Shown: piece by piece, positions 1 through 64,000 of the stretch | How the letters are laid out: each line of letters opens with the position of its first letter | Position numbering within the stretch: the stretch's first letter is position 1 | Source of the DNA: an uncultured virus (IMG/VR IMGVR_UViG_3300030117_003229) | Lineage: Duplodnaviria > Heunggongvirae > Uroviricota > Caudoviricetes | Length of the DNA stretch: 64,000 bases | IMG/VR virus record: IMGVR_UViG_3300030117_003229 | Location: 1-64,000 of that record | Direction: 5' to 3' (one strand) | Translations under genes and position numbers: made by a program | Notes under the pieces: generated by a model | What the model saw: only the letters and a program-made list of their open reading frames with translations | What the model was told of the DNA's origin: nothing | Databases searched by the model: none

Positions 1-40
1 CATTACTGACTCCTTTTTTGTTCCAACCTAATCAATCCAA

Positions 41-3000
41 TTAGGTAAAGTATGTTAATCCAACTGTTATATATGAACCAGCTTGTAAATCATTAGCACT
101 ATCTGATTGTGCATCAGTATTATCTCCTAAATAAACTCTTAAAAAACTTTCACCGCTTATGCCAAGTCCAACAAAATCAGATATATTTGCAGAAGAAGTA
201 TTATCCATACTAACACCACCAGAAACTCTGTGTTGATCTCCAGAAGCAATCGCATAAGGTAAAGAAACCTTAAAAAATCCATCTGGACTACTTACAGAAG
301 AAACAAACAATAATCCAGTCACAGTAACCTGTCTACCGACTTTTACATAAGTAAGTGTTTGATAGCTACTATTTAAAGTTATTGTACCACTTGTACCACA
401 AGTAACTGTTGCTGTATGTGTACCTTCTTCATATTCTGTACCAGCATCGTATGGAGCATTTTCTAAAGTTGCACCAGTTACAGTTCCATCTAAAGAATTT
501 CCAGATTTATCTCCCCATACCTTTTCACCAGCAGAACTACCATCGTATTCAGCTACTGCACCGATTGGATGCAAAACAGAACTATGATTCCATTCTGTTG
601 GAGTAGTGCCAGTAGATACAAACTTGACACCAGTTGCATTTGAGGATGCTCCTAAATTTGTAAAATCATCATTTGAATTATAAGTAGTAATTATATATGC
701 TTTACCTTTTACTAAAGTACCAGATGTTAAATTAGTCTGATTTGCACCTTTGTATTTATACTCTACACTTGCACCACTATATAGTTCTTTTACTTCTGTA
801 GCTGTTAATAAGTTGTTAAATACTCTTGCATGAGAAATTTCCATTTCAGTAAAGTTAGCTTCTTGGTCGTTAGTTCCAATCTGAAAAGGATTACTATTAG
901 AAGCATCTCCACTTGACCCAGATATATCTGTTGTTCCCTCTGCTACTCCATTTACATAAACAGTAGCATTTGCACTTCTATCAAATGTTATACAAACATG
1001 ATGATAATTACCATCAGCTATAACTGTTGAACCTTCGCTAATTAAAGTTCTTGTATTGTTTCCAACTATTCTTCCAGCAAGTTTACCATTAGCACCAACC
1101 TCCATTGAATAGCCTTCTAATCCAGCATTAGTATGGTCTATTTTCCCTAAAATAGTTCTACTAGCAACTCCAGATGGTATTCTTACCAACGCCTCTACAC
1201 TAAAATCATTTGTAGCAAAATCTAAATTAGCATTATCAGCTACTTCTATTTTATCGTTTACGCCATCCAATCTATAATATGGAGAGGACATTGTATTGGC
1301 TACATGGTTTTGATTGCCTTGTTCGTTTACTATGTAATTTCCTTTGTGGTCTACTGTTCCATCAGATGTAATTTTCATGCGTTCTAAATATGAGTTATCT
1401 GATTCGTTTGTTTTAAAAGTTAAAAATGTGCTATTGTTTGAACCTGTCCAATTAGATTCTGCAAATGCTTCTATGGATGCACCATTTATTTGCGTACTTC
1501 CAGAATCTTCATAAGCAGAAAACATAATTCCACCAAGTCTATGACCAGATTCTAAAGCTGAACCATCATTTGAAGTAAGTTTTACCTCACCACCTTCTGT
1601 AGATGAGCTTGTAGTTGTATTTTGAATTTGTAAACCATGAGATGCAAGATTTGAAGGACTTGATGTGCCGATACCTAGTGAGCCAGAGCTATTTAAGGTC
1701 ATTTTAGGATTACCAAGTGAATTTGAAGGTGTCATATGAGATGAACCACCATTTGGCCCATTTGTATAAAAATTTAAATGACTTTCATAATTACCAGCAG
1801 AGTTATATCTATTAACAAAAATACCAGCATTTATAGAATTTAAATCACTAAATATTAATCCATGAAGTCTATCTGTTGCATCACCTAAAGTCCAGTTTCT
1901 CTTTATATCTAAGTTTGTTTGAAAATCACTTGCAGATGACTCTGTTTTAGAAATTGTGAGAGGGTATGAAGGGCTAGTCGTTCCAATACCAACTCTGCCA
2001 CCTTGTGATGTTATTGAACGATTATATGCACCACCAACATAATCAAACATTGAAAATGATTCATCAGTATTAATGTTAATAGCCATTCCAATCGAATCAC
2101 TATTTCTAAGTATCATTGCAGTCCCAGATGAACCTGAAGTTGCAACATCAATGGGGGCTGAAGGACTATTGGTTCCAATACCCAAGCCTGTAGAGGTAAG
2201 GTACATTGTATTATTTTCATCTCCATTGCTATCTCTAGTAACAAATTGAAATCCAACTGCTTGGTTTTGGTCTGAACTTCCAGCGACTATCTGACCAAAA
2301 GGCACAGTTGAGTGTCTTGATTCTATTGCTAAACGATGGGCATTTGAATTGTGAGTACCTATAATTACAGCTGAGCTATTAATTCTCATTCTATCACTTC
2401 CAGTAGTAGCAAATTTTAATACTCCAGTAGCACTTTCTGCATTAATTGTATGTGTATCTCCAGCATTTGTTGTAGTTGATGCTGTTATTGTAAGATGTCT
2501 TGCATCAGAAGCACCATTTCCACTTCCACCACCTTCAAAATAAGTTCCTGTATCTCCACTTAATTCAACTTCCAAAGGAACACTGGGATGATCACAACCA
2601 ATACCCACGCCTGTACTTGTAAGTCTCATTCTTTCAGTAGCAGAAGTATTGAATTGCATACTGTCACTTGCATGACTATATAAAATTCTACCTCTATGAA
2701 CTGCATCTGTATCACCAAAATCTATAAATCCACCTTGACTTGTCCCACCTAACAAAGCCATACCTGACCAACTTGAATTTGCAACGCTTAAAAATATATT
2801 TGCATCCGCACCACCAGCTTCTGTATATGCACTTCCAAAAACTGATAATTTCCTTGTAGGCGTTGAACCAATACCGACATTGCCAGTTGCACCATCAATA
2901 GTCATTGCTTTACTATATGCACCACCAGTTCTTGATAAGAAATGTAAATCAGTATCATTATTTGTAACACCAATCATAGCATCTGTACCATCTGAACCAA

Positions 3001-4192
3001 TATTTAAACCATTGTTTGCATCTGCTGGAGTTATTCTTACTATCTGATTTGACATTATACTATTAGCAGAACCATCATCTGCAACATGAAGAGGAGTTGC
3101 TGGTGAGACAGTTCCAACTCCAACTAAACCAGCCGAAGTAATGCTAAAATAATTACTAAATCCAGTATTAAGGTCTGGATAACTACTATTACTTGCTGTT
3201 AAGTGTGCAATTCGTAAATCGGAACCTGAACCATAAATATCCCAATTAGAATCATTACCTCCGCCTACATTATTTCTTATTCGTAAACCACCATTGTAGT
3301 TTTCAGTTGATTGGTCAATTGTAAGTGCTGGTGCTTGAGTTGTACTTTCAATATGTATTTTAGATTGTGGAGAGCTATTTGAAACACCTACATTACCATC
3401 AGAACCTTGAACAAAAAAAGCTGGATCAAGATTATCTGATAATACTCTAAAATCTATATCTCTACTGTCTTGATTAAATATAACTGCTGGAGTAGAGCCA
3501 GATGCCATTCTCATATACTCTCGTAAAGTACCATCAGTCATAACATCAAATTCTATTTGAGCATCTTCTGTACCATCTGATACATCACCAGATGCTACTT
3601 TTATCATAGCACCAACGAAATCTTGACTGTTGTCGTTTCTACCTTCAAAATCTATTTGACCAAAAACATCTGAGTCTGCTGGAGAAGATGAATTTCTATA
3701 TAATCTTAAATTTGGCCCAGAACTTGCATCAGCATCCGTAGATGTAAGTGTTAATGTATCTGTGTTATCAGCAGTTGTAATTTCTACATTACTTAAAAAC
3801 TTTGTACTTGTTGAATTTATTTCTAATGGAATAGTCGCATCTACGGCATCATTTACTGCATTTAATCGTAAAGATGAACTATTTGCAGTTGTTGTAAAAT
3901 TAACATTAGAAGCCATTTTTGCATGAAAAGTAGCTAATGGCGTGATTCCGATACCCACCCTAGCATTTGTGGTATCTACTATAAATACATCTGTTCCGTC
4001 CGCCTTCTCCACTAAAAAAGCAGATGTATTTGTTACTTTTACTTGCGATGTCCCTTCTATTATTTCATCGAAACTCAATGATCCTCCACCATCAACCTGG
4101 AGATCTCCATTGATGACTAAATCTCCTGTTATTGTACCACCAGAGGATATTTGTGCGGATGTTGTGCTAACTAAATTTTTAAATGATGCCAT
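41..4192 (-). CDS. Long tail fibre / receptor-binding protein with LamG (ConA-like) domain
   Basis: Repeated GNVGIGT..P...LHV modules, LamG-like segment (DFSVEALVR...YHHVCITFDR...YVNG), C-terminal YEEGT..YVKVGRQV motif. Confidence 0.85.
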   Translation of the reverse strand: MASFKNLVSTTSAQISSGGTITGDLVINGDLQVDGGGSLSFDEIIEGTSQVKVTNTSAFLVEKADGTDVFIVDTTNARVGIGITPLATFHAKMASNVNFTTTANSSSLRLNAVNDAVDATIPLEINSTSTKFLSNVEITTADNTDTLTLTSTDADASSGPNLRLYRNSSSPADSDVFGQIDFEGRNDNSQDFVGAMIKVASGDVSDGTEDAQIEFDVMTDGTLREYMRMASGSTPAVIFNQDSRDIDFRVLSDNLDPAFFVQGSDGNVGVSNSSPQSKIHIESTTQAPALTIDQSTENYNGGLRIRNNVGGGNDSNWDIYGSGSDLRIAHLTASNSSYPDLNTGFSNYFSITSAGLVGVGTVSPATPLHVADDGSANSIMSNQIVRITPADANNGLNIGSDGTDAMIGVTNNDTDLHFLSRTGGAYSKAMTIDGATGNVGIGSTPTRKLSVFGSAYTEAGGADANIFLSVANSSWSGMALLGGTSQGGFIDFGDTDAVHRGRILYSHASDSMQFNTSATERMRLTSTGVGIGCDHPSVPLEVELSGDTGTYFEGGGSGNGASDARHLTITASTTTNAGDTHTINAESATGVLKFATTGSDRMRINSSAVIIGTHNSNAHRLAIESRHSTVPFGQIVAGSSDQNQAVGFQFVTRDSNGDENNTMYLTSTGLGIGTNSPSAPIDVATSGSSGTAMILRNSDSIGMAININTDESFSMFDYVGGAYNRSITSQGGRVGIGTTSPSYPLTISKTESSASDFQTNLDIKRNWTLGDATDRLHGLIFSDLNSINAGIFVNRYNSAGNYESHLNFYTNGPNGGSSHMTPSNSLGNPKMTLNSSGSLGIGTSSPSNLASHGLQIQNTTTSSSTEGGEVKLTSNDGSALESGHRLGGIMFSAYEDSGSTQINGASIEAFAESNWTGSNNSTFLTFKTNESDNSYLERMKITSDGTVDHKGNYIVNEQGNQNHVANTMSSPYYRLDGVNDKIEVADNANLDFATNDFSVEALVRIPSGVASRTILGKIDHTNAGLEGYSMEVGANGKLAGRIVGNNTRTLISEGSTVIADGNYHHVCITFDRSANATVYVNGVAEGTTDISGSSGDASNSNPFQIGTNDQEANFTEMEISHARVFNNLLTATEVKELYSGASVEYKYKGANQTNLTSGTLVKGKAYIITTYNSNDDFTNLGASSNATGVKFVSTGTTPTEWNHSSVLHPIGAVAEYDGSSAGEKVWGDKSGNSLDGTVTGATLENAPYDAGTEYEEGTHTATVTCGTSGTITLNSSYQTLTYVKVGRQVTVTGLLFVSSVSSPDGFFKVSLPYAIASGDQHRVSGGVSMDNTSSANISDFVGLGISGESFLRVYLGDNTDAQSDSANDLQAGSYITVGLTYFT

Positions 4193-4201
4193 GCTATGCT
4201 C

Positions 4202-4534
4202 CTATGCTAAGACAATTCGTACTGTCGAGGTTGCACCTTTACCAAGTAAGTGCAGGTATACCGCTGATCCAATACCTTGAGGTACTGCTAATTCATAAAT
4301 GGTATCACCACCTGAAAGATATAAACTATTTGATGCACTGATCATGTCGCTTGAGGATGAACTAAAGCCATAGTATACATCGCTGCTAGGTTGTAATATG
4401 ATTGTGTGAACCGCAGTTACATTTAAATTATATTCTGTGCCTGTGGCTACGCTTTGTGCGGATTGTACTGAATGCTGTGCAGAGCTAGACATATTCAGTG
4501 ATTCAACCACTGAATGTTTGGATAGATCAGCCAT
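4202..4534 (-). CDS. Small virion protein (homolog of 37072..37416)
   Basis: Same position and MADL..S..E.LN / VRIV motifs as in phage B. Confidence 0.6.
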   Translation of the reverse strand: MADLSKHSVVESLNMSSSAQHSVQSAQSVATGTEYNLNVTAVHTIILQPSSDVYYGFSSSSSDMISASNSLYLSGGDTIYELAVPQGIGSAVYLHLLGKGATSTVRIVLA

Positions 4535-4592
4535 CTTTTTTCTCCTTTTCTAATGCCTTACCGAGCTTGGCTGCTCTCATGGGCATTTTGGT

Positions 4593-4778
4593 TTAATCTA
4601 TGATGCCTTGACTTCTTAGACTGGCATCTGAAATTGTTTTACTGTGAATCATTGGACTTGCAATTAACTTGCGAAATTTAAATGATCCGCATTTTGGGCA
4701 ACGTATTTTATCATCTTTGGACCATAACTGTTCCCACTTATAGTTGCAACGATGACATAAAAAATCGTTTGTTTTCAT
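4593..4778 (-). CDS. Zinc-ribbon protein (FmdB-like)
   Basis: CHRC...CPKCGS...KLIAS motif. Confidence 0.6.
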   Translation of the reverse strand: MKTNDFLCHRCNYKWEQLWSKDDKIRCPKCGSFKFRKLIASPMIHSKTISDASLRSQGIID

Positions 4779-4936
4779 TTCTTTTTCTTTAATGAAAGTT
4801 TTCTTTTAGGCTTCTTTACTTCGCCTTTTTCGTTACATGGCTCATAGCCTTTTTTAATAAAACTATCAATAGTTTCTTTGCTTATGGTATCTAGTTTTCC
4901 AAAAACCGAACCATCTTTTCTTTTAAAATATTTCAT
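4775..4936 (-). CDS. Small protein with Lys-rich C-terminus (start probably MKYFKRK)
   Basis: AGGAGA RBS before ATG at 4936; positional counterpart of 37473..37691. Confidence 0.6.
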   Translation of the reverse strand: MKYFKRKDGSVFGKLDTISKETIDSFIKKGYEPCNEKGEVKKPKRKLSLKKKK

Positions 4937-4953
4937 GTTTTCTCCTATGAACA

Positions 4954-4977
4954 TGGGTGGGCAATTTTGCCCACCCA
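4954..4977 (-). terminator. Stem-loop downstream of the capsid gene
   Basis: TGGGTGGGCAA-TT-TTGCCCACCCA inverted repeat; weak U tract. Confidence 0.5.
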
Positions 4978-5002
4978 CATTATTCATCATCTTTATATAC
5001 TA

Positions 5003-5875
5003 TTAAGATGGATTGTTGAAGTTAACAACTCCAAGTGATGTACTGGAAGCACCATGTGACAAAGATGCGCCAAACAAAATGTCGGCAACCACGCTTGTCG
5101 CTAAGTGATCTATATCATATGCTGACTGCACCCTAGGTGCGATCTGCATTGCCATGTACACTGATTCTTTCTTGAATACAGTCGCAGTTTCATCACCAGT
5201 ACCACCATCATCATCCCAATCAGTTGAAATGTATGTTGGCATACCATAAATAAAGCCTACGCCACCAGAGACATTAGGATTCTGATCGTCACCTCTACGA
5301 GATGAATCATAGAAATCCTGCAAACTCAAGAGGTACATGTACGCAGCAGGTGATGCATATAAGAATGTTTCACCATCAGCGTAATCGTGACCTGCATCTA
5401 ATAACTTCTGCAAACCTTCACGTAGCTTTGCAGAGGTTACTTGGTTATCTGTTCCAAGAGTTACATCATTACCAGTTGCAGATTGAAGTATGTCTACTGC
5501 CAAGTAGTTTTCAACCTTCTTAGCTAATGCATAACCCATAGACTGAGCATATGCACCAAAAAGGTTTGCACTTTCCTGGACGCGAACAATATCTTCGATT
5601 CTCTTCGCTTCATAATGATGTTGATTAACAGTAATGGTGACTTCACCATCAGTGTTGTTTGTGTAAGTTACCGCAGTTCCTGCGTCTTTTGAAGCGGCAG
5701 CTTCCTCTGTTACCTTTGGTATATGGAGTACATCTCCAGAAGGTAATTCGGATGAAAAGTCCATCACCTGATTACGCAACTCGAACTTACGTTCAGCATA
5801 ATCCAGGATAGCGTCCCTCCAGAGTTCTGGAATGAACTTTGCCGCGGTGGTAGTTGTTACGTTACCATCAGCCAT
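5003..5875 (-). CDS. Major capsid protein (HK97 fold)
   Basis: FIPELW N-terminal motif, GDVLHIP, position after scaffold; homologous to 37747..38643. Confidence 0.85.
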   Translation of the reverse strand: MADGNVTTTTAAKFIPELWRDAILDYAERKFELRNQVMDFSSELPSGDVLHIPKVTEEAAASKDAGTAVTYTNNTDGEVTITVNQHHYEAKRIEDIVRVQESANLFGAYAQSMGYALAKKVENYLAVDILQSATGNDVTLGTDNQVTSAKLREGLQKLLDAGHDYADGETFLYASPAAYMYLLSLQDFYDSSRRGDDQNPNVSGGVGFIYGMPTYISTDWDDDGGTGDETATVFKKESVYMAMQIAPRVQSAYDIDHLATSVVADILFGASLSHGASSTSLGVVNFNNPS

Positions 5876-5894
5876 TGTTTCTTTCCTTATTCAT

Positions 5895-6437
5895 TTATTT
5901 GCGTTTATATGAATCTAATATATTGCTCCAATTCATACGCCTGTCCTCGTCTTTAATCTTCCTTAATTCAACATTGCTATCATTGACTGGCTTAGATGGA
6001 GCATTAGAAACACTAACGCGTTGTGTTTTTAGTTTTTTTACTATAGCACGCAATGCTTCCAGAGGTAACTCTCCGAATGTGGCATGCTCTTCTTCTGGTA
6101 TCTCCATTAACAACTCAGCACGAAGCATTGCTTCTTGCTTTTTTGCAGCTTCAACAATGGGTTCGAGTTGCGCTAACTTTGCTGCGCGTTCCTCGGCAAG
6201 TAATTTCCATTGCTCTTGCTCTTCCATTTGAGATACACGAGAATCCTCGATTTCTTTGCGTAATTCTGCAAGTTCCAGCTCACTTTTTTGTGCGCGAGCG
6301 CGGTATTTCTTGCTTTCCGCGATAAGATTACCAACTTCGAGTTGCGGTTGGCTTTCTTCTTCTTTTTTTTCTGGTTCTACAGACTCAACTGTAGGTTCAG
6401 GCACTGGCTGTGCAACTTCGTTTTGTTCTTCGGACAT
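5895..6437 (-). CDS. Capsid scaffolding protein
   Basis: Acidic coiled-coil, LIAESKKYR motif shared with 38651..39187, directly upstream of capsid gene. Confidence 0.75.
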   Translation of the reverse strand: MSEEQNEVAQPVPEPTVESVEPEKKEEESQPQLEVGNLIAESKKYRARAQKSELELAELRKEIEDSRVSQMEEQEQWKLLAEERAAKLAQLEPIVEAAKKQEAMLRAELLMEIPEEEHATFGELPLEALRAIVKKLKTQRVSVSNAPSKPVNDSNVELRKIKDEDRRMNWSNILDSYKRK

Positions 6438-6447
6438 ACTGTCACTC

Positions 6448-6915
6448 CTATATGTTTAACTTTACGTGTGTCTTGCTCATACGTGATAGGTTCTTGCCAA
6501 TTGTATTGGCGAAGTCTTTTACGACACCTACTTCAACATCTTCACCTAAATGTTGATTTTCAGCTATGGAACGTTTTGGCATTTTTTCTGTGCCTTCATT
6601 ATGATTAAACAACTTCGTTCCTTGCTTATTTTTCTTAATGCCGTACAAATATTGTATTTCTTGATTTTTTTTAACTTTGGTGCGTTGTACATTGAATGCA
6701 TTTAGCATTTTACCAGATAGTTTTAAGTTTACATCACTCTTATTAACTTTTTTTCTAGCTGCGTAACTTTCTGAATATGGTGCATAGCTACCAAATGATT
6801 TACCTTGAAAATCTTTACCATCTAAAATCTGTTTCTTATGCCTTCTAACAGTATTCTGTGCCATTTTTTTGACATCGGATTCGTTAAACTTCAATATGTC
6901 TTGCAGTTTAAACAT
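6448..6915 (-). CDS. Virion morphogenesis / neck protein
   Basis: YAPYSESYA...VNLKLSGKMLN motif; homolog of 39247..39723. Confidence 0.6.
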   Translation of the reverse strand: MFKLQDILKFNESDVKKMAQNTVRRHKKQILDGKDFQGKSFGSYAPYSESYAARKKVNKSDVNLKLSGKMLNAFNVQRTKVKKNQEIQYLYGIKKNKQGTKLFNHNEGTEKMPKRSIAENQHLGEDVEVGVVKDFANTIGKNLSRMSKTHVKLNI

Positions 6916-7579
6916 CTATAGGACTCCAATAATGTCTGCAACGCACTCCACCACCATGCTCATATGCATCTGGCTTGACTTGTCGTATCTCAGACTTGGT
7001 TAATGGTCCACTAGCTAAAAATGTTCTGCATATCGGTCTGGTTTTCTCATCATCTGGTCCAATATACTCATATTCAGTATCTTCTGGTAAACCCATAGCC
7101 ATTGTTGCTATCACAGAACGCCTGTAATCGCCTAGTAGCGTGCCGATTATGTTCTCAGACCGAGGTACATTCGTCTTAACTGAATTACGCATTAAATCCT
7201 TTAACTGTTCACCACGCAGGCCACTAGAAAGACCTGAAACCATTGCATTCTGCATTGAGTTAAACACCTGCCTACTAACTCCTTCTATGCCTTGCCTTGA
7301 TAAATTTTGGATAGCCAAGAGTTGTGTTTCGCTTGGATTCCCAAAAAACGGCAAATCAGTAAGAATATCTTCTGTTGTAGCCATAAAGGAGTTGATTGCG
7401 GTAGAAAAACGTAGCTCTTCAATAAAATAGGACGAAAAATCAATTGCAGCGACAATACCCAATATTTCCGCTGTAGAGACACCTTCTTCCTCAAGGTTTT
7501 CCACATCCTCTGTAAATCCAGTGATGCTATCATCGATACTGCTTTCATACGAGTTAACTGCTTGGTCTATTGTTGGCAT
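6908..7579 (-). CDS. Minor capsid / head morphogenesis protein (Mu gpF/SPP1 gp7-like)
   Basis: C-terminal GPDDEKTRPIC...GGVRCRHYW; follows portal. Confidence 0.75.
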   Translation of the reverse strand: MPTIDQAVNSYESSIDDSITGFTEDVENLEEEGVSTAEILGIVAAIDFSSYFIEELRFSTAINSFMATTEDILTDLPFFGNPSETQLLAIQNLSRQGIEGVSRQVFNSMQNAMVSGLSSGLRGEQLKDLMRNSVKTNVPRSENIIGTLLGDYRRSVIATMAMGLPEDTEYEYIGPDDEKTRPICRTFLASGPLTKSEIRQVKPDAYEHGGGVRCRHYWSPIDV

Positions 7580-8915
7580 TTAAGATATTGAGTAGTCTAT
7601 TTTGTGGTGCAGGTTCTTGTGCTTCAGCTTGCTGTTCTTCAAACCTTGCTTTATCTTCTTGGCTTGCATCTGGGTTATGATAATCAAACCAATCCATTGG
7701 TGTAGATAAATTACGATCAAAACGCCAACTCCAAAGCATAATCTCTGCTTCTGGTGTTAATGCGTAGTTTGGTTCTAAGAAGTCAACACTATATTCGTCA
7801 CCTACGTTAATATTTGCTTCTACTTCTAAAATCTTTTTGTCTACCTTATATCTGCGCTGCTCCCAAGGTCTCCATGTATCCTCAGTCATTGCGCTGCGCT
7901 CATCCATGTTTTCCATTTCAATAATAGATAAACTAGCTGCGCTGGGTGCATTGCCTGAGTCATCTCTGGCGTATTTTGCACGAATGTGATTGTTATTTAA
8001 TGTGGTTTCCACTAGAAATCTTGTGGAATCTATAATCTGATTTAGGTTGCCACCACTAGATGTAACACCAAAATTACTTTGCTCTGGAAGATACAAAATT
8101 TTATCAGTGCCAATTGTAATACGACTTGGATCATCTACACCAGTAATGAATTTAATACCTAAACATCCATAGCGAATAGCTAGGTTTAATTCTAAGAGTG
8201 CCACATTCACTGCTAAATCTGTTTTCACCACATCTAGTGCGTTGCCTACGTGATAATCTCTGATCGGTGGATAGCGATGGCAAAACGTTACTGGTAGGAC
8301 TCCATATGGATTTATATCGTTTTCGTTCACACTCATCACTTTACCTTCTTCATCCACTAAGAAATGCCTTCCTGGTACACCATATCTTTCTTCAGTCCAT
8401 ACTGCGTTGACCACTTCCGAAGATCTAGCGTTGCCTTGGTTTTCAATTGGGTACATAACGCCAATAGGCTTCTCTCTGCTATCTCCAGCTAAGAAAAGCG
8501 GTGTAAAATGCGATAATATCTCGTATTCTATCTTTTGATCTACTTCGTTCCACTTACTCCTAAATGCCATATTACCCAAAAGAAACGTTAAACGCTCCAA
8601 GATCCTGCGCTGCGCGTTCAGGCCATGCTTGTCAATTGCATTCATATACAATTCACTTGCTCTCATGCGCGGTGGACGTTTATAAGTCATACTGCGCAGG
8701 CTGCAAACTCGGCGTGTTAAATTATTTTCTGGAATGACTGTCTGGCGCAGGGTTTCTGGACCAAAATAGTCACTCACGTAGTGTTCTAGGTTGATGCCTT
8801 CGTAGAAGTCCATCAAATAGTCACGCTCGCGAGTGCGCTCATCCTCGATGTATTTTAACTGCTCTTGCAATGCGCCTAATAATGCGCCTTCTGATTGATC
8901 TTGGATAATTAGCAT
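7554..8915 (-). CDS. Portal protein
   Basis: 453 aa directly downstream of TerL; GNAPS motif shared with 40375..41745. Confidence 0.8.
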   Translation of the reverse strand: MLIIQDQSEGALLGALQEQLKYIEDERTRERDYLMDFYEGINLEHYVSDYFGPETLRQTVIPENNLTRRVCSLRSMTYKRPPRMRASELYMNAIDKHGLNAQRRILERLTFLLGNMAFRSKWNEVDQKIEYEILSHFTPLFLAGDSREKPIGVMYPIENQGNARSSEVVNAVWTEERYGVPGRHFLVDEEGKVMSVNENDINPYGVLPVTFCHRYPPIRDYHVGNALDVVKTDLAVNVALLELNLAIRYGCLGIKFITGVDDPSRITIGTDKILYLPEQSNFGVTSSGGNLNQIIDSTRFLVETTLNNNHIRAKYARDDSGNAPSAASLSIIEMENMDERSAMTEDTWRPWEQRRYKVDKKILEVEANINVGDEYSVDFLEPNYALTPEAEIMLWSWRFDRNLSTPMDWFDYHNPDASQEDKARFEEQQAEAQEPAPQNRLLNILNANNRPSS

Positions 8916-8924
8916 ATTCTACCT

Positions 8925-9848
8925 TTAAAAGAAATCGATGACACCAGCGTGTCGGTTTTTCATTGGAAACAAATTAGTCAGTAAAAATCTAAGTGCATCG
9001 CAGTGATGGTCAAACTTACCATCCTTTTTAGGTTCGTGGCGCAGCGTTTGATCTTCACGATGCTCTGGATAATGATAATTTTCGTATGATTCGATACTTG
9101 CCTTACACTTAGGATGGATAAAAAAGTGAGGGTCACCATTGGCATCCTCAAACCACCTGCGTACATGCGATACTCCAGACACTACATTTCTGGTTACTGC
9201 ATCGCGTTTTATCTTGACGTTTAGACCATGTTGCTTAAAAACGGCTATATCACTAATTCCTGACTGCAAATTTGTGCCAGATCCTGCTGGATCGCCCCAT
9301 ATACCAGTAAATTCGTAGCCAAGTGAGTTAATTTTACGTGCAAACTCCTCTGTACGCGTGTTTTGCAGGTTGACTTCGTCAATTTGGTGTATTTCAGCGA
9401 AGTTTTTCTCACGCTTATGCAACTGCACGATATTCGCTGCGCTGTGACGATAGCCAAAATCTATACCCATATATACAGGCTTCGATGGATCGTAGGTTAC
9501 ATCCTCGCGTATCTGCTTTTCTCTATCTAGTGGATACACCTTGCCCTGGTATGACTGAAACTCGCAAAGAAACTCCTGCCTATAGGTTTCTTTTGTGAGT
9601 GTGCGTTTCAGTTCTTCTACGTCATCTTTAAAATATGGGGATAGCGTAGATGGAAATCGCCATGATTCCCAGTCAGGAAACTCAGGATTCTTGCCAAAAT
9701 CTTTGTAGAGCTTGTGCAGGTAGTTGAATCCACGCGGTGTACTAATAAATAAACACCAACCTTGTCGATCTGCTAGTGTAGGTCTTAAATACATCTCGTA
9801 TGTGTTACGTGGGATAAGTGCTGCTTCATCTATTATTAAATAATCAAT
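8925..9848 (-). CDS. terL: Terminase large subunit, C-terminal part (Walker B plus nuclease)
   Basis: Frame open upstream of the annotated ATG: IDYLIIDEAA (Walker B), ISTPRG, GIDFG, DHHCDALR. Confidence 0.9.
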   Translation of the reverse strand: MDYLIIDEAALIPRNTYEMYLRPTLADRQGWCLFISTPRGFNYLHKLYKDFGKNPEFPDWESWRFPSTLSPYFKDDVEELKRTLTKETYRQEFLCEFQSYQGKVYPLDREKQIREDVTYDPSKPVYMGIDFGYRHSAANIVQLHKREKNFAEIHQIDEVNLQNTRTEEFARKINSLGYEFTGIWGDPAGSGTNLQSGISDIAVFKQHGLNVKIKRDAVTRNVVSGVSHVRRWFEDANGDPHFFIHPKCKASIESYENYHYPEHREDQTLRHEPKKDGKFDHHCDALRFLLTNLFPMKNRHAGVIDFF

Positions 9849-9877
9849 GCCTAAAAATACCGACCTTTCGGTCAGCC
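9849..9877 (-). other. Putative translational bypass element in terL (GGC take-off, UGA, GAAA hairpin, GGC landing)
   Basis: Minus strand GGC TGACCGAAAGGTCGGTATTTTTA GGC ATT GAT; removing 26 nt restores SLIGDG-IDYLIIDE. Confidence 0.75.
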
Positions 9878-10261
9878 ATCTCCTATCAAACTATCGACTG
9901 CGTCAGCCGATTTTACAACTATTTCACTATTTAAGCCTGCGAGCTTCATATAGTATAAATCGCCAGAAATCTCTTTCTTGCTTTCTAATGGCAGTTTTAG
10001 TTCTGTCATTACAATACGCTTTACCTCACGTGCAATCTTATTTGCCAGTGAGTAGTTTGGTCCTACAATCCAACCACGTGTGTTGGGTGTGAGCAGCCAA
10101 GGCATGATCTCATGCGCTGCCATGTAGGATTTCCCACTGCGGCGGCCCATTAAACAGACGCGATACCTAGCTTTACTGTTATGAACGGCCAACTGCTGTG
10201 GAGTCGGTTGGTATCCCAAAATCCTCCATAGCTTTTGCTTGTTCAGTATTGACTTTATCAA
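9872..10261 (-). CDS. terL: Terminase large subunit, N-terminal part (Walker A)
   Basis: PTPQQ, GRRSGKS Walker A, WIVGPNY; ends SLIGDG-stop. Confidence 0.9.
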   Translation of the reverse strand: MIKSILNKQKLWRILGYQPTPQQLAVHNSKARYRVCLMGRRSGKSYMAAHEIMPWLLTPNTRGWIVGPNYSLANKIAREVKRIVMTELKLPLESKKEISGDLYYMKLAGLNSEIVVKSADAVDSLIGDG

Positions 10262-10586
10262 TCGGATTATCCTCGAAACCGCACTCTTTTAGCACTGTTT
10301 CTAAATTACCTGTCATGTCTACAGCAGTTTTATCTGTCATGCCAAGATAATTCTTGGCCATGAAGATTTGCATAGCAATTGAGTTGTTTTCCATTGCGCT
10401 AACCCACATGGATCTGCGCAGTTTGAACTTCATCTCTTCTTTACCAGCTTCTACCTTCGCTTTGAAGTGTTTGCGTATTGTACCTTCGGACACTTCAAAG
10501 TATTTGCCGATTTCGATGTAGTTGCAGCCAAAACTAGCAAGCATTTTTACCTTTTCAGGATCTATTTTCTTTGTTTTCTTATCCAT
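10179..10586 (-). CDS. terS: Terminase small subunit
   Basis: N-terminal HTH, MQIFMAKNYLGM motif, upstream of terL. Confidence 0.75.
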   Translation of the reverse strand: MDKKTKKIDPEKVKMLASFGCNYIEIGKYFEVSEGTIRKHFKAKVEAGKEEMKFKLRRSMWVSAMENNSIAMQIFMAKNYLGMTDKTAVDMTGNLETVLKECGFEDNPIDKVNTEQAKAMEDFGIPTDSTAVGRS

Positions 10587-10911
10587 CTTCCTTATTAGAG
10601 CTTTCGATGACAGCTTTTATTTTAATTAACGTCCTGCGCCAGTATTCTTTGACTGAGGACTCGGTTATCTCCATTTCCTGCGCAATATCTACAAATGCAT
10701 GGCCACGAATACGTTCTTTAAACACTCGTAACTCCTGTGGAGACATACGATCGTAGAACTGGTGCGCTGCGAGTTGCAGGTGGCGCAGGGATGGTTCGAT
10801 CAAACCACTTCGGAAAACTAGAATCATTGTGTGGTAGCGATCTGCGCGGTCGATAGCATGAAGCCACTTGTCAGTGTTGTCATCTGTTAGGTTACTCCAG
10901 ACTTCTTCCAT
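10579..10911 (-). CDS. Sigma-70 region 4-like HTH regulator (possible late activator)
   Basis: MSPQELRVF...FVDIAQEMEITESSVKEY. Confidence 0.65.
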   Translation of the reverse strand: MEEVWSNLTDDNTDKWLHAIDRADRYHTMILVFRSGLIEPSLRHLQLAAHQFYDRMSPQELRVFKERIRGHAFVDIAQEMEITESSVKEYWRRTLIKIKAVIESSNKEDG

Positions 10912-11009
10912 AGTAGAATTTACGCAGGGGTGTTGACAAAAACGAAGAGGAAAATTTTAAGACGCGGTAAGTGGCATTTTGGGTGGTTTGCCTTGGTGTA
11001 TCCGATCCT

Positions 11010-11037
11010 ATTATACATAATATATATTATGCGCAAT
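11010..11037 (-). other. dif-like XerC/XerD site 1
   Basis: Minus strand ATTGCGCATAA-TATATA-TTATGTATAAT vs E. coli dif GGTGCGCATAA-TGTATA-TTATGTTAAAT. Confidence 0.85.
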
Positions 11038-11156
11038 ACTAAGTGTTGATATTGTTAGACTTAGCATTTTACAATTTATTAGTTTGACTATTTGACATTG
11101 TGCGCCGCTTTTCTTTTTGTTTTTGCTTTGACTCAATATTTTTATTTAAGTAAGTG

Positions 11157-11185
11157 TTGACACATTATATATATATAGCTATATT
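11157..11185 (+). promoter_or_regulatory. Sigma-70 promoter of the early cassette
   Basis: TTGACA-17 nt-TATATT. Confidence 0.8.
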
Positions 11186-11240
11186 TTAGCGCGGAATGAG
11201 AGCCGCAAGAGAGTAATTAAAACAAAAGAGAGAGGTTAAA

Positions 11241-11528
11241 ATGGATCGATTAAGAGCATTTAAAATCAAACTATTACCAGCAACTAACACCAAAGGAACA
11301 CGTATTAAAATAATTGATACGTTTTTTAATGGCCGCACTAAAGATAAAGCAACCGCCGTTGTTTTATCATATGATTATCAATATAATCATTTGTTAGATC
11401 AAGCAATTAATCACTTAAAAAAAGTATGTAATATAAATATAGTTTCATGTTCATATAATACTAAAGATAATGCTTTTATATTATTAACAAACGATTTTGA
11501 AACTGAATTAACAAAAGAGAGAGGTTAA
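11241..11528 (+). CDS. Early hypothetical protein
   Basis: AAAGAGAGAGG RBS; PATNTKGTRIK motif typical of small phage early proteins. Confidence 0.65.
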   Translation: MDRLRAFKIKLLPATNTKGTRIKIIDTFFNGRTKDKATAVVLSYDYQYNHLLDQAINHLKKVCNINIVSCSYNTKDNAFILLTNDFETELTKERG

Positions 11529-11531
11529 AAA

Positions 11532-11717
11532 ATGAGTGATGATTTAATTATAGCGGTTAAACACTATTTAAAAGAAGTTGATAGACAAAGTCCAATTGTG
11601 CCAACTTCACATAACACACTAATTAAACTAGTGAGAATTTTTGGCGCAAAAGACATACGCGCTGAAATTAACAGGCAACTATATAAAGAGAAAAGAGAGA
11701 GGTTAAACAATGAGTAA
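11532..11717 (+). CDS. Early hypothetical protein
   Basis: Same RBS repeat; part of the operon. Confidence 0.55.
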   Translation: MSDDLIIAVKHYLKEVDRQSPIVPTSHNTLIKLVRIFGAKDIRAEINRQLYKEKRERLNNE

Positions 11718-12291
11718 TTACTTAACAAACACAAACAGCAAAATAAAAAAGACCGCTAAATTAAACGGCGTGCGCTTGTATGAGTTTAATTTGCCAGCGG
11801 TTTCATGCTGTCCATTTGCGGATATATGCAAGGAATATTGTTACGCTGATAAAGGCACGTTTAAATATCCTAATGTACAGGCAAAATATAATTCTAATTA
11901 TGAATTAACAAAAAACACTGAATTATTTATTGAATCAATCCAAAGTGAGTTAATAGAAAAGCGTGTTGAGTTTGTGCGCATCCATTCGAGCGGCGATTTT
12001 TACAGCCTTAAATATTTGCGTTCCTGGTTAACCATTGCAAAAAATAATCCTAATATTATTTTTTATGGATATACCAAAAGCGTACCATTTTTTAAATCTG
12101 TAACACCGCCGCCAAATTTTATCTTTTGTTTTTCTACTGGTGGGAAAATGGACCACCTAATAAAAGACACTGATAAACGCGCGGTAATATTTGATACTAA
12201 AGAGGATCTAAAAAAAGCGCGGTATATTGATTGCAGCGTAAATGATATGAAAATGATCGCAACGAATAAAATAGGACTTATTAAGCACTAA
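11710..12291 (+). CDS. Phage Gp88-like Cys-rich (radical SAM-related) protein
   Basis: FNLPA..CP....C..YCYA, RIHSSGDF, YGYTKS motifs. Confidence 0.7.
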   Translation: MSNYLTNTNSKIKKTAKLNGVRLYEFNLPAVSCCPFADICKEYCYADKGTFKYPNVQAKYNSNYELTKNTELFIESIQSELIEKRVEFVRIHSSGDFYSLKYLRSWLTIAKNNPNIIFYGYTKSVPFFKSVTPPPNFIFCFSTGGKMDHLIKDTDKRAVIFDTKEDLKKARYIDCSVNDMKMIATNKIGLIKH

Positions 12292-12341
12292 CTGAAGAAG
12301 GCAGAAGGCCAGAAACAGCGCATTTTTTGCGCTGTCTTAGT
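12287..12341 (+). ncRNA. Hammerhead ribozyme type I (variant, A-A at base of stem II), predicted cleavage after 12336
   Basis: Stem I ACTAA/TTAGT, CTGAAGA, stem II GGC/GCC, GAAA, stem III CAGCGCA/TGCGCTG, GUC. Confidence 0.8.
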
Positions 12342-12364
12342 CAAACAAATAAAAAGGAAAAACA

Positions 12365-12640
12365 ATGTATAACACTTTTAAAAACTGGTTAAATGAAAAT
12401 ACTCAACTTTCAAATAAATCAATTAGTAATTACGGCGGCGCGTTAAATAAAATTACACGCGATTTAATTACTGAAAAAATGATCGTTGAAAGTTTAGAAG
12501 AAATTAAAACAGCGGACCAAGTAAAAGAAACTAAAAAGAAATATTTCGCGATTGATAAATATAAAAAGCAAGATCATAAAGCTAAAAATATGTATCATGC
12601 TGGATTCAATAAATATATACTTTTTAGAGAATCTAATTAA
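12365..12640 (+). CDS. Hypothetical helical protein
   Basis: AAGGA RBS; FKNWL...LS..S..NY..AL...NMY motif. Confidence 0.6.
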   Translation: MYNTFKNWLNENTQLSNKSISNYGGALNKITRDLITEKMIVESLEEIKTADQVKETKKKYFAIDKYKKQDHKAKNMYHAGFNKYILFRESN

Positions 12641-12666
12641 TTAAACAAAAAAAGAGAGTAATAACA

Positions 12667-12954
12667 ATGATAAAACCAAAAACAAAAGCACAAAAAAAAC
12701 AAGATCAAACTAAACTAGACCAAGCCGCGCATAAATGCGCTAAAGCAATAAATAGCTTTGTTACTGAGTTATATGAAGGTGAATTCAGGCTTGATTGGAT
12801 TTACTTTAGCACAATTAATAAAATGCAGGAATCCGATAATAAATATCAATACGCTAAAAAAACTCAGAAGGAAGAATTTACATTTACTAGCTATGAAGAA
12901 GATAAGGATCATAAAGAATGGAATAATTCAACGCATATAGATAAATATAAATAA
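12667..12954 (+). CDS. Early hypothetical protein
   Basis: AAGAGAG RBS; ORF ends just before hammerhead 2. Confidence 0.6.
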   Translation: MIKPKTKAQKKQDQTKLDQAAHKCAKAINSFVTELYEGEFRLDWIYFSTINKMQESDNKYQYAKKTQKEEFTFTSYEEDKDHKEWNNSTHIDKYK

Positions 12955-12955
12955 A

Positions 12956-13027
12956 TCCATACTGAAGAGCGCGATTAATTACCGCGCGAAATATCGCCGT
13001 TTTTGCGGCGGTATCTATGGAAATTAA
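12956..13027 (+). ncRNA. Hammerhead ribozyme type I (canonical core), predicted cleavage after 13015
   Basis: Stem I TCCATA/TATGGA, CTGAAGA, stem II GCGCG/CGCGC, GAAA, stem III TATCGCCG/CGGCGGTA, AUC; loop II TTAATT can pair with AATTAA at 13022-13027. Confidence 0.92.
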
Positions 13028-13042
13028 AAAAGAGGTTTAAAC

Positions 13043-13129
13043 ATGCTTAAAACACTCGAAAAAATAGCGCATATATACTTATCAATATGCGTTTTAGTAT
13101 GGATATTACAACTATGTTTGAGTGGTTAA
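13043..13129 (+). CDS. Tiny hydrophobic peptide (28 aa)
   Basis: AAGAGG RBS; MLKTLEKIAHIYLSICVLVWILQLCLSG. Confidence 0.45.
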   Translation: MLKTLEKIAHIYLSICVLVWILQLCLSG

Positions 13130-13192
13130 TATGGTTTATTTTGGCGTTGATTTTGTATTTTAGCGCATCGGAATAAATACACAACACTAAAC

Positions 13193-13226
13193 AAAAAAAG
13201 CCGCGTTTTAAACGCGGTTTTTTTTT
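13193..13226. terminator. Bidirectional rho-independent terminator
   Basis: A7-GCCGCGTTTTAAACGCGG-T9 between convergent operons. Confidence 0.85.
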
Positions 13227-13366
13227 ACCTATACATACCAAGCCGCACAAATAAAACGCGCGTTTTTGCGCAAATTAAACACTAAAAATAAAAGATCTTT
13301 TGATCATTGCAGCCGTTTCAAATATTAGTTTGAATTCTACTTGTGTTTTTTCGTGTTTTAAATCCT

Positions 13367-13394
13367 ATTATACATAATCTTTTTTATGCACATA
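13367..13394 (-). other. dif-like XerC/XerD site 2 (direct repeat of site 1)
   Basis: Minus strand TATGTGCATAA-AAAAGA-TTATGTATAAT; ATCCTATTATACATAAT identical to site 1. Confidence 0.75.
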
Positions 13395-13505
13395 CTTTTT
13401 TTGAATTGATTTTTTTTCATTTTTGATCGATTTTTGCACACTTAATAAGGCATATTTGTGCTAATTATATTATACTGCTAGGGTTATTATATTATATGGC
13501 CAAGG

Positions 13506-13712
13506 TTATTTTTGTTTTTTAATTTGCCTGTTGCGCCATGACAACTTGGCGCGATTCTTAATTTTCAAAAAACACTTATCCAACTGGCTAACTCTAGTAT
13601 CATGCCACCACTCCAAAACCAGCGCACAATGAGTCTCGCCACGTATGTTTTGAGCAAACTCGCAGTAATTCTCTTTCTTATCCGAAAGTACGCACTTTTC
13701 AGGGTAAATCAT
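13506..13712 (-). CDS. Cys-containing hypothetical protein
   Basis: 68-aa ORF after the replication gene. Confidence 0.45.
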   Translation of the reverse strand: MIYPEKCVLSDKKENYCEFAQNIRGETHCALVLEWWHDTRVSQLDKCFLKIKNRAKLSWRNRQIKKQK

Positions 13713-13721
13713 CGATAGGCA

Positions 13722-13845
13722 GAATATGAAGACTATGAAGAATATGAAGACTTTCTCTCTCTCTCTTCTCGATAAACCAAATCACGCAAAGTCTTTTTTT
13801 ATTTTGCCAAAAGACTTTCAAAGTCTTCAAAGTCTTCAAAGTCTT
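13722..13845. repeat. Iteron-like repeats, putative replication origin
   Basis: GAATATGAAGACT x2 and CAAAGTCTT x4 (three in tandem); AAGACT core in both orientations, next to the primase-helicase gene. Confidence 0.6.
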
Positions 13846-13863
13846 TGTTTTCTTTGTGTCGAG

Positions 13864-15714
13864 TTAATCAAGAAAATCATCTAATTCAGTAGTTACTTTA
13901 CAGTAATGACCATGATCAAGTTTACGAATTAAGCCTTGATTTTCCATTCTTGAAAGCCAATTATATAAAGCTGTTTTACTGCTCAACTTCATCACACTTT
14001 CCAGCGCAACAGCAAACGCAGAGGTACTAAAATTATGACCATCTGTCATAACCGCAGCAAGCACGCGTTCTTCATTCGACTCTTTCGGATCGCTATACCA
14101 ATACATCTCATTTTTAGGAAGTGGCTTCATATATTTAAAATACAATTCACGCCGATCTTCTTCATCAATATTAATCATCTTAATACCAACTGGTACATTA
14201 TGCAACTCGTTATGACTGCGCACCTTCGTTATCTTCATTACCTTTAATCCAGGAACACGCCTAGCATCGGCCATTTGGACCAAACAATCCAAGAAGTTAG
14301 AATACGCAGATCCACCTAATAGCTGCGATACATCGAGTGGAGTCATCTCACCGATCTTCTTATGATGCGACACCAACACAATAGCAACCTTATGTCTTTT
14401 CTTAATATTCACGATCTTACGCAGCAATTCCATTATATCTGAGTTCTTAGACATCGACAACTGCGTACTGGTATACAAGTTATCCACCACCAGCACATCA
14501 TATTCTTCATGCACTAAATTAGCATCAATTATATCCCATTTATCCTGAAACAGATTCGACTGCCCATCACCAGTAAAGCGCAGGTTCTTATCCAAATTCT
14601 CTGACTCAATCGGATATTGATCCATCAACGGCTTACCTACATTCTTAATTAAGCCACTAAAACTCTCATCCTTCAACTCAAACTGCACATGCAACACACG
14701 CTGCGCAGTAGGAATCCGATAGTTCATAAACGGCACACCCATAGCAAGGCACATCGACAACTGCAAACTAAACACCGACTTACCCACATTCGTACCACCT
14801 GCGATACCCATAATGTCACCATCATAAAACAACGACTCAATGATCGGTCTAGGCAACTGGTTGAATGTGGTCCGAAACTGCGACATACTAAACGACTGCA
14901 TACCACCCAGATCCACCGCACTTTCACCATACCTATTGCACAAACTAAGCAGGTTTTCCAGCGTATTACCATCACTAAACCAGTCAGTTATATCATAGCC
15001 TAAAGGTTTATTTTTCCAATCAACGGCATACAACTCCAATTCCTTAGAAAACAGCCGTTTTGCTACCTTTTTCGAGCCTTCTATACCTTTTTCATCGTTA
15101 TCGTATATGATATATAGTTTATTATATCCTGTAGGCAAGGTTAATTCAGCAGGCAGCGCACCTGCACCAGACGTAAACGTAATCGCAGGTGCGCCTTGGC
15201 AGTATGCGGTGACTACATCTTTTTCACCTTCGCACAATATAAGATAGTTTTTGAGAAGTTGCGGAGTCCCAAACATCTTACACTGCGCATCACCGAACTG
15301 CTTTCCTTTATGATGCTTTACATGATTATCATTGATTTGAAATACTAACTGTGGCTTACCATCATCATTCTTTCGCACACCTACAGGCATTTTAAGACAT
15401 TGATCATTCCAAGGCAAGTCCATAGCCTTTACAAATTTTTCCCATCCATTTATAAATGCATTCCGCGCATCTGCGTAGCCACCTTTGTCGACAGATACAA
15501 CAGCCTTAGTATTACTTAATACGTATTCTTCTCTCTTTTGTATTTTCTCATCTTCATCAAATTGCCATGTTTTTTGACACTTATGGCAATGAGCATAATC
15601 CTCATTAATAGTTACTGTACCTTGAGGACGATTAGAGCCTAGATCACACTCAGGACACCAAGCTCTGTTACCATTACGAGATATGCGAGTAAATACATCC
15701 TGTGGGCGAATCAC
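13864..15714 (-). CDS. Primase-helicase (Zn finger + TOPRIM + RepA/AAA_25 helicase)
   Basis: CPEC...CHKC; LCEGEKD...YDND; GGTNVGKS; LVVD; VSHHKK. Confidence 0.85.
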   Translation of the reverse strand: MIRPQDVFTRISRNGNRAWCPECDLGSNRPQGTVTINEDYAHCHKCQKTWQFDEDEKIQKREEYVLSNTKAVVSVDKGGYADARNAFINGWEKFVKAMDLPWNDQCLKMPVGVRKNDDGKPQLVFQINDNHVKHHKGKQFGDAQCKMFGTPQLLKNYLILCEGEKDVVTAYCQGAPAITFTSGAGALPAELTLPTGYNKLYIIYDNDEKGIEGSKKVAKRLFSKELELYAVDWKNKPLGYDITDWFSDGNTLENLLSLCNRYGESAVDLGGMQSFSMSQFRTTFNQLPRPIIESLFYDGDIMGIAGGTNVGKSVFSLQLSMCLAMGVPFMNYRIPTAQRVLHVQFELKDESFSGLIKNVGKPLMDQYPIESENLDKNLRFTGDGQSNLFQDKWDIIDANLVHEEYDVLVVDNLYTSTQLSMSKNSDIMELLRKIVNIKKRHKVAIVLVSHHKKIGEMTPLDVSQLLGGSAYSNFLDCLVQMADARRVPGLKVMKITKVRSHNELHNVPVGIKMINIDEEDRRELYFKYMKPLPKNEMYWYSDPKESNEERVLAAVMTDGHNFSTSAFAVALESVMKLSSKTALYNWLSRMENQGLIRKLDHGHYCKVTTELDDFLD

Positions 15715-16367
15715 AGCGCACTGCGCAACTTATTTAATGCGCAGCAATGCTTAAAAACCTGCGCACCAGCGTCCAGTTTTTTGCGATCAATAACATGTTG
15801 ATGAAATTTGCCATCTTCCTTACCAAAACGCATTATGATACCATGAGATACCTTAGCCTTCGGCTGCGCAGCTTCGTACATAAACGTGTAGGCGCCTAGC
15901 TGGCAAATCATTTCTGGGTATGGACCGCCCTTTGAAGTTTTCCAGTCTACCACAATCAATTCATTATCTTTCTTGGCAATGGCATCTACTGTGCCACCAA
16001 CCTGCAACTCTTCATTTACCAGGACAAGTTCACTGGCTAATATTTTCATGCCTGCTTTGTCATACCATGACTTAAAGCCAAAAAAGGCTTTTAGTGCTTT
16101 TTCTTCTTGATTTGGTGTAAAATCACGCGTGTCAACATCAAAACCTTGAAAAAAGCCTTGTATTAATAGGTGTGTCAACGTTCCTATGCGACCTGCTTCA
16201 CGCATTACTGCATCAGCATCCTCGCCCTGCGCAGTCATCCGCTTTGCCCACGCAATCAAGGTATTCTTATTCCAACCTAACATAGCATTGATGATAGTGG
16301 TTACAGAACTAGCACGATTGCCATTCTGAAGGACATAATTCTGTCCATGTAGCTTTGTTTTACTCAT
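15711..16367 (-). CDS. PD-(D/E)XK exonuclease (Cas4-like phage nuclease)
   Basis: SVTTI, GTLTH, GTVD...DWKTS, QLGAY. Confidence 0.8.
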   Translation of the reverse strand: MSKTKLHGQNYVLQNGNRASSVTTIINAMLGWNKNTLIAWAKRMTAQGEDADAVMREAGRIGTLTHLLIQGFFQGFDVDTRDFTPNQEEKALKAFFGFKSWYDKAGMKILASELVLVNEELQVGGTVDAIAKKDNELIVVDWKTSKGGPYPEMICQLGAYTFMYEAAQPKAKVSHGIIMRFGKEDGKFHQHVIDRKKLDAGAQVFKHCCALNKLRSAL

Positions 16368-16466
16368 TCTCGTTCCTTTTGTATCTATTGATTAAAAATA
16401 ATATATAATGCACTAGTATAAGTGCCAGTATTCCATTTAGCAGGTATTCTGATATATCTATTAATA

Positions 16467-16670
16467 TCATTTTTCTACCTCATCATAAATTTCTAACAGC
16501 ATTTCTTCTATTTTTTCTGATCTTTCTTTCATAACTTTTTCCAAGTGCTTAAACTTTTGATTATTAAACCAGCGCATCAAATAATGATATATAATCAATA
16601 ACACTGCGATGTATACTAAGGTAAATACATCAAATCCATTCTCAGATAATGATTGTAGCCAAAAACTCAT
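16467..16670 (-). CDS. Small membrane protein
   Basis: One TM segment followed by a coiled-coil; GGAGG RBS. Confidence 0.5.
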   Translation of the reverse strand: MSFWLQSLSENGFDVFTLVYIAVLLIIYHYLMRWFNNQKFKHLEKVMKERSEKIEEMLLEIYDEVEK

Positions 16671-17419
16671 AAGACCTCCATTTGTTTGATTTTATAAAAA
16701 ATATAATAAGCTATCTGCGGCACTATTGCGTTTCCGAGTCCTTTAAGTCGGTCCATCCTATTGGAAATCCCATTAGCCACTCTACGAACTCTGGGTTCAG
16801 CGTTCCACCCACTTTGTTCACTGATTCTATTGCAAAGTCCAATCGATTCGTTGGATCGTTTGCTCTTTTGTGACCTGCGGACCAGCCTTTGTAATCGCTG
16901 GCCGTTGGCGTAGGCAACAATCCAGATTCTTTCTCTTTGATGCCAAGCTCCAACTTGCTTTGCAGAAATAATTTGCCATTCAGCATCATAGCCGATTTTG
17001 GCAAGATCGTTAATAATTCGTGTTCCGCCCCTAATAGCGAGCATTGGAACGTTCTCAATGATTGCAAATCTTGGTCGTACTTCGCTAATGACTCTATGCA
17101 TTTCTGACCAAAGACCAGACCTCTCTCCTTCAATACCTTCTCCTCTTCCTACCTGAGATATATCCTGGCATGGAAAGCCACCAGTAATTATATCTACATT
17201 ATTAAATGAAAACCCACTAAGTGTTTTAATATCATTGTATACTGTTGTATCTGGAAAATTTTTCTTTAATACCTTCCTGCAATATTGATCAATCTCACAA
17301 AATCCAACAATATCTAACTTATCTTTCCAAACCCACTGCGCAGCAAGACTGAATCCACCTATACCACTAAATAGGTCTAAAAGTTTCACACCTGACATGG
17401 CTGCCCATACCAAAGCCAA
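16667..17419 (-). CDS. dcm: C5-cytosine DNA methyltransferase, alpha subunit
   Basis: DLFSGIGG (I), GGFPCQD (IV), ENV (VI), HQRER (VIII), LGNAIVP (X); no motif IX; true start probably slightly downstream. Confidence 0.9.
   Translation of the reverse strand: MALVWAAMSGVKLLDLFSGIGGFSLAAQWVWKDKLDIVGFCEIDQYCRKVLKKNFPDTTVYNDIKTLSGFSFNNVDIITGGFPCQDISQVGRGEGIEGERSGLWSEMHRVISEVRPRFAIIENVPMLAIRGGTRIINDLAKIGYDAEWQIISAKQVGAWHQRERIWIVAYANGQRLQRLVRRSQKSKRSNESIGLCNRISEQSGWNAEPRVRRVANGISNRMDRLKGLGNAIVPQIAYYIFYKIKQMEVL
16723..17133 (-). CDS. C5 methyltransferase beta subunit nested in an alternative frame (TRD + motif IX)
   Basis: LLPTPTASD...LNPEFVEWLMGFPIGWT; start uncertain. Confidence 0.75.
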   Translation of the reverse strand: MKERGLVFGQKCIESLAKYDQDLQSLRTFQCSLLGAEHELLTILPKSAMMLNGKLFLQSKLELGIKEKESGLLPTPTASDYKGWSAGHKRANDPTNRLDFAIESVNKVGGTLNPEFVEWLMGFPIGWTDLKDSETQ

Positions 17420-17446
17420 ACAAAGGAAAATACATATGTCATCCTC

Positions 17447-17683
17447 TTAGACATTTGCGTCAGGTGTGCAATATTTACAAATTTTTCTTTCTTTACCATA
17501 GGTCACAAAATCTTCGTAATACTCTATATGATACTTTGTTGTTTGTTTAGATTTTTCCCAGCACCGATTGCATGACTTACAATAATAAATATGTTCATCT
17601 GCTTTATATGCATCGGTATTTTTTCTGTCTTTTATTTTCTTTAAGGCAAATAATTTTTTACCCCACTGTAATACATTATCCAT
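17447..17683 (-). CDS. Zn-finger hypothetical protein (homolog of 46466..46735)
   Basis: CKSC..W...GKE.K.C..C in both phages. Confidence 0.6.
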   Translation of the reverse strand: MDNVLQWGKKLFALKKIKDRKNTDAYKADEHIYYCKSCNRCWEKSKQTTKYHIEYYEDFVTYGKERKICKYCTPDANV

Positions 17684-17894
17684 TTATCTCTCTCCTCACT
17701 TTATTAGTTATATCTACTTCAGAACCATCATACTGCACCTGCGCAGCAAACAATAGTTCTGCACCTCTTCTTAAATTTTTTAACTTTTTAAGGTCTTTAA
17801 TTAAATCTTTTAAGTCTAACCTTGTAATGACCTCATCAGCCGTTTGTAAATCTTCAGTATCATACTGGATGCTACCTGCGTAATATTCTATCAT
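17676..17894 (-). CDS. Hypothetical protein
   Basis: Coupled ORF in operon. Confidence 0.5.
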   Translation of the reverse strand: MIEYYAGSIQYDTEDLQTADEVITRLDLKDLIKDLKKLKNLRRGAELLFAAQVQYDGSEVDITNKVRREING

Positions 17895-18307
17895 CAGCTA
17901 AACTCTGGAAACCTTTCGTAAGAATAAAACCACTTTCTGCCTTTGCTCTGATTATTCTTACCTGTACTCAACGCAAGGCACAATGCATGCGTATTTTCGT
18001 ATGGTACATACGCAACTATATCTTTAGGTACATAGTATACTGCCACTACATCAACTCGTCCAGTATTGCGATATTTACTTAGATTGACTTCTACTGCTGT
18101 ACCTCTGGATACTTCCAATACTGATTTAACCTGCACTCGTTTCATTGCACCATTGGTCATCTCAACTACCAGATCTACTTGGTCTGCATCTACAATAGGA
18201 TGATACACATTATAACCTTGCATAATTAAATCTTTTTGAACTGCAAGTTCACCCAATGCACCTTTAAACTGACTTCGCATCTTGCTTCCACTCAATATAA
18301 GGTTCAA
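17894..18307 (-). CDS. PD-(D/E)XK endonuclease (homing-endonuclease-like)
   Basis: KGALGE...VDLVV...RVQVKS. Confidence 0.7.
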   Translation of the reverse strand: MNLILSGSKMRSQFKGALGELAVQKDLIMQGYNVYHPIVDADQVDLVVEMTNGAMKRVQVKSVLEVSRGTAVEVNLSKYRNTGRVDVVAVYYVPKDIVAYVPYENTHALCLALSTGKNNQSKGRKWFYSYERFPEFS

Positions 18308-18890
18308 AGAAATCCATTGATGTTAAGGAACTACTATCAATATTATAGTTAGGACCATAACCAGTATCTTTTATATTTGTATCGCTAATTAATTCTTCAG
18401 ACTTTGCCCAGCCTAACAACGTAAATACAGGACTTGCATCATGCACTAATATAAATGCATCACAGTCTTTCACGTTCTTTTTTAGCTTTGCTTGTAAATA
18501 CCCAGGATTATACTTTGTAGTCTTAACATCAATTCTTACATCACTGATACTAAGATCATAACCACTGTAATGTGGTCCAATCACAAAGTCAGGATATGCA
18601 TTATATTTTTTACACACAGCGAGTTCTCCGCACACTCCACGCATATCTATGGTTAAATCACGCAGACCGCGAGATGTCACTCCATTGCGTTGATTCTGAT
18701 TCATTTTTGCTTGTGCTACGCCCTTCGCTATCCGCAACTCCATTTGGCTTAGTGTTACTTGCATGTGGATTTTCCTTATCGATAGCAGCCAAAAGCACCA
18801 TGTAATTGGCCACATCAAGACAACGATTATATGTGGTTTCATCACTATGTGTTTTGCCTGTCTTTGCATCGTTAGCCAGCGCATCAACAT
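18264..18890 (-). CDS. Restriction-endonuclease-fold hypothetical protein (true start probably MQVTLSQ)
   Basis: GELAV...YDL...IDVKTT...LLGW. Confidence 0.55.
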   Translation of the reverse strand: MLMRWLTMQRQAKHIVMKPHIIVVLMWPITWCFWLLSIRKIHMQVTLSQMELRIAKGVAQAKMNQNQRNGVTSRGLRDLTIDMRGVCGELAVCKKYNAYPDFVIGPHYSGYDLSISDVRIDVKTTKYNPGYLQAKLKKNVKDCDAFILVHDASPVFTLLGWAKSEELISDTNIKDTGYGPNYNIDSSSLTSMDFFEPYIEWKQDAKSV

Positions 18891-19071
18891 GTTTCAATAC
18901 ATATACCATTAGTGCCTGCTTTGGTGTAATTCCAAGCCGATCCGCTACGTGCTTAAAATTGTATAGTTTATCATCATTGCTAATGGTATACTCGATTGAT
19001 TTGTTATCACTTACCTCAGATGCAGTTTTAAAAAAACTATCTCTTAATTGATTAAATTCTTTGTATTTCAT
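18658..19071 (-). CDS. Nucleotide-modification-associated (DUF1599/MazG-like) protein
   Basis: K..EY...D.LYNF...KH...R.LD.ANY.VLL pattern. Confidence 0.55.
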   Translation of the reverse strand: MKYKEFNQLRDSFFKTASEVSDNKSIEYTISNDDKLYNFKHVADRLGITPKQALMVYVLKHVDALANDAKTGKTHSDETTYNRCLDVANYMVLLAAIDKENPHASNTKPNGVADSEGRSTSKNESESTQWSDISRSA

Positions 19072-19231
19072 TTCTCTCTCCTGCGTTGTAATGTTTTTAA
19101 AATATCATCACATACATCCAGCGCAACATCAACACGCTTATCTTCATCTGGTATGTGCTTTTCCAGTGCTTTTAATACACTCTTTGATACGATAGCAACC
19201 ATTGCTGCTTTAGGTTTCATTGGATATGGCA

Positions 19232-19621
19232 TTATTCTCTCTCCTTAAATTTCGCGGAGTCTTGACTATCACGATCATTAGACACGCCATTTTCTTGGTT
19301 ATGGGTTTCTACGACTCCGCGTTTAAATAAATTTTTCATCCATGAATGCTTTGCAATCCATAGCCAAGGCTTTCTATCCTGCCTGACCATCACTACATCT
19401 GCATTCTTAAAATCTAAAAATCCTGCGATCTTTTTTCTTCTCTTTACTTGTACCAGGATAGTAAGATCGCCTTTAGTAGCTTTGACATCTATATCACTCT
19501 TTTCGCCAAAGCTGCGCCCATCACTTCCCCATGAACGCTCGGCGGTGAAGCCAAGATCGCGGAGCAATTCTACGACCTCGACTTCACCTTTGTAGCCTTT
19601 TCTGGATGCGGAAGAAGGCAT
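19232..19621 (-). CDS. Holliday junction resolvase (Hjc-like)
   Basis: SRKG..GE.E...DID...VQVKRRK. Confidence 0.75.
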   Translation of the reverse strand: MPSSASRKGYKGEVEVVELLRDLGFTAERSWGSDGRSFGEKSDIDVKATKGDLTILVQVKRRKKIAGFLDFKNADVVMVRQDRKPWLWIAKHSWMKNLFKRGVVETHNQENGVSNDRDSQDSAKFKERE

Positions 19622-19623
19622 AT

Positions 19624-20121
19624 TTAGAAAGGTAGCTCTTCTTCTTGGGTAGCGGCGTTTCCTTCAAATACTGCGTTTGGATCATAGTCGGCTTTAAACT
19701 CTTTGTAAGCCTTCGTTATTTCATCGGTCATAGGTGACTTAGGACATGGCGTTGCAGTGTAAGTAGTGTCCATACCATCGCCATTTCTAGTAACAATCAC
19801 ATCGTATTGTGATAGGTTTCCCCACTCACTATTACGATCCAACTCTAGCAACTGCTTTTGCACAGTAGCCTGCGTAATATCCAGTATCTTTACTTGATCA
19901 TTATTCCATACTGGTACTTGCCAAAAATGTTTTGGCTTCTCACCAGCAGGTGCTTCGTTAGCTAGTTTAATACGAACTGGTGTCCTATCATCCTGCCAAT
20001 ATTGATAACCAACTACTGGTGTATCTAATATTCGGAATCTATTTTCACCTTTTACAAACTTCATATAACTGCTTTCACCACTAGAAGGCACGTTATAATC
20101 AGCATTAAGTAAACCACTCAT
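19624..20121 (-). CDS. Single-stranded DNA-binding protein
   Basis: YMKF..GENRFRIL, YDV.VTR.G...DTTY, acidic EEELPF tail. Confidence 0.7.
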   Translation of the reverse strand: MSGLLNADYNVPSSGESSYMKFVKGENRFRILDTPVVGYQYWQDDRTPVRIKLANEAPAGEKPKHFWQVPVWNNDQVKILDITQATVQKQLLELDRNSEWGNLSQYDVIVTRNGDGMDTTYTATPCPKSPMTDEITKAYKEFKADYDPNAVFEGNAATQEEELPF

Positions 20122-20124
20122 CGA

Positions 20125-20343
20125 TTACTCCTTTATTAGTTTATATGAATATCCGCGTCTATCTAATAAAGCAATCACTTTTTTATATTGCTGTTCGGTT
20201 ATTTCTGCTCGAACACCTACATCTGATTGCTTTGACTGCGGTTGATATGTATCCGATTTATCGAATATTTTGCGACAATCTTGAGCAAATTGAAATCGCT
20301 CATCTTTATCTTGAATAATTATTTCGTATATCATGGGCAGCAC
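20125..20343 (-). CDS. Hypothetical protein
   Basis: ORF whose start lies in the 3' arm of a long hairpin. Confidence 0.5.
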   Translation of the reverse strand: MLPMIYEIIIQDKDERFQFAQDCRKIFDKSDTYQPQSKQSDVGVRAEITEQQYKKVIALLDRRGYSYKLIKE

Positions 20344-20407
20344 CTAATAGTGTTAAGAGAGAGAGAGTGTAGTTGTGGGTACACTATTAAAAGTGGTACT
20401 GCCCATG
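20332..20407 (-). ncRNA. Putative structured regulatory RNA
   Basis: 13-bp plus 9-bp stems, loop with CCCACAAC and a CU repeat. Confidence 0.5.
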
Positions 20408-20422
20408 TCTTATGGAGCAAAT

Positions 20423-20611
20423 CTAATAAGGCCATTTAATAAAATCCATCTTAATGCCAAGTACACGCGCAATGCGGACCTTATGTTCATGTCTAAATTT
20501 TCTTTTGCCATTCATCATTAATGATAACATGGACTTATCGAGTGCAATATGTTTAGCTAATTGGTTTTGTGAAAAACCACACTCTCTCATATGTTGTTTT
20601 AATTCTTTCAT
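20423..20611 (-). CDS. XRE/Cro-like HTH repressor
   Basis: SQNQLAKHIALDKSMLSLMMNGKR...IARVLG. Confidence 0.85.
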   Translation of the reverse strand: MKELKQHMRECGFSQNQLAKHIALDKSMLSLMMNGKRKFRHEHKVRIARVLGIKMDFIKWPY

Positions 20612-20646
20612 AGTGTTGACAGAAACTAAGAAACTTTGTCAACACT
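20612..20646. promoter_or_regulatory. Operator-like inverted repeat upstream of the HTH gene
   Basis: AGTGTTGACA-15 nt-TGTCAACACT. Confidence 0.7.
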
Positions 20647-20660
20647 TGGCAAGGATTATT

Positions 20661-21728
20661 TTACCAGCTTTCTATAATATCAAATCCTACGTTATATACT
20701 TTGGGTGCTACTTGCTGAGATGAAAATGATGAATTAGCCAATCTATACAGTCCATAATCTCCCGAAGTAGTGCTGTCTTTATCTAATGTCCATAGGAATG
20801 GTATATGTTGGCCAATGATTTTATTATAGAACTGAGAATGTAAGTCTGATCCAGTAAAAAAAGCGGGATGTGCGGTTTGATCTGCGCTAAATAAATCAGT
20901 GTCTTGCACATAACTAAAATTTAAATTATGTTTTTGACGGCCATACCTACGTTGAAAACCATATGTATTTTGATTTGATGTGGTGGTATTTACCCAAGGA
21001 TTGGTCACTGTCCATGTTGGTGGTCCAAAATGTGACGCGTGAGCGTAGGTGCTACCACCCACTGAATTATTAAGTTTTGTTCCATCATAATCATAAGAGG
21101 TTGTTAGATTTAAATCTACTGCATGTGGCCAATCAACATAAGATCCAAACATTATACCACCTATAAAAACATCGGTATTAAAGTTATTTGAAGGACCACC
21201 ATCATCTTCAATAGTTATGCGTAAATATTGATTTCCTACACCTGTTAAAGCAGGAAATGTAATCAAGCTCCATCCATTATTTGCAGGATCAATTTCATTT
21301 GCACTATTATTATTTTCTGCGTTTATCTTATTTGTATAATTACTATGATCAGAAACAGTAGTTACACCACTGCTAAAATCTTCTGAATCACTTACCTGAA
21401 CTTTAAATATTGCATCTGCACTAGCAAAATTGTGATTTAAAATTGCTAAAAAATTATTTGTACCTAATGAATTATCTCCCATCTCTGTATCATATTGAAT
21501 ATAAAATGATTGAAATGCAGCAGCAATTTGTACTGGATTATGTGGTTTTAAGTCAAATAAATCTTCTTTATTGCCAGATGCAAAAGAAATTTCTCTACCA
21601 CTATCATCTTTAAGCTCTACCTCACCTAACACAGTTGTTGCTCCAGACGCATTATTCCATGATGTTGCTAAGTTATAATTAATAGTGCAAACATATGCAC
21701 GTGGTGTTGTAAATCTTTGGTATCCCAT
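20661..21728 (-). CDS. Distal tail protein (homolog of 52092..53156)
   Basis: LFD..P, AILNHN, GR...LNF, IPF motifs shared with phage B. Confidence 0.65.
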   Translation of the reverse strand: MGYQRFTTPRAYVCTINYNLATSWNNASGATTVLGEVELKDDSGREISFASGNKEDLFDLKPHNPVQIAAAFQSFYIQYDTEMGDNSLGTNNFLAILNHNFASADAIFKVQVSDSEDFSSGVTTVSDHSNYTNKINAENNNSANEIDPANNGWSLITFPALTGVGNQYLRITIEDDGGPSNNFNTDVFIGGIMFGSYVDWPHAVDLNLTTSYDYDGTKLNNSVGGSTYAHASHFGPPTWTVTNPWVNTTTSNQNTYGFQRRYGRQKHNLNFSYVQDTDLFSADQTAHPAFFTGSDLHSQFYNKIIGQHIPFLWTLDKDSTTSGDYGLYRLANSSFSSQQVAPKVYNVGFDIIESW

Positions 21729-24549
21729 TATCCAACCTCTCTTGCAGTTATTATTATTTGTCCTGGTGATCTTTTTGTTTCTACAATCATAAATTTAGTA
21801 CTAGTAGTAAAATTTGTTCCAAACATTTCAACTGGCATATCTGTAAACGTAATTATATCGCCTGTTTCTAATTGATAACCTTTAGCAAGATTTACTACCT
21901 CGCATTGCACTAAAACTTTCATATCACCTATTAAATTATCGTAATAAGAGTAAAAATCTGTATTTGGATCAGAATTAGCAGACGTTGGGATTGCTCCTAT
22001 ATTATAATCTAAGTTAATATTTTTTATGCCTTCTTTTTCACCAAGATTGTATTTAAATCTGTTATCATTTATTATAGATGAACTACTATAATATTTATTA
22101 TTTTCAGCAGGATGTAAGTTATTATTTATATCCATTTGTGTGATAACACTATTAAGGCCAGTAGTACTAATTGAAATATTTTTTACATCATTTTTTGATA
22201 AATTTAACACTGCGCTTAATTCACTGGATTTTTTAACGTAAATATACTTTACATTATTTTCAGCATCAAACTTTTGCACAAATCCAAATTCATAAGCAAG
22301 TTTATCTAAATTATCTTTTAATGATGTAGGATCTAATTGCCAATATCGTATTTTCCAACCATCAACAGTACGATCTGTATTTAACGCACTCCAATTTGTA
22401 GGATCATCACTAGATATACCTGCAAAACGTTGCAAAAGATCTCTATGTGCATCATGTCCATACACTATTGCATCGGAATCCCATGATGCGGTTAAACCAG
22501 CACCGCCACTATAAAAATATTTTAAGTCACTAAGTCTTTTTAAATCATCTTTATCACTATCAAATTCTATAGCTGGATTTAAAGTAACTCCAAAAACTGT
22601 TAATGTATGATCTGCATGAACATTTGGCGAAAAACTATCCGCAACCCATTTAATTAGCAATTCATCTGGACAAGCAACACCAGTTACACTATTAATTGCA
22701 TTAGCAGGTGCAGTGTCAAAACCAAAAGCAGTTACACTTCCAGATGTACTTTGTCCTAAAACTCGATTATTGTCATCTAATATATTATCAGCATTATTAT
22801 TGCTAAAAAAACTCATGTCATATGCTTGATCTACNNNNNNNNNNCTACACCACCACCAGAAATAATAGCAGACATAGTTATTCTACAACTTCTAATTGTA
22901 GTGTGATTAAAAATTCTTGGAAGTGACTGACATTGTAAATATCTTATATCACCTACGTCAGTTATACTTGAAGTAGCTGAAGTAGATGTATCAATACCAC
23001 CATCTGAAGATATATCAAAGACATTTTGAGGATTAGTTAAAAAAGTAACAGCAGAAGTGGTGTAAGATGAAACTTTAGGAACAAAATTACCACGAGCAAC
23101 ATAAGTAGCTGGAGTTTCTAAAATATTTACTCCATATTCAGTAGATGTAGCTTCTGTAATTGTAGTGTTTGATGCGGATTGTTGCAATCTAAAAAAGTAA
23201 TCTTGACCACCATAGTAATGTATATGTGAATTATCACTAGCAGAATAAGATTTTGGCATCAATGTAGTAATAGTATGTCTTGAAACTGTTAAAACTGGAC
23301 AAGGAAATAATCCACCATACGATGCCACTAAAGGTGATTGCGTTATAGATGGATTAAATGCACCATATACTATTGGTTCATAAATATTGTATTTAGAATG
23401 TTGTGTTTGTGGAAATGAAATTCCATCCCAAGGCCTATGCGCATTTATTTTAAATGTTACTTGCTGATTTTGATTTAATTTTACATCAACCAATCTACCT
23501 GTAAAAATTCTTTGGCAGTTACTAGAAGAACTAGCATTATTAAACTGCGCATATACTCTTACTTCTTTGTTATGATAATTTTTTTCTGAATAATTAAAAA
23601 CATGCTTATAGAAATCCACATTTTCAAAAATAAAATTATTACTTACAACGCTTATATTACTTGTAGATGCAGTACCTTGAGTTATATCTATACTCTCTCT
23701 TAATGCAATATTTTTATTGACTATTGATCCATAATATTGATTTGAATCTAGTGTTGTATGAGAAAATGCTAATCCAAAAGAATGTATAAATTTATCAAAG
23801 CCTTTTATATTATAGCTTGCACCACTAATTGTGCCACTATTACTATTTGTACTAGAATCAATTGCGCTAGTGCCTGTGCCTTCATCAAATTTCCAATATC
23901 CAACTAAATTACTAGCACTACTATCAATAGATCTTTGATAATATCTTGCGATTTGTGAAGCATCTCTTGCCATACTCCAAACACGAAGATGCGCTAATTC
24001 ACCATCAAAAAATTTATTATTTGCATAATTTGTTCCAATATTAACTCTCATTTCAGAACTATCTGCACCTGAAGGATCATTTGCAGATGCAGTAGATGAC
24101 ATTGTACTAACTAATGAACCATTTTTATATATTTTAACATCATCAGTTACTGAACTTCTTACTGCTGCAATGTGAGTCCATGTATTTGCAGATAGTGCTA
24201 ATGAATCAAATCCACTTGTGCCTGTTTGTAAACTAACATTTGAACCAGCACTATACTCGTAAAATACTTCAATTTCTGGACCATCTAAATTTATTATAAT
24301 CGAGTTATTTCTATCTTCATCTTCACTTGCTCCACCGCTTCTGTGAAATATTGGATAGTCTGTTCCAGAAGCACTATCTGCCTTTACCCAAAATTCCACT
24401 GTAAAATCAACGTATGTGGCTAATATATTACCATAAGTCACCTTATCATCAGTGCCATCAAACTCTAAACACGTATTATTATCAGCAGTAAACTGAAATA
24501 AATAATTTTCATTTACGTTGGGAGATGTTGGAGCGTTAGATAAAGACAT
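21728..24549 (-). CDS. Tail/baseplate protein with LamG insertion; single gene spanning the N gap
   Basis: CTAC duplicated either side of the Ns; merging gives in-frame GGGVDQAYDMSFF; colinear with 53197..55476. Confidence 0.7.
22835..22844. other. Scaffold gap (10 N)
   Basis: N run. Confidence 1.
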
Positions 24550-26495
24550 TAAGCTAAGTTTTGATCAGATACTTGTTTTAGTTGAGGTATAAGACTATCA
24601 CGTACAAATTCATCATTGCCAATCATATTTCCCTGGATATTAACAGTCACACCACCTGCGCTACCAGTTCTGTTCATATCGGCTAGGTTTTGCACTCCAA
24701 TGTTTTGCACTGCGCTGCGTTGCATAATAAACTCACCTGCCTGCGCAAGTATCGGTACATTATCTTGACCTTGAACCATACCACCAGTCGCAAAGCGTTG
24801 GATACCATTATTGCGAATCAACCCACCAGTGTGACCAATAAAACCAGCACCTAGATTTAATAGCGCACTGGGAACAGCACCACCACTTGTCAAAGCTATT
24901 AACTGCGCAGCCGTAGATAGAAAAAACTTCAATCCTGCTGTGGAATCATCAGAATTGTTTTTTAAGGCTTTCATATTGTTTCCAACAATATTTAAAGAAG
25001 TAGCAAGATTATTATTTGTTGATATTAGCTCTTTTCCTTTTATAATAGATTCCATCTGCGCACCTACTAATCTATTTAAAGCGTTAAATTCTGCTAATTC
25101 TGCATCTGTTAATGCTTCAGTACCTTCAATTCTTTCCATGATAAATTGACCTTGTGTTGCTGCTTCTCTATCTATCTGCACTTTAGCTTTTAATGCTTCA
25201 CTTAAATTTTGCTCTGCTTGAAAAATTGTTTGAGTAATTTTAATACGCTTTTCATCTACATCATTATTCTGCATAGTAAGCAATACTGTATCAGCCAATA
25301 TTTTATTAATTCTATCTTTGGCATCTGCACTTATACCTAAACTAATAGTTTGGTTTCCTAAAGTATTTATGTATTGCTGCGTTGTATTGGTAAGTTGCTG
25401 TGTGCTATTTGTTAATGTTTGTGTAGTTGTATTTAAAGAACTAAAGGCATTATTAGCTTTTAAAAGATCATCTAATACTTTACCACCAAAAATTGCTACT
25501 GCAATTGTAGCTAACAAAGCAAATTTACCAGATAATAACGCTGTTGCAGTAGTTAATGATATTGTTCTTGTTTTTAGCAATACTAAAGTTGCTGCATATG
25601 CTTTTGATACTGTTTCGGTAATTACAATTGCATTTCTAATTCCAACAAACGCAACTGTTGCAGCGGTAATAGAAGTTGTTAACTGCGCAAGGCGTTGTAA
25701 GTCTAAACTATTAAAAAACTCTCTTGTTGAGTTTGCTGCTTTTATTAATGATGGTAGCATTAACGATCCAATACGCGCTGCAAACCTAGTGATTGCATCG
25801 TTCATATTGGACACTGCACCAGTAAATGTTTGAGATAGTCGTTTACTACTACCTTGTATACCAGCCACTGGATCAACCATAGCACTTAATAATGCTTGCC
25901 TAAACTGAGGTAAAGTAATTTTTGTTAAATCTTTGATTCCTTGTGAATCTTTAATTAATTGAAGTATCCCACGTTCTCTTAATATGTCCGCAGCACCTGC
26001 GCCACCTGCAAACGCGCGACCTAATGCACTTGCCGCTTCAGTTGCAGTCGTACCCATAAACGCAGCCAAATCAGTAACTGAGGATAATGTAGCCTGGGAA
26101 TTAACACCAAAGGCTTCTAACTGCGCACCTGCGTTTACTACATCTTGTAATTGAAATGGAGTAGTAGCTGCAATCTGATTAAAAGTATCAAAGGCTTTCT
26201 CTGCTTCTTCAACGCTACCAGTTAATCCTACCAATCTAGTTTTGACATCCTCAAAGCCAGATGCAGCTTGAATAAACTTGTTCATACTGCCAACTGCACC
26301 ACCAATCGCAAACGTATACACTAAAATTCTATTACGCAGTGAACCTAAAGATGCGATCAATCCTTTGTTTTGATTGCGCATTCGTCTTGCAGTTTCTACA
26401 TATTGCTTACCATTGGTATCTAAATTTTTAAAATCTCTTGTAGCTCGTGCAAAACCTTTTGTGCGAACCTCTATAATAAATCTTTTTTCAGCCAT
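24549..26495 (-). CDS. Tape measure protein
   Basis: TTPFQLQDV tape-measure domain; C-terminal FATGGMV...DNVP...GEFIM; follows tail chaperones. Confidence 0.85.
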   Translation of the reverse strand: MAEKRFIIEVRTKGFARATRDFKNLDTNGKQYVETARRMRNQNKGLIASLGSLRNRILVYTFAIGGAVGSMNKFIQAASGFEDVKTRLVGLTGSVEEAEKAFDTFNQIAATTPFQLQDVVNAGAQLEAFGVNSQATLSSVTDLAAFMGTTATEAASALGRAFAGGAGAADILRERGILQLIKDSQGIKDLTKITLPQFRQALLSAMVDPVAGIQGSSKRLSQTFTGAVSNMNDAITRFAARIGSLMLPSLIKAANSTREFFNSLDLQRLAQLTTSITAATVAFVGIRNAIVITETVSKAYAATLVLLKTRTISLTTATALLSGKFALLATIAVAIFGGKVLDDLLKANNAFSSLNTTTQTLTNSTQQLTNTTQQYINTLGNQTISLGISADAKDRINKILADTVLLTMQNNDVDEKRIKITQTIFQAEQNLSEALKAKVQIDREAATQGQFIMERIEGTEALTDAELAEFNALNRLVGAQMESIIKGKELISTNNNLATSLNIVGNNMKALKNNSDDSTAGLKFFLSTAAQLIALTSGGAVPSALLNLGAGFIGHTGGLIRNNGIQRFATGGMVQGQDNVPILAQAGEFIMQRSAVQNIGVQNLADMNRTGSAGGVTVNIQGNMIGNDEFVRDSLIPQLKQVSDQNLA

Positions 26496-26886
26496 TTTGC
26501 TTCTTTATATCTTCGTTTTGGAGTGCATTAAATTCTTCATCTATAGCTGAAAAGATGACTAAACGATGATAATCTGCGTCATCTATAGTTTTTGCTAATG
26601 GTAAGTTAAACCTCTTCATAGACATATACTCCTCAAGCGCAAAAATAGTCTCAGGCGTTAAGAAATATGTAGAGTCAGCACAAAACACTAATGAGTAATA
26701 TAACGCTGCACCAAGCGTAAATTTTCCATCTTTGCTTTCTTCTATAAGTCTTGCTATCTCTTCCCATAATACCTCTTCTGTATAGGTAATCTTTTTCTTG
26801 AGCGTAGGAGACTGCGCATCGTATGGAAACTGGAGATTGCGGCTTGGTTGCTGTTTATATGACATCCAAACCGCAACGCGGTGCAT
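26488..26886 (-). CDS. Tail assembly chaperone, gpT-like (-1 frame extension)
   Basis: Reached by -1 slip at C CCA AAA AAG. Confidence 0.7.
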   Translation of the reverse strand: MHRVAVWMSYKQQPSRNLQFPYDAQSPTLKKKITYTEEVLWEEIARLIEESKDGKFTLGAALYYSLVFCADSTYFLTPETIFALEEYMSMKRFNLPLAKTIDDADYHRLVIFSAIDEEFNALQNEDIKKQNG

Positions 26887-27152
26887 TAAGACTTTTTTGG
26901 GTTAGGCTCTTTGTATGCGTTATATACTGACATCAATACTGCGTCAATCTCATTATCATCTAGCTTACCAAGTATTTTTTCTGGATCAGTAAAACTAAAG
27001 TTGAGTACCCAGTCTAGCACATCAAAGAACTTTTCAGTATTGATTTCGCCTTCTTTAGTGACTGCTTTGACTTCTAGTTTATGTAAGTCTCTACGAGCTT
27101 TAAACGTTATATCACGTACTTCAAAAGTACCATGATCGGTTTTTACTTTCAT
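26886..27152 (-). CDS. Tail assembly chaperone, gpG-like
   Basis: Between tail tube and tape measure; HG.FE..DIT.K.RRD shared with 58090..58380. Confidence 0.75.
   Translation of the reverse strand: MKVKTDHGTFEVRDITFKARRDLHKLEVKAVTKEGEINTEKFFDVLDWVLNFSFTDPEKILGKLDDNEIDAVLMSVYNAYKEPNPKKS
26892..26901 (-). other. -1 ribosomal frameshift site
   Basis: CCCAAAAAAG two codons before the TAC stop; -1 frame runs into MHRVAV. Confidence 0.75.
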
Positions 27153-27180
27153 GTTTCATCCTTAGATGAAAATGGCGTGA

Positions 27181-28176
27181 TTATGCGATCGTGATTGAAA
27201 TTATTGTTGCAGATTCACTAGCAGCAAATGCTCTGAATGGTATGCTTTGTAGCATAAAATCACCATTCTCTGGTTGAGAATTGTCTATCATTGCATCTGG
27301 TATAGAAATTGTAAAGCCACTTGATTCTGCTATTTCAATAGCAGTACCTGCGCTATCACCTTTTAATTGCACTGCTAAATCTTCAATTGAATTATCTCGT
27401 TTCGCAAGTAAAGTTCCAGTGACTTCATATGGTCCTGTCTGAACGTAACCATATGGATTATAATCAGTAGTATTAATATATCCAACTCTAGCAAGTGGTC
27501 TAGATATTGTGATTTCCCAAGAATTTAAAACAAGTGATTGCGCACCATCCGCATTAGTTATTTTAGAACTATTTAATGAAAAAATGTTTTTTGGTGAAGC
27601 AGTATCAAGAGTTTCACTACTAGCAGCTAATGTATTTTCTACTGGTCTATATCCAGTCACAAAGGTTGATTCTACTACCATTTCTCCACCATTTGTTCCT
27701 ATATCTTCACGTAATGTCATAGATGTACAAAAACAACCTACCATTACCACGCTAGTATTACTTGCGTCAGAACCACCATTTTTAAATAATAAAGTAACTG
27801 CATCTGTAGTTCCTGTATCATGCTTCATAGTACCAGTGCTTGATGCTGGTGTCAATGCCGCTGCGCTTGATCCTTCGCTAAATAATGGTAGACAAGATTT
27901 AAGCACTGCTGTAGGTGTACCACGCATAGTCAATGTTACTTCATACATCATAGTATCTGGACGATGATGTCCTTGGCTTTCTAATTGTCCTAAAATACCA
28001 CTTTTATTTGGAGCAACATCCAATGTAGCACCTGCATGCTGTATATTAAAATCTGTAACTTGTAAAAAATCCCATGTATCGCCTGCTGCGTGTGATGTAC
28101 CTAAGTTTACGTTACTACCTTTACTACCAATAGCAACTGCTATATTCGATCTTGCTTGAAAATTAGTTTCAGCCAT
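27181..28176 (-). CDS. Major tail (tube) protein
   Basis: Position and beta-rich composition; YEVTGTL motif like 58400..59476. Confidence 0.75.
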   Translation of the reverse strand: MAETNFQARSNIAVAIGSKGSNVNLGTSHAAGDTWDFLQVTDFNIQHAGATLDVAPNKSGILGQLESQGHHRPDTMMYEVTLTMRGTPTAVLKSCLPLFSEGSSAAALTPASSTGTMKHDTGTTDAVTLLFKNGGSDASNTSVVMVGCFCTSMTLREDIGTNGGEMVVESTFVTGYRPVENTLAASSETLDTASPKNIFSLNSSKITNADGAQSLVLNSWEITISRPLARVGYINTTDYNPYGYVQTGPYEVTGTLLAKRDNSIEDLAVQLKGDSAGTAIEIAESSGFTISIPDAMIDNSQPENGDFMLQSIPFRAFAASESATIISITIA

Positions 28177-28364
28177 TACTTATCTTCCTTTGATTTTTTT
28201 TTAATATCTATTCTTTCAAGATGTTTTTCTAATGATTTCGGCACACTTGTTATTTCTACTGAACAACCTGCAACCAATAATTTGTGTTTATTGGAACTCC
28301 AATGCGCACAAAAATTCTCACTATCTTTTAGTTTAAAATATGATTCTTTTGCTTTGTAAATCAT
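28176..28364 (-). CDS. Small tail-associated protein
   Basis: Positional homolog of 59476..59691. Confidence 0.5.
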   Translation of the reverse strand: MIYKAKESYFKLKDSENFCAHWSSNKHKLLVAGCSVEITSVPKSLEKHLERIDIKKKSKEDK

Positions 28365-28792
28365 CCTATAATCTCCATAGCTGATACTACAGCAGTCATT
28401 TCAGAACGCAGTAAATCTGGATTATCTTCATCGCGTTCATAAATAGTAGAGTCGATGACAGCATTGTAAAACTGTCGAACTCCTGACACACTATAGTTTC
28501 TATTATTATAAAAAAGTCTTTTCATTCTTTCTGCAATCAAACTTACTTGCCTAAAACTTTCCTTAGTATAATTACCTGCAAAATCTACTTGATAACTAAT
28601 AAGGATCGTATAATCTCGAACCATGCCAGTATTAATTTGCTCATTTAAATCATCGGATACTGGTTGTAAAAGAAAACTTTGATTGCCTTTATGTTCATCG
28701 TAGAAAATCTGTATACCAAACTCATTTGCAATAATATCATGTAAGTTATCAATGACTCTATCATAAATTACATTGGTAAAGGTAATGGCCAT
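28361..28792 (-). CDS. Tail terminator / completion protein
   Basis: YDEHKGNQSFLL identical in 59667..60089. Confidence 0.65.
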   Translation of the reverse strand: MAITFTNVIYDRVIDNLHDIIANEFGIQIFYDEHKGNQSFLLQPVSDDLNEQINTGMVRDYTILISYQVDFAGNYTKESFRQVSLIAERMKRLFYNNRNYSVSGVRQFYNAVIDSTIYERDEDNPDLLRSEMTAVVSAMEIIG

Positions 28793-29763
28793 TACCTATA
28801 AATCTGTCCACTGCGCACAGTTCCCATCTGCACATCATCTGACTGAAATGTAATAGACCATTCATCATTTAACGTATATACACCAGCTTGAAAACGAATT
28901 AGCGCACCATATGCAAGTGCTTGATAATCACCATTCATTACTTCTGCATCTACTGATTTATGCCTGCGTAATCCAGTGTCATCCTTAGTAAAAACATCAT
29001 ACTTAACTGTTGATGCAGTTCCAGGACTAAATGTACCTGCTGTACTAATGACCACACGCACCTCATCATAATCTGTGCTAGGTGGTCCATACATTTTAAT
29101 ATCTTCGATATATCCAGTAGTTGATCCATTAACACTTACCTCACGTATTACACCAGATTCACTTCTAAACGATGTTTCATGCCACATAACATAATCACGT
29201 CTTTTTAACTTAGTAAGTAAACCATCCTCACCTAAAACCAATTCATCAAGCTCCGCAGCTTTCTCTGAATCTTGACTGCGCACTAAATCAGCGCAGGCTA
29301 ACAAAGCATTGCATCGAATTACTATGAAGTCATATGGCCTATCTGCTGCGCCTTGATAATTAGAATTACCACGCTTGTATATAGGACGATTCAAAAAACT
29401 GCGCATATGATCAGCTTGTTCTTTTACTACGCGTGTTTTTAAATCTTCCCAATCCTGACCAGCTTCAAATACACTGCTATTAAGCGCAGCTACTGAGCTA
29501 GATGCTAAAAAGAAATCAACAGAATCAGTTGATTCACTGTATTTAAATTCGTTATCTGCGTTTGGAGTATCAGTCACTTTTGTCATTTCTACTCCATCTT
29601 TGTATAAGTTTTCTATATATCCTGTGTTACTTAGCCTATACGTATTTCCACTAGGATTAGACCAATTGGACATTAGTACACGTTTACGATCATAGCGATC
29701 TATATCACTAACAATTGCTTGTAAATCAGTTGTTATATTACAAAATGCGGTTAAATAACTCAT
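28792..29763 (-). CDS. Head-tail adaptor-like structural protein
   Basis: Homolog of 60089..61078 (LNSSVFEA..DW.DLKT). Confidence 0.6.
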   Translation of the reverse strand: MSYLTAFCNITTDLQAIVSDIDRYDRKRVLMSNWSNPSGNTYRLSNTGYIENLYKDGVEMTKVTDTPNADNEFKYSESTDSVDFFLASSSVAALNSSVFEAGQDWEDLKTRVVKEQADHMRSFLNRPIYKRGNSNYQGAADRPYDFIVIRCNALLACADLVRSQDSEKAAELDELVLGEDGLLTKLKRRDYVMWHETSFRSESGVIREVSVNGSTTGYIEDIKMYGPPSTDYDEVRVVISTAGTFSPGTASTVKYDVFTKDDTGLRRHKSVDAEVMNGDYQALAYGALIRFQAGVYTLNDEWSITFQSDDVQMGTVRSGQIYR

Positions 29764-29954
29764 GCTAATGCAATTCCTATGTTCATATTATTAGGTAAAA
29801 TGGTGACATCTGGTATATCTACGCAGATAATTAGTGCAAGCATCGTTGCTATAATGGTGTCTTGATCATTGCGTGGATCATCTAGTGATATTGCTAATTC
29901 TTTTAATTCTAACATTATTTCAATTAATCGATCTATTTTCTGCGAATCATCCAT
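29760..29954 (-). CDS. Hypothetical protein
   Basis: Coupled ORF. Confidence 0.45.
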   Translation of the reverse strand: MDDSQKIDRLIEIMLELKELAISLDDPRNDQDTIIATMLALIICVDIPDVTILPNNMNIGIALA

Positions 29955-30429
29955 ATTTCTTAACTATTTCAATAAATTTCTCTGGCGTACCAGCACCTTT
30001 TGCAGTATTGTAAAATACCTTCCATTGCTGCGCTTGTTCTTCCAAAGTTCGTGGTAGTGACTTAGGTACTCGCCAGTAATGTAATCTGCAAAAAACAATT
30101 TGCGCAGCAATATTAACTGTTAAAATGTAACGCCAGTCCTCTTCATTTGGATCAATAAAATATTTCCAATCTATCTTGCATACATCCGCTACCTTTTTCA
30201 TTAATGATTCTCTATATTGCAAATAGTCTTTGATCATCGAAATGCCCACCCAAGGTTCAATTTGGGCAAAGCCGACCGCAGGTCCTTTGATTTGCTTTAG
30301 ATAAACGTATTTTGACTCCACTAAACCAGTATTATATACTAGGTCTAAGGCTTTAGGATCAGCGTATTTATCACCTAGTTTCTGTAGGACATCGTTAATG
30401 ATGCCGCGCATTTGCTTTTTATCGACCAC
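29947..30429 (-). CDS. Lysozyme-like protein (putative endolysin)
   Basis: TGLVES..YL.Q..GPA.GF.Q.EP...CRLHYWR...WK.FYNT..GAG. Confidence 0.65.
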   Translation of the reverse strand: MVDKKQMRGIINDVLQKLGDKYADPKALDLVYNTGLVESKYVYLKQIKGPAVGFAQIEPWVGISMIKDYLQYRESLMKKVADVCKIDWKYFIDPNEEDWRYILTVNIAAQIVFCRLHYWRVPKSLPRTLEEQAQQWKVFYNTAKGAGTPEKFIEIVKKYG

Positions 30430-30505
30430 GTTTCATCCCACGCTTCATTTTCTTCTTCTTCTTTTTCTTACCTTTTTTCTTGCTATGTCCATAATGATAC
30501 GGCAT
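30419..30505 (-). CDS. 28-aa Lys-rich micro-protein (MPYHYG family)
   Basis: Homolog at 44044..44133; coupled TAATG start. Confidence 0.65.
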   Translation of the reverse strand: MPYHYGHSKKKGKKKKKKKMKRGMKRGR

Positions 30506-30753
30506 TATCTTGCGCTCCTTACTTTGCTTCTTGTTCTTTTACTATACTTAGCGCGTTGCTTACCTCGTTTGCTCGCAGCACGCTTTAATCTGTTCTCATA
30601 AGCCTTTTGTGACTTACTCAAACCTTTACGTACACTCTCAGGTAAATACCTACCACGCTTCCTGCGCGGTTTCTTCTCGTCACCTTTAGTGACATATCCC
30701 CACTTTTGTTTGGTCCACTTACGTAAACTTTTCTGTGACTTCTTTAGTGCCAT
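30505..30753 (-). CDS. Highly basic protein (DUF5872-like)
   Basis: QKSLRKWTKQKW...RYLP. Confidence 0.6.
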   Translation of the reverse strand: MALKKSQKSLRKWTKQKWGYVTKGDEKKPRRKRGRYLPESVRKGLSKSQKAYENRLKRAASKRGKQRAKYSKRTRSKVRSAR

Positions 30754-30941
30754 TATCTGTATCCACCACCTGCGCGCTTATATGCTAAAGCTAACATCTG
30801 CGCCTTCCTAGCACTCCATTGTCCTGCACGCCCACCTTTGTTACCTGCTTTGATACGATTAAAGATTCTTTTACGTAACGCAGGCTTTGTGTAGTTACCT
30901 GCTTCGTTTACTCTTGATTTAGATCTTTTCTTTTTTCTCAT
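30753..30941 (-). CDS. Highly basic protein (DUF5872-like)
   Basis: NYTKP.LR...GQWSARKAQMLA..YK..GGGY. Confidence 0.6.
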   Translation of the reverse strand: MRKKKRSKSRVNEAGNYTKPALRKRIFNRIKAGNKGGRAGQWSARKAQMLALAYKRAGGGYR

Positions 30942-31111
30942 TTACCCACCTTCTTCATTGCACTGGTATGTGACTGACTAAACGTAGCACCTCTGCGCAT
31001 TGCTGCTACCATAGATCGTAAATGCTTTGCAGTGTGATGCCTTGCATGTCTGCGCATTGCTGCTACTTGTCTTTTACTTAATCCTGTTACGCTAATACCT
31101 TTTACTTTCAT
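30938..31111 (-). CDS. 57-aa basic His-rich protein (not in ORF track)
   Basis: MKVKG.SV.GL.KRQ...HHT.KHLR; homolog at 43142..43315. Confidence 0.7.
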   Translation of the reverse strand: MKVKGISVTGLSKRQVAAMRRHARHHTAKHLRSMVAAMRRGATFSQSHTSAMKKVGK

Positions 31112-31407
31112 TACCATTTTACTCTGTTTGCCCAGTAAGCCGCACTCATCTTACCTTTAGCTATATTTCTTGCGTGTCTTGCCTTAAATGACCTGCGCTT
31201 TGCTTTCATGCGTGCAGACTCGCCTTTGCGTGGCTTACCAGCGGTTTTTGCTCCTTGCTGACCAAAACGAATTAACTTATACCTATCACCAGATCTGGCC
31301 ATCACTACATGAGACTTAGTCTTGTGACTTGGAGTACGCTTTGGTTTATTCACTCCGCGCAATCCTAGTCTGCGCATGGTTGCCTTAACTCGTGCAGGTA
31401 CAGCCAT
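31111..31407 (-). CDS. Basic protein (DUF6321-like)
   Basis: NKPKRTP.HKTKSHVV...LIRFGQQG...AAYWAN.VKW; homolog 63170..63460. Confidence 0.7.
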   Translation of the reverse strand: MAVPARVKATMRRLGLRGVNKPKRTPSHKTKSHVVMARSGDRYKLIRFGQQGAKTAGKPRKGESARMKAKRRSFKARHARNIAKGKMSAAYWANRVKW

Positions 31408-31631
31408 TACTTTTTAAAGATTCCTGCGATTAAATCTTGAACCACTTCAGCAAACTCTTTGAATAGCTCGCCTTCTTTCTCTTCTTTGACAAATGGGATG
31501 TTAATCTTGTCATTCATTAACTGCGCCATTTTATCTGCAAACTCTTCAGACTGTGTGTAACCAACAGCTTGTTCTTTCATTTTATCTGCTTGCTCTTCAG
31601 CAACTTTTACTAACATTGATTTAATGTCCAT
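31407..31631 (-). CDS. Hypothetical protein (homolog of 62805..63032)
   Basis: EFAD...N.KI.IPFV.EEKE. Confidence 0.65.
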   Translation of the reverse strand: MDIKSMLVKVAEEQADKMKEQAVGYTQSEEFADKMAQLMNDKINIPFVKEEKEGELFKEFAEVVQDLIAGIFKK

Positions 31632-31778
31632 TTAATTTTCCTTTATCTTTTTGGTTTTTAAATACAAATAATAAATTTGCACTGCAAACATTATGCACAT
31701 GAGAACACCAGACAATAAGTCTGTCCAATATACAACTCCTAAACTTGTGCTTAATCCAGTTACTTTTAAACTATCCAT
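31632..31778 (-). CDS. Small membrane protein, holin-like (48 aa)
   Basis: Hydrophobic helix plus basic tail; counterpart at 63033..63170. Confidence 0.5.
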   Translation of the reverse strand: MDSLKVTGLSTSLGVVYWTDLLSGVLMCIMFAVQIYYLYLKTKKIKEN

Positions 31779-32095
31779 TAATTTTTCCCATTAATACGAC
31801 TTAAACTACCATCTATACGAGACACTTGATTGTCTAAGTCATTAATTTCTTTAGTCAATGCATCAAATTTACGATCTAGTTTGTCATCTGATGCATTCCA
31901 TCTATTTATTAATTTTATAATCATGCCTTCCATGTTTTCTAGTGTTTCAGACTGACCTTTATTTTCTACTTTTAAATTTTCAAGTTGTTCTTGCTGCCTA
32001 GCACTTTTATTAGACAATGAAATCACTAAATAAACAAACATAGCACCCACTACGCCTATCATTCCAGCTTCGCCATATATTGCCATAAAATCCAT
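31778..32095 (-). CDS. TM plus coiled-coil protein (holin/lysis-associated)
   Basis: N-terminal TM; only 3 aa differences from 63460..63777. Confidence 0.6.
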   Translation of the reverse strand: MDFMAIYGEAGMIGVVGAMFVYLVISLSNKSARQQEQLENLKVENKGQSETLENMEGMIIKLINRWNASDDKLDRKFDALTKEINDLDNQVSRIDGSLSRINGKN

Positions 32096-32340
32096 TACTG
32101 CACTCTTACCTCTTCCAATCTTTGATGCTTATAGCACCAATTACTATGATCGCTGATACTACCATGAAACCAATGAATAGTTGAATCAGCATCCACTATC
32201 TCTGTAAAAACTGTATTTGTAACTGTATCTTGCGGTGTCAGAGGAATGTTTCCTACTATCCATCCTTGACTGCAACTTGGTATTCCTGATATAATTAACA
32301 GGAATATCATAACTCGTACTAACAACTTTAAAATCTCCAT
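32095..32340 (-). CDS. Putative lipoprotein
   Basis: Hydrophobic leader followed by Cys (GIPSC). Confidence 0.4.
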   Translation of the reverse strand: MEILKLLVRVMIFLLIISGIPSCSQGWIVGNIPLTPQDTVTNTVFTEIVDADSTIHWFHGSISDHSNWCYKHQRLEEVRVQ

Positions 32341-32364
32341 TATCTAGTTTTTCTATTACTTTGT

Positions 32365-32658
32365 TCATAGCACCATCCACCATGCGATACCAGTTTCTAC
32401 CACTATATCAGCCATCGTATTGTATGCCCACGCTTTTTTTGTGCCATAGGTTTCTTCGTCACCTTCAATAAACCATTCAAAGATTTCCCATAATACACCG
32501 ATTATGAATACACCCATAACACACCAAAAATCTGACCAACTTAACCATTGGAATATTTTGCATAAAAACGCACCTGCTGCTAAATGGTACGCAGTCCATC
32601 CATCAAGCTGTCCTGTGCGGTATTGCCAAGACACTAAAGTTGCTAATGGATTTTTCAT
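32365..32658 (-). CDS. Membrane protein
   Basis: D.WT..H...LWEIFE...N...DI pattern, several TM segments. Confidence 0.6.
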   Translation of the reverse strand: MKNPLATLVSWQYRTGQLDGWTAYHLAAGAFLCKIFQWLSWSDFWCVMGVFIIGVLWEIFEWFIEGDEETYGTKKAWAYNTMADIVVETGIAWWMVL

Positions 32659-32948
32659 CTATCTTGTACCTTATTATTTACAATTTTATGTTTAACAATG
32701 TCGATGCGCCCATGAGAATCACAACCTTTATCTTTACATGCTTGTACGTAAGCAGTTTCTATCGTAGCAAATGAATCGGATCTTTGAGTTATCTCACCAT
32801 CCACTAATAGAAAATAATCTTTCGCAGCAGATGGATAGGTCAAAGATTTCTTTGTGCCATCAGCCATAGCAATCGTCTTTACCATTCCTGGCTTAGTATT
32901 CTTATGTATCACTACATCAAAATCTTGGGCGCATCGTCTAACAATCAT
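32655..32948 (-). CDS. Hypothetical protein
   Basis: Coupled ORF. Confidence 0.5.
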   Translation of the reverse strand: MIVRRCAQDFDVVIHKNTKPGMVKTIAMADGTKKSLTYPSAAKDYFLLVDGEITQRSDSFATIETAYVQACKDKGCDSHGRIDIVKHKIVNNKVQDR

Positions 32949-33235
32949 TAGTCGTTTTCATCCCCAGGATCATGTGGTGAGTGATCATTATTAAGCATTT
33001 CTTTCAGTTCTTTAACACCTTTTTGATGTTTGTCCACAAATACTTTTTCACATTCAACTAATTGCTGTCTCATAAAAGCGTTTGTAGATAGTTTATTTTG
33101 AACATCTGCTACATGATTTTGATACATAGCAACTTCACCTGCTTTTTCTTTTTGTAAATCAGTCATATCCTCGATAACATAATCTTTGCCATCAAGATTC
33201 AAGACTGGCTTTTTTTCTTTTTCTTTTTTAGCCAT
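32948..33235 (-). CDS. Coiled-coil hypothetical protein
   Basis: AAGGAG RBS; LDGKDY.IEDMTD motif common next to fibre genes. Confidence 0.55.
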   Translation of the reverse strand: MAKKEKEKKPVLNLDGKDYVIEDMTDLQKEKAGEVAMYQNHVADVQNKLSTNAFMRQQLVECEKVFVDKHQKGVKELKEMLNNDHSPHDPGDEND

Positions 33236-33252
33236 TTTTTACTCCTTGTTAG

Positions 33253-33498
33253 TTAAACTTCTTCAGCCTGTTTATCTGCCCATGCTTTTTTAATGTCATC
33301 TGTCCACAAAGCACTAGCTAAAGCTTGTATTTCTGCTGACTCTTCAGATACATCCATATCTGGTGAAAATGATTTTCTATTATATTTATATGAAATTTCT
33401 TTCCCATCTTCTATAATAGATGTTTTAGTGCGTACTTGAATGTGTTTGTACTCTGTACGAATTTCATAATCGTCTTTTGTTTGTTTACTTAAACTCAT
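33253..33498 (-). CDS. Tail fibre-associated small protein / chaperone
   Basis: IQVRT...EDG.EIS....R...D.S.E...QA.A..LWT; directly after the fibre gene. Confidence 0.6.
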   Translation of the reverse strand: MSLSKQTKDDYEIRTEYKHIQVRTKTSIIEDGKEISYKYNRKSFSPDMDVSEESAEIQALASALWTDDIKKAWADKQAEEV

Positions 33499-33522
33499 TT
33501 TTTATTCCTTTTAATTATCCAA

Positions 33523-36500
33523 TTAAGCTGAAAAATATGTTATTGAAACTGTAATGTTAAATGCTGTATCTACATGACTATTATTTATAAATGTAAATGT
33601 GTCATCATCTGCGACATGAGCAATCTGAAAATATTGAGTACCATCAGTAGCGTATAAAAAAGTTTTATTGTCATCAATACTTGTATTACCATGACCAGAT
33701 AAATGAACATTTCCTACAGCATACCCTGAAGTTTGGTTTAAATCGGCAAGTGCAAAAGGTAGAGTAAATCTTAAATCTCCACTTATACTATTATCAGAAG
33801 CTACTCTTACCTCACCAGTTACATGAACTTGCCTACCTATCTTTGTATAACTAAGTTGATTAAAACTTGTGTTAAAAGTCATACTTCCAGAACTTGACCC
33901 TGTAACTGCTATATCGTGATAGCCTTCTTCGTAGTCATCCAAAGTATTTGCATCTGAATCTGCATTTTGAGTAGCTGGGAATTGTAACCTACCTTTATGC
34001 AACTGTACCCTGTCGTTACCATCACTACTTCCTACTGTAAGAGTCTTTGTCATGGTGTGAGCGCTTATAACATGAAACTCTAAAGAAGAGCTATGATTAG
34101 CATTTATATTTCCAGAAGTTCCAACATTTGCGATACGAGCAGTTTCAGTTCCAGAAGTAAAATCATCTGCTGAAGATCTAAAAGCTATATGCGTCCCTGT
34201 TGTTCCTGTTGGACTGTCTGTATATCTTGCCTCAAAAGAACAAAGCTCATGTGAAGCGTTGTCATTAAAAGTAAAGGATGTAGGATTTTGCAAGTGAAAA
34301 TCACCCATATAAACTTTAGCACCACTATCTTGTGCCATATAAACATCAGTTACATCTGCATTACCAAGTGTTACTGAATTATCTGCTTGTCCTGTTGTAT
34401 TAAAACCTATTACTGTTTGATTTTGTCCAGTATTTGCTGATGGGTTAGTATCTTTTCCTATAATAATATTAGAATGACCTGAGGTCATATTGTATCCAGC
34501 CCCAGCTCCGATCGCTACATTATTATCTCCTGTAACTATGCCATTCCCCATTGCTTGACTTCCCAACATGACATTTTGATCTCCTGTGGTAAGTGCCTTA
34601 CCAGATTGATAACCACAAGCAACATTGCTACCACCTTCAGTAGCATTTTTCATAGATTCGCTTCCTATCGCAACTGAGTAATTTGCTCCTGTTGTATGAG
34701 TTCCATCTCCTAAAGCATAATATCCTATTGCTACACATTCTGCAACTGCGACACTTGCTGGGGAAGCGTACATTGCTAAATTTCCGATCGCAACATTTTT
34801 TGATGCAATAGTAGACAAACCAAGAGCATCTGCCCCTATTACTGTATTTCTTTCTCCTTCGGTTATATTTGGGGCGACAGAAGCTCCTATCGCAACATTT
34901 CTATCTGCATTTGTAATATCAGTTAATGCTTGATGTCCTACTGCTGTGTTATTTTGCGCTCCAGATACAGTTCCTGTACCCATTGCCAAATTACCAATAG
35001 CTAAATTTCTATCGGAATCATTATCACTACTTGCGTTAAAAGCAGATTTACCAAAAACTGTATTATCTGTATTGTTATCATTATTACTTAGTGAGATGCG
35101 TGAAGTTGTTTGCATTTTAAATCTAACAGTTCCAGCAACTTCAAATTGAACATCAGAATTATCTAAAATTTGCATTCTTGAAGCACTACTGTCATCACCA
35201 ATTATCACTCCTGAACTTCCACCAGCTATGTATAGATAGCCATTTGAGTGTAAATTTATACTTGCACTCGATACTGTATTATTTGTGCCACTAAATGTTA
35301 ATCTTTCTTGAAGTTGTAAATCACCAGAACTATCTATTCTCATCCTTTCAGCAACTGAACTTGAAGCTGAGGATGTCCAAAAACTAATTACACCATCATC
35401 TTTATTGGTTGTATCTGCACCAGATTCAAACCTAACAGAACTAACAACATTACTTGCTCCATCCCAAGTAGCATCTATCTTACCTAATAAATGGTCTGCA
35501 TTTGTACCAACATTACCTTCAAATAAAAGTTGTGGAGCGTATCCAGCAGTAGTATTATGTATTCTCATTGTAGCATTTTGAGTGCTTTCAATGTGCAATA
35601 AAGATTCTGGAGAAACAACCCCAATACCAAAATTTTGATTTTCGTCTATATAAACAGCATTTGTATTTGCTGTAGCTAAAACTAAAGAAGTAATGTCTTG
35701 TTTGTAATAAATTCTTGCTTCAGGATTTCCAGAAGTGTTATCAACCCTGAAATCTATCATCGGCCAATTATTAGCACCATCCGCATTACTGTCTGCCAAT
35801 AAAGTTAAATTTACATCTCCACCATTAGCTACTGTTAATCCTTGAGCTACTGGTGAAACAGTCCCAATGCCGACCGAGTTAGAGCTTGTAAAAGTAACAG
35901 GATTAGAAAATCCAACATTAATATTAGAATATGTTGCATTATCTTCTTGCTTATATGCAAATCGTAAATCTCCGCCGCCAGTAGTGTACATATCCCAGTT
36001 ATCATCTACACTTCCAGTATCACCTCTATTAGTTCTTAATCTTATTCCAGCTACTTGCTGTTGAGTAGATTGGTCAATTATAAGCTGTGGTACAGCAGTT
36101 GTACTATCAATGTGTATTTTAGATTGGGGGGAGCTATTTGAAACACCGACATTACCAGAGTTATTAATAGTTAGTTTTGCAGTTCCAAAAGTAATTGTTG
36201 AATCAGCAGAATCTGTTCCAGCAGTATAAAACTGATGTTCTCCTGTAGAACTTTGAGTATATCTTCCTACATAACCAGTATTTATTCTTTTTTCTGCACC
36301 ATCATAATACCAATTATTTGCAAGGTCAAGTTGATTATGCCCTGACCTTCCTGTTAAAACTGCACTTGTAGAAATTTGTAATGGTGTAAATATTGTCCAT
36401 GCTTCTGGAGTTGTTCCCAAGCCTAAACGACCAGAAGCATCAATTCTTGCTCTTTCAACACTATCTGTATAGAATTGTAATCCACCAGAACCAGCACTTG

Positions 36501-37071
36501 TAGTTCCTCTAAAATGTCCAATTCTTGCCTTATTACTTACTAAATCAATAAATGCTCTTTCTGTACCAGCAGTTGCTCCTGTGTCATTTACTCCTGTAGA
36601 TACTATTGCTCCTATGCTATGTATTCTTTCTTCAGGTGCATTAGTGCCAAAACCAACCTTGTTATCAGACTTAAAATACACTTGAGTAGCGCTTGCACCA
36701 TCATTATATAACTTTAAATAGGTATCGTCATGTGGTTGTATAAATCTCCATTTATTTGATCCACTTCTTTGAAATGCTAAACTTGTTTTTGAACCACTTG
36801 ATATAGTGGGATTGAGATTTAAAGTATCAGTAATTGAAACTTTAGAATTTGTGGTATCTACTATAAACACATCACCACCATCTGACGCCTTGCGTACCAA
36901 TAATGCTTCTGTATTAGTTATCTCTACAACTTGTGTACCTGATACTATTTCATCAAAGCTAAGTGATCCACCGCCTGATACTTGCAAGTCGCCACTTACT
37001 ACTAAATCGCCATCTATTGTTCCACCATTACCAAAGTCTTCAACTATGGCTTTTAACATTGTACTTTGCAT
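33523..37071 (-). CDS. Long tail fibre with adhesin-like beta-roll repeats
   Basis: N-terminus shared with 41..4192; N.A.G..A repeats; NTLDDYEEG...YTKIGRQV C-terminus. Confidence 0.85.
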   Translation of the reverse strand: MQSTMLKAIVEDFGNGGTIDGDLVVSGDLQVSGGGSLSFDEIVSGTQVVEITNTEALLVRKASDGGDVFIVDTTNSKVSITDTLNLNPTISSGSKTSLAFQRSGSNKWRFIQPHDDTYLKLYNDGASATQVYFKSDNKVGFGTNAPEERIHSIGAIVSTGVNDTGATAGTERAFIDLVSNKARIGHFRGTTSAGSGGLQFYTDSVERARIDASGRLGLGTTPEAWTIFTPLQISTSAVLTGRSGHNQLDLANNWYYDGAEKRINTGYVGRYTQSSTGEHQFYTAGTDSADSTITFGTAKLTINNSGNVGVSNSSPQSKIHIDSTTAVPQLIIDQSTQQQVAGIRLRTNRGDTGSVDDNWDMYTTGGGDLRFAYKQEDNATYSNINVGFSNPVTFTSSNSVGIGTVSPVAQGLTVANGGDVNLTLLADSNADGANNWPMIDFRVDNTSGNPEARIYYKQDITSLVLATANTNAVYIDENQNFGIGVVSPESLLHIESTQNATMRIHNTTAGYAPQLLFEGNVGTNADHLLGKIDATWDGASNVVSSVRFESGADTTNKDDGVISFWTSSASSSVAERMRIDSSGDLQLQERLTFSGTNNTVSSASINLHSNGYLYIAGGSSGVIIGDDSSASRMQILDNSDVQFEVAGTVRFKMQTTSRISLSNNDNNTDNTVFGKSAFNASSDNDSDRNLAIGNLAMGTGTVSGAQNNTAVGHQALTDITNADRNVAIGASVAPNITEGERNTVIGADALGLSTIASKNVAIGNLAMYASPASVAVAECVAIGYYALGDGTHTTGANYSVAIGSESMKNATEGGSNVACGYQSGKALTTGDQNVMLGSQAMGNGIVTGDNNVAIGAGAGYNMTSGHSNIIIGKDTNPSANTGQNQTVIGFNTTGQADNSVTLGNADVTDVYMAQDSGAKVYMGDFHLQNPTSFTFNDNASHELCSFEARYTDSPTGTTGTHIAFRSSADDFTSGTETARIANVGTSGNINANHSSSLEFHVISAHTMTKTLTVGSSDGNDRVQLHKGRLQFPATQNADSDANTLDDYEEGYHDIAVTGSSSGSMTFNTSFNQLSYTKIGRQVHVTGEVRVASDNSISGDLRFTLPFALADLNQTSGYAVGNVHLSGHGNTSIDDNKTFLYATDGTQYFQIAHVADDDTFTFINNSHVDTAFNITVSITYFSA

Positions 37072-37416
37072 TTAAACCTCTACTATTCTAACTGCACCAG
37101 TAGTGGTACTGGTTGAATTATAATTAAAATAAATTGTATTGCCTAATGCCTTTGGTATAGTAATAAATGTAAGTGTATTCTTAGGTAACAAAAGATCATT
37201 ACTAGCATTTACATTAGTTTCAGATGCAGTAAAATTAAAATATATTTCTACTGCTGAATAAACACCTATTGTGTTTGAACTGCTTGATAATAGTTTGTGG
37301 GTTGTATTATTTACATCTGCTGAACTTCCTGCTGTTCCAGCGGTTGCTACTGTCCAGCTTCCTCCAACTGTTGTATTTAGTGCTTCTTGTACAGAATATT
37401 TATGTAGGTCTGCCAT
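37072..37416 (-). CDS. Small virion protein
   Basis: Homolog of 4202..4534. Confidence 0.6.
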   Translation of the reverse strand: MADLHKYSVQEALNTTVGGSWTVATAGTAGSSADVNNTTHKLLSSSSNTIGVYSAVEIYFNFTASETNVNASNDLLLPKNTLTFITIPKALGNTIYFNYNSTSTTTGAVRIVEV

Positions 37417-37472
37417 TTTTCCTTCCTCTCTAAGCTAATGACAAAGCATGAATGAGATCGTACTTTGTATGG

Positions 37473-37691
37473 TTATTTTTTCTTTTTTGTAACTTTCTTA
37501 GCTACCTTCTTAATTGCTTTCTTAACAGATGCCTTTTTAACAGGCTTTTTATAGGGTGTAAGGTTGTTTTCACTCATTACCCTTATATACCCTTGACTTT
37601 CAAGTTCCATGAGCTTTTCAGGGTGTTTTTCAAAAACAAAATCTTCAAGCCTTTCCATTCTGTTAGTTTTTAATTGAATCCAGTATTGCAT
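37473..37691 (-). CDS. Small protein with histone H1-like Lys/Ala/Val tail
   Basis: KKPVKKASVKKAIKKVAKKVTKKKK. Confidence 0.6.
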   Translation of the reverse strand: MQYWIQLKTNRMERLEDFVFEKHPEKLMELESQGYIRVMSENNLTPYKKPVKKASVKKAIKKVAKKVTKKKK

Positions 37692-37746
37692 AAAAATCTC
37701 CTAATAAATAGGGAGGCAGATAACCACCTCCCTAAATATTTTACTT

Positions 37747-38643
37747 TTAGTCTTTGTTCCTGATTTTGACACCTCTTTTATTATCAGTATCATCTAATCT
37801 CTTAACACCATAGACTGTATCAGCGACAACCTTCATTCCAAGTGCATCGAGAGAATATTCTGACTGCACTCTTACTTCTTGCTGTACTGCACATACGGCG
37901 GCTGACTTATGAAAAATCACTCCACTAATGGTATTTGCATTTCCACCAGTTGAAAGTGTATTACTCATATATACATCTACACCGTAAAGTGAACCAACTA
38001 AACCAGTCCTTAGACCTCTATTTCCTTCACCTACTGCATCATTTCTAATGAAGTATTGAGCGATTCCAGCAGAAGGATTTAGAATATCTGCAAACAATGT
38101 AGGGTTAACTACTAATGCACATTCACCATCCATGTAAGGAATATCATTCTCACCTAATGTAGCAAGTAGTGATTCAAACTCAGCGGCTGTAATTGTGTCA
38201 TCAGCGGCTAGGTTTAGTGAATCTTCAAGGCTTGATAATTCTGTAAAAATATCAGCATCAAGCTGTCTAGCAAGAGCCTCGCCCATCATTCTAGCATACT
38301 TTTCAACGAGATCAGCTTCTGATTGGATCATTAAGACATCTTCAAAGATTTTAGCAACGTATTTGTGTTTATCTAATGCAAGTTGTGTTTCTGTTGTAGC
38401 AGTTGCATCATAAGATACATCTGAACCAGCATCTTTATCACTTGCACTTATTAAACTAATTTCTGGAACATGAACAACATCTCCAAAACCTTTTGATCCT
38501 ACTAGGGCAGAATAATCTTCTATAAGACCCCTGAACACACTTTTTCGCTCAAAGAATTTATAGATACCCTCAGACCAAATTTCCGGTATAAAATGCTGAT
38601 CAGTCGTTGTGGTACTTGCAGTACCCTGATAATGTTTAGCCAT
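37747..38643 (-). CDS. Major capsid protein
   Basis: FIPEIWS, GDVVHVP; homolog of 5003..5875. Confidence 0.85.
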   Translation of the reverse strand: MAKHYQGTASTTTTDQHFIPEIWSEGIYKFFERKSVFRGLIEDYSALVGSKGFGDVVHVPEISLISASDKDAGSDVSYDATATTETQLALDKHKYVAKIFEDVLMIQSEADLVEKYARMMGEALARQLDADIFTELSSLEDSLNLAADDTITAAEFESLLATLGENDIPYMDGECALVVNPTLFADILNPSAGIAQYFIRNDAVGEGNRGLRTGLVGSLYGVDVYMSNTLSTGGNANTISGVIFHKSAAVCAVQQEVRVQSEYSLDALGMKVVADTVYGVKRLDDTDNKRGVKIRNKD

Positions 38644-38650
38644 TTTCTAT

Positions 38651-39187
38651 TTACCTTTTAACATAGCTTTGCAAGATTTCACCCCAGTTAGCCCTTCTTT
38701 CCTCACTAGTCATATCTACCCAGTTTTTATTAGTTGGGTTGGTAGCCCTAGCTGGTGTTGAGCTAGTAGAAGCAACTTCCTGCTTTTCTGTTTTAAATTT
38801 ATTAGATACAGTTTCTATTAAACTAATATCTGCATTTTGTAATTGATCTTTTAAATCATCATCTAAGGAGTCTAAAAGTTTTTCTCTTCTAGTGTTTTCC
38901 ATATTCTTTAATCTTTCATAATCAGGCATTAAGGCATCTAGCTCAGTCTTGTACTTATTGGCTAGTTCCTTATGCTCATTATTCTTGATCATTTTTTCTT
39001 CTTTATCTTTTTCTATCTGAGCTTTTAGATCAGCATACTTAGACTCGATTTCCTGCGCCCTGTTTCTATACTTCTTGCTTTCTGCAATTAAAGACCCAAC
39101 TTCAGGGTTGGTTGGTTCTTGATTCTGGCTATCAGTTGCCACCTCTTGTACATTATCTTGTACTGCTTCTGTTGTAGTTTCAGACAT
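38651..39187 (-). CDS. Scaffolding protein
   Basis: LIAESKKYR.RAQ; coiled-coil. Confidence 0.75.
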   Translation of the reverse strand: MSETTTEAVQDNVQEVATDSQNQEPTNPEVGSLIAESKKYRNRAQEIESKYADLKAQIEKDKEEKMIKNNEHKELANKYKTELDALMPDYERLKNMENTRREKLLDSLDDDLKDQLQNADISLIETVSNKFKTEKQEVASTSSTPARATNPTNKNWVDMTSEERRANWGEILQSYVKR

Positions 39188-39246
39188 ACTGCCTTCCTCT
39201 TTAGTTAATTAAATTTATAGTAATGTTGGTTTTTTTAAAATACCCA

Positions 39247-39723
39247 TTACACATTTAAATCAATTATAATATCTTTTTTACTAAACTTTACTATCCTGTC
39301 ATCTATAATCTTTTCAAAATATTCTTTTACAAAGTTTTCATTTTTATCATTAAGACCATAAACATTTCTACCATTTTTGGCATTGCCTTCAAACTTTAAT
39401 CCATCCCTATAATTTAACTCTACACTATTAGAAGTCGCTCTTTGTGCCTTTAATGAGTTAAGCATTACCCCTGTAAGCCTTAGATTGGGAGGTGATACTT
39501 GTCTGCTTTTAGAAATACCTTTTTTTGTTTTTATTCCTTTTACTTTTTTAAGAGCATAATTAATAGTGTATCTTGGAAAGTCTTTTACTGTACCATCACC
39601 ATCCTGACTTATCCCCTTTTTAGTATCTTCAAGTATTCTTGTTACTAGCTTACCACCTAGTATTAACCAGTCTTTTGCTTTTTGTTTTGCTATATCATCT
39701 GCTTTCATTACTTTACTTCCCAA
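39247..39723 (-). CDS. Virion morphogenesis / neck protein
   Basis: PNLRLTGVMLNSL. Confidence 0.6.
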   Translation of the reverse strand: MGSKVMKADDIAKQKAKDWLILGGKLVTRILEDTKKGISQDGDGTVKDFPRYTINYALKKVKGIKTKKGISKSRQVSPPNLRLTGVMLNSLKAQRATSNSVELNYRDGLKFEGNAKNGRNVYGLNDKNENFVKEYFEKIIDDRIVKFSKKDIIIDLNV

Positions 39724-40400
39724 CTATGACGGCAGTTGAAACCACCTCTAAAACCAAATTGTGTATCTGAGTCTAATACTTGTTTTTCAGTATATCCATT
39801 TGGAGGCTCATTCTCTTTTGTAAATCTACAGCTATCCCTAGTCTTAGAATCTAACGGCCCAAAATATGTCCATCTTACATTAAGACCTTCAAATACTTTA
39901 TATCTTGCTGTGTCATCAAATGTCTTAATACTTGTATAGGTAGCTGTATTTAGTTGATAGTCTGCTAGTGGTATTCCTTCAAGTGCTGATATAGTGTCAT
40001 TTATAGATACTCCAGCATAAAGGTTTTGAAATATTGATGTAGTCAATCTATTAGAATAAGCCCTAGCACTTCCTAAAAGTTCTGCTGTATTCAAGTCCTT
40101 TAGTGTTTCCAAGCCTTGTAGCCCAGCACCACCTAAAGGTGTAAGACCTCTTTTAGTAGCTTCTGCTACAGCTTGGGCAAGTATCTTTTCATATTCAGCA
40201 TCTAGATTGTTTAGGGCATCACCATAACCCTGATCAATTATTTCATTAAAAAGATTTAACTGACCAACTGCTGTAATAAGTTGGGAATCAGACATTGCAC
40301 CTAATCCCCTTACAACAGTTCTTAGCCTTCCTTGAAACTTTCTTTCTAGTTTCTCTATGTCTTTTACAAATGAATTAACTGCTGGTTGGACTTGTGCCAT
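39708..40400 (-). CDS. Minor capsid / head morphogenesis protein
   Basis: GPLDSKTRDSC...GGFNCRHSW. Confidence 0.75.
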   Translation of the reverse strand: MAQVQPAVNSFVKDIEKLERKFQGRLRTVVRGLGAMSDSQLITAVGQLNLFNEIIDQGYGDALNNLDAEYEKILAQAVAEATKRGLTPLGGAGLQGLETLKDLNTAELLGSARAYSNRLTTSIFQNLYAGVSINDTISALEGIPLADYQLNTATYTSIKTFDDTARYKVFEGLNVRWTYFGPLDSKTRDSCRFTKENEPPNGYTEKQVLDSDTQFGFRGGFNCRHSWEVK

Positions 40401-41745
40401 TTAGTATTCTTTGAAATGCTGATTGTGGTTGCTGTGAATTTGCTATTGTTTGATTTTGTTCCATGATTCCTGATAGTTTCATTTCAAGTTCTTCATCACT
40501 CATATCAGGATTATAGTATAATAGTAAATCTTTTTGGCTAATTATATTATTATCCAACTTCCAACTAAGCATCTCACGCTCTTCTTTTGGAGACATTGGA
40601 AAGGTTACTTCACCAAAATCTACAGAATATTCTTCAGGTAAGTTTAATACATTATGTACTTCTAGTATTCTTCTATCTATCTCATATCTTTGATGCTCAA
40701 ATTCTCTAAATACTGGCACATCACTTTTTCTAGTTTCAAGGTTTTCAATTTCCATAATTCTTAATGCTTCACCAGAAGGTGCATTACCACCTGATTCACC
40801 CCACCTAATTCTTAGCTGATTGTTTTCAGCAACCTGATTAGCCATAGACTTTACTGCTTCGATCATCTCTACAAGGCTACCACTTGGGCTTACATAGTTG
40901 AAAGATGCCCCTTCAGGAAGTATATAGGCATTGTCGATACCAGCAGTAAGTTTGCTTTGACCTTCCTCAAGTCCTGTAAATACTGGTTGCCCTAATCTGA
41001 ACCTTACTGATAAAGCTATTTCTGTCATAGCTATGGCAATATGAAGTCCAACCCTAGTAACATCATAGGATGCTCTATTAAACATTACCCTTGAAATAGG
41101 TACAATACCGTAAGGGTTTACCATGTCTAAGTTATCTTTTACAGGATACCTATTACCTTTTTCATCATATTCAAAGTGCATACCCTCTACACCATCCCTA
41201 TCTTCAGACCAGAATACAAATCTTTTCTTAGTTACATCCATGCTTTCTATTTCATAGCTATATGCAAATGGTTCTGTATCTCCATGCACATAATACTCTT
41301 GTACATTGGGCAATACTTCATATTCTAGCCTACCCCTTCTTTCATTGTACATTGACTTCATATAACAACAGCCTAACAGCCATGCAAGTTCAGACACTTC
41401 CCTTACCTTAGAATTTAATCTATAAGCTAATTGATTATAGTCATCATTTACTTCACCATTAATAAACCTTTGTGCTGAATCTCTATATATCATCATTCTA
41501 GCTTTGCTAAATCTTGGTACACAAGACCCAATAAAAGGAGGTACTTGACTTAGTGATTCACTAGCAAACCACGGTTCAATATGTTTATCCAGATTACTAT
41601 TATAATAGAAGTCTAATGACTCCATCATATTGTAATCCTGTTGAGCAAGATAATTCTCTCCTGCATCCATTACACTTTTTAATACAGCCTGTTCTGATAA
41701 ATCAGGAATCAGAATCTTATTAACACTCTTACCAAAATTGAACAT
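40375..41745 (-). CDS. Portal protein
   Basis: GNAPSGEALR; directly after TerL. Confidence 0.8.
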   Translation of the reverse strand: MFNFGKSVNKILIPDLSEQAVLKSVMDAGENYLAQQDYNMMESLDFYYNSNLDKHIEPWFASESLSQVPPFIGSCVPRFSKARMMIYRDSAQRFINGEVNDDYNQLAYRLNSKVREVSELAWLLGCCYMKSMYNERRGRLEYEVLPNVQEYYVHGDTEPFAYSYEIESMDVTKKRFVFWSEDRDGVEGMHFEYDEKGNRYPVKDNLDMVNPYGIVPISRVMFNRASYDVTRVGLHIAIAMTEIALSVRFRLGQPVFTGLEEGQSKLTAGIDNAYILPEGASFNYVSPSGSLVEMIEAVKSMANQVAENNQLRIRWGESGGNAPSGEALRIMEIENLETRKSDVPVFREFEHQRYEIDRRILEVHNVLNLPEEYSVDFGEVTFPMSPKEEREMLSWKLDNNIISQKDLLLYYNPDMSDEELEMKLSGIMEQNQTIANSQQPQSAFQRILNGTSPTSS

Positions 41746-41754
41746 ATCAACCTC

Positions 41755-42957
41755 TTACCATTTTTTAGTTGTTCCTATCATTCTTCTAATAGGAAACTTG
41801 TATTCTATTCCATACGAACACGCATCAAGTGCATGAGTTAGTTCCATGTTATCTTTAGCTAGTCCGCCTTTTTTGTCCCTTTGGCATTGCTCTAAATCTT
41901 TTACAAGGTATTTACATTTAGGGTCAACAGTCATTCCTATCTTCCCTTCTGCATCCTTTAATTTTCTATTTAAACTATTTAGCCTGTCTATATGGCTAGG
42001 GTGTCTATTCTTTACCCTGATAATAAAACCATGATCACGCAGAATCTGATGATCACTCCTTCTGCTAGTCGTAGACCTATTCTTACCAGCAGGATCAGGA
42101 TAACACTCTATGTTAGGTGCTATCTTTTTCATAGCCATAGCTAGTTCATCTGTATTGCTATTCTTTAGCCTTACTTCTTCATAAAAGTGTATAGTACCAT
42201 CAGTAAACTCAGAACAAAGTACAGCAGTATTATAATCTACATTATGGTCGATGCCCCACCATAGCTTATTAGATAACTGCTTTGCTTTTACACAATGTAT
42301 TTGCCTATCAAAGTTCCATGCGGCTCTGTTGCCTGTTGTTTCAAATGACCCTTCAAACTCTTGTTTAAATACTATTTCATCCATAGTTCTTTTAGCAAGA
42401 TTGATTTCTTTTTCAGATACAAAGCCACCTTCTAGAGTTGTAAACTGCCATGACTTCCATTCTGGTTCTGATTGACCTTTCATGTATAGATCATACATAG
42501 CATCATAACCATTAGGTGTACCAATAAATAAACACTTACCTTCTGTTGTGGCTAACATAGGCATTATAATCTCTTCCCATACATGAGGCTTTATATATGC
42601 CATTTCGTCCATTACCGCTCTTGTTAATTCCACACCCCTCAAATTATTCTCATTATCAGCACCCTTAACTGATAGTTCAGCACCATTATTAAATACTACA
42701 CTCATTTCAGATTCATTTAATTTAGCATCATGAAACCCTGCAAACATTTGCCTGAGTATAGGAAATACTATCATCTTACCCTGCCTATAGGTAGGAGTAA
42801 TAAACCATCTTCTTTCATTAGATTCAAAAGCATCTTTCATTAGGTACATTAAACTTAATACAGTCTTGCCCCATCGTCTGCCACATACTAAAACTTTAAA
42901 CCTAGATTCATCAGCAAGTATTTGCTTTCTAGTATTATCTAAAGTCCAATTAATCAT
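41755..42957 (-). CDS. terL: Terminase large subunit (uninterrupted)
   Basis: GRRWGKT, LRG..LTRAVMDE, IGTPNG, HALDA. Confidence 0.92.
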   Translation of the reverse strand: MINWTLDNTRKQILADESRFKVLVCGRRWGKTVLSLMYLMKDAFESNERRWFITPTYRQGKMIVFPILRQMFAGFHDAKLNESEMSVVFNNGAELSVKGADNENNLRGVELTRAVMDEMAYIKPHVWEEIIMPMLATTEGKCLFIGTPNGYDAMYDLYMKGQSEPEWKSWQFTTLEGGFVSEKEINLAKRTMDEIVFKQEFEGSFETTGNRAAWNFDRQIHCVKAKQLSNKLWWGIDHNVDYNTAVLCSEFTDGTIHFYEEVRLKNSNTDELAMAMKKIAPNIECYPDPAGKNRSTTSRRSDHQILRDHGFIIRVKNRHPSHIDRLNSLNRKLKDAEGKIGMTVDPKCKYLVKDLEQCQRDKKGGLAKDNMELTHALDACSYGIEYKFPIRRMIGTTKKW

Positions 42958-43145
42958 CCAAAGACTCTTTTAAATAATGCTCTTGGAACTTTCTTGCCTT
43001 GCTTATATAGTCTTTGCATCCTTGCAATGTCTCTAGCCCTTTGTGATCTTTTAGCACCAGTAGTACCAGTAAGATATTTCTTAGGTACTGTCTTATAGGT
43101 CTTATCTTTGGCTACCCTTCTATTCATCTTCTTCTTCTTTCTCAT
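42954..43145 (-). CDS. Basic small protein
   Basis: VPKKYL.G motif, Lys/Arg-rich. Confidence 0.55.
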   Translation of the reverse strand: MRKKKKMNRRVAKDKTYKTVPKKYLTGTTGAKRSQRARDIARMQRLYKQGKKVPRALFKRVFG

Positions 43146-43315
43146 GTGCCTACCTTTTTCATAGCTATCTTATGAGACTGTGTAAATGTTCTGCCCTTTC
43201 TCATAGCAGTTACCATAGCCCTTAGATGCTTTCTTGTATGATGCTTTGAATGTCTAGCCATTGCCATCTGTTGCCTCTTGGTTAATCCATCTACACTTAC
43301 ACCCTTAACCTTCAT
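43142..43315 (-). CDS. 57-aa basic His-rich protein (not in ORF track)
   Basis: Homolog of 30938..31111. Confidence 0.7.
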   Translation of the reverse strand: MKVKGVSVDGLTKRQQMAMARHSKHHTRKHLRAMVTAMRKGRTFTQSHKIAMKKVGT

Positions 43316-43572
43316 TTCTTTCTTCTTCTTTTCCTTTCTTTCCTAACTAATATAGGATCATGCTTAATTCTTTTTTGCCCCTTTACTATCTTTATAAATG
43401 AATTAACCCTAGCTATACCCCAGCTACTAGGTGTCATCCCTTTCCTAGTGCCACTACTTACTGCGGCTCCTAGACCTCTTTTATATACCTTCATCAAAGA
43501 TGATTTAGATATTTTATGTTTTCTTGCTAATGCTCCTAGCCTTGTAGATACTGATTTTCTTTTAGCCATCAT
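43312..43572 (-). CDS. Basic protein (DUF5824-like)
   Basis: L.KVYKRG.GA..SSG.R.G.TP..W..ARVNSF. Confidence 0.6.
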   Translation of the reverse strand: MMAKRKSVSTRLGALARKHKISKSSLMKVYKRGLGAAVSSGTRKGMTPSSWGIARVNSFIKIVKGQKRIKHDPILVRKERKRRRKK

Positions 43573-43888
43573 CTATTACCATTACTTGTATAGGTTCTGA
43601 TTTAGTTACTCTTTCTTGCCTGTCTAATGCTTTACCCTCCAACCTTTCTACAATAAACTGTATAGCCCTTAGATCACCTCTTTCTGCTAACTGAAATAGC
43701 TTAGACACTACTACTTCCCTTCTTTCTTTTTCACCCTTCTTAGTAAAGCTAAATTCTTTTATTAGATCAGTATAGGCATTTCTTCTACCATTAGGGTTTC
43801 CAGACTGTCCTTTCTTCCATCTATATTCTTTACCAATCTCATTACCCTTTTGGAACTGACTCCCCTTGTTTTCCCCTTGTTTAGTCAT
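43562..43888 (-). CDS. Terminase small subunit-like protein (DUF5681 motif)
   Basis: WKKGQSGNPNGR; GDLRAI..I.ERLEGK. Confidence 0.65.
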   Translation of the reverse strand: MTKQGENKGSQFQKGNEIGKEYRWKKGQSGNPNGRRNAYTDLIKEFSFTKKGEKERREVVVSKLFQLAERGDLRAIQFIVERLEGKALDRQERVTKSEPIQVMVIDDG

Positions 43889-44060
43889 ACTCTACCAATG
43901 CCATTACATAAGCCTTATTTAACTTATCTATTAGTTCTTTTACTTTGTGAGTGTCTATCTCAAACACATCAAACTCCAGCCTGTAATTGCCTGTAGTCTT
44001 TAAGTTTCTTATGCCTACTAGCTCAGTAGTAAGCACAATACCTTTATCTTCTTTTGACAA
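43881..44060 (-). CDS. Hypothetical protein (59 aa, TTG start)
   Basis: Open frame filling the gap, overlapping both neighbours. Confidence 0.45.
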   Translation of the reverse strand: MSKEDKGIVLTTELVGIRNLKTTGNYRLEFDVFEIDTHKVKELIDKLNKAYVMALVEYD

Positions 44061-44133
44061 TTTTTCTAGTCTTTTTCTTTTTCATTCCTTTAGATTTCTT
44101 CTTTTTCTTTTGTCCACCATAATGATAAGGCAT
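44044..44133 (-). CDS. 29-aa Lys-rich micro-protein (MPYHYG family)
   Basis: AAGGAG RBS; homolog of 30419..30505. Confidence 0.65.
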   Translation of the reverse strand: MPYHYGGQKKKKKSKGMKKKKTRKIVKRR

Positions 44134-44288
44134 ATTAGTCTCCTTGTTTTTTATGCTTTATAATTTAGATAAATGTTTATATAAAGTAAAATACTGATTA
44201 AACCCTTATTTGTATCTTTTTGGGTCTGAATAGTATACTACAGTATGTTGTTATTTTTTTTAGAGCATACTCCAGTAGGCTATGAAAC

Positions 44289-44320
44289 AAAAAAGCCCCA
44301 TAAAAATGAGGCTTCTTTTT
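44289..44320 (-). terminator. Rho-independent terminator
   Basis: AAGCC/GGCTT stem with flanking A/T tracts. Confidence 0.55.
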
Positions 44321-44336
44321 AGTGATTTAAAGTTTG

Positions 44337-44582
44337 TTATTGTTTTATATACTTTAAAACATAACTTTCAAAAACATCTCTTAATCTTCCACTCATCCAT
44401 CCATATTTGATATGATCTTCCATTATTTTGCAATCTAAATCAAGAACATTTCTATGTAATTTTATTAAATGTTCTCTTCTTTTGATGTTTTTAATATTAT
44501 TTATTTTATTTTTAACTTTATCTGTATCTGATAAATACTTCTTTTCTTTTTTAATTTTAGCTTCATGTTCTTTTGTTATCAT
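44337..44582 (-). CDS. Hypothetical protein
   Basis: GGAG RBS. Confidence 0.5.
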   Translation of the reverse strand: MITKEHEAKIKKEKKYLSDTDKVKNKINNIKNIKRREHLIKLHRNVLDLDCKIMEDHIKYGWMSGRLRDVFESYVLKYIKQ

Positions 44583-44662
44583 GTTTTAACTCCATTTTTG
44601 TTTAAATATTCTTTATACCCAAAAAGCCCCATTTAAGGGGCTGATTGGTTTCTTTTTGTTAG

Positions 44663-45146
44663 TTAGTTAAATACACCCTTTTCTAATCTATATTCATAGG
44701 GTCTGCTATTCTGTAATGGAACTTCCTCATAATTTTCACCATCTTTATCCCAAACCTGAACTAAAACCTCAACATTATGACTATTATTCATATTAGCAAG
44801 AATCCTCCAAGCACCATCACAATTTCTAATAGAAAGTATTTCAGACTCAACATCATATTTTGTATTAGTATATTCTAAGACTATTGAACTAGATATAACA
44901 TTAGGTGTTGTTTTAATTAAGATTTTATCACCACTATGAACAAGATCACATAATCTATATTCATTTGTTTCATCTATCTTTGCAAATCTTTCTTTTAAAG
45001 TGTCCCTGCTTCTTCTTTCTAATTCCATTTCAGCAATTTCATGATGAACAGTTTTAAAAATTTCATCTTCACTTGCACCTGATAAAACAGTTTCCCATGT
45101 CATAGGAAAACTTTGTAAAAGCTCATACTTTTTTGTTTCAACCATG
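44663..45146 (-). CDS. Hypothetical protein (start probably MVETKK)
   Basis: AAGGAG RBS before ATG 45146; own promoter and a downstream hairpin. Confidence 0.55.
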
Positions 45147-45183
45147 TCTAACTCCTTTGTTATTATTTTAATATTCACAAAAG

Positions 45184-45211
45184 AAGGTACAATAAAATAT
45201 TATAATGTCAA
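45184..45211 (-). promoter_or_regulatory. Sigma-70-like promoter
   Basis: TTGACA-16-TACCTT followed by GTGAATATTAAAA, as at 51918-51946. Confidence 0.55.
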
Positions 45212-45238
45212 AGGGTTTTTTAAGGGTTTATATAGGGT

Positions 45239-46090
45239 TTAATATTTCTTATATCTTTCTGATAGTATCTTTGGTACTGCATTTACCCATTTGATACTGT
45301 GATGTATTCTTTTATGATTTGCATTTAAAACTTTTATTTTAATTGAACTGGGTGAGCATAAAACTGAATAAAAACTTTTTACATAAGTTCCATAATTAAG
45401 ATATACGGTTGTCATCCCTTCTTTTGTTTTCTGAGTTTGCTTTTGAACCAATGATGCTAAGTGAGTAGTAAAAAACAAATGTCCTATACTTCCTAAATAA
45501 ACATAAGTTGTTACATCTTCATTTATTTTACCTAAAAAATTAAAAGGTTTATCTGTAGAACATACAAAGCTGTTCATTGCTTTTCTTTTTAGACCTCCTT
45601 TTATTGCAAAAACATTTTCTGCACCTCCAATAAAATCCCCACCTTGTGCTAATGCTAAAGATGTTGTAGGTGTATTTGATACAAAGTTTACCATACTATT
45701 AAATATGTGATCTAAATTTTTAACTGATTCAACAGCTAACTTATTACCTTTGATTGTTCTATACTCAAAAGCTCTATAGTCATCATCTAACTGTATAAAA
45801 TATTTATATCCTAGTTTTTTAGCAATGTAAAAACAGTAATTTCTTGCATAGACTACTGTATTTGTATTTTTAAAATTATCAAAAGTATCAAATGTTTTTG
45901 AAATAGTATTTTTATTAAAAACTAAAACATTATTAAAGTTTTTTTTATATTTATTTAATGTTTTATCTTCATCATCAACTATTAAAAATATTTTTCCAGT
46001 ATATCCTGAATTTTTTAATGTTTTTATTGTTAAAACATAATCAGGTCTGCCACTAGTAAGAATAAATACACAATAATTATTCTTCACCAT
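45239..46090 (-). CDS. TET-associated / GREB1-like glycosyltransferase (GT-A fold)
   Basis: GRPD..LT...YTG...IVDDED, YARN, QLDDDY, RKAMNSF, INEDV, GTYVKSFYSV. Confidence 0.75.
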   Translation of the reverse strand: MVKNNYCVFILTSGRPDYVLTIKTLKNSGYTGKIFLIVDDEDKTLNKYKKNFNNVLVFNKNTISKTFDTFDNFKNTNTVVYARNYCFYIAKKLGYKYFIQLDDDYRAFEYRTIKGNKLAVESVKNLDHIFNSMVNFVSNTPTTSLALAQGGDFIGGAENVFAIKGGLKRKAMNSFVCSTDKPFNFLGKINEDVTTYVYLGSIGHLFFTTHLASLVQKQTQKTKEGMTTVYLNYGTYVKSFYSVLCSPSSIKIKVLNANHKRIHHSIKWVNAVPKILSERYKKY

Positions 46091-46469
46091 ATTCTTCCAT
46101 ATATCCTTTTTTTATATCTTCTGATAAACTTACATATCCATTTACTAATGCTTTTTCAAAATCAATAATTACTAGTGCTGATTCTTCCATAAGCTCCTGA
46201 ACTTCTTTTGATGAATGTGCATAGTAATCTGCTATCTTTTCATAATTAAATACTATGTGCCTTGTAGATGCTTTTATAAGAAATTGTTTTTCTTCTTCAG
46301 GTATATCTGAATTTTGAATATTTGCAACCAGCTTATCATGTTTTTCTTTATCATAAAGCTCTAATACATGAGGTTTTTTATTTCTTGGTTCATATAAAGG
46401 TACTTGTATTTTCTTAGTATATTTTTCATCAGATTCTTTTTTGCCTTTGAATAATGTAAACTGTTTCAT
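46077..46469 (-). CDS. Conserved partner of TAGT-type glycosyltransferases
   Basis: YT.KI..P.YEP...RH.VFNY.KIADYYAH...Q.LME.SALVIIDF.KA..GYV. Confidence 0.6.
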   Translation of the reverse strand: MKQFTLFKGKKESDEKYTKKIQVPLYEPRNKKPHVLELYDKEKHDKLVANIQNSDIPEEEKQFLIKASTRHIVFNYEKIADYYAHSSKEVQELMEESALVIIDFEKALVNGYVSLSEDIKKGYMEEYGEE

Positions 46470-46735
46470 TCTAATCCTCTACATACTGGACACATCTTTT
46501 CTTTTTTTCCTATAGAGGGCATGACTTCTTTTGGATAATATATATATTTTTTAATATCTATATACTTTGAGACTATGCCCCAAACCTTGCCACATGATTT
46601 ACATTTAAATATAGTTTTATCCACTTTATCTTTTACTGCTCTTTCTTTGTATAGTCTCCAATATTCAGCCTTTGGGTCTTTTAAAGTCTTTCTGTTTATA
46701 TAATCTATAATATGTTCAGGGTTTTTCTGGGACAT
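46466..46735 (-). CDS. Zn-finger hypothetical protein
   Basis: CKSC...CPVC; homolog of 17447..17683. Confidence 0.6.
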   Translation of the reverse strand: MSQKNPEHIIDYINRKTLKDPKAEYWRLYKERAVKDKVDKTIFKCKSCGKVWGIVSKYIDIKKYIYYPKEVMPSIGKKEKMCPVCRGLE

Positions 46736-47492
46736 ATTCTACTCTGCAACAGCTTGAGCCTTCCCTAAGTTGCCATTTATTATTAGGCATTTCTCTTTTT
46801 CCACACTTTGAACAAAATGCAATATAAAGATCAGTAGGTGTTTTTTTAAATTTAGATTCAAATAGGTCATTAGCTTTTTTACCAGTCTTTCCCCATTCAA
46901 TATTATTATCCCTCCATTTTACCAATCTTCTTTTTATATCAAAGGTTTTCTGCATTTCAAACTTCATCTTTTTACCACCTTCATTAGATTCAGTCCAGTA
47001 GTAAATAAAATTATTAATTTGTTCATCAGAAAGGTTTTCAACTTCTACTGCTTTTTTTTTTACAAGATCAGAAAATTCTTTTTCCCTGCTTTCTTTATCT
47101 TTTACCTTTACTTTATCTTTAACCTTATCTTTATCTTTATCTTTAAGAGTATGTGATACCCTATGTAAACCCTTATCTTTTAATCTTTTTAATACACTTA
47201 AATGAGGTTTAGAGTTTTCTCTTAATTCACCATATTGATATTCAATAAATGAAGGTATATAATATTGATCCTCACCTTGTATATATTTCATTTTATTCTT
47301 TATTTCATCAGGTAATGAATCATAATCTACCCATTCACCAATCATAAATTCAGCTAAATCCCAGTCAGCATCCCATATACCAGCATGATCACATCTGGTT
47401 AGTAAATACAACCATATTAATTTATTTTTTGGTGATAGCTTTCTGAACCAAGCCTTGTCCCACATCTTTGTATCAATAAATCTTTTAGCCAT
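46716..47492 (-). CDS. Replication initiator / replisome organiser
   Basis: KRF.DT..W.K.WFRKL....L.W.YLL..CDHAG; KD-repeat linker; F..YWTE...FE.QKTFD..RRL..W. Confidence 0.7.
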   Translation of the reverse strand: MAKRFIDTKMWDKAWFRKLSPKNKLIWLYLLTRCDHAGIWDADWDLAEFMIGEWVDYDSLPDEIKNKMKYIQGEDQYYIPSFIEYQYGELRENSKPHLSVLKRLKDKGLHRVSHTLKDKDKDKVKDKVKVKDKESREKEFSDLVKKKAVEVENLSDEQINNFIYYWTESNEGGKKMKFEMQKTFDIKRRLVKWRDNNIEWGKTGKKANDLFESKFKKTPTDLYIAFCSKCGKREMPNNKWQLREGSSCCRVEYVPEKP

Positions 47493-47705
47493 TTTTTTTC
47501 TCCAACTTTTTTATTTTTTCTTGACAATCAATAACACATTTTAGTGTTGAATTTTGAGTTTTAATAATATGAGTCATTTTATCTTTTAGCCTATTTATTT
47601 GTTCAAATATTTCAATTTGAGCTTTCAAAATTTCTATAACATCATCTTTTGTTTGTAAAAAAGATTTATAGAGGCTTTCATATTCTTCTTTTATTTTACC
47701 ATCCA
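47485..47705 (-). CDS. Coiled-coil hypothetical protein (start probably MDGKIK)
   Basis: Open frame coupled to the initiator gene. Confidence 0.45.
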
Positions 47706-48115
47706 TGATTAGCCTTTGTATTTCTAGTGATTTGTGTAGGCATAATAATGTTATAATTTTTATCAAATCCAGATGATATGTAATAATACTGAACATATTT
47801 TTTCATGGTTTTTTTATTAGTCTTATTTTGTATAGAAACAATAAACTTAAATCCAGCTTCAGTCTCTCTTGAAAATAAAGAACATATTTTTTTACCATCT
47901 TTATATGCTCTATAAATTGGCACACTACTTTTATTTAAATAATGTTCATTAGGAAACTCACCTTTTATAGCTTCTTCATAAAAATTATTTTTAAATAAAG
48001 CCCATTTAACTCCTGAATAAAATTTAATAAATGCTTTTGCTTTACTTTTTTTACTTGCTAAAGTAACATCTCCAACATTCATGTAACCAAATTTGTTTAC
48101 TTTAATTAATACCAT
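47696..48115 (-). CDS. Hypothetical protein
   Basis: AGGAG RBS. Confidence 0.45.
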   Translation of the reverse strand: MVLIKVNKFGYMNVGDVTLASKKSKAKAFIKFYSGVKWALFKNNFYEEAIKGEFPNEHYLNKSSVPIYRAYKDGKKICSLFSRETEAGFKFIVSIQNKTNKKTMKKYVQYYYISSGFDKNYNIIMPTQITRNTKANHGW

Positions 48116-48467
48116 TTAACTCTCCTATTTTTGTTTCCAATTCACTTTTTAACTGTTTATAATCTAACTTATTTTTATTTATTGTATTAGCCTGTTTTTT
48201 TAGTCTGCTTAACCTCCTTTTGCCTAAAGTCTTTTCTGCCCATTCTTTAGCCTCTATAGGGCTTTTATGCCACCAATACAGATGACACCCTAGACACAAA
48301 GCCTTTACATTATCAACATCAAACTGCATTTTTCTGTATTTACCTTTAGGGTAGATGTGAGAGGCATGAAGATTATTAGTCTTACCACACCTCAAACATC
48401 TTTTGTCCCTTAAAATAACAAACTCCCTTACTAATTTATTTAGCTTGGTTTTTTGCTGTTTGGTCAC
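48102..48467 (-). CDS. NinG/HNH-type endonuclease
   Basis: RD..CLRCG....HASH.Y......FD..NV.ALC..CH. Confidence 0.75.
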   Translation of the reverse strand: MTKQQKTKLNKLVREFVILRDKRCLRCGKTNNLHASHIYPKGKYRKMQFDVDNVKALCLGCHLYWWHKSPIEAKEWAEKTLGKRRLSRLKKQANTINKNKLDYKQLKSELETKIGELNGIN

Positions 48468-48602
48468 TTTGTACCCTTGTCATATCTAAGTTGCAACTGC
48501 AACATCCTTTGATAAGCTGAACCTTTTTTCCTTACTATACCTTTTTTAAGTAAGCTTTTATAGAATCTTATAAGGCTACCAAGTGTGTTCTTTTTATATT
48601 CT

Positions 48603-49085
48603 TTAGAATGGTAGGTCATTATCTTTCTTCTTTTGCTCTTCATCAGGCATACTACAAGCAATAAAAAACATTCTAGGTAATAAGTTTTCTATAAGTCCAA
48701 CCCTATCCTGTATTGTTTCATCTGTATGTAAAGGAAAACTACTAACTAACTTAGTAGTATTATTAAAAGCCATTCCCCATTTTATTGCCATATCATTAGA
48801 AGCTGGTTTGCTTTTTGGTTTTGCTTCTGTTGGGCTTACAACATACATTGATCTGCCTTCACCAGTAGGCTTATGTTCAATCTTTACTGTATCTCCTTTG
48901 CTGTAATGCTGTAGCATTTCATGAGCTTTTTCTGATGCAAAATAAGACTTTTCTACACCTTCATGATTTACTCCATATAAATGCCACGGCCCATTCTGGT
49001 TCATGCCAGTTTTAGGTGTATCAAAAAGTAAACTAATTATTACTGATTGATTTTTAGGTATTTCTAATAATGGTCTATCTGCCAT
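48603..49085 (-). CDS. Putative ssDNA-binding protein
   Basis: Beta-rich N-terminus, DNDLPF C-terminus. Confidence 0.5.
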   Translation of the reverse strand: MADRPLLEIPKNQSVIISLLFDTPKTGMNQNGPWHLYGVNHEGVEKSYFASEKAHEMLQHYSKGDTVKIEHKPTGEGRSMYVVSPTEAKPKSKPASNDMAIKWGMAFNNTTKLVSSFPLHTDETIQDRVGLIENLLPRMFFIACSMPDEEQKKKDNDLPF

Positions 49086-49485
49086 TTATTCCTCCTTAGT
49101 GTGTTATGATTTGATAAAATATTCTAATTAACATCATAATACATAAAGGTATTATGACTATTGGTAATTTTTCATCTAACCAATTAAAAATATATTCTAA
49201 TAAAGTATTCATTTTTTCCTCCTTAAATACCTATGTATTAAAAACATTATGTAATGAATTACACCCAATAATAATAACCCATTTAGTAAATACTCACTTA
49301 TGTCTATGATAATCATATATTTAGATCATCATAAATGTTATTAATATTTTCATCTGTTATGTCTATTTTCTTTTCTATCCTGTGCATCCTCCAAAGCATA
49401 CTTAGATTTAATAATAAGATCATCAACATAGTAAACTCCCAGTATGGAAAATACTCTACACTAAATAAAGCCTCCCAGTAATACC

Positions 49486-49719
49486 TCATATCAAACTCAT
49501 TTGGTTTTTATTACCTTCAGGACTTATAGCATAATACTGGCTATATCTTTTTCCATTCAAAGCAACTATTGTTTTTGATCCTATTTGCATACCTTCATTT
49601 TTAAGATCATTGATTCTTGAAGCAAGTCTCATGCAACCAAACATATTAAAAGCATCCAAGCTGGTAAGTTTATTACCATGATTTAAATACTCTTTTATCT
49701 GTTTATTCTGACTCTTCAT
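49486..49719 (-). CDS. Winged HTH protein (HTH_39-like)
   Basis: LTSLDA...FGCMRLASRI.DLK..G..I. Confidence 0.7.
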   Translation of the reverse strand: MKSQNKQIKEYLNHGNKLTSLDAFNMFGCMRLASRINDLKNEGMQIGSKTIVALNGKRYSQYYAISPEGNKNQMSLI

Positions 49720-50128
49720 GTTTACCCTCCTTTATTTCATTTGCTAGTTTAGTAAAATTATCAGATACTTTATAATCATCAAGCATAAGGGCATAATTTT
49801 CTAGTGCCTCCACAATCAAGCCCCTTTCTTCCTGATCAACCCATAAAAGTATTACTGAAGCAGGATCAGATTTAGAGGATGTAGTTGCGGAGTCCCCTTT
49901 GAACTTGGAGGTCTGAACCTGCTCAGTAACTTTTGAAAATCTAGCTACTATCTCATTAATCCTAGTACATAGGGCATTAAAATGTGATAGTCTTTGTGAA
50001 TCTGAATTTAAATCTTCACCTTCTGTAATAGTAAGCAATGAAGATAGTGCATTGAATAGATTTAGGTAATTTGTTTCTAAATCCAAATACTGCTTTTCAG
50101 AATGTTTTTGTAAAAATGGATATGGCAT
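49703..50128 (-). CDS. Hypothetical protein
   Basis: Coupled ORF. Confidence 0.5.
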   Translation of the reverse strand: MPYPFLQKHSEKQYLDLETNYLNLFNALSSLLTITEGEDLNSDSQRLSHFNALCTRINEIVARFSKVTEQVQTSKFKGDSATTSSKSDPASVILLWVDQEERGLIVEALENYALMLDDYKVSDNFTKLANEIKEGKHEESE

Positions 50129-50352
50129 TATTTACCCCCTTCTATTGGTAAACCACCACCATAAGAGTTTAATGCTCTTAAAATTCCTATTTTTGTAGGC
50201 TTTATATCTCTATAAAAAATAGTTCCATGAACATCAACATCATCATTTCTTTTGTATTTTGAAATTGCTTTCTGCGCTTTTTTCTTAGATGTAAAATATT
50301 CATCAAAAGAATCTCCATATCTTTCAGTAACATTTATAAAATAAAATCTCAT
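50128..50352 (-). CDS. Early hypothetical protein
   Basis: GGAGG RBS. Confidence 0.5.
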   Translation of the reverse strand: MRFYFINVTERYGDSFDEYFTSKKKAQKAISKYKRNDDVDVHGTIFYRDIKPTKIGILRALNSYGGGLPIEGGK

Positions 50353-50358
50353 TATAAT

Positions 50359-50823
50359 TTACCTCCTAACTCCAAATGTATTTTTTACTCTTCTAGCAAA
50401 ATCTTTCTTTGTTAGTCTCTCAGCATCTAACTTTCTTCTAGCAACATCTTCTTCTTCTATTTGCTCAAAAAATTCACAAAGTGTTTTCTCATTAACATTG
50501 TTAGTATCAAAAAGTTTTTCTATATGCCTAACATATCTGTTAAAAGTACCTTTTAGATTTTGAAAATTTTTGGTAGTATATACTTGATATTCGTCATCCC
50601 ACCAAATTTCTATATAATATGTTGGATTAACATATTTAGGATTACTATGAACACCCACTTCTGGTTCAAAATCAATATGTTTAAAATCAATGCTAATATC
50701 ATTTACATCTGGTAGATTTAAATCAAATGCTATATATTCACAATCAAATACACTTAAACATTCATCCCATTTTGATCTAGATAAATCTGGATTCCACTTG
50801 TATTGTCCATGTTTAACTTTCAT
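50359..50823 (-). CDS. Early hypothetical protein
   Basis: GGAGG RBS, coupled. Confidence 0.55.
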   Translation of the reverse strand: MKVKHGQYKWNPDLSRSKWDECLSVFDCEYIAFDLNLPDVNDISIDFKHIDFEPEVGVHSNPKYVNPTYYIEIWWDDEYQVYTTKNFQNLKGTFNRYVRHIEKLFDTNNVNEKTLCEFFEQIEEEDVARRKLDAERLTKKDFARRVKNTFGVRR

Positions 50824-51146
50824 TATAATTCCTCCAACATTAAATTAAATTCATTAACTGGTATTTTATACCCTTCTAGCCTGTCCCTTACCTTTAAAAC
50901 TCTAAGATTAGGACAAGCCCCTATCAATGTATCAAAACCTTCTATTTGAGCCTCCTTGACCCTTTTAACAAGATACTGTAAATCATTATCAACTAATACA
51001 TTCCAATCTAATTCTGGATGATCAAATTCAACTTCTACTACATACCTTTCATCTTTTAAACATCCATAGCAAAGGTTTTCTAATACATCCATATCTTCTT
51101 TGGTAAACTTGTTATCACAATGTAAGCAAGTAAAATAACTTTCCAT
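50823..51146 (-). CDS. Early protein with N-terminal Zn finger
   Basis: CLHC...CYGC. Confidence 0.55.
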   Translation of the reverse strand: MESYFTCLHCDNKFTKEDMDVLENLCYGCLKDERYVVEVEFDHPELDWNVLVDNDLQYLVKRVKEAQIEGFDTLIGACPNLRVLKVRDRLEGYKIPVNEFNLMLEEL

Positions 51147-51352
51147 TACTTACCTCCTTCTATTTCCCAGCTTAACCAGTTTTTAAACATTCTTTCAACT
51201 TGAATTGAAGACTTACCTATTACATTTACATTTTTCATTTCTGTTTTATTAACATTTGGATTATGAACCATTGTAAACTTCATATCATTACTTAATGCTC
51301 TCCACCAATGTAAAGATTTTGTTCTTACATCATTTACTTCTATTATTTTCAT
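51146..51352 (-). CDS. Early hypothetical protein
   Basis: GGAGGTAAGTAATG RBS repeat. Confidence 0.55.
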   Translation of the reverse strand: MKIIEVNDVRTKSLHWWRALSNDMKFTMVHNPNVNKTEMKNVNVIGKSSIQVERMFKNWLSWEIEGGK

Positions 51353-51368
51353 TACTTACCTCCTTCTG

Positions 51369-51668
51369 CTATAAGTACATCAATTCTTCATCTGAAGAAT
51401 TATAGGTTTCTAACTGATACTTAGTGTACCTAAAACTGTACCTACCATCTTTAAATGCTTGTTTAAAAAGCTCAAAAAATAAATCACATTCACTTTGATG
51501 AGTAAACCTATATCGAGATGTATATGGTAACTCATTATACCCTTTAGATTTATAAACTTTTGTATATAAAAAGGGATGATATGCCATATCTATTACGCAT
51601 TCCTCAATTAATGATTCTAGTTTCTTATTGTCTTTACTATTTGGAACAACTATATCTACAAATAACAT
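51369..51668 (-). CDS. Early hypothetical protein
   Basis: GGAGGTAAGTAATG RBS repeat. Confidence 0.55.
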   Translation of the reverse strand: MLFVDIVVPNSKDNKKLESLIEECVIDMAYHPFLYTKVYKSKGYNELPYTSRYRFTHQSECDLFFELFKQAFKDGRYSFRYTKYQLETYNSSDEELMYL

Positions 51669-51880
51669 TACTTACCTCCACTTCCTTTCCAAACTGCATT
51701 TTGTATGTAGCTTGTTTGCTGTTCATAAATTTTAGCCATAATTTTACTAACTTGCCTTAGTTCTTTTTTATTATCAAGGGTAATTCCAAGAACTTTAGAA
51801 CCATCTGTTTTTTCAAGCTTTACACTTGTCTCTACAAGCAAGTTATAAATATATAACGCTTCTTTTTTAGTTAATTCCAT
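51668..51880 (-). CDS. First early protein of phage B
   Basis: TTGGAGG RBS downstream of the promoter. Confidence 0.55.
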   Translation of the reverse strand: MELTKKEALYIYNLLVETSVKLEKTDGSKVLGITLDNKKELRQVSKIMAKIYEQQTSYIQNAVWKGSGGK

Positions 51881-51917
51881 TTAAACCTCCAAGTTTGTTT
51901 TTAATATTCACTTTACA

Positions 51918-51946
51918 ATATTACAACCAATAAAATTACCATGCAA
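51918..51946 (-). promoter_or_regulatory. Sigma-70 early promoter of phage B
   Basis: TTGCAT-17-TAATAT. Confidence 0.7.
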
Positions 51947-51987
51947 GGACTTTCTTTAGGGTTAGGTAAGGGTATGTGGAAAGGGGA

Positions 51988-52053
51988 GGCTGGGAAGGTT
52001 TATAGTTGTGAATATAGGATGAAGTTGGAGCGAACACCCTCTTCTCCCCAGCC
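51988..52053. ncRNA. Putative structured intergenic RNA
   Basis: GGCTGGG/CCCAGCC outer stem; minus strand has a TTCACAAC loop and anti-leader segments. Confidence 0.35.
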
Positions 52054-52091
52054 ATAGGGACAAATTTACTATTTTTATTTATATTTTAAAA

Positions 52092-53156
52092 TTAAAATTC
52101 TTCACTTATACTTAAATTAACATTAAACATATTAAATGCAACTTGTTTCATATCTAGTTTGTTTTGATTAAACCTAGCAAACAAGTAAGATCGCTCTGCA
52201 TTGTTTCCTGTATCTGTTGAATCACTAGAAAAAATAAATGGTATCAAATTCCCTTTTGTTCTATTCCAAACATCTGAAACAACTGTATCTTGATCAGCAT
52301 CCTCTGTATCATATTCTACTGGCATTATGTCTGAACTTGCTAAAAAATTAAAATTTAGATCATAAATTATTCTACCTCCATATATTCCGGGAGCATAAGT
52401 AGCGGTTGAAAATGGTGATTTAGAGCGCACATTTTGAAATCTTCTGCCTAAATGAGTAGCATTACCAAATTTTTGACCGCCAACAGATTCTTGAATTTTT
52501 ACACCATCATAGATAATTGTTCTTTTAAGAGAAATCTCTGGATTATGTGGCATTTGATAAGACTCACCTATTAAAATACATCCGATTTTAAGGTCATATA
52601 TACCATCAAAAGATCCATCAGTAGCCGTATCACTTGAGTCTCCATCTTTTCCTTCAAATTGCAAACCCCAATATCTATTGGTACTAGAACTGAATGTAAA
52701 AATAGTTGATCCATCTGTTGCAGGAATTACTACATTGCCACTTACAATATCAGCATTTACTACTTCTGAAACACTTGAAATATCTGTACCACCACTCATA
52801 TCTGCATTATTTACATGACTTTCAGTATTACTACTTTTTACTCGCACTTTTGCTTCAGAACTATCCATGTTATGATTTAAAATTGCAATATAATCACAAT
52901 TAAAAGCATTACTATTTAAATCAATATTTACAAGAACATGATCAGTTCTTGCAGTTGCGTTTTCAGATGTTTCAAACTGACATTGATTCATAGGTCTCAT
53001 ATCAAACAATTCTGGCTCACTTCCAAGATTAAAAGTATTGATAAGGTCTGATCCGCTTATTACATCAAAATTGCCATCTTGTGCAATACCTGATGCCATT
53101 AAAAAATTAATATGATCTGTAAAAAATTTTACTGTTTTAATATCCATGTTAGCCAT
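52092..53156 (-). CDS. Distal tail protein
   Basis: Homolog of 20661..21728. Confidence 0.65.
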   Translation of the reverse strand: MANMDIKTVKFFTDHINFLMASGIAQDGNFDVISGSDLINTFNLGSEPELFDMRPMNQCQFETSENATARTDHVLVNIDLNSNAFNCDYIAILNHNMDSSEAKVRVKSSNTESHVNNADMSGGTDISSVSEVVNADIVSGNVVIPATDGSTIFTFSSSTNRYWGLQFEGKDGDSSDTATDGSFDGIYDLKIGCILIGESYQMPHNPEISLKRTIIYDGVKIQESVGGQKFGNATHLGRRFQNVRSKSPFSTATYAPGIYGGRIIYDLNFNFLASSDIMPVEYDTEDADQDTVVSDVWNRTKGNLIPFIFSSDSTDTGNNAERSYLFARFNQNKLDMKQVAFNMFNVNLSISEEF

Positions 53157-53196
53157 TATGAATCTGCCTTTATTGATTGAATTGTTTTATTTATAC

Positions 53197-55476
53197 TCAT
53201 GATATTTGTCTTGCTGTTACTGATATTTTGCCGATTGTTCGGCCTGTTTTTGTAATCATAAATTCTAAATCGCTCCAGCCATTTGATATTCCAAAGGGAA
53301 TTGATGGATGCATATCTGTATTGTCAAAATTTATTACTGATCCAACTTCTAAATCATAATACTTAGGAGATACGATTGTAAAACTTATTATTAACTTTGG
53401 TGTACCTAATATGTTATGATAATAATTTATAAAAGAATCATTTGGGTTAGTTTGTTCTTGTACATCATTTTGCTCAACCAGATAATCAAGATTGAAAGTT
53501 TTAATATTTTCTAAAGGTTCAATATTATATTTATCTCGATCAGAAGTAACCTCAAAGGTTTCTTGACTTCTGTATTCATCTGTAGCTGGATGTTTTTCAT
53601 AATTTACAATAAACTTTGTAATTAAATCTGAAACTGATGTATGTGAAAGAGATACATTTGATATATCATTTTTAGTAAGCGTTGTTATTTCGCCAGAAGA
53701 ATAACTATCTTTTACATGAATGTATTGAGGTTGAGTTGAATCACCTTGCTTTAATCTATAAATAAAACATCCTTCAAATTGTAATTTTTCTAAAATCTTT
53801 TTAAATGATTGTTCTTTTGTAAAATATAACCTAGCTCCCCAATCACTTCTATCTGTTTCCAATGCAGAAAAACCATCTATATTAGTTGCTGGATTTGTGG
53901 CTACATCTAAACCTGAAAATTTATTTAATAAAGCTAAGTGAATGTTATTAATTGAAGTAATTGCATTTCCAACTAATCCTGTAATTGAATGAGTATCTCC
54001 ATCACTTGCAACATATAATTCTTTTGGAGGTGTTTTAAACGCCCTTGAAGCTGTTACACTTACATCATACACTTTAAAAGTACCAGATAAGGGAACTGAT
54101 CCATCCCCTATAAATATTAAAGCTAATACAATTCTTTTTGTACCAGATGGAAAAGGTATTTTGACAGTATTTAATGTAACATTTGCTTGAAAAGTTAAAT
54201 CTTGAAAATTAGCATTTTCATTTCCAACTACAATTCCAAATTTTGAACCACCGCCAGCAGCGATAACTTCTAACTGATATTTAAGATTTAAAATATTAAA
54301 ATTGGTTGTAGTAAATATTTCATCATTGTCATCATGTGAAATTGCAGTAGTGTTAAATGCTCCTCTAGTTACTGTTAATGTATTGCTACTAATATTTGTA
54401 ACAATCATTATCTCCTCTTTTAACTTAAGAACAGAACCAATAAAAAGATCACTTGCATCATCTATTACAAATGAAGTTTCAGAACTATTAAAACCACCAG
54501 AATCATTTACCAATATAGGATCACCATCTGAATCCTGTAATTTTTTAAAATTTTGATCTTCTTCTGGAGTATCTATATTTAAATAATATGATGCTTGTAT
54601 TATTTGAGATGTATTAAAAGATGCTTGAAAAGATGCAAATGTTGTATCATCACCATCATATACATTTGTTAAATTAGAAACTGTCACTCCTCCATCTACT
54701 GTTATGTTTGTAGTCGAATTTGGAGAAACTTTAAAAATATGTTGTGCTGTTGATTCTATCTTTGCATGGTTAGCGTTGTCTGTTGATACCGTTGAGCCTT
54801 GTGCAGATGTTGTAGGTATAAATACATCAAACTGTTCATTATATACTGCTAACTCTGAATCTGATCCACTTTTTGAAGTTGGATAAATAGAGAAACCATC
54901 TGATAATTTATTATATTCAACTGGTCTATAAGCATACGATGTAAGGCTTGAAACATATTGAGGGGATGCTACTGTTGAAGCAGAATTTTTTGTATAATCT
55001 CCATAAGCAATGGGAACTAGCATTTTGCGATCAGTTGTCTTAACATTAGGTAAAGTTATCAAATCCCACGGCCTATGAGAGTTCATTTTAATGTTTATTG
55101 TATTTCCATTTGTATTAATAGATATAACTCTAAAAGATCCAATTTTTACTGGTGTATCTTCATTAATTTTGCAATGTATTGTACATTCTCTATTAATATA
55201 TTCATTTGTTCCTCCAAATAGTTCTTTGCTTACAGGATCACCTTTATATTCAAAATCTGGTATATTAATAGATATTCCACTTGTCGATGCTGTGCTATTA
55301 GAAAGAGAAATTGTTTCTGATATAGTTGGTCTGTTTAATATAACCCCACTATAATAATTAGAGCTTTCAATAACATCTGCAAATGATAAAAATAAAAAAC
55401 CACTATTGTTATTAGCTAATTTAAAAAGCCAATTTTCTTTTATGTTGCTTAATTTTATTGATGAACCAAAAGCCAT
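53197..55476 (-). CDS. Tail/baseplate protein
   Basis: Follows tape measure; HRPWD, YYHNILG, LEVG motifs shared with phage A. Confidence 0.7.
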   Translation of the reverse strand: MAFGSSIKLSNIKENWLFKLANNNSGFLFLSFADVIESSNYYSGVILNRPTISETISLSNSTASTSGISINIPDFEYKGDPVSKELFGGTNEYINRECTIHCKINEDTPVKIGSFRVISINTNGNTINIKMNSHRPWDLITLPNVKTTDRKMLVPIAYGDYTKNSASTVASPQYVSSLTSYAYRPVEYNKLSDGFSIYPTSKSGSDSELAVYNEQFDVFIPTTSAQGSTVSTDNANHAKIESTAQHIFKVSPNSTTNITVDGGVTVSNLTNVYDGDDTTFASFQASFNTSQIIQASYYLNIDTPEEDQNFKKLQDSDGDPILVNDSGGFNSSETSFVIDDASDLFIGSVLKLKEEIMIVTNISSNTLTVTRGAFNTTAISHDDNDEIFTTTNFNILNLKYQLEVIAAGGGSKFGIVVGNENANFQDLTFQANVTLNTVKIPFPSGTKRIVLALIFIGDGSVPLSGTFKVYDVSVTASRAFKTPPKELYVASDGDTHSITGLVGNAITSINNIHLALLNKFSGLDVATNPATNIDGFSALETDRSDWGARLYFTKEQSFKKILEKLQFEGCFIYRLKQGDSTQPQYIHVKDSYSSGEITTLTKNDISNVSLSHTSVSDLITKFIVNYEKHPATDEYRSQETFEVTSDRDKYNIEPLENIKTFNLDYLVEQNDVQEQTNPNDSFINYYHNILGTPKLIISFTIVSPKYYDLEVGSVINFDNTDMHPSIPFGISNGWSDLEFMITKTGRTIGKISVTARQIS

Positions 55477-55482
55477 TATTTA

Positions 55483-57711
55483 CTAGATAGTAGCACGAAG
55501 TACGGCTCTATTTTCACGAACTGCTGAATTAATTGCTGGTATAATGCTTTCAACTACTGTTTCATCAACCAATGGAGCAGATATATTTACAGTAATATTA
55601 TTTCCCATACCACCAGCAAGGTTTTCTTGCTGTGCTTGATTCAAAATAACTTCACCCGGTGTAAGCATTGCTGGTACTGTATCACTTTGACTAGTATTTA
55701 ATCCAGGTACAATGCCACCTTCTGCAAACCCCAAAGCCCCTGAACCCGCCTTAATTTGAGATATTAAAGAATTTGTCAAAGCTCCTACTGCGGCTATAAC
55801 TAATGGCGCACCTATTACAGCCGCCGGCCCCATTGATGCTAATATTCCAGAAATCATTTTACCACCATCTGCAAGAACACCAGCTATATTTTTACCTGAA
55901 CTAATTAAAAATTCTTTCATAGCAGAAGATTTAGCAGATGCTTCTTTAAGAGCATTGGTTGCGTTTTGAATTGCTACCTCTTGGAATTTATTTTTTATAA
56001 ATGCCTTTGTATGTTCACCAATAAATCTAATTGTAGAATTTTTTACAGCTTCTTCAATTAATATTCTTCTTTCTGCTCCGTGCATATTTGCATCAGTTAA
56101 TGTTTGAATAAACTGATCATGTGCTGAAAGAGTAGCATTATAAAATATATTTTTTTCCTCTAATTCTTTTTTAATGTTTGCTATTTCATCTTCAGTAAGT
56201 TGCCTAGAAATTTGTTTTTTCTTTTCAGCAACATCTTCTTCAAGTTTAATTTCTTGCCCTTTTATGTTTCTTTTAGCATCTAATTGAGCTTGTAATTCAT
56301 CTAATTCACCAAGCAATACTTTTGATCTGGAATTAGCAAATAATTGATCAAAAGCCTCTTGCTCTTTTTGAGTTAATTCAGCACCTTCAACTATATCTTG
56401 GTACATATCTGAAAATAAAAGCCCTATAGCTTCTGTGCTTAAAGCAAATTGACTTTCTAATAATTTTTGCCTAGCAGATATATTCTCACTTAAATCTTTA
56501 AAAGGATTTATTGCATCAAGAAACTTATCACCTAATAATTTTACTCTAGATTCAATATTACTTAAAGCAATAAAAAAAGATTTTTGCATTACCTCAAGAA
56601 TTTGAGGAAGTTGCGTTTTTATTGTTTTAGCTAAATTATCAAAACCTATTTCCCCTAATTTTGCAAATTCTTTATTTACACTTTCTATACTAGGTTGAAT
56701 GATTGTGATTAAAGACTTGCCAATTTCAATCAGTACAGACTGAATACTGTTTTTTAACATAGACATTTGCTGATTGAAGCCACTAGACATTTTATCAAAT
56801 GCTTTTTGAGTAGCCCCTGTTGATTTAGTAGCAAACTCACCTACATTAGTAGTTAATGTTTCAAAGTTTTGAGCCATAGTCTGAATACCTAATATAGCTT
56901 CAACTCTAGGAATAATCTTTTTTAATGTATCTGGATCAACACCTTGAAATTGTTTTATAGTAGAAACTAAATCTAATGTGCCATCGTCAAATCTTTTTAT
57001 TTCTATTCCAGCTTCTTCCATTGCTTTTTTAGAGCTATCTGCTGGTGATTGTAAAGAAACTAATGTTGCCCTTAATGAAGTAGTGGCTTGTGCTGTACTA
57101 ATACCTGATGCTGTAAGGGTAGCCATTGCCGCCCCTACCCCATCTAAACCCAATCCTGCTGATCTAGCGAATGGTAAAACTTGACCTAAACTAGCACTTA
57201 ATTCAGTCATAGTAGTTTTACCAAGTCTTACAGTAGTAAATAATTGATCTGCTACTTTATTAGTATCACTTGCATCAAGACCTAAAGCATTTAATGATGT
57301 TGTAAGAAGATCAGCGGCTTCAGCCACACTTGTAACACCACCAACTGCTAATTCACTAGAAACCCTTAATACTTCTGCACTATCTGACACACTACTAAAT
57401 CCAGCAGAAACAATATCATATTTAGCTTTACTTAATGAATCTAATGCTACCCCAGAACTCATTGCTACAGCCCTAAGTTCCCTAGACATTTTATCTAAAT
57501 CTCTATTTGTAGTTTTTCCTAATAATGTAGATACTTCTAAAAGACTTTTTTGAAAGTCCCCTGCTAACTTTGTAGATAATAAACCAAGTCCAGCAGTCGC
57601 TATCCCAGCTTTTTTTCCTATACTTGTTACTGCTGATCCTACACTTTTTAATGCTCCTGTAGTTTTCTTAGCACCTTTTATACCAACTTTTAATATTAAA
57701 CTTTTAGCCAT
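55483..57711 (-). CDS. Tape measure protein (TP901-type core)
   Basis: YDIVSAG, ADLLT..LNA, TVRLGKTT..EL; C-terminal FAEGG...DTVPAMLTPGE. Confidence 0.85.
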   Translation of the reverse strand: MAKSLILKVGIKGAKKTTGALKSVGSAVTSIGKKAGIATAGLGLLSTKLAGDFQKSLLEVSTLLGKTTNRDLDKMSRELRAVAMSSGVALDSLSKAKYDIVSAGFSSVSDSAEVLRVSSELAVGGVTSVAEAADLLTTSLNALGLDASDTNKVADQLFTTVRLGKTTMTELSASLGQVLPFARSAGLGLDGVGAAMATLTASGISTAQATTSLRATLVSLQSPADSSKKAMEEAGIEIKRFDDGTLDLVSTIKQFQGVDPDTLKKIIPRVEAILGIQTMAQNFETLTTNVGEFATKSTGATQKAFDKMSSGFNQQMSMLKNSIQSVLIEIGKSLITIIQPSIESVNKEFAKLGEIGFDNLAKTIKTQLPQILEVMQKSFFIALSNIESRVKLLGDKFLDAINPFKDLSENISARQKLLESQFALSTEAIGLLFSDMYQDIVEGAELTQKEQEAFDQLFANSRSKVLLGELDELQAQLDAKRNIKGQEIKLEEDVAEKKKQISRQLTEDEIANIKKELEEKNIFYNATLSAHDQFIQTLTDANMHGAERRILIEEAVKNSTIRFIGEHTKAFIKNKFQEVAIQNATNALKEASAKSSAMKEFLISSGKNIAGVLADGGKMISGILASMGPAAVIGAPLVIAAVGALTNSLISQIKAGSGALGFAEGGIVPGLNTSQSDTVPAMLTPGEVILNQAQQENLAGGMGNNITVNISAPLVDETVVESIIPAINSAVRENRAVLRATI

Positions 57712-58093
57712 CTGATTTATGTTTGCTTATATTGTTTATTTCTTGTTCAATTACACCAAAACAATCAAGTTTAAAAGTAGAAATAGAATCAAAGTCTTTT
57801 CCTAAAGGAACATTGTAAGTTGTGGCAAGTTTATATTCTTCTAATATATCCCAAACCCACTTTTTTATATGCTCTTTTGGGTTGCAAAAAAAAGGCATTT
57901 CATAATATAAAGTCTGACCTATCCCAAACTTTTCTACACCTTTTTGATTTAACACTTTTCCTATTTCAGCTTCAACCATTTTATCATTCTCAAAAACAAT
58001 CTTTTTATTGGTTACAGGCGACCGAGCTGTGTAAGGATAATCTAAATGATTATCTGGAAAACCTAGTTGAGTAAACCAGATTGCACACCTCAA
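57704..58093 (-). CDS. Tail assembly chaperone, gpT-like
   Basis: -1 frame from G GGA AAC; PY.A.SP..KK shared with 26488..26886. Confidence 0.7.
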   Translation of the reverse strand: MRCAIWFTQLGFPDNHLDYPYTARSPVTNKKIVFENDKMVEAEIGKVLNQKGVEKFGIGQTLYYEMPFFCNPKEHIKKWVWDILEEYKLATTYNVPLGKDFDSISTFKLDCFGVIEQEINNISKHKSDG

Positions 58094-58380
58094 TCGCCAG
58101 TAGGGTTTCCCATTTCAAGACCCATATATGCAACTATTATTGCTGTTAAAACTTCATCTTCCTGCAAAGCATTTAAACCAATTAGCTTTTCTTCTGCTTT
58201 TTTATCATCTCCAAAAGCTATTAAAGTAAATTCATCTGCTAAGTCATGAAGTGCCTCATTTTTCATAGGGTCTTTTTCATCCATTGCAAATATTGTTTTT
58301 ACTTTTTTATAGTGATCTCTTCTTTGCTTTCTAGTAATGTCATTTATTTCAAACTCACCATGTGATGTCTCAACTATCAT
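58090..58380 (-). CDS. Tail assembly chaperone, gpG-like
   Basis: Position; homology to 26886..27152. Confidence 0.75.
   Translation of the reverse strand: MIVETSHGEFEINDITRKQRRDHYKKVKTIFAMDEKDPMKNEALHDLADEFTLIAFGDDKKAEEKLIGLNALQEDEVLTAIIVAYMGLEMGNPTGD
58105..58111 (-). other. -1 frameshift slippery site GGGAAAC
   Basis: ATG GGA AAC near the TAC end; -1 frame reads YWRLRCAIW. Confidence 0.8.
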
Positions 58381-58399
58381 AATATTCCTCCCTATTATT

Positions 58400-59476
58400 T
58401 TACCAAGTTGTTATTGCACTATTCTCAAATGTTTCTAACTTAAATGCTTCATTTGAACCATTCTGAACACACTCAAATTCTAATGTATGAAATACACCAG
58501 TTTCACTAAGGTCTTGCCCCGGATCACCAGTATATTGTATTTCTGCTGTAATTTCCATTTCACCAGCGGCATCATTACCAGCACCATTAATTAGATTAAG
58601 TGTCATTGTATCACCATCAAGAAAGTCTTGAATAACATTATTATCTGCACCATAGTCAAATTCATCATCATATTTAATAACAAGGCTACCAGTAACAACA
58701 TATTCAGGGAATACATAGACTTCAGCATCACCATTAGTATTAAAACCAACCCTATTAACACCATTAGAGATATTAAAAGTAAATGATTTCATAATAAATG
58801 TTTGTGTTGCATTTCCTTCTACATCTAAAGTTCTAGTGTCAAAGTCCATAACATTAAAATATGTAGTTTGTGCATCAACCCAAGAACCATCAAAGGTCTG
58901 CTCTAATACTGTTCCTGTAGAAACTGGATTACTAAAGCCACTAAAGTAATTACCACTAATGCTTACAAGCCCATTATTTGCTCCCACATCGCCAGTTATG
59001 GTCATATCTGAACATACTACCCCTGTAACTTTAATACCTTCACCAGCGGCAGGATAGTAAGCAAGATTACAACTATGAGGCATACCACTTGTAATGCTTC
59101 CACCCATAGAATTTAAATTATTTGATCCATCTATTTCCATTTCATGCAATGTACTTCCAGATGTTAGTGATCTTTGACCTACTAAAAGTGCGTGTTGAGC
59201 TAATGTTCTAGGTGTTGCAACCATTTCAAAAGGTGCAGTAACTGTGCCACCTCTTAAATTAACTATAGTATCAGCGGCATTTTTTACACTTCCTCTTCCA
59301 CTTAACAACCTAGATTCCCTAGAAATATTAAATGTTGGTTTTTGTGCTTGTACTACTGGTTGTGTTAGGTATGCAGTACCATCATTACCATCACTATCTA
59401 ATGCTACCCCAAAAGCGGTTTCTGCCTTTAAACCATATTTTATACTACTTACTGGGAGTACTCTTGTATCAGCCAT
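58400..59476 (-). CDS. Major tail (tube) protein
   Basis: GLKAETAFG N-terminal motif; position. Confidence 0.75.
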   Translation of the reverse strand: MADTRVLPVSSIKYGLKAETAFGVALDSDGNDGTAYLTQPVVQAQKPTFNISRESRLLSGRGSVKNAADTIVNLRGGTVTAPFEMVATPRTLAQHALLVGQRSLTSGSTLHEMEIDGSNNLNSMGGSITSGMPHSCNLAYYPAAGEGIKVTGVVCSDMTITGDVGANNGLVSISGNYFSGFSNPVSTGTVLEQTFDGSWVDAQTTYFNVMDFDTRTLDVEGNATQTFIMKSFTFNISNGVNRVGFNTNGDAEVYVFPEYVVTGSLVIKYDDEFDYGADNNVIQDFLDGDTMTLNLINGAGNDAAGEMEITAEIQYTGDPGQDLSETGVFHTLEFECVQNGSNEAFKLETFENSAITTW

Positions 59477-59691
59477 TATTTAGCCTCCTTCTTCTTTTTT
59501 TGTTTTTTAACTTGCTCTGCAACTCCCATATCAAGTAGCTCTTGAGCAACTTCCTCAGACATTGTTACAGTTAATCCAGCCCTGAGTTTGTCCAGATCAC
59601 CTTTATCACACTTAACCCCATTAGGATTAATTCTATGTAATTTATTATCCCTTGCTTTTATGTCCATTAGATTATCTCCATGTTTTGACAA
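59476..59691 (-). CDS. Small tail-associated protein
   Basis: Positional homolog of 28176..28364. Confidence 0.5.
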   Translation of the reverse strand: MSKHGDNLMDIKARDNKLHRINPNGVKCDKGDLDKLRAGLTVTMSEEVAQELLDMGVAEQVKKQKKKKEAK

Positions 59692-60089
59692 TTAAAATTT
59701 GCTACACCTTTTATTAAGGTTTGATCATCTTCATCTATTTCATAAGAGACTGATGTAATTTGAGCATCAAACCACTCTGCCCCTGTGCTTTGTATTTTTT
59801 CATTATATACTAATCTTTTTAGTCTTTCCATTACATTAGAAACTTGCTTGATTGTATTTTTAGTGTATTTACCACCTGATTTAAGTTCATAATTAATAAT
59901 CACATTATACTGTCTTTGCATACCACTACTTACATTGGTAACTAATTCATCTGATTCAGGAACTAATAAAAAAGATTGATTACCCTTATGTTCATCATAA
60001 TATACAGGAATACTAAACTCTCCATTTATTATAGTTGCTAATTTTTCTAATATTTCATCAAAAATTATATTTACAAATGTAGTAGGCAT
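59667..60089 (-). CDS. Tail terminator / completion protein
   Basis: Homolog of 28361..28792. Confidence 0.65.
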   Translation of the reverse strand: MPTTFVNIIFDEILEKLATIINGEFSIPVYYDEHKGNQSFLLVPESDELVTNVSSGMQRQYNVIINYELKSGGKYTKNTIKQVSNVMERLKRLVYNEKIQSTGAEWFDAQITSVSYEIDEDDQTLIKGVANFNCQNMEII

Positions 60090-61078
60090 TAATACCTCGT
60101 TGCTCTTACTGATTTAATAGGTGTAAATGATTGATCTAATTCACCACTAACTTCAAGCTCAAATTCATCGCCTGTTGTATATAATCCCGGAGTAAATCTC
60201 ACATACATATCATGTCCTACAAGTTGCCAATATCCATCAATTATTTCATCATTAGCCATCTGCTCTAGCTTGAGTCCATTTTCATTACCTATAAAAGAAT
60301 TAAATTTCACCGTTGTGTTTTCTGTTCCTGCTGTAAATGTACCACCAGAACTAATAATAATTTTTATAATGTCCCACGGATAAGAACTCCTACCCCTTAC
60401 ATCGGCAATACCACCAGTTGTATTTGAATTGATAGAAACTGGTCTTAAAATGCCTTTGTATTTTGATTCATCTTCTGATTGATATAAAGTTATTTCACCT
60501 TTTCTTAGCATATCTAGTAAGCCAGTTCCCTGATCATTTATAGCCTGTGATCTAATCTGATCAGCCTTTTCTACATCATAGGGTCTTACTAAACTATCTA
60601 CAGCTATAATAGAAGTACATCTAACTATAATCTCAGGATAGTTAAAGCTTGAGGCATCCATTGTGCCAACTCCTTTGTTTGGGTATATTGGGAATGGGAG
60701 GAAACTGCGAACAAAGTCACTAGCACGCTGAACAGCCTCAGTCTTTAAATCACCCCAGTCTCTAGATGCCTCAAATACACTACTATTTAAATTATTAACA
60801 CTTGTCCCTTGAAAATAATATTCTAACAAATCTGTACTTGCAGTATATCTATAATTGTCATCTGAACTCGGTTCATTAGTTGTAGATGTTAATTCCTTTC
60901 CATCCTTGTAAACTTGCCCACTAGCATCTCCTGTGTTATATAGGTAATATAAGTGAGATGTTCCTGAAGCTACCCAATTACTAGCTAAAACTTTTTTCCC
61001 ATCATATTCACCTATATATGGCTCAATAAAGGTAAGGTCTGATGTTGTATTACAATAACTTTCAAAATATGTACTCAT
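60089..61078 (-). CDS. Head-tail adaptor-like structural protein
   Basis: Homolog of 28792..29763. Confidence 0.6.
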   Translation of the reverse strand: MSTYFESYCNTTSDLTFIEPYIGEYDGKKVLASNWVASGTSHLYYLYNTGDASGQVYKDGKELTSTTNEPSSDDNYRYTASTDLLEYYFQGTSVNNLNSSVFEASRDWGDLKTEAVQRASDFVRSFLPFPIYPNKGVGTMDASSFNYPEIIVRCTSIIAVDSLVRPYDVEKADQIRSQAINDQGTGLLDMLRKGEITLYQSEDESKYKGILRPVSINSNTTGGIADVRGRSSYPWDIIKIIISSGGTFTAGTENTTVKFNSFIGNENGLKLEQMANDEIIDGYWQLVGHDMYVRFTPGLYTTGDEFELEVSGELDQSFTPIKSVRATRY

Positions 61079-61302
61079 GCTTCTGCCTCTGGTTTTGGTA
61101 AGGGATCATATTCTATTACTTGAAGTTCTAAGCTTCTAACTCCTTCAATTAATTTTATTAAAAATTCTTTTTCATCTATACTTGTATTATCTAAAATAAT
61201 ATTTGAAATATCTACACTATCAGCAAATTCTTTACACCTCATAATAATATCAAAGGCATTGTAGTCCATTCTGCTAGTATCTATTTCTGTGATCTTTTCC
61301 AT
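61075..61302 (-). CDS. Hypothetical protein
   Basis: Coupled ORF. Confidence 0.45.
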   Translation of the reverse strand: MEKITEIDTSRMDYNAFDIIMRCKEFADSVDISNIILDNTSIDEKEFLIKLIEGVRSLELQVIEYDPLPKPEAEA

Positions 61303-62327
61303 TTTAAAAACTCTGCCCCTTCATAGGGATTAAAAATTGTAGTAATAAGCCTATTATCATGATCATCATATTTAGGATCAATAATTGTAACTGGTGCATT
61401 AAATATATTTTTATCATCTAAACCTAACTTATCTGCATATCCATCCATAATTTTAAAACTTGCTACTTGTAAGGCATGAGAAATTAAGCCTGAAGCTGGG
61501 TCTTTTAAAACTTGATAACCTGAAACATGAGTATGTCCACAAGTTAAAATGTGATCTTTCCAACCCATTTGTGCGGCTTTTGCTACCCCATGTGCTGTAT
61601 TCCACATTGAATACCCTTTGAAAGTATGTCTAGCATTTATTCTTATTTGCCTTGAATTAGGAAACCTAAGATTTAATCTAGCTCCCCATTTCTCATATAC
61701 CCCCTGATGTCCCCTCATTATAAAATCTAGAGGGTCACCATCACCTGACCAAACATCATGATTTCCTGCTACCAAATACAGCCAATTAACACTATTTACA
61801 AAATGTTCTGTAAGTCTCCATGATTCTTTAGCTGTGACAGATTGCTGTCCATGTAGGAAAGATAGCCTACCTATCCAATTATTCTGCACATCACCTAAAT
61901 TACCAGCAAACATTCCATCTGTTTTATTGATAAGATTACATAAGGAATAAATTTCTGCAATGTTTGTACCATCATCATCAATATGTGGATCACCAAAATG
62001 GCATATACCAATAGGGCCGTTTTTCTTTATATCTATATTTATTAAAGTTTTAGACTCTTTAGCTTTGATTTGTATAGAATATTTTTTCTTTCTATGTTCT
62101 ATTAAATCATCAATAGGCATAAATTCAGGGTCAGTAACTTCCTTTACAAATTGTGCTTTTTCTAAAATCATTGGTGCAACTGTCCTTTTACCACAATTAT
62201 TACACATATATTGCTGTTTTTTACTTTTTGCCCTATAAAGGAAACCAAATTTTCTAATATCTCTACTTCCACAATGCTTACAACCTATAATATTTCCATC
62301 TATATCCTGTACTAAAGGATCACTCAT
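61281..62327 (-). CDS. Calcineurin-like metallophosphoesterase with N-terminal Zn ribbon
   Basis: CKHCGS...CNNCG; GDPH, GD, GNHD, H, GHTH. Confidence 0.85.
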   Translation of the reverse strand: MSDPLVQDIDGNIIGCKHCGSRDIRKFGFLYRAKSKKQQYMCNNCGKRTVAPMILEKAQFVKEVTDPEFMPIDDLIEHRKKKYSIQIKAKESKTLINIDIKKNGPIGICHFGDPHIDDDGTNIAEIYSLCNLINKTDGMFAGNLGDVQNNWIGRLSFLHGQQSVTAKESWRLTEHFVNSVNWLYLVAGNHDVWSGDGDPLDFIMRGHQGVYEKWGARLNLRFPNSRQIRINARHTFKGYSMWNTAHGVAKAAQMGWKDHILTCGHTHVSGYQVLKDPASGLISHALQVASFKIMDGYADKLGLDDKNIFNAPVTIIDPKYDDHDNRLITTIFNPYEGAEFLKWKRSQK

Positions 62328-62805
62328 ATTTGATCACAATTTCTTTAAAATGATCAACTGTCCCTTTTCCTTTTTCTGTATTGTACCATTTCTTCCAATA
62401 TCTAGCCTGATCATCTAATGTTTCAGGTAATTTCTCTGGACATCTCCAATAATGAAGCCTACAAGCTATAATCCCAGCAGTTAAATTAGTTGTTAGTATT
62501 TGCTTCCAATCTTCTTCTGTTGGATCAGTAAAGTATTTCCAATCTAAATAACAAACATCAGCAACCTTTTTCATTAACTGACTTCTGTACTTTAAATAGT
62601 CATTACATAAACTTACAGCAACCCACGGTTCACATTGCCAGAAGCCACGAGCTATATCAGAACCTTTTTGAGTAAGATATTTATATTTAGATTCAACTAA
62701 ACCAGTTCTATATATAAGCATCATAGCTTCATGACTTGCAAACTTAGAACCCATTTTTTCTAGGGTGTTCTTTATCAGGTGCATCATTTGTAGTGCATCA
62801 ATCAT
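62320..62805 (-). CDS. Lysozyme-like protein (putative endolysin)
   Basis: Homolog of 29947..30429. Confidence 0.65.
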   Translation of the reverse strand: MIDALQMMHLIKNTLEKMGSKFASHEAMMLIYRTGLVESKYKYLTQKGSDIARGFWQCEPWVAVSLCNDYLKYRSQLMKKVADVCYLDWKYFTDPTEEDWKQILTTNLTAGIIACRLHYWRCPEKLPETLDDQARYWKKWYNTEKGKGTVDHFKEIVIKYE

Positions 62806-63032
62806 TACTTCTTCCTAAAAAAGCCACCTAAAATATCTGTAAGTAAATCCATTGCTTTTTCAAAAAACTCTTGTTCTTTTTCTTCACTTACAAAAGGGAT
62901 GTCAATTTTTTGATTTAATTTAGTTGCTAACATATCTGCAAATTCATCTGATTCTATTTGCTTCATAGCTTCCTCTTGCATTTTATCTGCTTGAGCTTCT
63001 GCCATTTCCATTAACATTTTTTTAAAGTCCAT
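62805..63032 (-). CDS. Hypothetical protein
   Basis: Homolog of 31407..31631. Confidence 0.65.
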   Translation of the reverse strand: MDFKKMLMEMAEAQADKMQEEAMKQIESDEFADMLATKLNQKIDIPFVSEEKEQEFFEKAMDLLTDILGGFFRKK

Positions 63033-63170
63033 TTATCTCTCCTTTTTAATGGTTAGTATTAATGCTATAATAGATAAGATACTTACAGTAATTTGTAGGT
63101 ATTCACTTATCTGACTTATATTTATAAAATAATTAGCTGTACTGATTGAAAAAACTCTTAATGTATCCAT
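63033..63170 (-). CDS. Small membrane protein, holin-like (45 aa)
   Basis: Counterpart of 31632..31778. Confidence 0.5.
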   Translation of the reverse strand: MDTLRVFSISTANYFINISQISEYLQITVSILSIIALILTIKKER

Positions 63171-63460
63171 TATTTCCTTCTAGTTTTACTAGGACTCCAT
63201 TTAACCTTATTTGCCCACCAAGCGGCTGAACTTTTACCCTTTGCAATGTTCTTTCTATGACGACTTTTAAAAGCCATTCTTTGTGCTACTGTTTGATTTG
63301 TCTTAACACCTTGCTGTCCAAATCTTATTAACTTAGTAACAGTTCTACCACCTTTCTTATATCTTGCCAATACTACATGAGACTTTGTTTTATGTCTTGG
63401 CGTTCTCTTGGGTTTATTATAACCACTTAGACCAAATCTTTTTAATCTTGGGTCAGCCAT
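63170..63460 (-). CDS. Basic protein (DUF6321-like)
   Basis: Homolog of 31111..31407. Confidence 0.7.
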   Translation of the reverse strand: MADPRLKRFGLSGYNKPKRTPRHKTKSHVVLARYKKGGRTVTKLIRFGQQGVKTNQTVAQRMAFKSRHRKNIAKGKSSAAWWANKVKWSPSKTRRK

Positions 63461-63777
63461 TAATTTTTACCGTTTATCCGACTTAAACTTCCATCAATCC
63501 TAGAAACTTGATTATCTAAATCATTTATTTCTTTGGTAAGGGCATCAAATTTTCTATCTAATTTATCATCTGAGGCGTTCCATCTATTTATTAATTTTAT
63601 GATCATTCCTTCCATATTTTGTAGAGTTTCAGATTGACCTTTATTTTCAATTTTTAAATTTTCTAATTGTTCCTGTTGCCTAGCAGATTTATTAGAAAGA
63701 GATATGACTAAATACACAAACATCGCACCCACTACGCCTATCATTCCTGCTTCGCCATATATAGCTAAAAAATCCAC
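63460..63777 (-). CDS. TM plus coiled-coil protein (holin/lysis-associated)
   Basis: Nearly identical to 31778..32095. Confidence 0.6.
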   Translation of the reverse strand: MDFLAIYGEAGMIGVVGAMFVYLVISLSNKSARQQEQLENLKIENKGQSETLQNMEGMIIKLINRWNASDDKLDRKFDALTKEINDLDNQVSRIDGSLSRINGKN

Positions 63778-64000
63778 TATTTCTTACCTCTTTTCTTTTT
63801 GCCCCAGCTTAGTGGGTTAATATTAAATTCTTTTTCATAAAATGCTACTTTATCTGCCAACTCTTGTCTTTCAGCCCTTTCTTCCATGATATGTTTGCTA
63901 AGTAAATCCCCAATCTGTTCATTTGCAATAACAATACTATTTTCAAGGTTTTTAATCCTTGTTTCAATCTGCCAATATCCATAGACCAAGATTCCGATGA
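63777..64000 (-). CDS. Coiled-coil membrane protein, 5'-truncated by the window end
   Basis: Frame open to the window edge. Confidence 0.5.
   Translation of the reverse strand, partial: IGILVYGYWQIETRIKNLENSIVIANEQIGDLLSKHIMEERAERQELADKVAFYEKEFNINPLSWGKKKRGKK

Follow-up and report, generated by a model that had tools for sequence, protein, structure and literature searches.

The large terminase subunit gene (terL) of phage A is interrupted by 26 nt that probably form a cassette for programmed translational bypassing, of the kind found in T4 gene 60, a reading that comes from comparing the gene with its relatives. The gene, which is the only terL of phage A, lies in a 64,000-nucleotide stretch of an uncultured virus (positions 1 to 64,000 of IMG/VR record IMGVR_UViG_3300030117_003229), referred to here as the window. 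The anatomy of the site, its presence in DNA, its recurrence in relatives, the conservation of its hairpin, the intact and selected halves of the gene and the misfit of other recoding schemes were established directly and are laid out below.

Anatomy of the Interrupted Gene

The features of the interrupted terL are collected in Table 1. Both pieces of the gene match TerL profiles in the correct order, but bypassing of the gap is required for them to form a single polypeptide. The 5′ ORF matches the PHROG TerL profile phrog_2 (E 2.7e-11, profile 264-359) and shares 27% identity with the N-terminus of the record's second TerL, while the 3′ part matches Pfam Terminase_6N (E 1.8e-6) and phrog_2 again (E 2.2e-29, profile 364-596). 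Profile coverage is thus contiguous, the N piece reaching 359 and the C piece starting at 364. The downstream frame is −1/+2 relative to the 5′ ORF and is open from 9890 to its stop, and the predicted hop product has 129 + 307 = 436 aa. A sequence-only reading of this DNA had described the GGC-UGA end, the GAAA hairpin, the second GGC, the IDYLIIDE strand and a product of about 436 aa, all of which held when re-read. It had also called the spacing of that product normal and the TerL of phage B uninterrupted, and indeed the second TerL is continuous and, like the predicted hop product, has six residues separating the LxG glycine from the hhDE strand. The record looks like two genomes joined together.

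Table 1. Positions in the window of the terL features of phage A and of the second TerL of the record.
Feature	Position	Strand	Remarks
GAGGA, Shine-Dalgarno-like	10270..10274	-	8 nt 5′ of TTG start; read from sequence
terL 5′ ORF, 129 aa	9872..10261	-	TTG start 10259-10261; ends ...DSLIGDG, GGC-TGA
Walker A GRRSGKS	10127-10147	-	in terL 5′ ORF
Predicted small stem-loop UCGGCUG-ACG-CAGUCGA	9894..9910	-	17 nt 5′ of take-off codon; folding prediction only
AGGAG, Shine-Dalgarno-like pentamer	9880..9884	-	2 nt 5′ of take-off codon, in codons AUA GGA GAU; read from sequence
Candidate take-off codon GGC (Gly129)	9875..9877	-	
UGA adjoining take-off codon	9872..9874	-	within 5′ arm of hairpin
Take-off hairpin GCUGACC-GAAA-GGUCGGU	9859..9876	-	7 bp, GNRA tetraloop; folding and alignment of 13 variants
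A/U-only spacer AUUUUUA	9852..9858	-	hairpin to landing codon
Candidate landing codon GGC	9849..9851	-	
26 nt not present in uninterrupted relatives	9849..9874	-	23-nt coding gap plus landing codon
Resume codon AUU and Walker B strand IDYLIIDE	9825..9848	-	ATT GAT TAT TTA ATA ATA GAT GAA
terL 3′ part, 307 aa and stop	8925..9848	-	Walker B and nuclease domain; stop 8925-8927
Second TerL of record, 400 aa	41755..42957		uninterrupted

Since TGA closes 8 of the 40 ORFs in that half of the record, UGA is an ordinary stop in phage A. The 46 nt around the hairpin fold with −13.1 kcal/mol (z = −3.19), only 1 of 200 shuffles being equally stable, and the 19-nt motif occurs once in the window, where 0 occurrences are expected. 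The hairpin also matches a simple terminator pattern.

Related Loci with and without Inserts

Our comparison set consisted of 79 informative related terL loci. At 59 of these the gene is uninterrupted and runs from G-D/E-G directly into I/V/C-D-Y/W/F, which is exactly the junction predicted for the hop, so the hop product corresponds to the family norm. This supports the gene-60-like hop from GGC to GGC put forward in the sequence-only reading. Stop-containing inserts occupy the same site at 20 loci, and an in-frame, stop-free insertion, which that reading had named (as nine added residues) as evidence to the contrary, was found at 0 of the 79. Six loci without an insert (L004-L006, L009, L061, L064) read GGA GAT GGA ATA GAT TA and share 95-100% amino acid identity with the window in the N piece and 97-98% in the C piece; in L006 the stretch LIGDG-IDYLII is coded without a break.

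Four further scans raised the total to 31 insert-bearing contigs (the 20 loci and 11 contigs) with 19 distinct variants. Scans with the A-type hairpin motif had terL context in 20 of 64, 19 of 56 and 8 of 67 matches, the remainder being unrelated sequence; the last of these was metagenome-wide, and its eight terL matches were all already-known variants. A scan with the long-hairpin motif returned five known contigs and no others, a search from the divergent L076 TerL gave nine loci (three new, none with an insert), and a permissive Rfam search of 9600-10100 had no match. The window phage is without a cultured relative: blastn against cultured phages gave no match, and the 1227 records found by tblastn were all below 60% identity, the best at about 31%.

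Presence of the 26 Nucleotides in DNA and RNA Contigs

For run X1, which may be the source, a Logan contig covers 9500-9953 with 0 differences, and a contig of run X5, from another study, covers 9808-10030 with one substitution and no gap. This support comes from assembled contigs, not raw reads. As the same 26 nt are present in assembled contigs from two studies they are not a sequencing error, and the indel that the sequence-only reading had weighed against its own proposal was not found. Among RNA contigs, that of run X16 ends at 9845 with a loose end that is the junction of an insert-less genotype; its flanking codons are those of that genotype, so this contig is not a spliced product. The RNA contig of run X15 starts at 9875. 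These two contigs neither show nor exclude removal at the RNA level.

Features of the Insert Variants

The inserts range in size from 26 to 51 nt, with coding gaps of 23-48 nt; sizes of 26, 27, 29-32 and 34 nt occur, and 45 and 51 nt with the long hairpin. Their lengths leave 0 modulo 3 in ten variants, 1 in four and 2 in five, and since all three classes occur, a −1 shift cannot explain them, in line with the earlier judgement that such a shift fits less well. Four of the in-frame variants (L056, L081, L083, L076) contain two in-frame stops and six contain a single one, which is UGA in L037, L049 and L082 and UAA in L062, L063 and L077. A UGA adjoins the take-off codon on its 3′ side in 16 of the 19 variants; the three with a long GC hairpin (L062, L063, L077) have GGU or AGU there and no adjoining stop. 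Take-off and landing codons are cognate to one tRNA in the window (GGC/GGC) and in 14/19 variants overall; in the other five the landing codon is AGC, which fits two of the three positions of the Gly anticodon. In L076 the insert is shifted one codon 3′ and the pair changes jointly, from GGY/GGY to AUU/AUC; the loop of this variant is UUCG. Read from the sequences, 18 of the 19 variants have no codon cognate to the take-off tRNA between the stem and the landing site.

Covariation in the hairpin had been proposed as a check on the hop, and the alignment of 13 variants bears it out to the extent of a conserved hairpin (98.9% of cells paired), one compensatory stem pair (U-A to C-G in three sequences, where the take-off codon's third base changes too) and swaps of tetraloop class, the loops across variants being GAAA, GAGA, GGAA or UUCG. 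Two unrelated hairpins occupy the same position, one in L007 and L212 and the other in L062 and L077, and at least three unrelated hairpins occur at the one terL site. The first 18 nt of the gap are identical at 17-18 of 18 positions between backbones whose upstream third-position identity is 0.29-0.56 (downstream-flank identities were left out because a one-codon indel put the ungapped comparison out of register).

AGGRG precedes the take-off codon in 12 of 13 rows that have the window's hairpin type versus 4 of 59 insert-less rows, an association that was not significant over independent pairs (about four agree, 0 oppose; median p 0.125). It could be that AGGAG is flanking sequence carried along with the cassette. 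The residue preceding the take-off Gly is more often Asp, as opposed to Glu, when an insert is present, again without significance (p 0.5). No consistent Shine-Dalgarno-like triplet was found 5-7 nt before the landing codon, and spacers such as AUUUUUA and GAAUAUA.. are without GAG, GGA, GGG or AGG at that distance. The peptide encoded upstream of take-off is ordinary conserved TerL sequence in insert-bearing and insert-less genes.

Selection, Gene Context and Possible Mobility

Both halves of terL are open in 18/18 insert-bearing genes examined, and dN/dS among insert-bearing pairs is 0.05-0.18 for the part before the insert and 0.03-0.07 for the part after it, values that indicate strong purifying selection on both. 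Five pairs were dropped from this calculation: two between the window and L049 or L056 with inflated C-part dN (probably a one-codon indel misregister), two with no defined downstream dS (L056-L075, L037-L075), and the pair of the window and L003, whose ratio was uninformative with 0 non-synonymous changes downstream and 1 upstream. Complete insert-bearing relatives have one terL locus each and no spare copy. Whether or not the insert is present, the order sig-terS-terL-portal is the same and compact, with no added ORF between terS, terL and portal.

We found no match to Pfam HNH, GIY-YIG or LAGLIDADG among the 40 ORFs scanned in window positions 41..37071, and no HNH or GIY-YIG in five related genomes (three with the insert, two without). 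A small PD-(D/E)XK gene at 17894..18307 was considered as an insert-linked endonuclease and rejected, being present in 5/5 relatives regardless of the insert. The same cassette recurs in terL backbones that have diverged, while near-identical backbones have different cassettes or lack one. The cassette is optional, exchangeable and patchily distributed, and a selfish or exchangeable element fits such a distribution at least as well as the limiting or timing of TerL output suggested earlier. The matched codons could also be a 3-nt target duplication from the insertion event.

Probable Translational Bypass and Its Alternatives

What we infer for phage A is removal of the gap at translation, together with each of the following steps. 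A ribosome on terL would come to hold peptidyl-tRNA-Gly on GGC with UGA in the A site, where the 7-bp GNRA hairpin, whose 5′ arm includes the UGA and some of the GGC, would re-form and hinder termination. The peptidyl-tRNA would then leave GGC while the ribosome slides 3′ across the hairpin and the A/U spacer, and would re-pair with the first cognate codon past the stem, the second GGC. Decoding would restart at AUU to give a 436-aa TerL with a normal LIGDG-IDYLIIDE junction, and ribosomes that do not hop would terminate and release the 129-aa fragment. Pairing of 16S rRNA with the AGGAG 5′ of the first GGC may aid take-off. Several observations count against bypassing: the AGC landing codon of five variants, where cutting and joining would give a perfect GG|C; the variants L062, L063 and L077 with no stop beside the take-off codon; and, unlike gene 60, the lack of a consistent Shine-Dalgarno-like triplet before the landing site. 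On the same side stand the AGGAG association, which loses significance when relatedness is taken into account, and the possible origin of the matched codons as a target duplication.

The AGC variants also speak for removal of the insert from the mRNA, by an unconventional small intron or a hairpin-guided cut and ligation, after which a standard ribosome would read the repaired message; a GG|C junction inside the codon would restore Gly in all five, every length class is equally well explained, and a structure-guided nuclease would also suit the conserved hairpin. Splicing of such a 26-51-nt element is not known from bacteria or phages, and there was no Rfam match. Removal from RNA gives no reason for an in-frame UGA as the first gap codon in 16/19 variants or for the joint change of take-off and landing codons in L076, the hairpin sits at the 5′ edge with an unstructured A/U 3′ boundary, unlike bulge-helix-bulge sites, and the sole insert-less RNA contig (X16) has the flanking codons of the insert-less genotype. 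We therefore consider removal from RNA unlikely. Still less likely is conventional recoding that differs from variant to variant, with TerL tolerating 9-17 extra residues before Walker B: a −1 frameshift for lengths of 2 modulo 3 (adding LTERSVFLG in the window), an RF2-like +1 shift for 1 modulo 3 and stop readthrough for 0 modulo 3. A −1 shift anywhere in 9875-9890 of the window would indeed give one polypeptide, as the downstream frame is open from 9890, the AGGAG with its 2-nt spacer, codon and UGA resembles the +1 site of prfB, and six in-frame variants have only one in-frame stop. This scheme would, however, require three mechanisms for one homologous cassette and has to contend with the four in-frame variants that have two stops; no slippery heptamer is read at the window site, gap variation tracks the stem and not the codons, and the absence of stop-free insertions from the 79 relatives gives no sign that extra residues before Walker B are tolerated.

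A split terL, in which the 129-aa Walker A piece ends at UGA and the Walker B and nuclease piece is made separately by termination-reinitiation, is very unlikely. In 8 of the 19 variants an AUG, GUG or UUG in the resume frame does overlap or lie beside the take-off and stop region (G-AUG-GUU-GA in L008 and L010, GG-UUG-A in L012, L075, L115 and L187), but the other 11, the window included, have none upstream of the resume codon in that frame, and in several variants the frame opens only 6-9 nt before it. The resume codons themselves (AUU, AUA, GUC, GUA, UUA, GAU, GAG, GAA) are non-start codons, weak AUU excepted, and the pieces have no intein or interaction tails and no added ORF in the terS-terL-portal region. 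Least probable of all is that the insert has inactivated terL, in a defective phage or decaying copy, or is an assembly artefact. Assembly quality is a fair concern for a record that resembles two joined genomes, but contigs from two studies show the same 26 nt, related inserts occur in 31 other contigs, the halves are intact in every insert-bearing gene examined with dN/dS of 0.03-0.18, and complete insert-bearing relatives have no second terL. Across the sequences compared, none of the frameshift, readthrough or reinitiation schemes accounts for all variants, and bypassing does.

Comparison with Known Systems

The conserved features of gene 60 cassettes, as given by Manning & Atkins (2022, bioRxiv, 10.1101/2022.08.31.505936), are codon pairs (GGU/GGC among them), a stop codon, UGA in some cases, a stem-loop at take-off whose loop is UUCG or GNRA, a 3′ gap rich in A and U, and a gap length of 20-50 nt. 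T4 gene 60 (a 50-nt bypass) and its myovirus topoisomerase homologs share with the terL cassettes the matched codons (including GGU/GGC pairs), Asp before the Gly take-off codon, a stop directly after it (UGA in some homologs), a stem-loop that holds the take-off codon and stop under a UUCG or GNRA cap, the A/U-rich 3′ gap, gap lengths within that range, and optional, repeated insertion at one site (±1-2 codons) of an essential conserved gene. The small stem-loop predicted 5′ of the take-off codon is a possible counterpart of the T4 5′ stem-loop. The two families differ in their host gene, topoisomerase there and terL here, in ~32-36-kb uncultured marine phages, and the terL cassettes have no sequence homology to the gene 60/MobA cassette. 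The gene 60 cassette comes with the HNH endonuclease MobA or its remnant and with N- and C-terminal extensions, whereas the terL cassettes have no endonuclease, in the genomes searched, and no element-borne N-terminal extension that could supply a nascent-peptide signal. Gene 60 has a mini-SD 5-7 nt before landing in place of the AGGAG 2 nt before take-off seen here, and at least three unrelated hairpins at one site and five AGC-landing variants set the terL family apart.

The earlier reading had stated that short bypasses are reported in actinophage terL genes, and this is so: Antonov et al. (2023, RNA Biol, PMC10732093) propose bypassing of two 10-nt UUA-led inserts in terL of Streptomyces phage phiHau3. 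In that report, too, a coding gap lies within the large terminase gene, the junction is defined by uninterrupted homologs, extra junction residues are argued to be unlikely, and regulation of terminase supply is a candidate role. The trigger described there is UUA, a codon rare in Streptomyces, together with the availability of tRNA in that host, and 3 of 100 genes have 10-nt gaps, whereas the terL cassettes would rely on UGA and a tetraloop hairpin, have gaps of 23-48 nt (23 nt in the window), occur in 20 of 79 relatives and belong to an AT-rich phage in which UUA is an ordinary codon. We found no published report of terL hairpin cassettes in the literature searched.

A further likeness is to the mitochondrial byp elements of Magnusiomyces capitatus, which Lang and Nosek and their co-workers reportedly described in 2014 and 2015. 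The byps are said to be short hairpin-forming inserts (tens of nt) with matched codons, of several sequence types, with a patchy mobile-element-like distribution and no endonuclease of their own; they reportedly differ in being scattered over many yeast mitochondrial genes, whereas the terL cassettes are found at one site of one gene. In prfB, which encodes RF2, a programmed +1 frameshift takes place on a slippery CUU-U with a Shine-Dalgarno-like sequence upstream, followed by UGA. The terL site likewise has a Shine-Dalgarno-like sequence a few nt 5′ of the P-site codon and then UGA, so its outcome could depend on RF2 activity. It differs from prfB in that GGC or GGU cannot re-pair at +1 and in that the required frame change varies between terL variants.

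Biological Significance

Few decoding events are as rare as efficient translational bypassing, whose published natural examples are the gene 60 family (in myovirus topoisomerase only), the candidate in phiHau3 and the yeast mitochondrial byps. If the bypass reading is true, the terL cassettes would be a second, non-homologous phage family, whose dozens of members belong to uncultured marine phages that are abundant, and the gene 60 solution would have arisen more than once. This family is without a homing endonuclease, in the genomes searched, and without an element-borne leader peptide, and its variation in gap length, loop type, take-off codon and landing match would reveal which gene 60 features are dispensable; with its 19 natural variants and at least three unrelated hairpins, the family would serve as a natural set of mutants in which to study how bypassing works. 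Genes of this kind are called as two separate ORFs, and marker-gene surveys of viruses therefore overlook them or give them the wrong size.

Taken further, and only tentatively, the terL cassettes may be self-contained, endonuclease-free hop cassettes that are mobile between co-infecting marine phages, persist through their own take-off signals and are used to tune TerL. Each would carry a full kit of upstream AGGAG, UGA, tetraloop hairpin, A/U runway and matched landing codon, and would move through recombination in the part of terL around Walker B. TerL output would then depend on RF2 activity or translation state, which could throttle the packaging motor or hold TerL below the threshold of Avs-type host sensors, which recognise large terminases.

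Anatomy of the interrupted terL gene

Reading the sequence confirmed the anatomy proposed for terL of phage A, the first half of the record, with a GGC-UGA end to the upstream frame, a GAAA hairpin, a second GGC and IDYLIIDE (table below). The 5′ ORF ends in ...SADAVDSLIGDG, then GGC, then TGA, and the last two bases of this take-off GGC together with the stop lie in the 5′ arm of the hairpin. The IDYLIIDE frame stays open between 9890 and 8925, giving 307 aa counted from ATT. Judging from profile matches, both pieces flanking the insert are TerL: the 3′ piece matches Pfam Terminase_6N, and in PHROG phrog_2 the match to the 5′ piece ends at profile position 359 and that to the 3′ piece begins at 364. 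The hairpin folds at −13.1 kcal/mol (z = −3.19; equally good shuffles 1/200) and its motif is single-copy within the window. With the adjoining AUUUUU it also matches a simple terminator pattern, the U-run being missing from most variants. Folding of the window sequence also predicts a small stem-loop 17 nt 5′ of the take-off codon.

Features of the interrupted terL gene in the window
Feature	Position	Strand	Remarks
terL 5′ ORF	9872..10261	minus	129 aa, TTG start, Walker A GRRSGKS
GAGGA	8 nt upstream of TTG start of terL 5′ ORF	minus	
Take-off codon GGC	9877-9875	minus	
TGA stop	9874-9872	minus	directly after take-off GGC
Hairpin GCUGACC-GAAA-GGUCGGU	9876-9859	minus	
AUUUUUA	between hairpin and landing GGC	minus	
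Landing codon GGC	9851-9849	minus	
ATT GAT TAT TTA ATA ATA GAT GAA	directly after landing GGC	minus	IDYLIIDE

The 26 nt are present in assembled contigs (not raw reads) from two sequencing studies. In run X1, which may be the source sample, a contig spans 9500-9953 with 0 differences; the run X5 contig, spanning 9808-10030, differs by one substitution and is ungapped. These contigs and the inserts in relatives exclude a base-calling indel, so that the single-base error judged a poorer fit in the sequence-only reading can be set aside. The terL start (TTG 10261) falls within a terS-like ORF (10179..10586), ~80 nt from its 3′ end, an overlap (window 10179-10261) that is kept in relatives as far as 50% terS identity.

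Relatives and insert variants

No close cultured phage was found, as blastn gave no match and the best tblastn match was ~31% identical. The 3′ TerL piece, used as query against viral contigs, matched 190 stretches. From these, 80 loci at 63-100% aa identity were retained, and 79 were informative because L074 ends short of the insert site. Uninterrupted terL was found at 59/79 loci (e.g. GGA GAT GGA ATA GAT TAT, GDGIDY) and insert-bearing terL at 20/79. None of the 79 related loci had a stop-free insertion at the site, a result that leaves the proposed hop standing. Four motif scans added 11 insert-bearing contigs, every one in terL context (20/64, 19/56, 4/4 and 5/5 matches in that context), and the remaining matches were unrelated sequence, in about the number expected by chance for such short patterns. 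A metagenome-wide motif scan placed 8/67 matches in terL and gave no new variant.

Types among the 19 insert variants (L-numbers are related terL loci)
Type	Members	Position	Layout
A	window, L008, L010, L012, L037, L049, L056, L075, L081, L082, L083, L115, L187		G-D/E-G, GGY, UGACC-GNRA-GGUCR, A/U-rich tail, landing codon
B	L007, L212		GGY, UGAAUGGG-UUU-CCCAUUCA, CUUUUUAA.., GGC
C	L062, L063, L077	two codons upstream	GGU, ~15-bp stem, AUAAAAU or ACUUGAUUAACCA, GGC
D	L076	one codon downstream	AUU, UGACC-UUCG-GGUCA, AUUAUAAAAU, AUC

Inserts (gap plus landing codon) range from 26 to 51 nt across the 19 variants, with lengths of 0 mod 3 in 10, 1 in 4 and 2 in 5. UGA immediately follows the take-off codon in 16/19; type C, with a stem energy of −38 kcal/mol, has no stop adjoining it and carries an in-frame UAA 13-15 codons further. 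The landing codon is cognate to the take-off codon in 14/19 variants and AGC in 5/19, and as read from the sequences the stretch from stem to landing codon lacks a cognate codon in all but L076 (18/19). Across an alignment of 13 variants of types A and D, 98.9% of cells in the 7-bp stem are paired, compared with 2-43% for slid controls. One pair, which includes the third base of the take-off codon, changes from U-A to C-G in three sequences, the loops (GAAA, GAGA, GGAA, UUCG) belong to two classic stable tetraloop classes, and in GGU variants a longer, 9-bp stem takes in the entire take-off codon.

Judged by their sequence conservation, insert-bearing terL genes work. Both halves are open in 18/18 such genes examined, this terL is the only one in complete related genomes with the insert, and dN/dS between insert-bearing pairs was 0.03-0.07 for the part 3′ of the insert and 0.09-0.18 for the part 5′ of it (seven usable pairs). 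Five pairs were left out: win-L049 and win-L056 (win, the window) for inflated dN, probably from an indel shifting the ungapped comparison out of register; L056-L075 and L037-L075 for undefined downstream dS; and win-L003, where 0 and 1 non-synonymous differences make the ratio uninformative. Downstream-flank identities were not used, since an indel shifts the ungapped comparison out of register.

Mechanism of expression

Translational bypassing is, we think with good though not full confidence, the mechanism at the insert. Skipping from take-off to landing codon would give the family-standard junction in 19/19 variants, which together with the uninterrupted majority of relatives supports the GGC-to-GGC hop first suggested for the window. 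The normal Walker B spacing claimed for its 436-aa product was borne out: six residues separate the LxG glycine from the hhDE strand, as in the uninterrupted second TerL of the record (41755..42957). Bypassing would also account for the placement of the stop at precisely the first gap codon and for the change of the codon pair, GGY/GGY to AUU/AUC, where the insert is displaced by one codon.

Other ways of joining the two frames fit less of this. The earlier view that a −1 frameshift fits poorly held, as it would serve just the 5/19 variants with an insert length of 2 mod 3 and in the window would leave fifteen residues in place of six, and a +1 frameshift would serve just the 4/19 with a length of 1 mod 3. 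Stop readthrough could operate in 6/10 in-frame variants, but the remaining 4/10 have two in-frame stops, and reinitiation fits only part of the set, with no AUG, GUG or UUG in 11/19 variants, the window among them. Removal of the insert from the RNA is compatible with the insert lengths and suits the AGC variants better than bypassing does, but it leaves the stop and the codon pairing unexplained, we know of no precedent for it, and the sole insert-less RNA contig found came from an insert-less genotype.

In 12/13 A-type rows, versus 4/59 insert-less rows, AGGRG precedes the take-off codon at a distance of 2 nt, and each of these four is sister to an insert-bearing row. Once relatedness was taken into account, the association was not significant (~4 pairs agree, 0 oppose, p 0.125), and AGGRG may be a take-off stimulator or merely flank co-transferred with the cassette.

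Distribution and possible mobility of the cassettes

On the 3′-piece tree (80 rows), insert presence and absence requires at least 11 changes, or 13 with cassette types counted. One clade (N, or 5′, piece 95-100% and C, or 3′, piece 96-100% aa identical to the window) contains insert-less members alongside the window's 26-nt form, 31- and 32-nt A forms and a B form. The A and B cassettes turn up again in backbones with an identity of only 0.29-0.56 at upstream third codon positions, and between these the first 18 gap nt are identical at 17-18/18. The immediate flanks vary with insert state: AGU UUG AUA GGA GAU GGY ... AUU accompanies A-type inserts (window, L003, L008, L010), UCU YUN AUU GGA GAU GGA AUA occurs in insert-less loci, and B-type L007 and L011 retain UCU UUA AUU. 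As read from these comparisons, the pattern matches either an exchangeable cassette or repeated losses via recombination with insert-less kin.

The sig-terS-terL-portal block is compact and identical across all loci compared. No HNH or GIY-YIG genes were found in the phage A ORFs scanned or the related genomes searched, a small PD-(D/E)XK gene is core and unlinked to the insert, and no endonuclease is associated with the cassettes. In a relative with a B-type insert, the PD-(D/E)XK match (L221, G001:C1:11671-12081) holds one in-frame TAG, which may mean that the gene is broken or has a further interruption.

Make-up of the record

The IMG/VR virus record (64,902 nt) resembles two collinear, different ~32-kb phage genomes in tandem, A at ~1-33.5 kb and B at ~33.5-64.9 kb, with the same gene order and TerLs only ~25% identical. 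Direct repeats between the halves (31775-32074 / 63457-63756, 3264-3398 / 36023-36157, 31532-31644 / 62933-63045) are spaced 31.4-32.8 kb and 73-85% identical, and relatives with terminal repeats measure 32.4 and 33.1 kb. The record is probably an assembly or binning chimera, although rated 100% complete.

A 43-nt direct repeat (window 10993-11035 and 13350-13392; 79% identical, core TCCTATTATACATAAT) flanks the sole plus-strand gene block (11241-12954), which includes a GP88-family gene, and may mark divergent promoter/regulatory sites or cassette ends. Large ORFs at 41-4192 and 22831-24549 with a concanavalin-A-like lectin domain (Laminin_G_3, E 3e-21 and 2.5e-20) probably encode receptor-binding tail proteins; a toxin call from Toxin_R_bind_N was rejected as a weaker match to the same stretch. 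A C-5 cytosine DNA methylase (16667-17419, Pfam E 3e-45), encoded amid replication and recombination genes in phage A, probably has an anti-restriction function.

Relation to known bypass elements

A proposed terL bypass case is described for phiHau3 (PMC10732093), and a survey of gene 60 homologs (10.1101/2022.08.31.505936) has 0 occurrences of the words "terminase" and "marine". Our full-text literature search, with subscription-only papers outside its reach, found no published report of these terL cassettes. On the comparisons made here, the terL cassettes of uncultured marine phages would form a new family of bypass cassettes, like those of gene 60 but not homologous to them.

What the first reader, a model, noticed from the sequence alone, without database searches (positions are those of the whole stretch)
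11010..13394. Early-gene cassette bracketed by two directly repeated dif-like (XerC/D) sites
Seen: two 28-bp 11-6-11 sites have identical XerD-like arms (TTATGTATAAT, plus shared flank AGGAT), XerC-like arms ATTGCGCATAA and TATGTGCATAA, and different spacers (TATATA vs AAAAGA). They enclose exactly the only plus-strand unit: promoter, 5-7 ORFs, two ribozymes and a terminator. No integrase is visible in the phage. Established: host XerCD acts on dif and is exploited by IMEX phages and pdif modules; direct repeats are the geometry of integration/excision products. Inference: either a Xer-exchangeable ~2.36-kb module or satellite inside a tailed phage, or a tailed phage using host Xer for integration or multimer resolution with a two-site attP.
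Basis: partly seen in the sequence, partly recalled or inferred. Interest (0 to 1): 0.88.

Follow-up and report, generated by a model that had tools for sequence, protein, structure and literature searches.

The report
Host dif look-alikes in tailed phage
A small marine tailed phage with no integrase carries two copies of the short DNA site that bacteria use to untangle their chromosomes, one of them letter-for-letter identical to that site in uncultured ocean bacteria, which suggests the phage borrows the host's own recombination enzymes.

Summary
Two 28-bp 11-6-11 sites (11010-11037, 13367-13394; direct repeat, 2357 bp apart) flank the only opposite-strand gene unit. Site 1 is 28 of 28 identical to a single-copy site at the GC-skew switch of Fidelibacterota (Marinimicrobia/SAR406) chromosomes, so it is a true dif mimic.

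Site 1 sits 127-128 bp upstream of the late operon in every relative that covers the place (more than 100 viral and metagenome contigs). Conservation peaks on the 28-bp core. No tyrosine recombinase was found in 10 of 10 whole records, and no serine recombinase in 5 of 5.

Site 2 is clear in 17 of 31 relatives, degenerate in 8 and gone in 6. Its spacer always differs from that of site 1.

The cassette is a gene-by-gene mosaic built around a GP88 gene and hammerhead-like ribozymes. Homology between relatives breaks exactly at the outer edge of site 2, but not at site 1.

Seventeen other viral contigs, with tailed-phage genes where annotated, carry the same kind of site, some as arrays of 2-4 direct copies.

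No integrated form, excised circle or empty site was found.

Best reading: host XerC/D substrates, most likely an IMEX-like attachment site in a tailed phage. The function of the pair is unsettled. The 64.9-kb record is two ~32-kb phage genomes joined.

The parts
11010..11037 (-). Site 1. On the minus strand it reads ATTGCGCATAA (XerC-like arm) TATATA TTATGTATAAT (XerD-like arm). It lies 99 bp from the start codon of the sigma-like gene; from the first base of the site the distance is 127-128 bp in all relatives.
   Evidence: 28 of 28 identical to L060 and L091 (Fidelibacterota/Neomarinimicrobiota). Present in all relatives covering the place. Mean information 1.70 / 1.45 / 1.94 bits for XerC arm / spacer / XerD arm, against 0.75-0.81 in the flanks.
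13367..13394 (-). Site 2. On the minus strand it reads TATGTGCATAA AAAAGA TTATGTATAAT. The XerD-like arm is the same as in site 1; the XerC-like arm is degenerate and the spacer different. It is in direct repeat with site 1.
   Evidence: Clear in 17 of 31 relatives that reach the primase gene, degenerate or weak in 8, not found in 6. Information 1.35 / 1.07 / 1.88 bits against 0.73-0.86 in the flanks. Homology between relatives ends at its last base.
11046..11185 (+). Promoter region of the cassette: TTGATA-18-TACAAT (11046-11075) and TTGACA-17-TATATT (11157-11185). It is conserved in relatives at backbone-like identity.
11241..11528 (+). ORF of 95 aa with no known family. Cassette family F1, present in 7 of 18 cassettes.
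11532..11717 (+). ORF of 61 aa with no known family.
11710..12291 (+). GP88-family protein (193 aa, Cys-rich N-terminal part). The one gene common to nearly all cassettes.
   Evidence: Pfam PF17338, E 2.8e-38. GP88 found in 16 of 18 relatives' cassettes. PHROG 1392, unknown function. No PDB relative. Model of low confidence, no clear fold match.
12284..12346 (+). Hammerhead-like ribozyme 1 (CUGAAGA ... GAAA ... UC, three helices).
   Evidence: Fold -18 kcal/mol, z -2.3. Motif script. Not called by Rfam.
12365..12640 (+). ORF of 91 aa. Weak sub-threshold match to Phage_int_SAM_1. A singleton among the cassettes.
   Evidence: E 0.0065, below the cut-off.
12667..12954 (+). ORF of 95 aa with no known family. 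Cassette family F7, present in 4 cassettes.
12955..13021 (+). Hammerhead-like ribozyme 2.
   Evidence: RAGATH-1-hammerhead, 33.8 bits against a gathering score of 56.3, E 0.0035. Fold -26.5 kcal/mol, z -4.0. Motif script.
13043..13129 (+). Hydrophobic ORF of 28 aa, read by eye from the sequence.
   Evidence: no family.
13199..13228 (.). Bidirectional terminator hairpin (A-run, GC stem, T-run).
   Evidence: minus-strand call 13217-13201; leader-like alignments show the + strand hairpin with its T-run.
13257..13272 (-). Second minus-strand terminator-like hairpin, just inside site 2.
10579..10911 (-). First gene of the late (packaging and structural) operon: a 110-aa GerE/LuxR-type HTH, like sigma-factor region 4.
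   Evidence: Pfam GerE, 2.7e-5; PHROG 1190 sigma factor, 4.7e-5.
13506..15714 (-). End of the replication operon: primase-helicase (13864-15714; Toprim + AAA_25) and a 68-aa ORF (13506-13712).

Best explanation
Both sites are mimics of the host chromosome's dimer-resolution site dif, and they are bound and recombined by the host's XerC/XerD. The phage has no recombinase of its own.

Site 1 is the primary, strongly selected site. Its arms, and in part its spacer, follow the dif variants of Fidelibacterota (Marinimicrobia/SAR406), which are therefore the likely hosts. Its most likely use is as an attP: the circular phage genome recombines with host dif, giving IMEX-type lysogeny in a tailed phage. 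Most relatives' spacers differ from the common host spacer by one base on the XerD side. This resembles VGJphi, where only XerC exchanges strands.

Site 2 is a second, heterospecific dif-like site: same XerD arm, weak XerC arm, different spacer. It marks the far border of the divergently transcribed accessory cassette (GP88, small ORFs, hammerheads). It probably arose when two elements or sites lying in tandem at a dif site were excised together. It is kept in some lineages and decays in others.

The cassette's contents change mainly by ordinary recombination between short conserved linkers and ribozyme copies, not by Xer swapping of the whole unit.

Shown: sequence identity to host dif, conservation, absence of a recombinase, and the break of homology at site 2. 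Inferred: XerCD action, integration, and the origin of site 2.
For: (1) Identity to real dif.
- The site-1 pattern has 62 hits in 596 Gb. Of these, 14 are named Marinimicrobia, Neomarinimicrobiota or Fidelibacterota, 13 Wenzhouxiangella, and 6 PS1, OCS116 or related alphaproteobacteria.
- L060 and L091 are 28 of 28 identical to site 1.
- GC skew flips at the site in L061 and L060.
- There is one perfect copy in each of 5 genomes.
- XerD-family genes are present in 4 of those 5 genomes.
- ATAA-N6-TTATGTATAAY is found in 138 of 401 genomes of that phylum, mostly once per genome.

(2) Selection on the core. Site 1 is at a fixed place in all relatives that cover it: 20 of 23 loci (the other 3 are cut), 53 viral contigs and 59 metagenome loci. 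Information content peaks on the arms.

(3) Phage and host vary together. Of 38 distinct phage site-1 versions, 2 are identical to a sampled host dif, 8 differ by one base and 15 by two. The unusual arm GCATATAA with spacer CATACA occurs both in a phage subclade and in host genome G348.

(4) No recombinase. PF00589 is absent from 10 of 10 whole records, including two family genomes with terminal repeats (33,061 and 34,942 bp). PF00239 is absent from 5 of 5.

(5) Homology between relatives ends at the last base of site 2's XerD arm, and all four combinations of flank types exist.

(6) Generality. Seventeen other viral contigs carry the same kind of site, with tailed-phage genes in those annotated. 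These include arrays of 2-4 direct copies with different spacers, and an ImmA/IrrE-type protease gene beside the sites in three lineages.

(7) Precedents read in PMC4246890 (passages): VGJphi's single dsDNA attP lacks spacer homology on the XerD side, and hybrid VGJphi-CTXphi genomes form by co-excision of tandem elements.
Against: - No integrated copy was found. No phage protein lies within 6 kb of any of 62 dif loci. Only 4 distant portal relatives turned up in 401 genomes of the phylum, none beside a dif-like site. There were 0 of 25 in the PS1/OCS116 order, and no phage homologues in 16 further host regions.
- All 56 metagenome loci with enough sequence on the XerC side carry the cassette there, not host DNA.
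- Only 3 of 14 phage site-1 spacers occur among the sampled host spacers.
- No repressor/immunity module typical of temperate phages was identified in this family, apart from a 67-76-aa HTH_3 protein.
- Site 1 contains a perfect TATAAT and lies at a fixed distance from the late operon, so a role in transcription cannot be excluded.
- The host assignment rests on the site alone. PS1/OCS116 alphaproteobacteria carry a 27 of 28 match.
- Nothing here shows binding or catalysis.
Confidence: 0.55

Rival explanations
1. Multimer resolution or episome maintenance. The phage persists or replicates as a circle, and host XerCD acts on site 1 (and/or site 2, which looks like a plasmid site such as cer or psi with its weak XerC arm) to turn dimers into monomers. 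There is no chromosomal integration.
For: - No integrated form was seen.
- Site 2 has a degenerate XerC arm, an A-tract-rich XerC-side flank and nearby 22-nt tandem repeats. This resembles plasmid sites with accessory sequences; that comparison is recalled, except that the abstract shown in the listing (bioRxiv 10.64898/2026.02.23.706985) says Xer acts on directly repeated psi sites with accessory proteins.
- Most phage spacers are not those of the sampled hosts.
Against: - No partition or plasmid-replication genes were recognised by Pfam.
- Two direct sites on one circle are not needed for resolution.
- Arm-plus-spacer co-variation with host dif is not required for phage-by-phage recombination.
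- A tailed phage needs concatemers, not monomers, for packaging (general knowledge).
Confidence: 0.2
2. Xer-bounded mobile module. The cassette itself is the mobile thing, either a mini-IMEX or satellite, or a cassette exchanged between co-infecting phages by double recombination at two heterospecific sites. This would work like pdif modules, or like recombinase-mediated cassette exchange with unlike lox sites.
For: - Sites are conserved while the content varies.
- Within every genome examined the two spacers differ.
- Homology ends exactly at site 2, with all four flank combinations present.
- 11 pairs of relatives have >=85% identity on the backbone side of site 2 but <65% on the cassette side.
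Against: - At site 1 the cassette-side 150-200 nt follow the backbone (r = 0.78). There are no pairs with a like cassette side and an unlike backbone.
- Genes are shuffled one by one.
- Joints in metagenome contigs lie inside the cassette, between the two ribozyme regions, not at the sites.
- The cassette persists where site 2 has decayed.
- No circle or empty site was found.
- No cassette lies next to host dif.
- pdif modules are flanked by inverted, not direct, sites (recalled).
Confidence: 0.12
3. Regulatory palindromes only. The sites are a promoter or operator bound by a phage or host regulator, for instance the adjacent GerE/sigma-like protein. The likeness to dif would then be convergence.
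For: - Site 1 lies at a fixed 127-128 bp from the late operon.
- A perfect TATAAT lies in the XerD arm.
- Both sites sit at borders of transcription units.
Against: - 28 of 28 identity with chromosomal dif, and the same arm variants as in hosts.
- The promoter scan does not call the sites; the TTGCGC-15-TATAAT spacing is off.
- The same sites occur in tailed phages other than this family, at other gene contexts and as arrays.
Confidence: 0.06
4. XerD decoy. The invariant XerD arms, single or in arrays, serve to recruit or titrate XerD and not to recombine. They might, for instance, interfere with host chromosome handling or with SMC-type complexes. This is modelled on XerD-binding sites that unload SMC in Bacillus (recalled).
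For: - The XerD arm is nearly invariant (1.88-1.94 bits), while XerC arms decay in site 2 and in the arrays.
- Arrays of up to four sites lie 2 nt apart.
Against: - Site 1 keeps a full XerC arm and the 6-bp spacing in all relatives.
- There is no evidence of any such mechanism in these hosts.
Confidence: 0.04

Closest known systems
IMEX phages: VGJphi, CTXphi and TLCphi of Vibrio; dif-type double-jelly-roll and PM2-like prophages
   Same: They have no integrase. They carry a 28-29-bp dif-like attP with XerC and XerD arms. As in VGJphi, the spacer is unlike dif next to the XerD arm. (Passages of PMC4246890; PMC12715192; bioRxiv 10.64898/2026.02.19.706829.)
   Different: All those described in the passages read are non-tailed (filamentous, DJR, corticovirus-like) and were found integrated at dif. 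Here the carrier is a ~32-35-kb tailed phage with a tape-measure protein and tail tube. It has two direct sites 1.6-2.8 kb apart, and no integrated copy has been seen. No XafT-like gene was recognised.
Hybrid VGJphi-CTXphi genomes (co-excised tandem IMEXs)
   Same: A composite circle holds two directly repeated Xer sites that bracket a captured element (PMC4246890, passage).
   Different: That is a rare product in Vibrio. Here the composite form is fixed across a whole phage family, and the bracketed part carries no known replication or structural genes.
pdif (dif) modules of Acinetobacter plasmids
   Same: Small gene modules are bounded by XerC/D-type sites, with varied content between conserved sites (abstracts in the listing).
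   Different: pdif modules are flanked by sites in inverted orientation and recur unchanged in different plasmids (recalled). Here the sites are direct, and the content is a gene-by-gene mosaic.
Plasmid multimer-resolution sites cer and psi
   Same: Xer core sites with a weakened XerC arm and their own spacer, acting on direct repeats (abstract in the listing; sequences recalled). Site 2 resembles these.
   Different: Accessory sequences and proteins are not identified here. Site 1 is a full dif copy, not a weakened site.
Heterospecific lox/FRT pairs used for cassette exchange
   Same: Two sites share arms but have unlike spacers, so they cannot recombine with each other, and they flank a replaceable segment (recalled).
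   Different: That is an engineered system. No evidence here shows that both sites are active.

Membership tests
XerC/XerD recombination site (dif type) | 28 bp: two 11-bp arms in imperfect inverted repeat around a 6-bp central region | tested here: met
   for both sites and all relatives.
XerC/XerD recombination site (dif type) | Arms match those of a chromosomal dif: single copy, at the terminus, in a genome that encodes XerC/D | tested here: met
   Site 1 is 28 of 28 identical to L060 and L091. Single copy. Skew switch at the site. XerD-family genes present. For site 2 only the XerD arm and the inner ATAA match.
XerC/XerD recombination site (dif type) | Bound and recombined by XerC and XerD | not testable with these tools
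   Needs EMSA and recombination assays.
[quoted passage not shown] | No recombinase of its own | tested here: met
   Pfam on 72 ORFs. PF00589 found in 0 of 10 whole records and PF00239 in 0 of 5.
[quoted passage not shown] | Found integrated at host dif, flanked by dif-like attL and attR | tested here: not met
   Not found in 62 dif loci, 401 + 25 genomes searched with the portal protein, 16 further host regions, or 59 metagenome loci. The samples are MAGs and short contigs, so absence is weak evidence.
[quoted passage not shown] | Integration depends on XerC/XerD | not testable with these tools
   Needs genetics or an in vitro reaction.
pdif module | Module flanked by two Xer sites in inverted orientation | tested here: not met
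   The sites are direct repeats in the window and in all relatives.
pdif module | The same module recurs in different backbones | tested here: inconclusive
   Flank types recombine across site 2, but gene content is a mosaic and the site-1 side follows the backbone.
Hammerhead ribozyme | Conserved core (CUGANGA, GAAA, UH) in a three-helix junction | tested here: met
Hammerhead ribozyme | Score at or above Rfam's gathering threshold | tested here: not met
   0 matches at gathering in the window and in 12 relatives. The best hit is 33.8 bits against a cut-off of 56.3.

The most novel reading that the evidence does not exclude
Several lineages of integrase-less tailed phages of uncultured marine Fidelibacterota are Xer-dependent integrative elements. 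They carry one to four directly repeated dif mimics with unlike central regions. The array would act as a multi-specificity attachment site, with each copy fitted to the dif of a different host species. Where two copies are separated, as in this window, it would also act as a natural cassette-exchange system run entirely by host XerC/D, with the early accessory operon as the exchangeable piece.
Probability: 0.25. Interest if true: 0.9.

Novelty: new variant of a known kind. Interest (0 to 1): 0.8.

Why it matters
Use of host XerC/D by mobile elements is known for filamentous and other non-tailed phages, islands and plasmids. In the passages and listings seen here, no tailed phage was described as doing so.

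If this family does use Xer, several things follow:
- Tailed phages can be temperate without an integrase, so 'no integrase' would stop being a safe sign of a lytic lifestyle in viromes.
- The dif mimic gives a direct, sequence-based host link to SAR406/Marinimicrobia, an abundant group that is not grown in culture.
- The pairs and arrays of unlike sites would be a new layout of Xer sites, whose logic (several hosts, stability of integration, or cassette exchange) can be tested with simple plasmid assays.

Tried and rejected
- Phage databases: blastn of 10000-14500 and tblastn of the portal against 50,697 GenBank phage records found no match.
- Earlier notes of this scan: none.
- Sequencing runs: 20 marine or seawater metagenome runs from 11 studies hold part of the stretch, with no RNA holder listed. 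Four runs were laid, all as Logan contigs. There was no joint from site 1 to site 2. Contigs cannot show rare forms, so this says little.
- 'Empty site' pattern (site-2 left flank + site + site-1 right flank) in viral contigs: 0 hits. The pattern is narrow.
- 91-aa cassette ORF as a Xer helper: its match to the integrase N-terminal SAM-like domain is below the cut-off and it is a singleton among the cassettes. Idea dropped.
- GP88 function: no PDB sequence relative. The AlphaFold model has mean pLDDT 59 from a 10-sequence alignment. Foldseek gave no match with E <= 0.001, only weak beta/alpha-barrel-like rows. The Atlas returned only GP88 clusters. Function remains unknown.
- RAGATH/hammerhead gene association: PMC5737381 passages held nothing relevant.
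- Second hits of the XerD-arm pattern in host genomes (spacers CAGACT, TCTCAT, GGTGAA): these are not dif-like and have no phage genes nearby.
- A P22-like portal relative (30% identity) of another dif-bearing phage lies in the chromosome of G189 at 217 kb, far from its dif at 1.83 Mb. It is not a Xer-type insertion.
- A group of six contigs holds the exact 17-mer directly before an ATG (L006, L008, L009, L012, L022, L026). This is not dif-like and was not followed up.
- Supplementary files of the papers were not opened.


Full report
WHAT IS IN THE WINDOW

The window is nearly all of a 64,902-bp IMG/VR virus record. It is not one phage.

An all-against-all comparison of its ORFs shows two syntenic gene sets, at about 1-32.3 kb and 32.3-64 kb. 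Each has its own capsid, portal, terminase, tape measure and so on, and the pairs are 21-97% identical. The last 686 bases of the record are 75% identical to 32348-33041. The record ends on a 75-nt exact repeat of 32967-33041. Relatives of the first half are contigs of 31-35 kb, two of them with terminal repeats. I read the record as a figure-of-eight assembly of two related ~32-kb phages.

The finding lies in the first phage, whose other genes are all on the minus strand. From right to left this phage holds:
- a replication operon, ending with a primase-helicase at 13864-15714 and a 68-aa ORF;
- the + strand cassette;
- the late operon: a GerE/sigma-region-4-like protein at 10579-10911, small terminase, a large terminase in two ORFs, portal, capsid and tail genes.

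THE OBSERVATION

The two sites are as described. Read on the minus strand:
- site 1 is ATTGCGCATAA-TATATA-TTATGTATAAT (11037 to 11010);
- site 2 is TATGTGCATAA-AAAAGA-TTATGTATAAT (13394 to 13367).

They are direct repeats, 2357 bp apart. The inner palindrome CATAA-N6-TTATG occurs nowhere else in the 64 kb, against 0.26 expected.

Between them lie:
- two promoter-like sites, the better one TTGACA-17-TATATT at 11157-11185;
- five ORFs, of which only the 193-aa one has a family (GP88, PF17338);
- two hammerhead-like elements;
- a 28-aa ORF;
- a bidirectional terminator.

The hammerheads do not reach Rfam's gathering score. They do have the full core and fold as three-way junctions. The same motif is found on the sense strand of 14 of 23 relatives' cassettes, never on the other strand, and never in 20 shuffled sets.

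ARE THE SITES REALLY dif-LIKE?

A scan of one genome per prokaryotic species (596 Gb) for TKCGYATAA-N6-TTATGTATAAY gave 62 loci. By record title:
- 14 are Marinimicrobia, Neomarinimicrobiota or Fidelibacterota;
- 13 are Wenzhouxiangella;
- 6 are PS1, OCS116 or related marine alphaproteobacteria;
- the rest are mostly unnamed MAGs.

In the 52-63% GC Wenzhouxiangella contigs the same sequence, AGTTCGCATAA-TGTATA-TTATGTATAAT (one ends in C), recurs in 13 records, 12 genomes. This is what a chromosomal dif looks like.

Two Fidelibacterota-type records (L060, a 3.4-Mb chromosome, and L091) carry a site identical to site 1 at all 28 positions. Nine more loci match a run of 27 of the 28 positions exactly. 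GC skew changes sign at the site in L061 (a 970-kb chromosome, site at 525 kb) and in L060. The site is single-copy in five genomes tested. Four of those five encode XerD-family recombinases, three of them at 323-352 bits. In a sample of 401 genomes of that phylum, 138 hold ATAA-N6-TTATGTATAAY, mostly once.

So TTATGTATAAT, which differs at two positions from the gammaproteobacterial XerD arm as I recall it, is a genuine XerD-arm variant. Site 1 is a copy of a real dif.

CONSERVATION IN RELATIVES

Three independent routes gave relatives:
- the exact 17-mer;
- the sigma-like protein;
- site 1 plus a conserved downstream word, in viral contigs and in metagenome contigs.

Flanking genes are 59-100% identical in protein, or 67-95% in DNA. 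Site 1 is present in every locus that covers the place, always 127-128 bp from the sigma-like gene.

Across 26 distinct versions, mean information is 1.70 bits (XerC arm), 1.45 (spacer) and 1.94 (XerD arm), against 0.75-0.81 in the 40 nt on either side. For site 2 (20 versions) the values are 1.35, 1.07 and 1.88, against 0.73-0.86.

Site 2 is less constant. Among 31 loci that reach the primase gene:
- 17 have a clear site 2;
- 8 have a degenerate or weak one in the same orientation and place (for example ATTGCGCGTAA-AAAATG-TTATGTATAGT);
- 6 have none that I could recognise.

All keep the cassette. Within every genome the two spacers differ.

PHAGE SITES TRACK HOST SITES

Of 38 distinct site-1 versions, compared with 47 distinct host sites that I held:
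- 2 are identical to a host site;
- 8 differ by one base;
- 15 differ by two.

The XerC-arm variants TATGCGCATAA, ATTGCGTATAA and ATTGCGCATAA occur in both sets. The unusual GCATATAA arm with spacer CATACA occurs in one phage subclade and in host genome G348.

Against this, only 3 of 14 phage spacers (TATATA, CATACA, TTTACA) are among the sampled host spacers. The commonest phage spacers (TATACA, TATCTA, TAAACA) differ from the commonest host spacer TATATA by one or two bases towards the XerD side.

In VGJphi, lack of spacer homology next to the XerD arm is what makes integration a XerC-only reaction completed by replication (PMC4246890, passage). The likeness is suggestive and no more than that.

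NO RECOMBINASE

Pfam found no integrase, resolvase or transposase among 72 ORFs of the window. A six-frame search for PF00589 was empty in 10 of 10 whole records: 5 of this family, all rated complete, and 5 other dif-bearing phages, two of them rated at least 96% complete. PF00239 was empty in 5 of 5.

THE CASSETTE

Eighteen non-redundant cassettes (1.6-2.8 kb) hold about 28 small gene families in changing combinations. GP88 is in 16 of 18, and the other two have a 181-aa Cys-containing ORF that elsewhere sits beside GP88.

Where similarity between relatives breaks:
- Compared with close relatives (95% identical backbone), similarity stops at 11234, the first start codon, and resumes at 13167, before the terminator. 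It does not stop at the sites.
- The 150-230 nt inside site 1, the promoter region, are homologous in all relatives and follow the backbone (r = 0.78). There is only a 25-nt indel next to the XerC arm.
- At site 2 the picture is different. In 11 pairs the backbone flank is at least 85% identical while the cassette flank is below 65%. In an alignment the homology of the window with L046, L036 and L040 ends at the very last base of the XerD arm. All four combinations of two backbone-flank types with two cassette-end types exist.

That is what a crossover in or at site 2 would leave. A crossover in the ~80 nt of shared sequence to its left would leave the same pattern.

Joints seen in metagenome contigs lie inside the cassette, between the two ribozyme regions. 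Repeated 23-25-nt ribosome-binding linkers precede the ORFs. Together these suggest that ordinary recombination at short repeats makes most of the variety.

SEARCH FOR THE PRODUCTS OF RECOMBINATION

None was found:
- No phage protein lies within 6 kb of any of the 62 dif loci.
- The portal finds only 4 distant relatives (24-31% identity) in 401 genomes of the phylum, none next to a dif-like site, and none in 25 genomes of the PS1/OCS116 order.
- Of 59 family loci from the metagenome collection, 56 carry the cassette on the XerC side of site 1. The other 3 have at most 448 nt there.
- No contig joins site 1 to site 2.
- A pattern for an empty site found nothing.

These sources are MAGs, species representatives and short contigs, so absence is weak evidence.

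One hint in the other direction: 11 of the 62 host dif sites lie within 400 nt of a contig end, and so do 6 of 16 regions fetched later. That would be expected if the DNA next to dif differs among cells of a population.

OTHER PHAGES

The site-1 pattern occurs in 17 viral contigs outside this family. Eight of the 13 annotated show phage-type genes within 3 kb of the site: large terminase, T7-type and P22-type portals, SU10-type capsid, tail tape measure, Mu Gam, Rad52 and DnaB. One of them (G406) is a distant relative of both halves of the window, with a single site of spacer TATACA, again next to the packaging genes.

Several hold arrays of direct copies with the same XerD arm but different XerC arms and spacers:
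- two sites 3 nt apart in L262 and L286, and a similar pair in L289;
- two further sites 23 nt apart, after a truncated upstream XerD-arm copy, in L279;
- four within 230 bp in G405.

The spacer TAAAGA of one such copy is the spacer of the dif-like site in host genomes G182 and G333. In three lineages an ImmA/IrrE-type protease gene lies beside the sites; I recall this gene as usual in lysogeny modules.

The window's pair therefore looks like one form of a wider habit: several unlike dif mimics in direct repeat, here with a gene cassette between two of them.

HOW IT MOST LIKELY WORKS

Shown:
- a true dif sequence under strong selection, in a family of integrase-less tailed phages;
- a second, weaker, heterospecific copy at the other border of an accessory cassette;
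- a break of homology at that copy.

Inferred:
- Host XerC/D bind both sites.
- Site 1 recombines with host dif and inserts the circular phage genome, IMEX-like. I put this at about even odds.
- Alternatively it acts between phage copies.
- Site 2 came from co-excision of tandem elements or sites at a dif, as in the VGJphi-CTXphi hybrids (PMC4246890, passage). It is functional in some lineages and decaying in others.

Because the spacers differ, I do not expect efficient site 1 x site 2 excision of the cassette.

COMPARISON WITH WHAT IS KNOWN

The IMEX phages in the passages I read are all non-tailed: PMC12715192, bioRxiv 10.64898/2026.02.19.706829 and PMC4246890. My searches for tailed-phage terms together with IMEX, Xer or dif listed no paper describing a tailed phage of this kind. 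The library is limited to open-access papers and preprints, and I did not open any supplements.

I therefore rate this a new variant of a known kind.

Noticed in passing
window 1-32300 versus 32300-64000; record end 64217-64902 (L177): The record is two syntenic but diverged ~32-kb phage genomes in tandem (21-97% protein identity). The record ends on a 75-nt exact repeat of 32967-33041, which looks like a figure-of-eight assembly. The second genome has no dif-like site and no opposite-strand cassette at the matching place (43850-44720).
   Followed up: partly
window 8925-9794 and 9872-10261 (minus strand): The large terminase is split into two ORFs, an N-terminal ATPase part and a C-terminal nuclease part, with a 77-nt gap. 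Contigs of other runs show small insertions at 9850 and 9861. This could be a frameshift, a programmed shift or an error.
   Followed up: no
window 12284-12346 and 12955-13021; cassettes of L019, L033, L034, L036, L038-L041, L045, L052: Hammerhead-like ribozymes, one or two per cassette, always on the sense strand. They are not called by Rfam at its gathering score. Metagenome contigs show variants that lack the genes between the two ribozyme regions (joints 12288-12359 to 12642-13026), as if the ribozyme copies serve as crossover points.
   Followed up: partly
window 11216-11243, 11505-11532, 11683-11710, 12647-12669: A 23-25-nt linker (AAAAGAGAGAGGTTAAA type, holding the ribosome-binding site) is repeated before four cassette ORFs. 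It is a likely substrate for gene shuffling.
   Followed up: no
window 13464-13507 and 13712-13862: Two 22-nt tandem repeats lie next to site 2. Between the 68-aa ORF and the primase gene there is a 43-nt inverted repeat built of 9-nt TATGAAGAC-like units. This looks like iterons, and may be a replication origin.
   Followed up: no
L338 (G405) 13775-14001; L262/L286 2998-3057; L289; L279/L268: Tailed phages outside this family carry arrays of two to four directly repeated dif-like sites, 2-110 nt apart. The XerD arm is the same in each copy, while the XerC arms and spacers differ.
   Followed up: partly
L062, L064, L068, L071, L080, L089, L093, L102, L105, L112, L114; L314-L319: In MAGs the chromosomal dif often lies within 400 nt of a contig end: 11 of 62 loci, and 6 of 16 regions. 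This fits variable DNA next to dif in these populations.
   Followed up: no
L219 and L233 (one 62,957-nt metagenome contig): A second contig of about twice genome length holds two copies of site 1, about 35 kb apart, with slightly different neighbours. It may be a concatemer or another joined assembly.
   Followed up: no
L006, L008, L009, L012, L022, L026: The exact 17-mer ATCCTATTATACATAAT also occurs in a phage group that does not align with the window's first phage. There it lies directly before an ATG and without a dif-like partner arm. Unexplained.
   Followed up: no
window 20441-20602 (minus strand): A small Xre-type HTH_3 protein (71 aa) is present in all five complete family genomes searched. 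It is the only candidate regulator of a lysis-lysogeny kind that I saw.
   Followed up: no

Follow-up and report, generated by a model that had tools for sequence, protein, structure and literature searches.

Two type I hammerhead ribozymes, HH1 and HH2, are confirmed by sequence and fold in the early operon of an uncultured phage, and we consider it probable that they act as independent, cis-acting modules which would cut the early polycistron into linear mRNAs with 5'-OH ends. Each such module would combine a ribozyme with a short A-rich leader and a ribosome-binding site (RBS), and would be portable within the gene-variable early operon of this ~33-kb phage.

The window, that is the whole stretch of DNA analyzed, spans bases 1-64000 of a virus record 64,902 nt in length. 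Nearly all genes of the record lie on the minus strand. An inverted plus-strand island of ~2 kb is placed between the small-terminase-like and HTH genes (10179-10911) and a primase-helicase gene (13864-15714), and holds a promoter, seven small ORFs, including a GP88-family gene, and a terminator-like hairpin. Because it combines a host-type promoter with small, variable genes, we infer that this island is an early operon, with the following features:

11157..11185, plus strand: sigma-70-type promoter of the inverted early operon, with 11 of 12 consensus matches, the best in the region
11191..11206, plus strand: 4-bp hairpin at the predicted transcript 5' end, retained through compensatory changes in 10 of the 11 relatives examined
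11241..11528, plus strand: ORF1, 95 aa, no family above cut-off, differing among relatives
11532..11717, plus strand: ORF2, 61 aa, no assigned function, differing among relatives
11710..12291, plus strand: GP88-family gene (PF17338), 193 aa, Pfam E 2.8e-38, with 25 related loci
12287..12341, plus strand: HH1, type I hammerhead by descriptor match, predicted cut 12336/12337
12337..12364, plus strand: A-rich leader of 28 nt with an AAGGA-type Shine-Dalgarno sequence
12365..12640, plus strand: ORF4, 91 aa, weak PF02899 resemblance, relatives of 94-129 aa
12667..12954, plus strand: ORF5, 95 aa, no family above cut-off
12956..13027, plus strand: HH2, canonical type I hammerhead with a loop-II/3'-tail pseudoknot, predicted cut 13015/13016
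13043..13129, plus strand: ORF6, 28-aa hydrophobic peptide, starting 27 nt past the HH2 cut
13087..13176, plus strand: ORF7, short hydrophobic peptide of 20-29 aa depending on the choice of start
13193..13229, either strand: intrinsic-terminator-like hairpin with a U-run on both strands, fold z -5.8, closing the operon

The promoter occupies the same location in the 11 relatives examined. The hairpin behind it is missing from one of these (L022), carries GAGAG in its loop, and could be a 5' protection element or a protein-binding site. The hairpin closing the operon was recovered by a terminator scan in its minus-strand reading only. A ~25-nt gene-start motif with an AG-rich Shine-Dalgarno sequence is repeated before ORF1, ORF2 and GP88 (11216-11243, 11505-11532 and 11683-11710) and could give recombination a handle for exchanging genes; the leader behind HH1 is unlike this motif. 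The entire island is bracketed by a 31-nt direct repeat (87%; 11005-11035 and 13362-13392). Family searches with ORF4 and ORF5 returned nothing above cut-off, the match of ORF4 to the phage integrase N-terminal SAM-like domain (PF02899) reaching E 0.0065 and 17.2 bits, below the cut-off of 22.3, and a scan of viral contigs with ORF4 found no relative. As two homologs of 129 aa run on past its stop, ORF4 may be truncated.

Beyond the island, the record contains two tandem phage-like gene sets (1-33400 and 33400-64000), with duplicate terminases (25% identical), portal-like proteins (30%) and capsids (32%) as well as two tape-measure proteins; the island and its hammerheads are found in the first unit only. 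Since several related contigs measure 32-35 kb, the tandem arrangement looks like two related phages joined, possibly during assembly. Just downstream of the primase-helicase gene, the segment 13712-13862 presents three 9-nt repeats, a CT tract (13751-13770) and the same repeats inverted (fold z -6.1); it is conserved in 11 relatives, its arms co-vary, and it probably serves as an origin of replication with inverted iterons. The GAGAG-rich leaders of the island are complementary to the CT tract, but antisense control of these leaders is disfavored because L016 and L017 use a different leader and keep the same CT tract. The first large terminase gene (8925-10261, minus strand) is split into parts of 129 and 289 aa here and in L002-L005, L016 and L025, and is a single 398-aa ORF in L007, L008 and L022; the gap may hold an insertion or a frameshift. 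A TET-associated glycosyltransferase in the second unit (PF20691, E 7e-37; 45239-46090, minus strand) and a C5 methylase in the first (16667-17419) point to possible DNA modification. A search for the host returned 7 GTDB loci at 27-39% identity, and the best annotated phages stood at 32-34%, supporting no assignment.

HH1 and HH2 are the sole matches to a hammerhead descriptor on both strands of the full record, and none of 30 block-dinucleotide shuffles gave a match at any of three settings. The preliminary description of this DNA had specified CUGAAGA and GAAA cores, three stems and GUC and AUC triplets, and the descriptor search and minimum free energy (MFE) folds found all of their coordinates to be correct. 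In HH1, a 5-bp stem I (12287-12291/12337-12341), of which the GP88 stop codon forms part, is followed by the CUGAAGA core (12292-12298), an A12299·A12311 mismatch at position 10.1-11.1, three base pairs with a 5-nt loop, GAAA (12312-12315), and a 7-bp stem III with the triplet GUC (12334-12336). HH2 comprises a 6-bp stem I (12956-12961/13016-13021), the core at 12962-12968, a 5-bp stem II, GAAA at 12988-12991, and a 9-bp stem III with AUC at 13013-13015, to which is added a predicted pseudoknot between loop II (12975-12980) and the 3' tail (13022-13027). Both MFE folds are three-way junctions with an open stem I and loop-closed stems II and III. The fold of HH2 has a z of -3.85 (0 of 200 shuffles as good) and that of HH1 a z of -2.17 (6 of 200), the centroid structure of the latter being without stem I. 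At 10.1-11.1, where R10.1-Y11.1 is expected of hammerheads, HH2 has G-C and HH1 has A·A. The proposal that the motifs start at or near stop codons and cut about 28 nt before start codons also stands: HH2 starts 1 nt past the ORF5 stop, and the predicted cuts lie 28 nt (HH1; ATG 12365) and 27 nt (HH2; ATG 13043) before the next start, a double cut freeing a piece of 679 nt. A second locus, L192, holds both motifs unaltered, and wherever they match, its GP88, ORF4 and ORF5 are 100% identical, which shows that the arrangement is no error of this record.

An Infernal search with Rfam models, which the preliminary description had put forward as a check, recovered this assignment only in part. At gathering score there was no match in the window or in 20 related loci; at E<=10, HH2 scored 33.8 bits against RAGATH-1-hammerhead (cut-off 56.3) and HH1 fitted no hammerhead model. 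With this best Rfam model for HH2 (RF03152), the core, stem I and stem III align, whereas stem II is left unaligned and the upstream hairpin is weak; three relatives of HH2 score 36-40 bits against it, likewise below 56.3. At E<=0.5, Rfam offered no other ribozyme class in 18 loci. Covariance models built from the relatives of HH1 and HH2 found no additional or degenerate copy in islands with HH2 only. A weak covariance-model match at 39341-39402 (minus strand, E 0.2) was rejected, its core being missing.

The conservation of HH2 was examined through a pattern scan, which drew in 37 viral loci, namely 22 of the HH2 type, 8 with other hammerheads and 7 failing the descriptor. In an alignment of 21 distinct sequences, 93.9% of cells are paired and two-sided changes occur in 11 of 26 pairs, these sequences being related, so that the changes are not independent events. 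None of 500 shuffles reached the observed paired share or covariation score, and slid controls were 25-49% paired; the count of further pair types was not above the shuffles (195 of 500). Among the pseudoknot pairs, one switches between GC (15 sequences) and AU (6), another takes the forms AU (16), GC (3) and GU (1), and two more are always UA. This covariation supports the pseudoknot as real, and with it the initial reading of HH2 as a canonical hammerhead with a loop II pseudoknot. Stem I is constant in the alignment and is neither supported nor contradicted by covariation. Loop contacts of this type are needed for fast hammerhead cleavage, as described in PMC3088659, and cleavage by HH2 is predicted to be probably fast.

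HH1 is a different case. Its 3-bp stem II and A-A juxtaposition, which the preliminary description had noted, are present, but its departure from the family extends to three positions and was given too little weight. A generic type I scan, whose pattern prescribed the triplet along with three pairs of stem I and left 10.1-11.1, the start of loop II and 2.6-1.6 free, found at least 126 stretches; among the matches listed, 114 of 144 passed the structure test. Again among the matches listed, a 13-nt stem-loop II is present in 105 of 127 non-redundant phage type I motifs; within these 105, 10.1-11.1 is G-C in 100 and A·A in one, and the first loop II nucleotide is invariably U. The 2.6-1.6 pair is G-C in 119 of the 127 and C·C in none of those listed. 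HH1 has a 13-nt stem-loop II, yet combines A·A at 10.1-11.1 with an A opening the loop and C·C at 2.6-1.6. Position 1.7 is A in 106 of the 127 family motifs among the matches listed, which, together with the invariant loop II U, suggests a single U·A tertiary contact; in HH1 this loop U is absent and no tertiary contact was identified.

The manner in which HH1 arrived may account for one of these deviations. Relative to L001, L005, L006 and L007, it is a clean indel of ~55 nt that falls precisely on the stop codon of GP88, where a short motif common to both sides forms the join. The GP88 gene of the window is nearer in its middle to L001, which lacks HH1, and in its last 220 nt to L002, which has it. 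We infer that HH1 was grafted by recombination, with the final His codon of GP88 replacing the G of pair 2.6-1.6.

We expect that HH1 does cleave, and find it rather doubtful that it does so fast. Possible, if somewhat unlikely, is the reading that only HH2 cuts well and that HH1 is a slow or decaying graft, in which case the 679-nt piece would be rare and the operon mostly cut once. This is compatible with the modular reading as far as HH2 is concerned, and it draws on the three outlying positions of HH1, on a centroid fold without stem I, and on the earlier mutagenesis cited in PMC3088659, according to which U·U is more active than every other mismatch at 10.1-11.1. However, the core and GUC of HH1 are intact, and its stem III displays compensatory changes among 10 relatives (these were picked for having the mismatch, whose persistence there is no evidence). 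Moreover, an A or C faces A at 10.1-11.1 in 10 of 132 matches of a position-blind scan (among the matches listed), and four different versions of the island retain HH1 (window/L192, L002/L003, L200 and L205). A mostly open-access literature search yielded no rate for an A·A variant at 10.1-11.1; such a variant was not met in the text of PMC3088659, whose Dataset S1 could list one.

The wider set of loci indicates that HH1 and HH2 are not a conserved unit, but independent, swappable gene-start modules, since HH1 accompanies few HH2-type loci, the cargo varies and the enclosed genes occur without HH1. Among 25 GP88 loci, both motifs are present in 2 and HH2 alone in 6; another 6 carry one or two different hammerheads, and the remaining 11 carry no hammerhead (L004 and L025 among the latter end at GP88, and several loci are near-duplicates); with 11 of 25 lacking any hammerhead, hammerhead function appears dispensable in these islands. 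HH1 is found in just 2 of 22 HH2-type viral loci, these 2 being near-identical and every locus offering at least 1,450 nt upstream, and neither covariance models nor Rfam (the latter over 18 loci) revealed a substitute ribozyme in the loci examined. Scanning metagenomes for HH1-type motifs yielded 16 loci: HH2 lies downstream in 3, the HH1-type motif stands second behind a canonical motif in 5, and it is alone in the available sequence in 8, several of which are short contigs. Where HH1 and HH2 do co-occur, the cargo between them is just ORF5 (380 nt), a different gene (439 and 443 nt) or ORF4 together with ORF5 (679 nt). ORF4 is without HH1 in all three non-identical loci (L160, L164 and L168), and ORF5, which is frequently but not invariably immediately 5' of HH2, also occurs without HH1. 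HH1, ORF4, ORF5 and HH2 thus reassort among loci. The leader behind HH1 recurs behind it in L002, L200 and L205 and so travels with the ribozyme, and homologs of ORF6 follow HH2 in L002/L175, L167 and L171. Outside the core, HH1 and HH2 have little sequence in common, and no repeat family uniting them was found; within L014, and likewise within L015, identical ribozymes with near-identical leaders stand before different genes. The earlier proposal of double cleavage was therefore right as to the predicted length of the 679-nt RNA and its two ORFs, but not in making the ribozymes a functional pair dedicated to freeing it, as HH1 is missing from 20 of 22 HH2 loci and the cargo differs.

What is conserved, instead of the pair, is a geometry of stop, cut and start. 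Among the matches listed, the cut falls 15-45 nt ahead of a start codon in 83 of 93 non-redundant phage hammerheads, with a median of 26, as against 103 of 465 random positions within that distance. For 73 of the 93 (among the matches listed), the distance between the upstream stop and the core is in the range -4..12 nt, which is partly a matter of pattern design, and the closeness of stop and start is in part a product of compact phage intergenic spaces. One motif is present in 28 of 58 loci and two to seven in the other 30 (among the matches listed, overlapping loci being counted twice), and none of the 58 listed has motifs on both strands. Some loci (L042/L043, L047, L026 and L083) carry 4-7 type I hammerheads within 4 kb, mostly one per gene start; L042 and L047 lie below the Rfam cut-offs. 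With at least 126 stretches the family is abundant in viral contigs, and since none of the 20 loci tested reached the Rfam cut-off, it is under-annotated.

In the mechanism we favor, host RNA polymerase would produce a ~2-kb transcript from the promoter at 11157 to the terminator at 13193-13229, which, as its structure predicts, would cleave itself into up to three linear RNAs, carrying ORF1-ORF2-GP88, ORF4-ORF5 (679 nt) and ORF6-ORF7. Because a type I hammerhead is cut at its 3' edge, each upstream product would retain stems II and III and end in a 2',3'-cyclic phosphate, and each downstream product would open with a 5'-OH, a 27-28-nt leader and an intact RBS; the leader at 12337..12364 would be the 5'-OH end of the ORF4-ORF5 mRNA. 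The cuts would fix where the cistrons end and what chemistry those ends have, with no need of host or phage RNases, and a gene swapped into the island would thereby receive a standard 5' end. HH1, as the later graft at the GP88 stop codon, would probably be slower or partial. The host-independent processing of the polycistron suggested earlier is upheld to the extent that structure supports both motifs as predicted hammerheads in an early operon, and the 5'-OH and 2',3'-cyclic phosphate ends follow from that assignment.

The fate of such ends would depend on the host. RNase E and RNase G prefer a 5'-monophosphate, and the products of T4 RegB, with 5'-OH and cyclic phosphate ends, require PNK for further cutting in E. 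coli, as described in PMC3014915; no PNK-like Pfam match was found among 60 proteins scanned, a set that left out most ORFs under 110 aa. Together, these points favor protection or insulation of the downstream message as the most likely net effect. Three other notions were set aside. Unmasking of the RBS by cleavage is not predicted, as accessibility goes from 0.74 to 0.77 at one site and from 0.56 to 0.54 at the other in pseudoknot-free folding, the pseudoknot tail of HH2 adjoining the Shine-Dalgarno sequence. The released 5' end can form 5-6 weak base pairs with loop II of HH2, which we judge to be chance, as islands that lack HH1 contain this loop as well. Finally, a single hammerhead acting on many substrates finds no substrate-only half-sites at up to 2 mismatches in 11150-13230 besides the two ribozymes themselves.

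In an improbable alternative, cleavage would trigger or time decay: a host 5'-exonuclease able to act on 5'-OH ends would shorten the life of the downstream cistrons and limit toxic early products. The enzyme that degrades the downstream product of the glmS ribozyme is RNase J1. That system sets the precedent, since cleavage there is followed by degradation by cellular RNases (PMC6765202), and it would suit this alternative that the downstream leader is unstructured while the primary transcript opens with a conserved hairpin. However, T4 uses PNK for such decay in E. coli (PMC3014915) and the scanned proteins offered no PNK-like match, and a standard RBS at a fixed distance past each cut would suit expression better than destruction.

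We give little credence to the view that the modules are DNA-level recombination handles or near-neutral hitchhikers whose cleavage has a small effect on fitness. Their patchy presence, the identical direct-repeat ribozymes of L014 and L015, the joining of the HH1 indel at a short shared motif and the switch in affinity of the GP88 3' end from L001 to L002 are all in keeping with it. But HH1 and HH2, sharing little beyond the core, are not a repeat pair here, and the preservation of structure, pseudoknot included, through compensatory change points to selection on the RNA fold.

Least likely, in our estimate, is that double cleavage frees the 679-nt RNA for a host RtcB-type ligase to close into a nuclease-resistant, translatable circular mRNA of ORF4 and ORF5 with swappable cargo, which, if true, would make it a natural phage circular mRNA. 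RtcB accepts 5'-OH and cyclic-phosphate ends and is widespread in prokaryotes (10 of 14 control genomes), the piece has two complete ORFs with RBSs, and the circle would resist re-cutting because its joined ends, with 1 of 6 stem I pairs at the junction, do not rebuild stem I. It also speaks for circles that in other phages 26 of 43 adjacent hammerhead pairs, among the matches listed, do have fully matching ends, a count that the search pattern inflates. Against the circle, the non-matching ends here rule out ligation by the ribozyme itself, and no end-joining stem is apparent: complementarity reaches 6 bp at best, and the MFE fold leaves the first 38 nt single-stranded. RtcB is absent from the record (0 of 1), the 60 proteins scanned gave no RNA-ligase Pfam match, the pair is kept in only 2 of 22 loci, and islands with a single hammerhead cannot yield circles. 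Circular or spliced products of such clusters were sought and undetected according to PMC3088659, which gives this as 'data not shown'. The circularization first proposed for this locus is unsupported, and closure by a host ligase is improbable.

The purpose of bacterial and phage self-cleaving ribozymes is still to be settled (PMC6765202), and this locus is a compact test case for that question without answering it. Close relatives with no hammerhead, with HH2 only, or with HH1 and HH2 around the same or different genes constitute natural controls, which could show how a cut 27-28 nt before a start affects mRNA life and translation, and HH1 supplies a natural A·A variant at 10.1-11.1 for measurement.

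Several known systems offer parallels. RNase III leaves 5'-phosphate and 3'-OH ends. In the early RNA of T7, as described in PMC4858673, this host enzyme cuts five sites to give mono- and dicistronic mRNAs, and we propose that here, too, an early transcript of the host polymerase is cut co-transcriptionally into such units; the agent in T7 is a protein enzyme acting on dsRNA stems, whereas here it would be an RNA catalyst leaving 5'-OH and cyclic-phosphate ends. T4 RegB is likewise phage-encoded, targets early intergenic regions and leaves the kind of ends predicted here, but it cuts inside the Shine-Dalgarno sequence, inactivating it, with PNK then enabling decay (PMC3014915); the ribozymes are predicted to leave the RBS intact by cutting upstream of it, and the protein scan turned up no PNK. 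As in RiboJ-type insulators, a self-cleaving motif before the RBS would give a uniform 5' end whatever lies upstream, although RiboJ is engineered with an added hairpin (PMC8942793) and the natural leaders here are unstructured and A-rich. In retrozymes and viroid-like circular RNAs, too, tandem hammerheads free a unit-length RNA (PMC4918200, PMC7761336, PMC6765202); theirs are repeated, matching and circularizing, unlike HH1 and HH2, which differ from one another, would release ends that do not match and do not persist together as a pair. Type I hammerheads also aid translation in fungal and plant RNA viruses (PMC13725137), a eukaryotic parallel distinct from the phage system considered here. 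The closest counterparts are the clustered hammerheads that flank variable genes in prophages, three clusters of which cut in vitro as predicted (PMC3088659). A mostly open-access literature search found no paper on this phage family, although Dataset S1 of Perreault et al. may list these motifs. The layout has been known in phages since 2011 and this locus is a further example: as in the clusters described by Perreault et al. (2011), two or more hammerheads lie on one strand in the intergenic gaps of a phage polycistron and the genes they flank are inconstant (cargo of 380, 439, 443 and 679 nt). To that description, it adds an uncultured phage in which both hammerheads are of type I and fall below the Rfam cut-offs, one of them seen as an indel, with cargo that reassorts among relatives.
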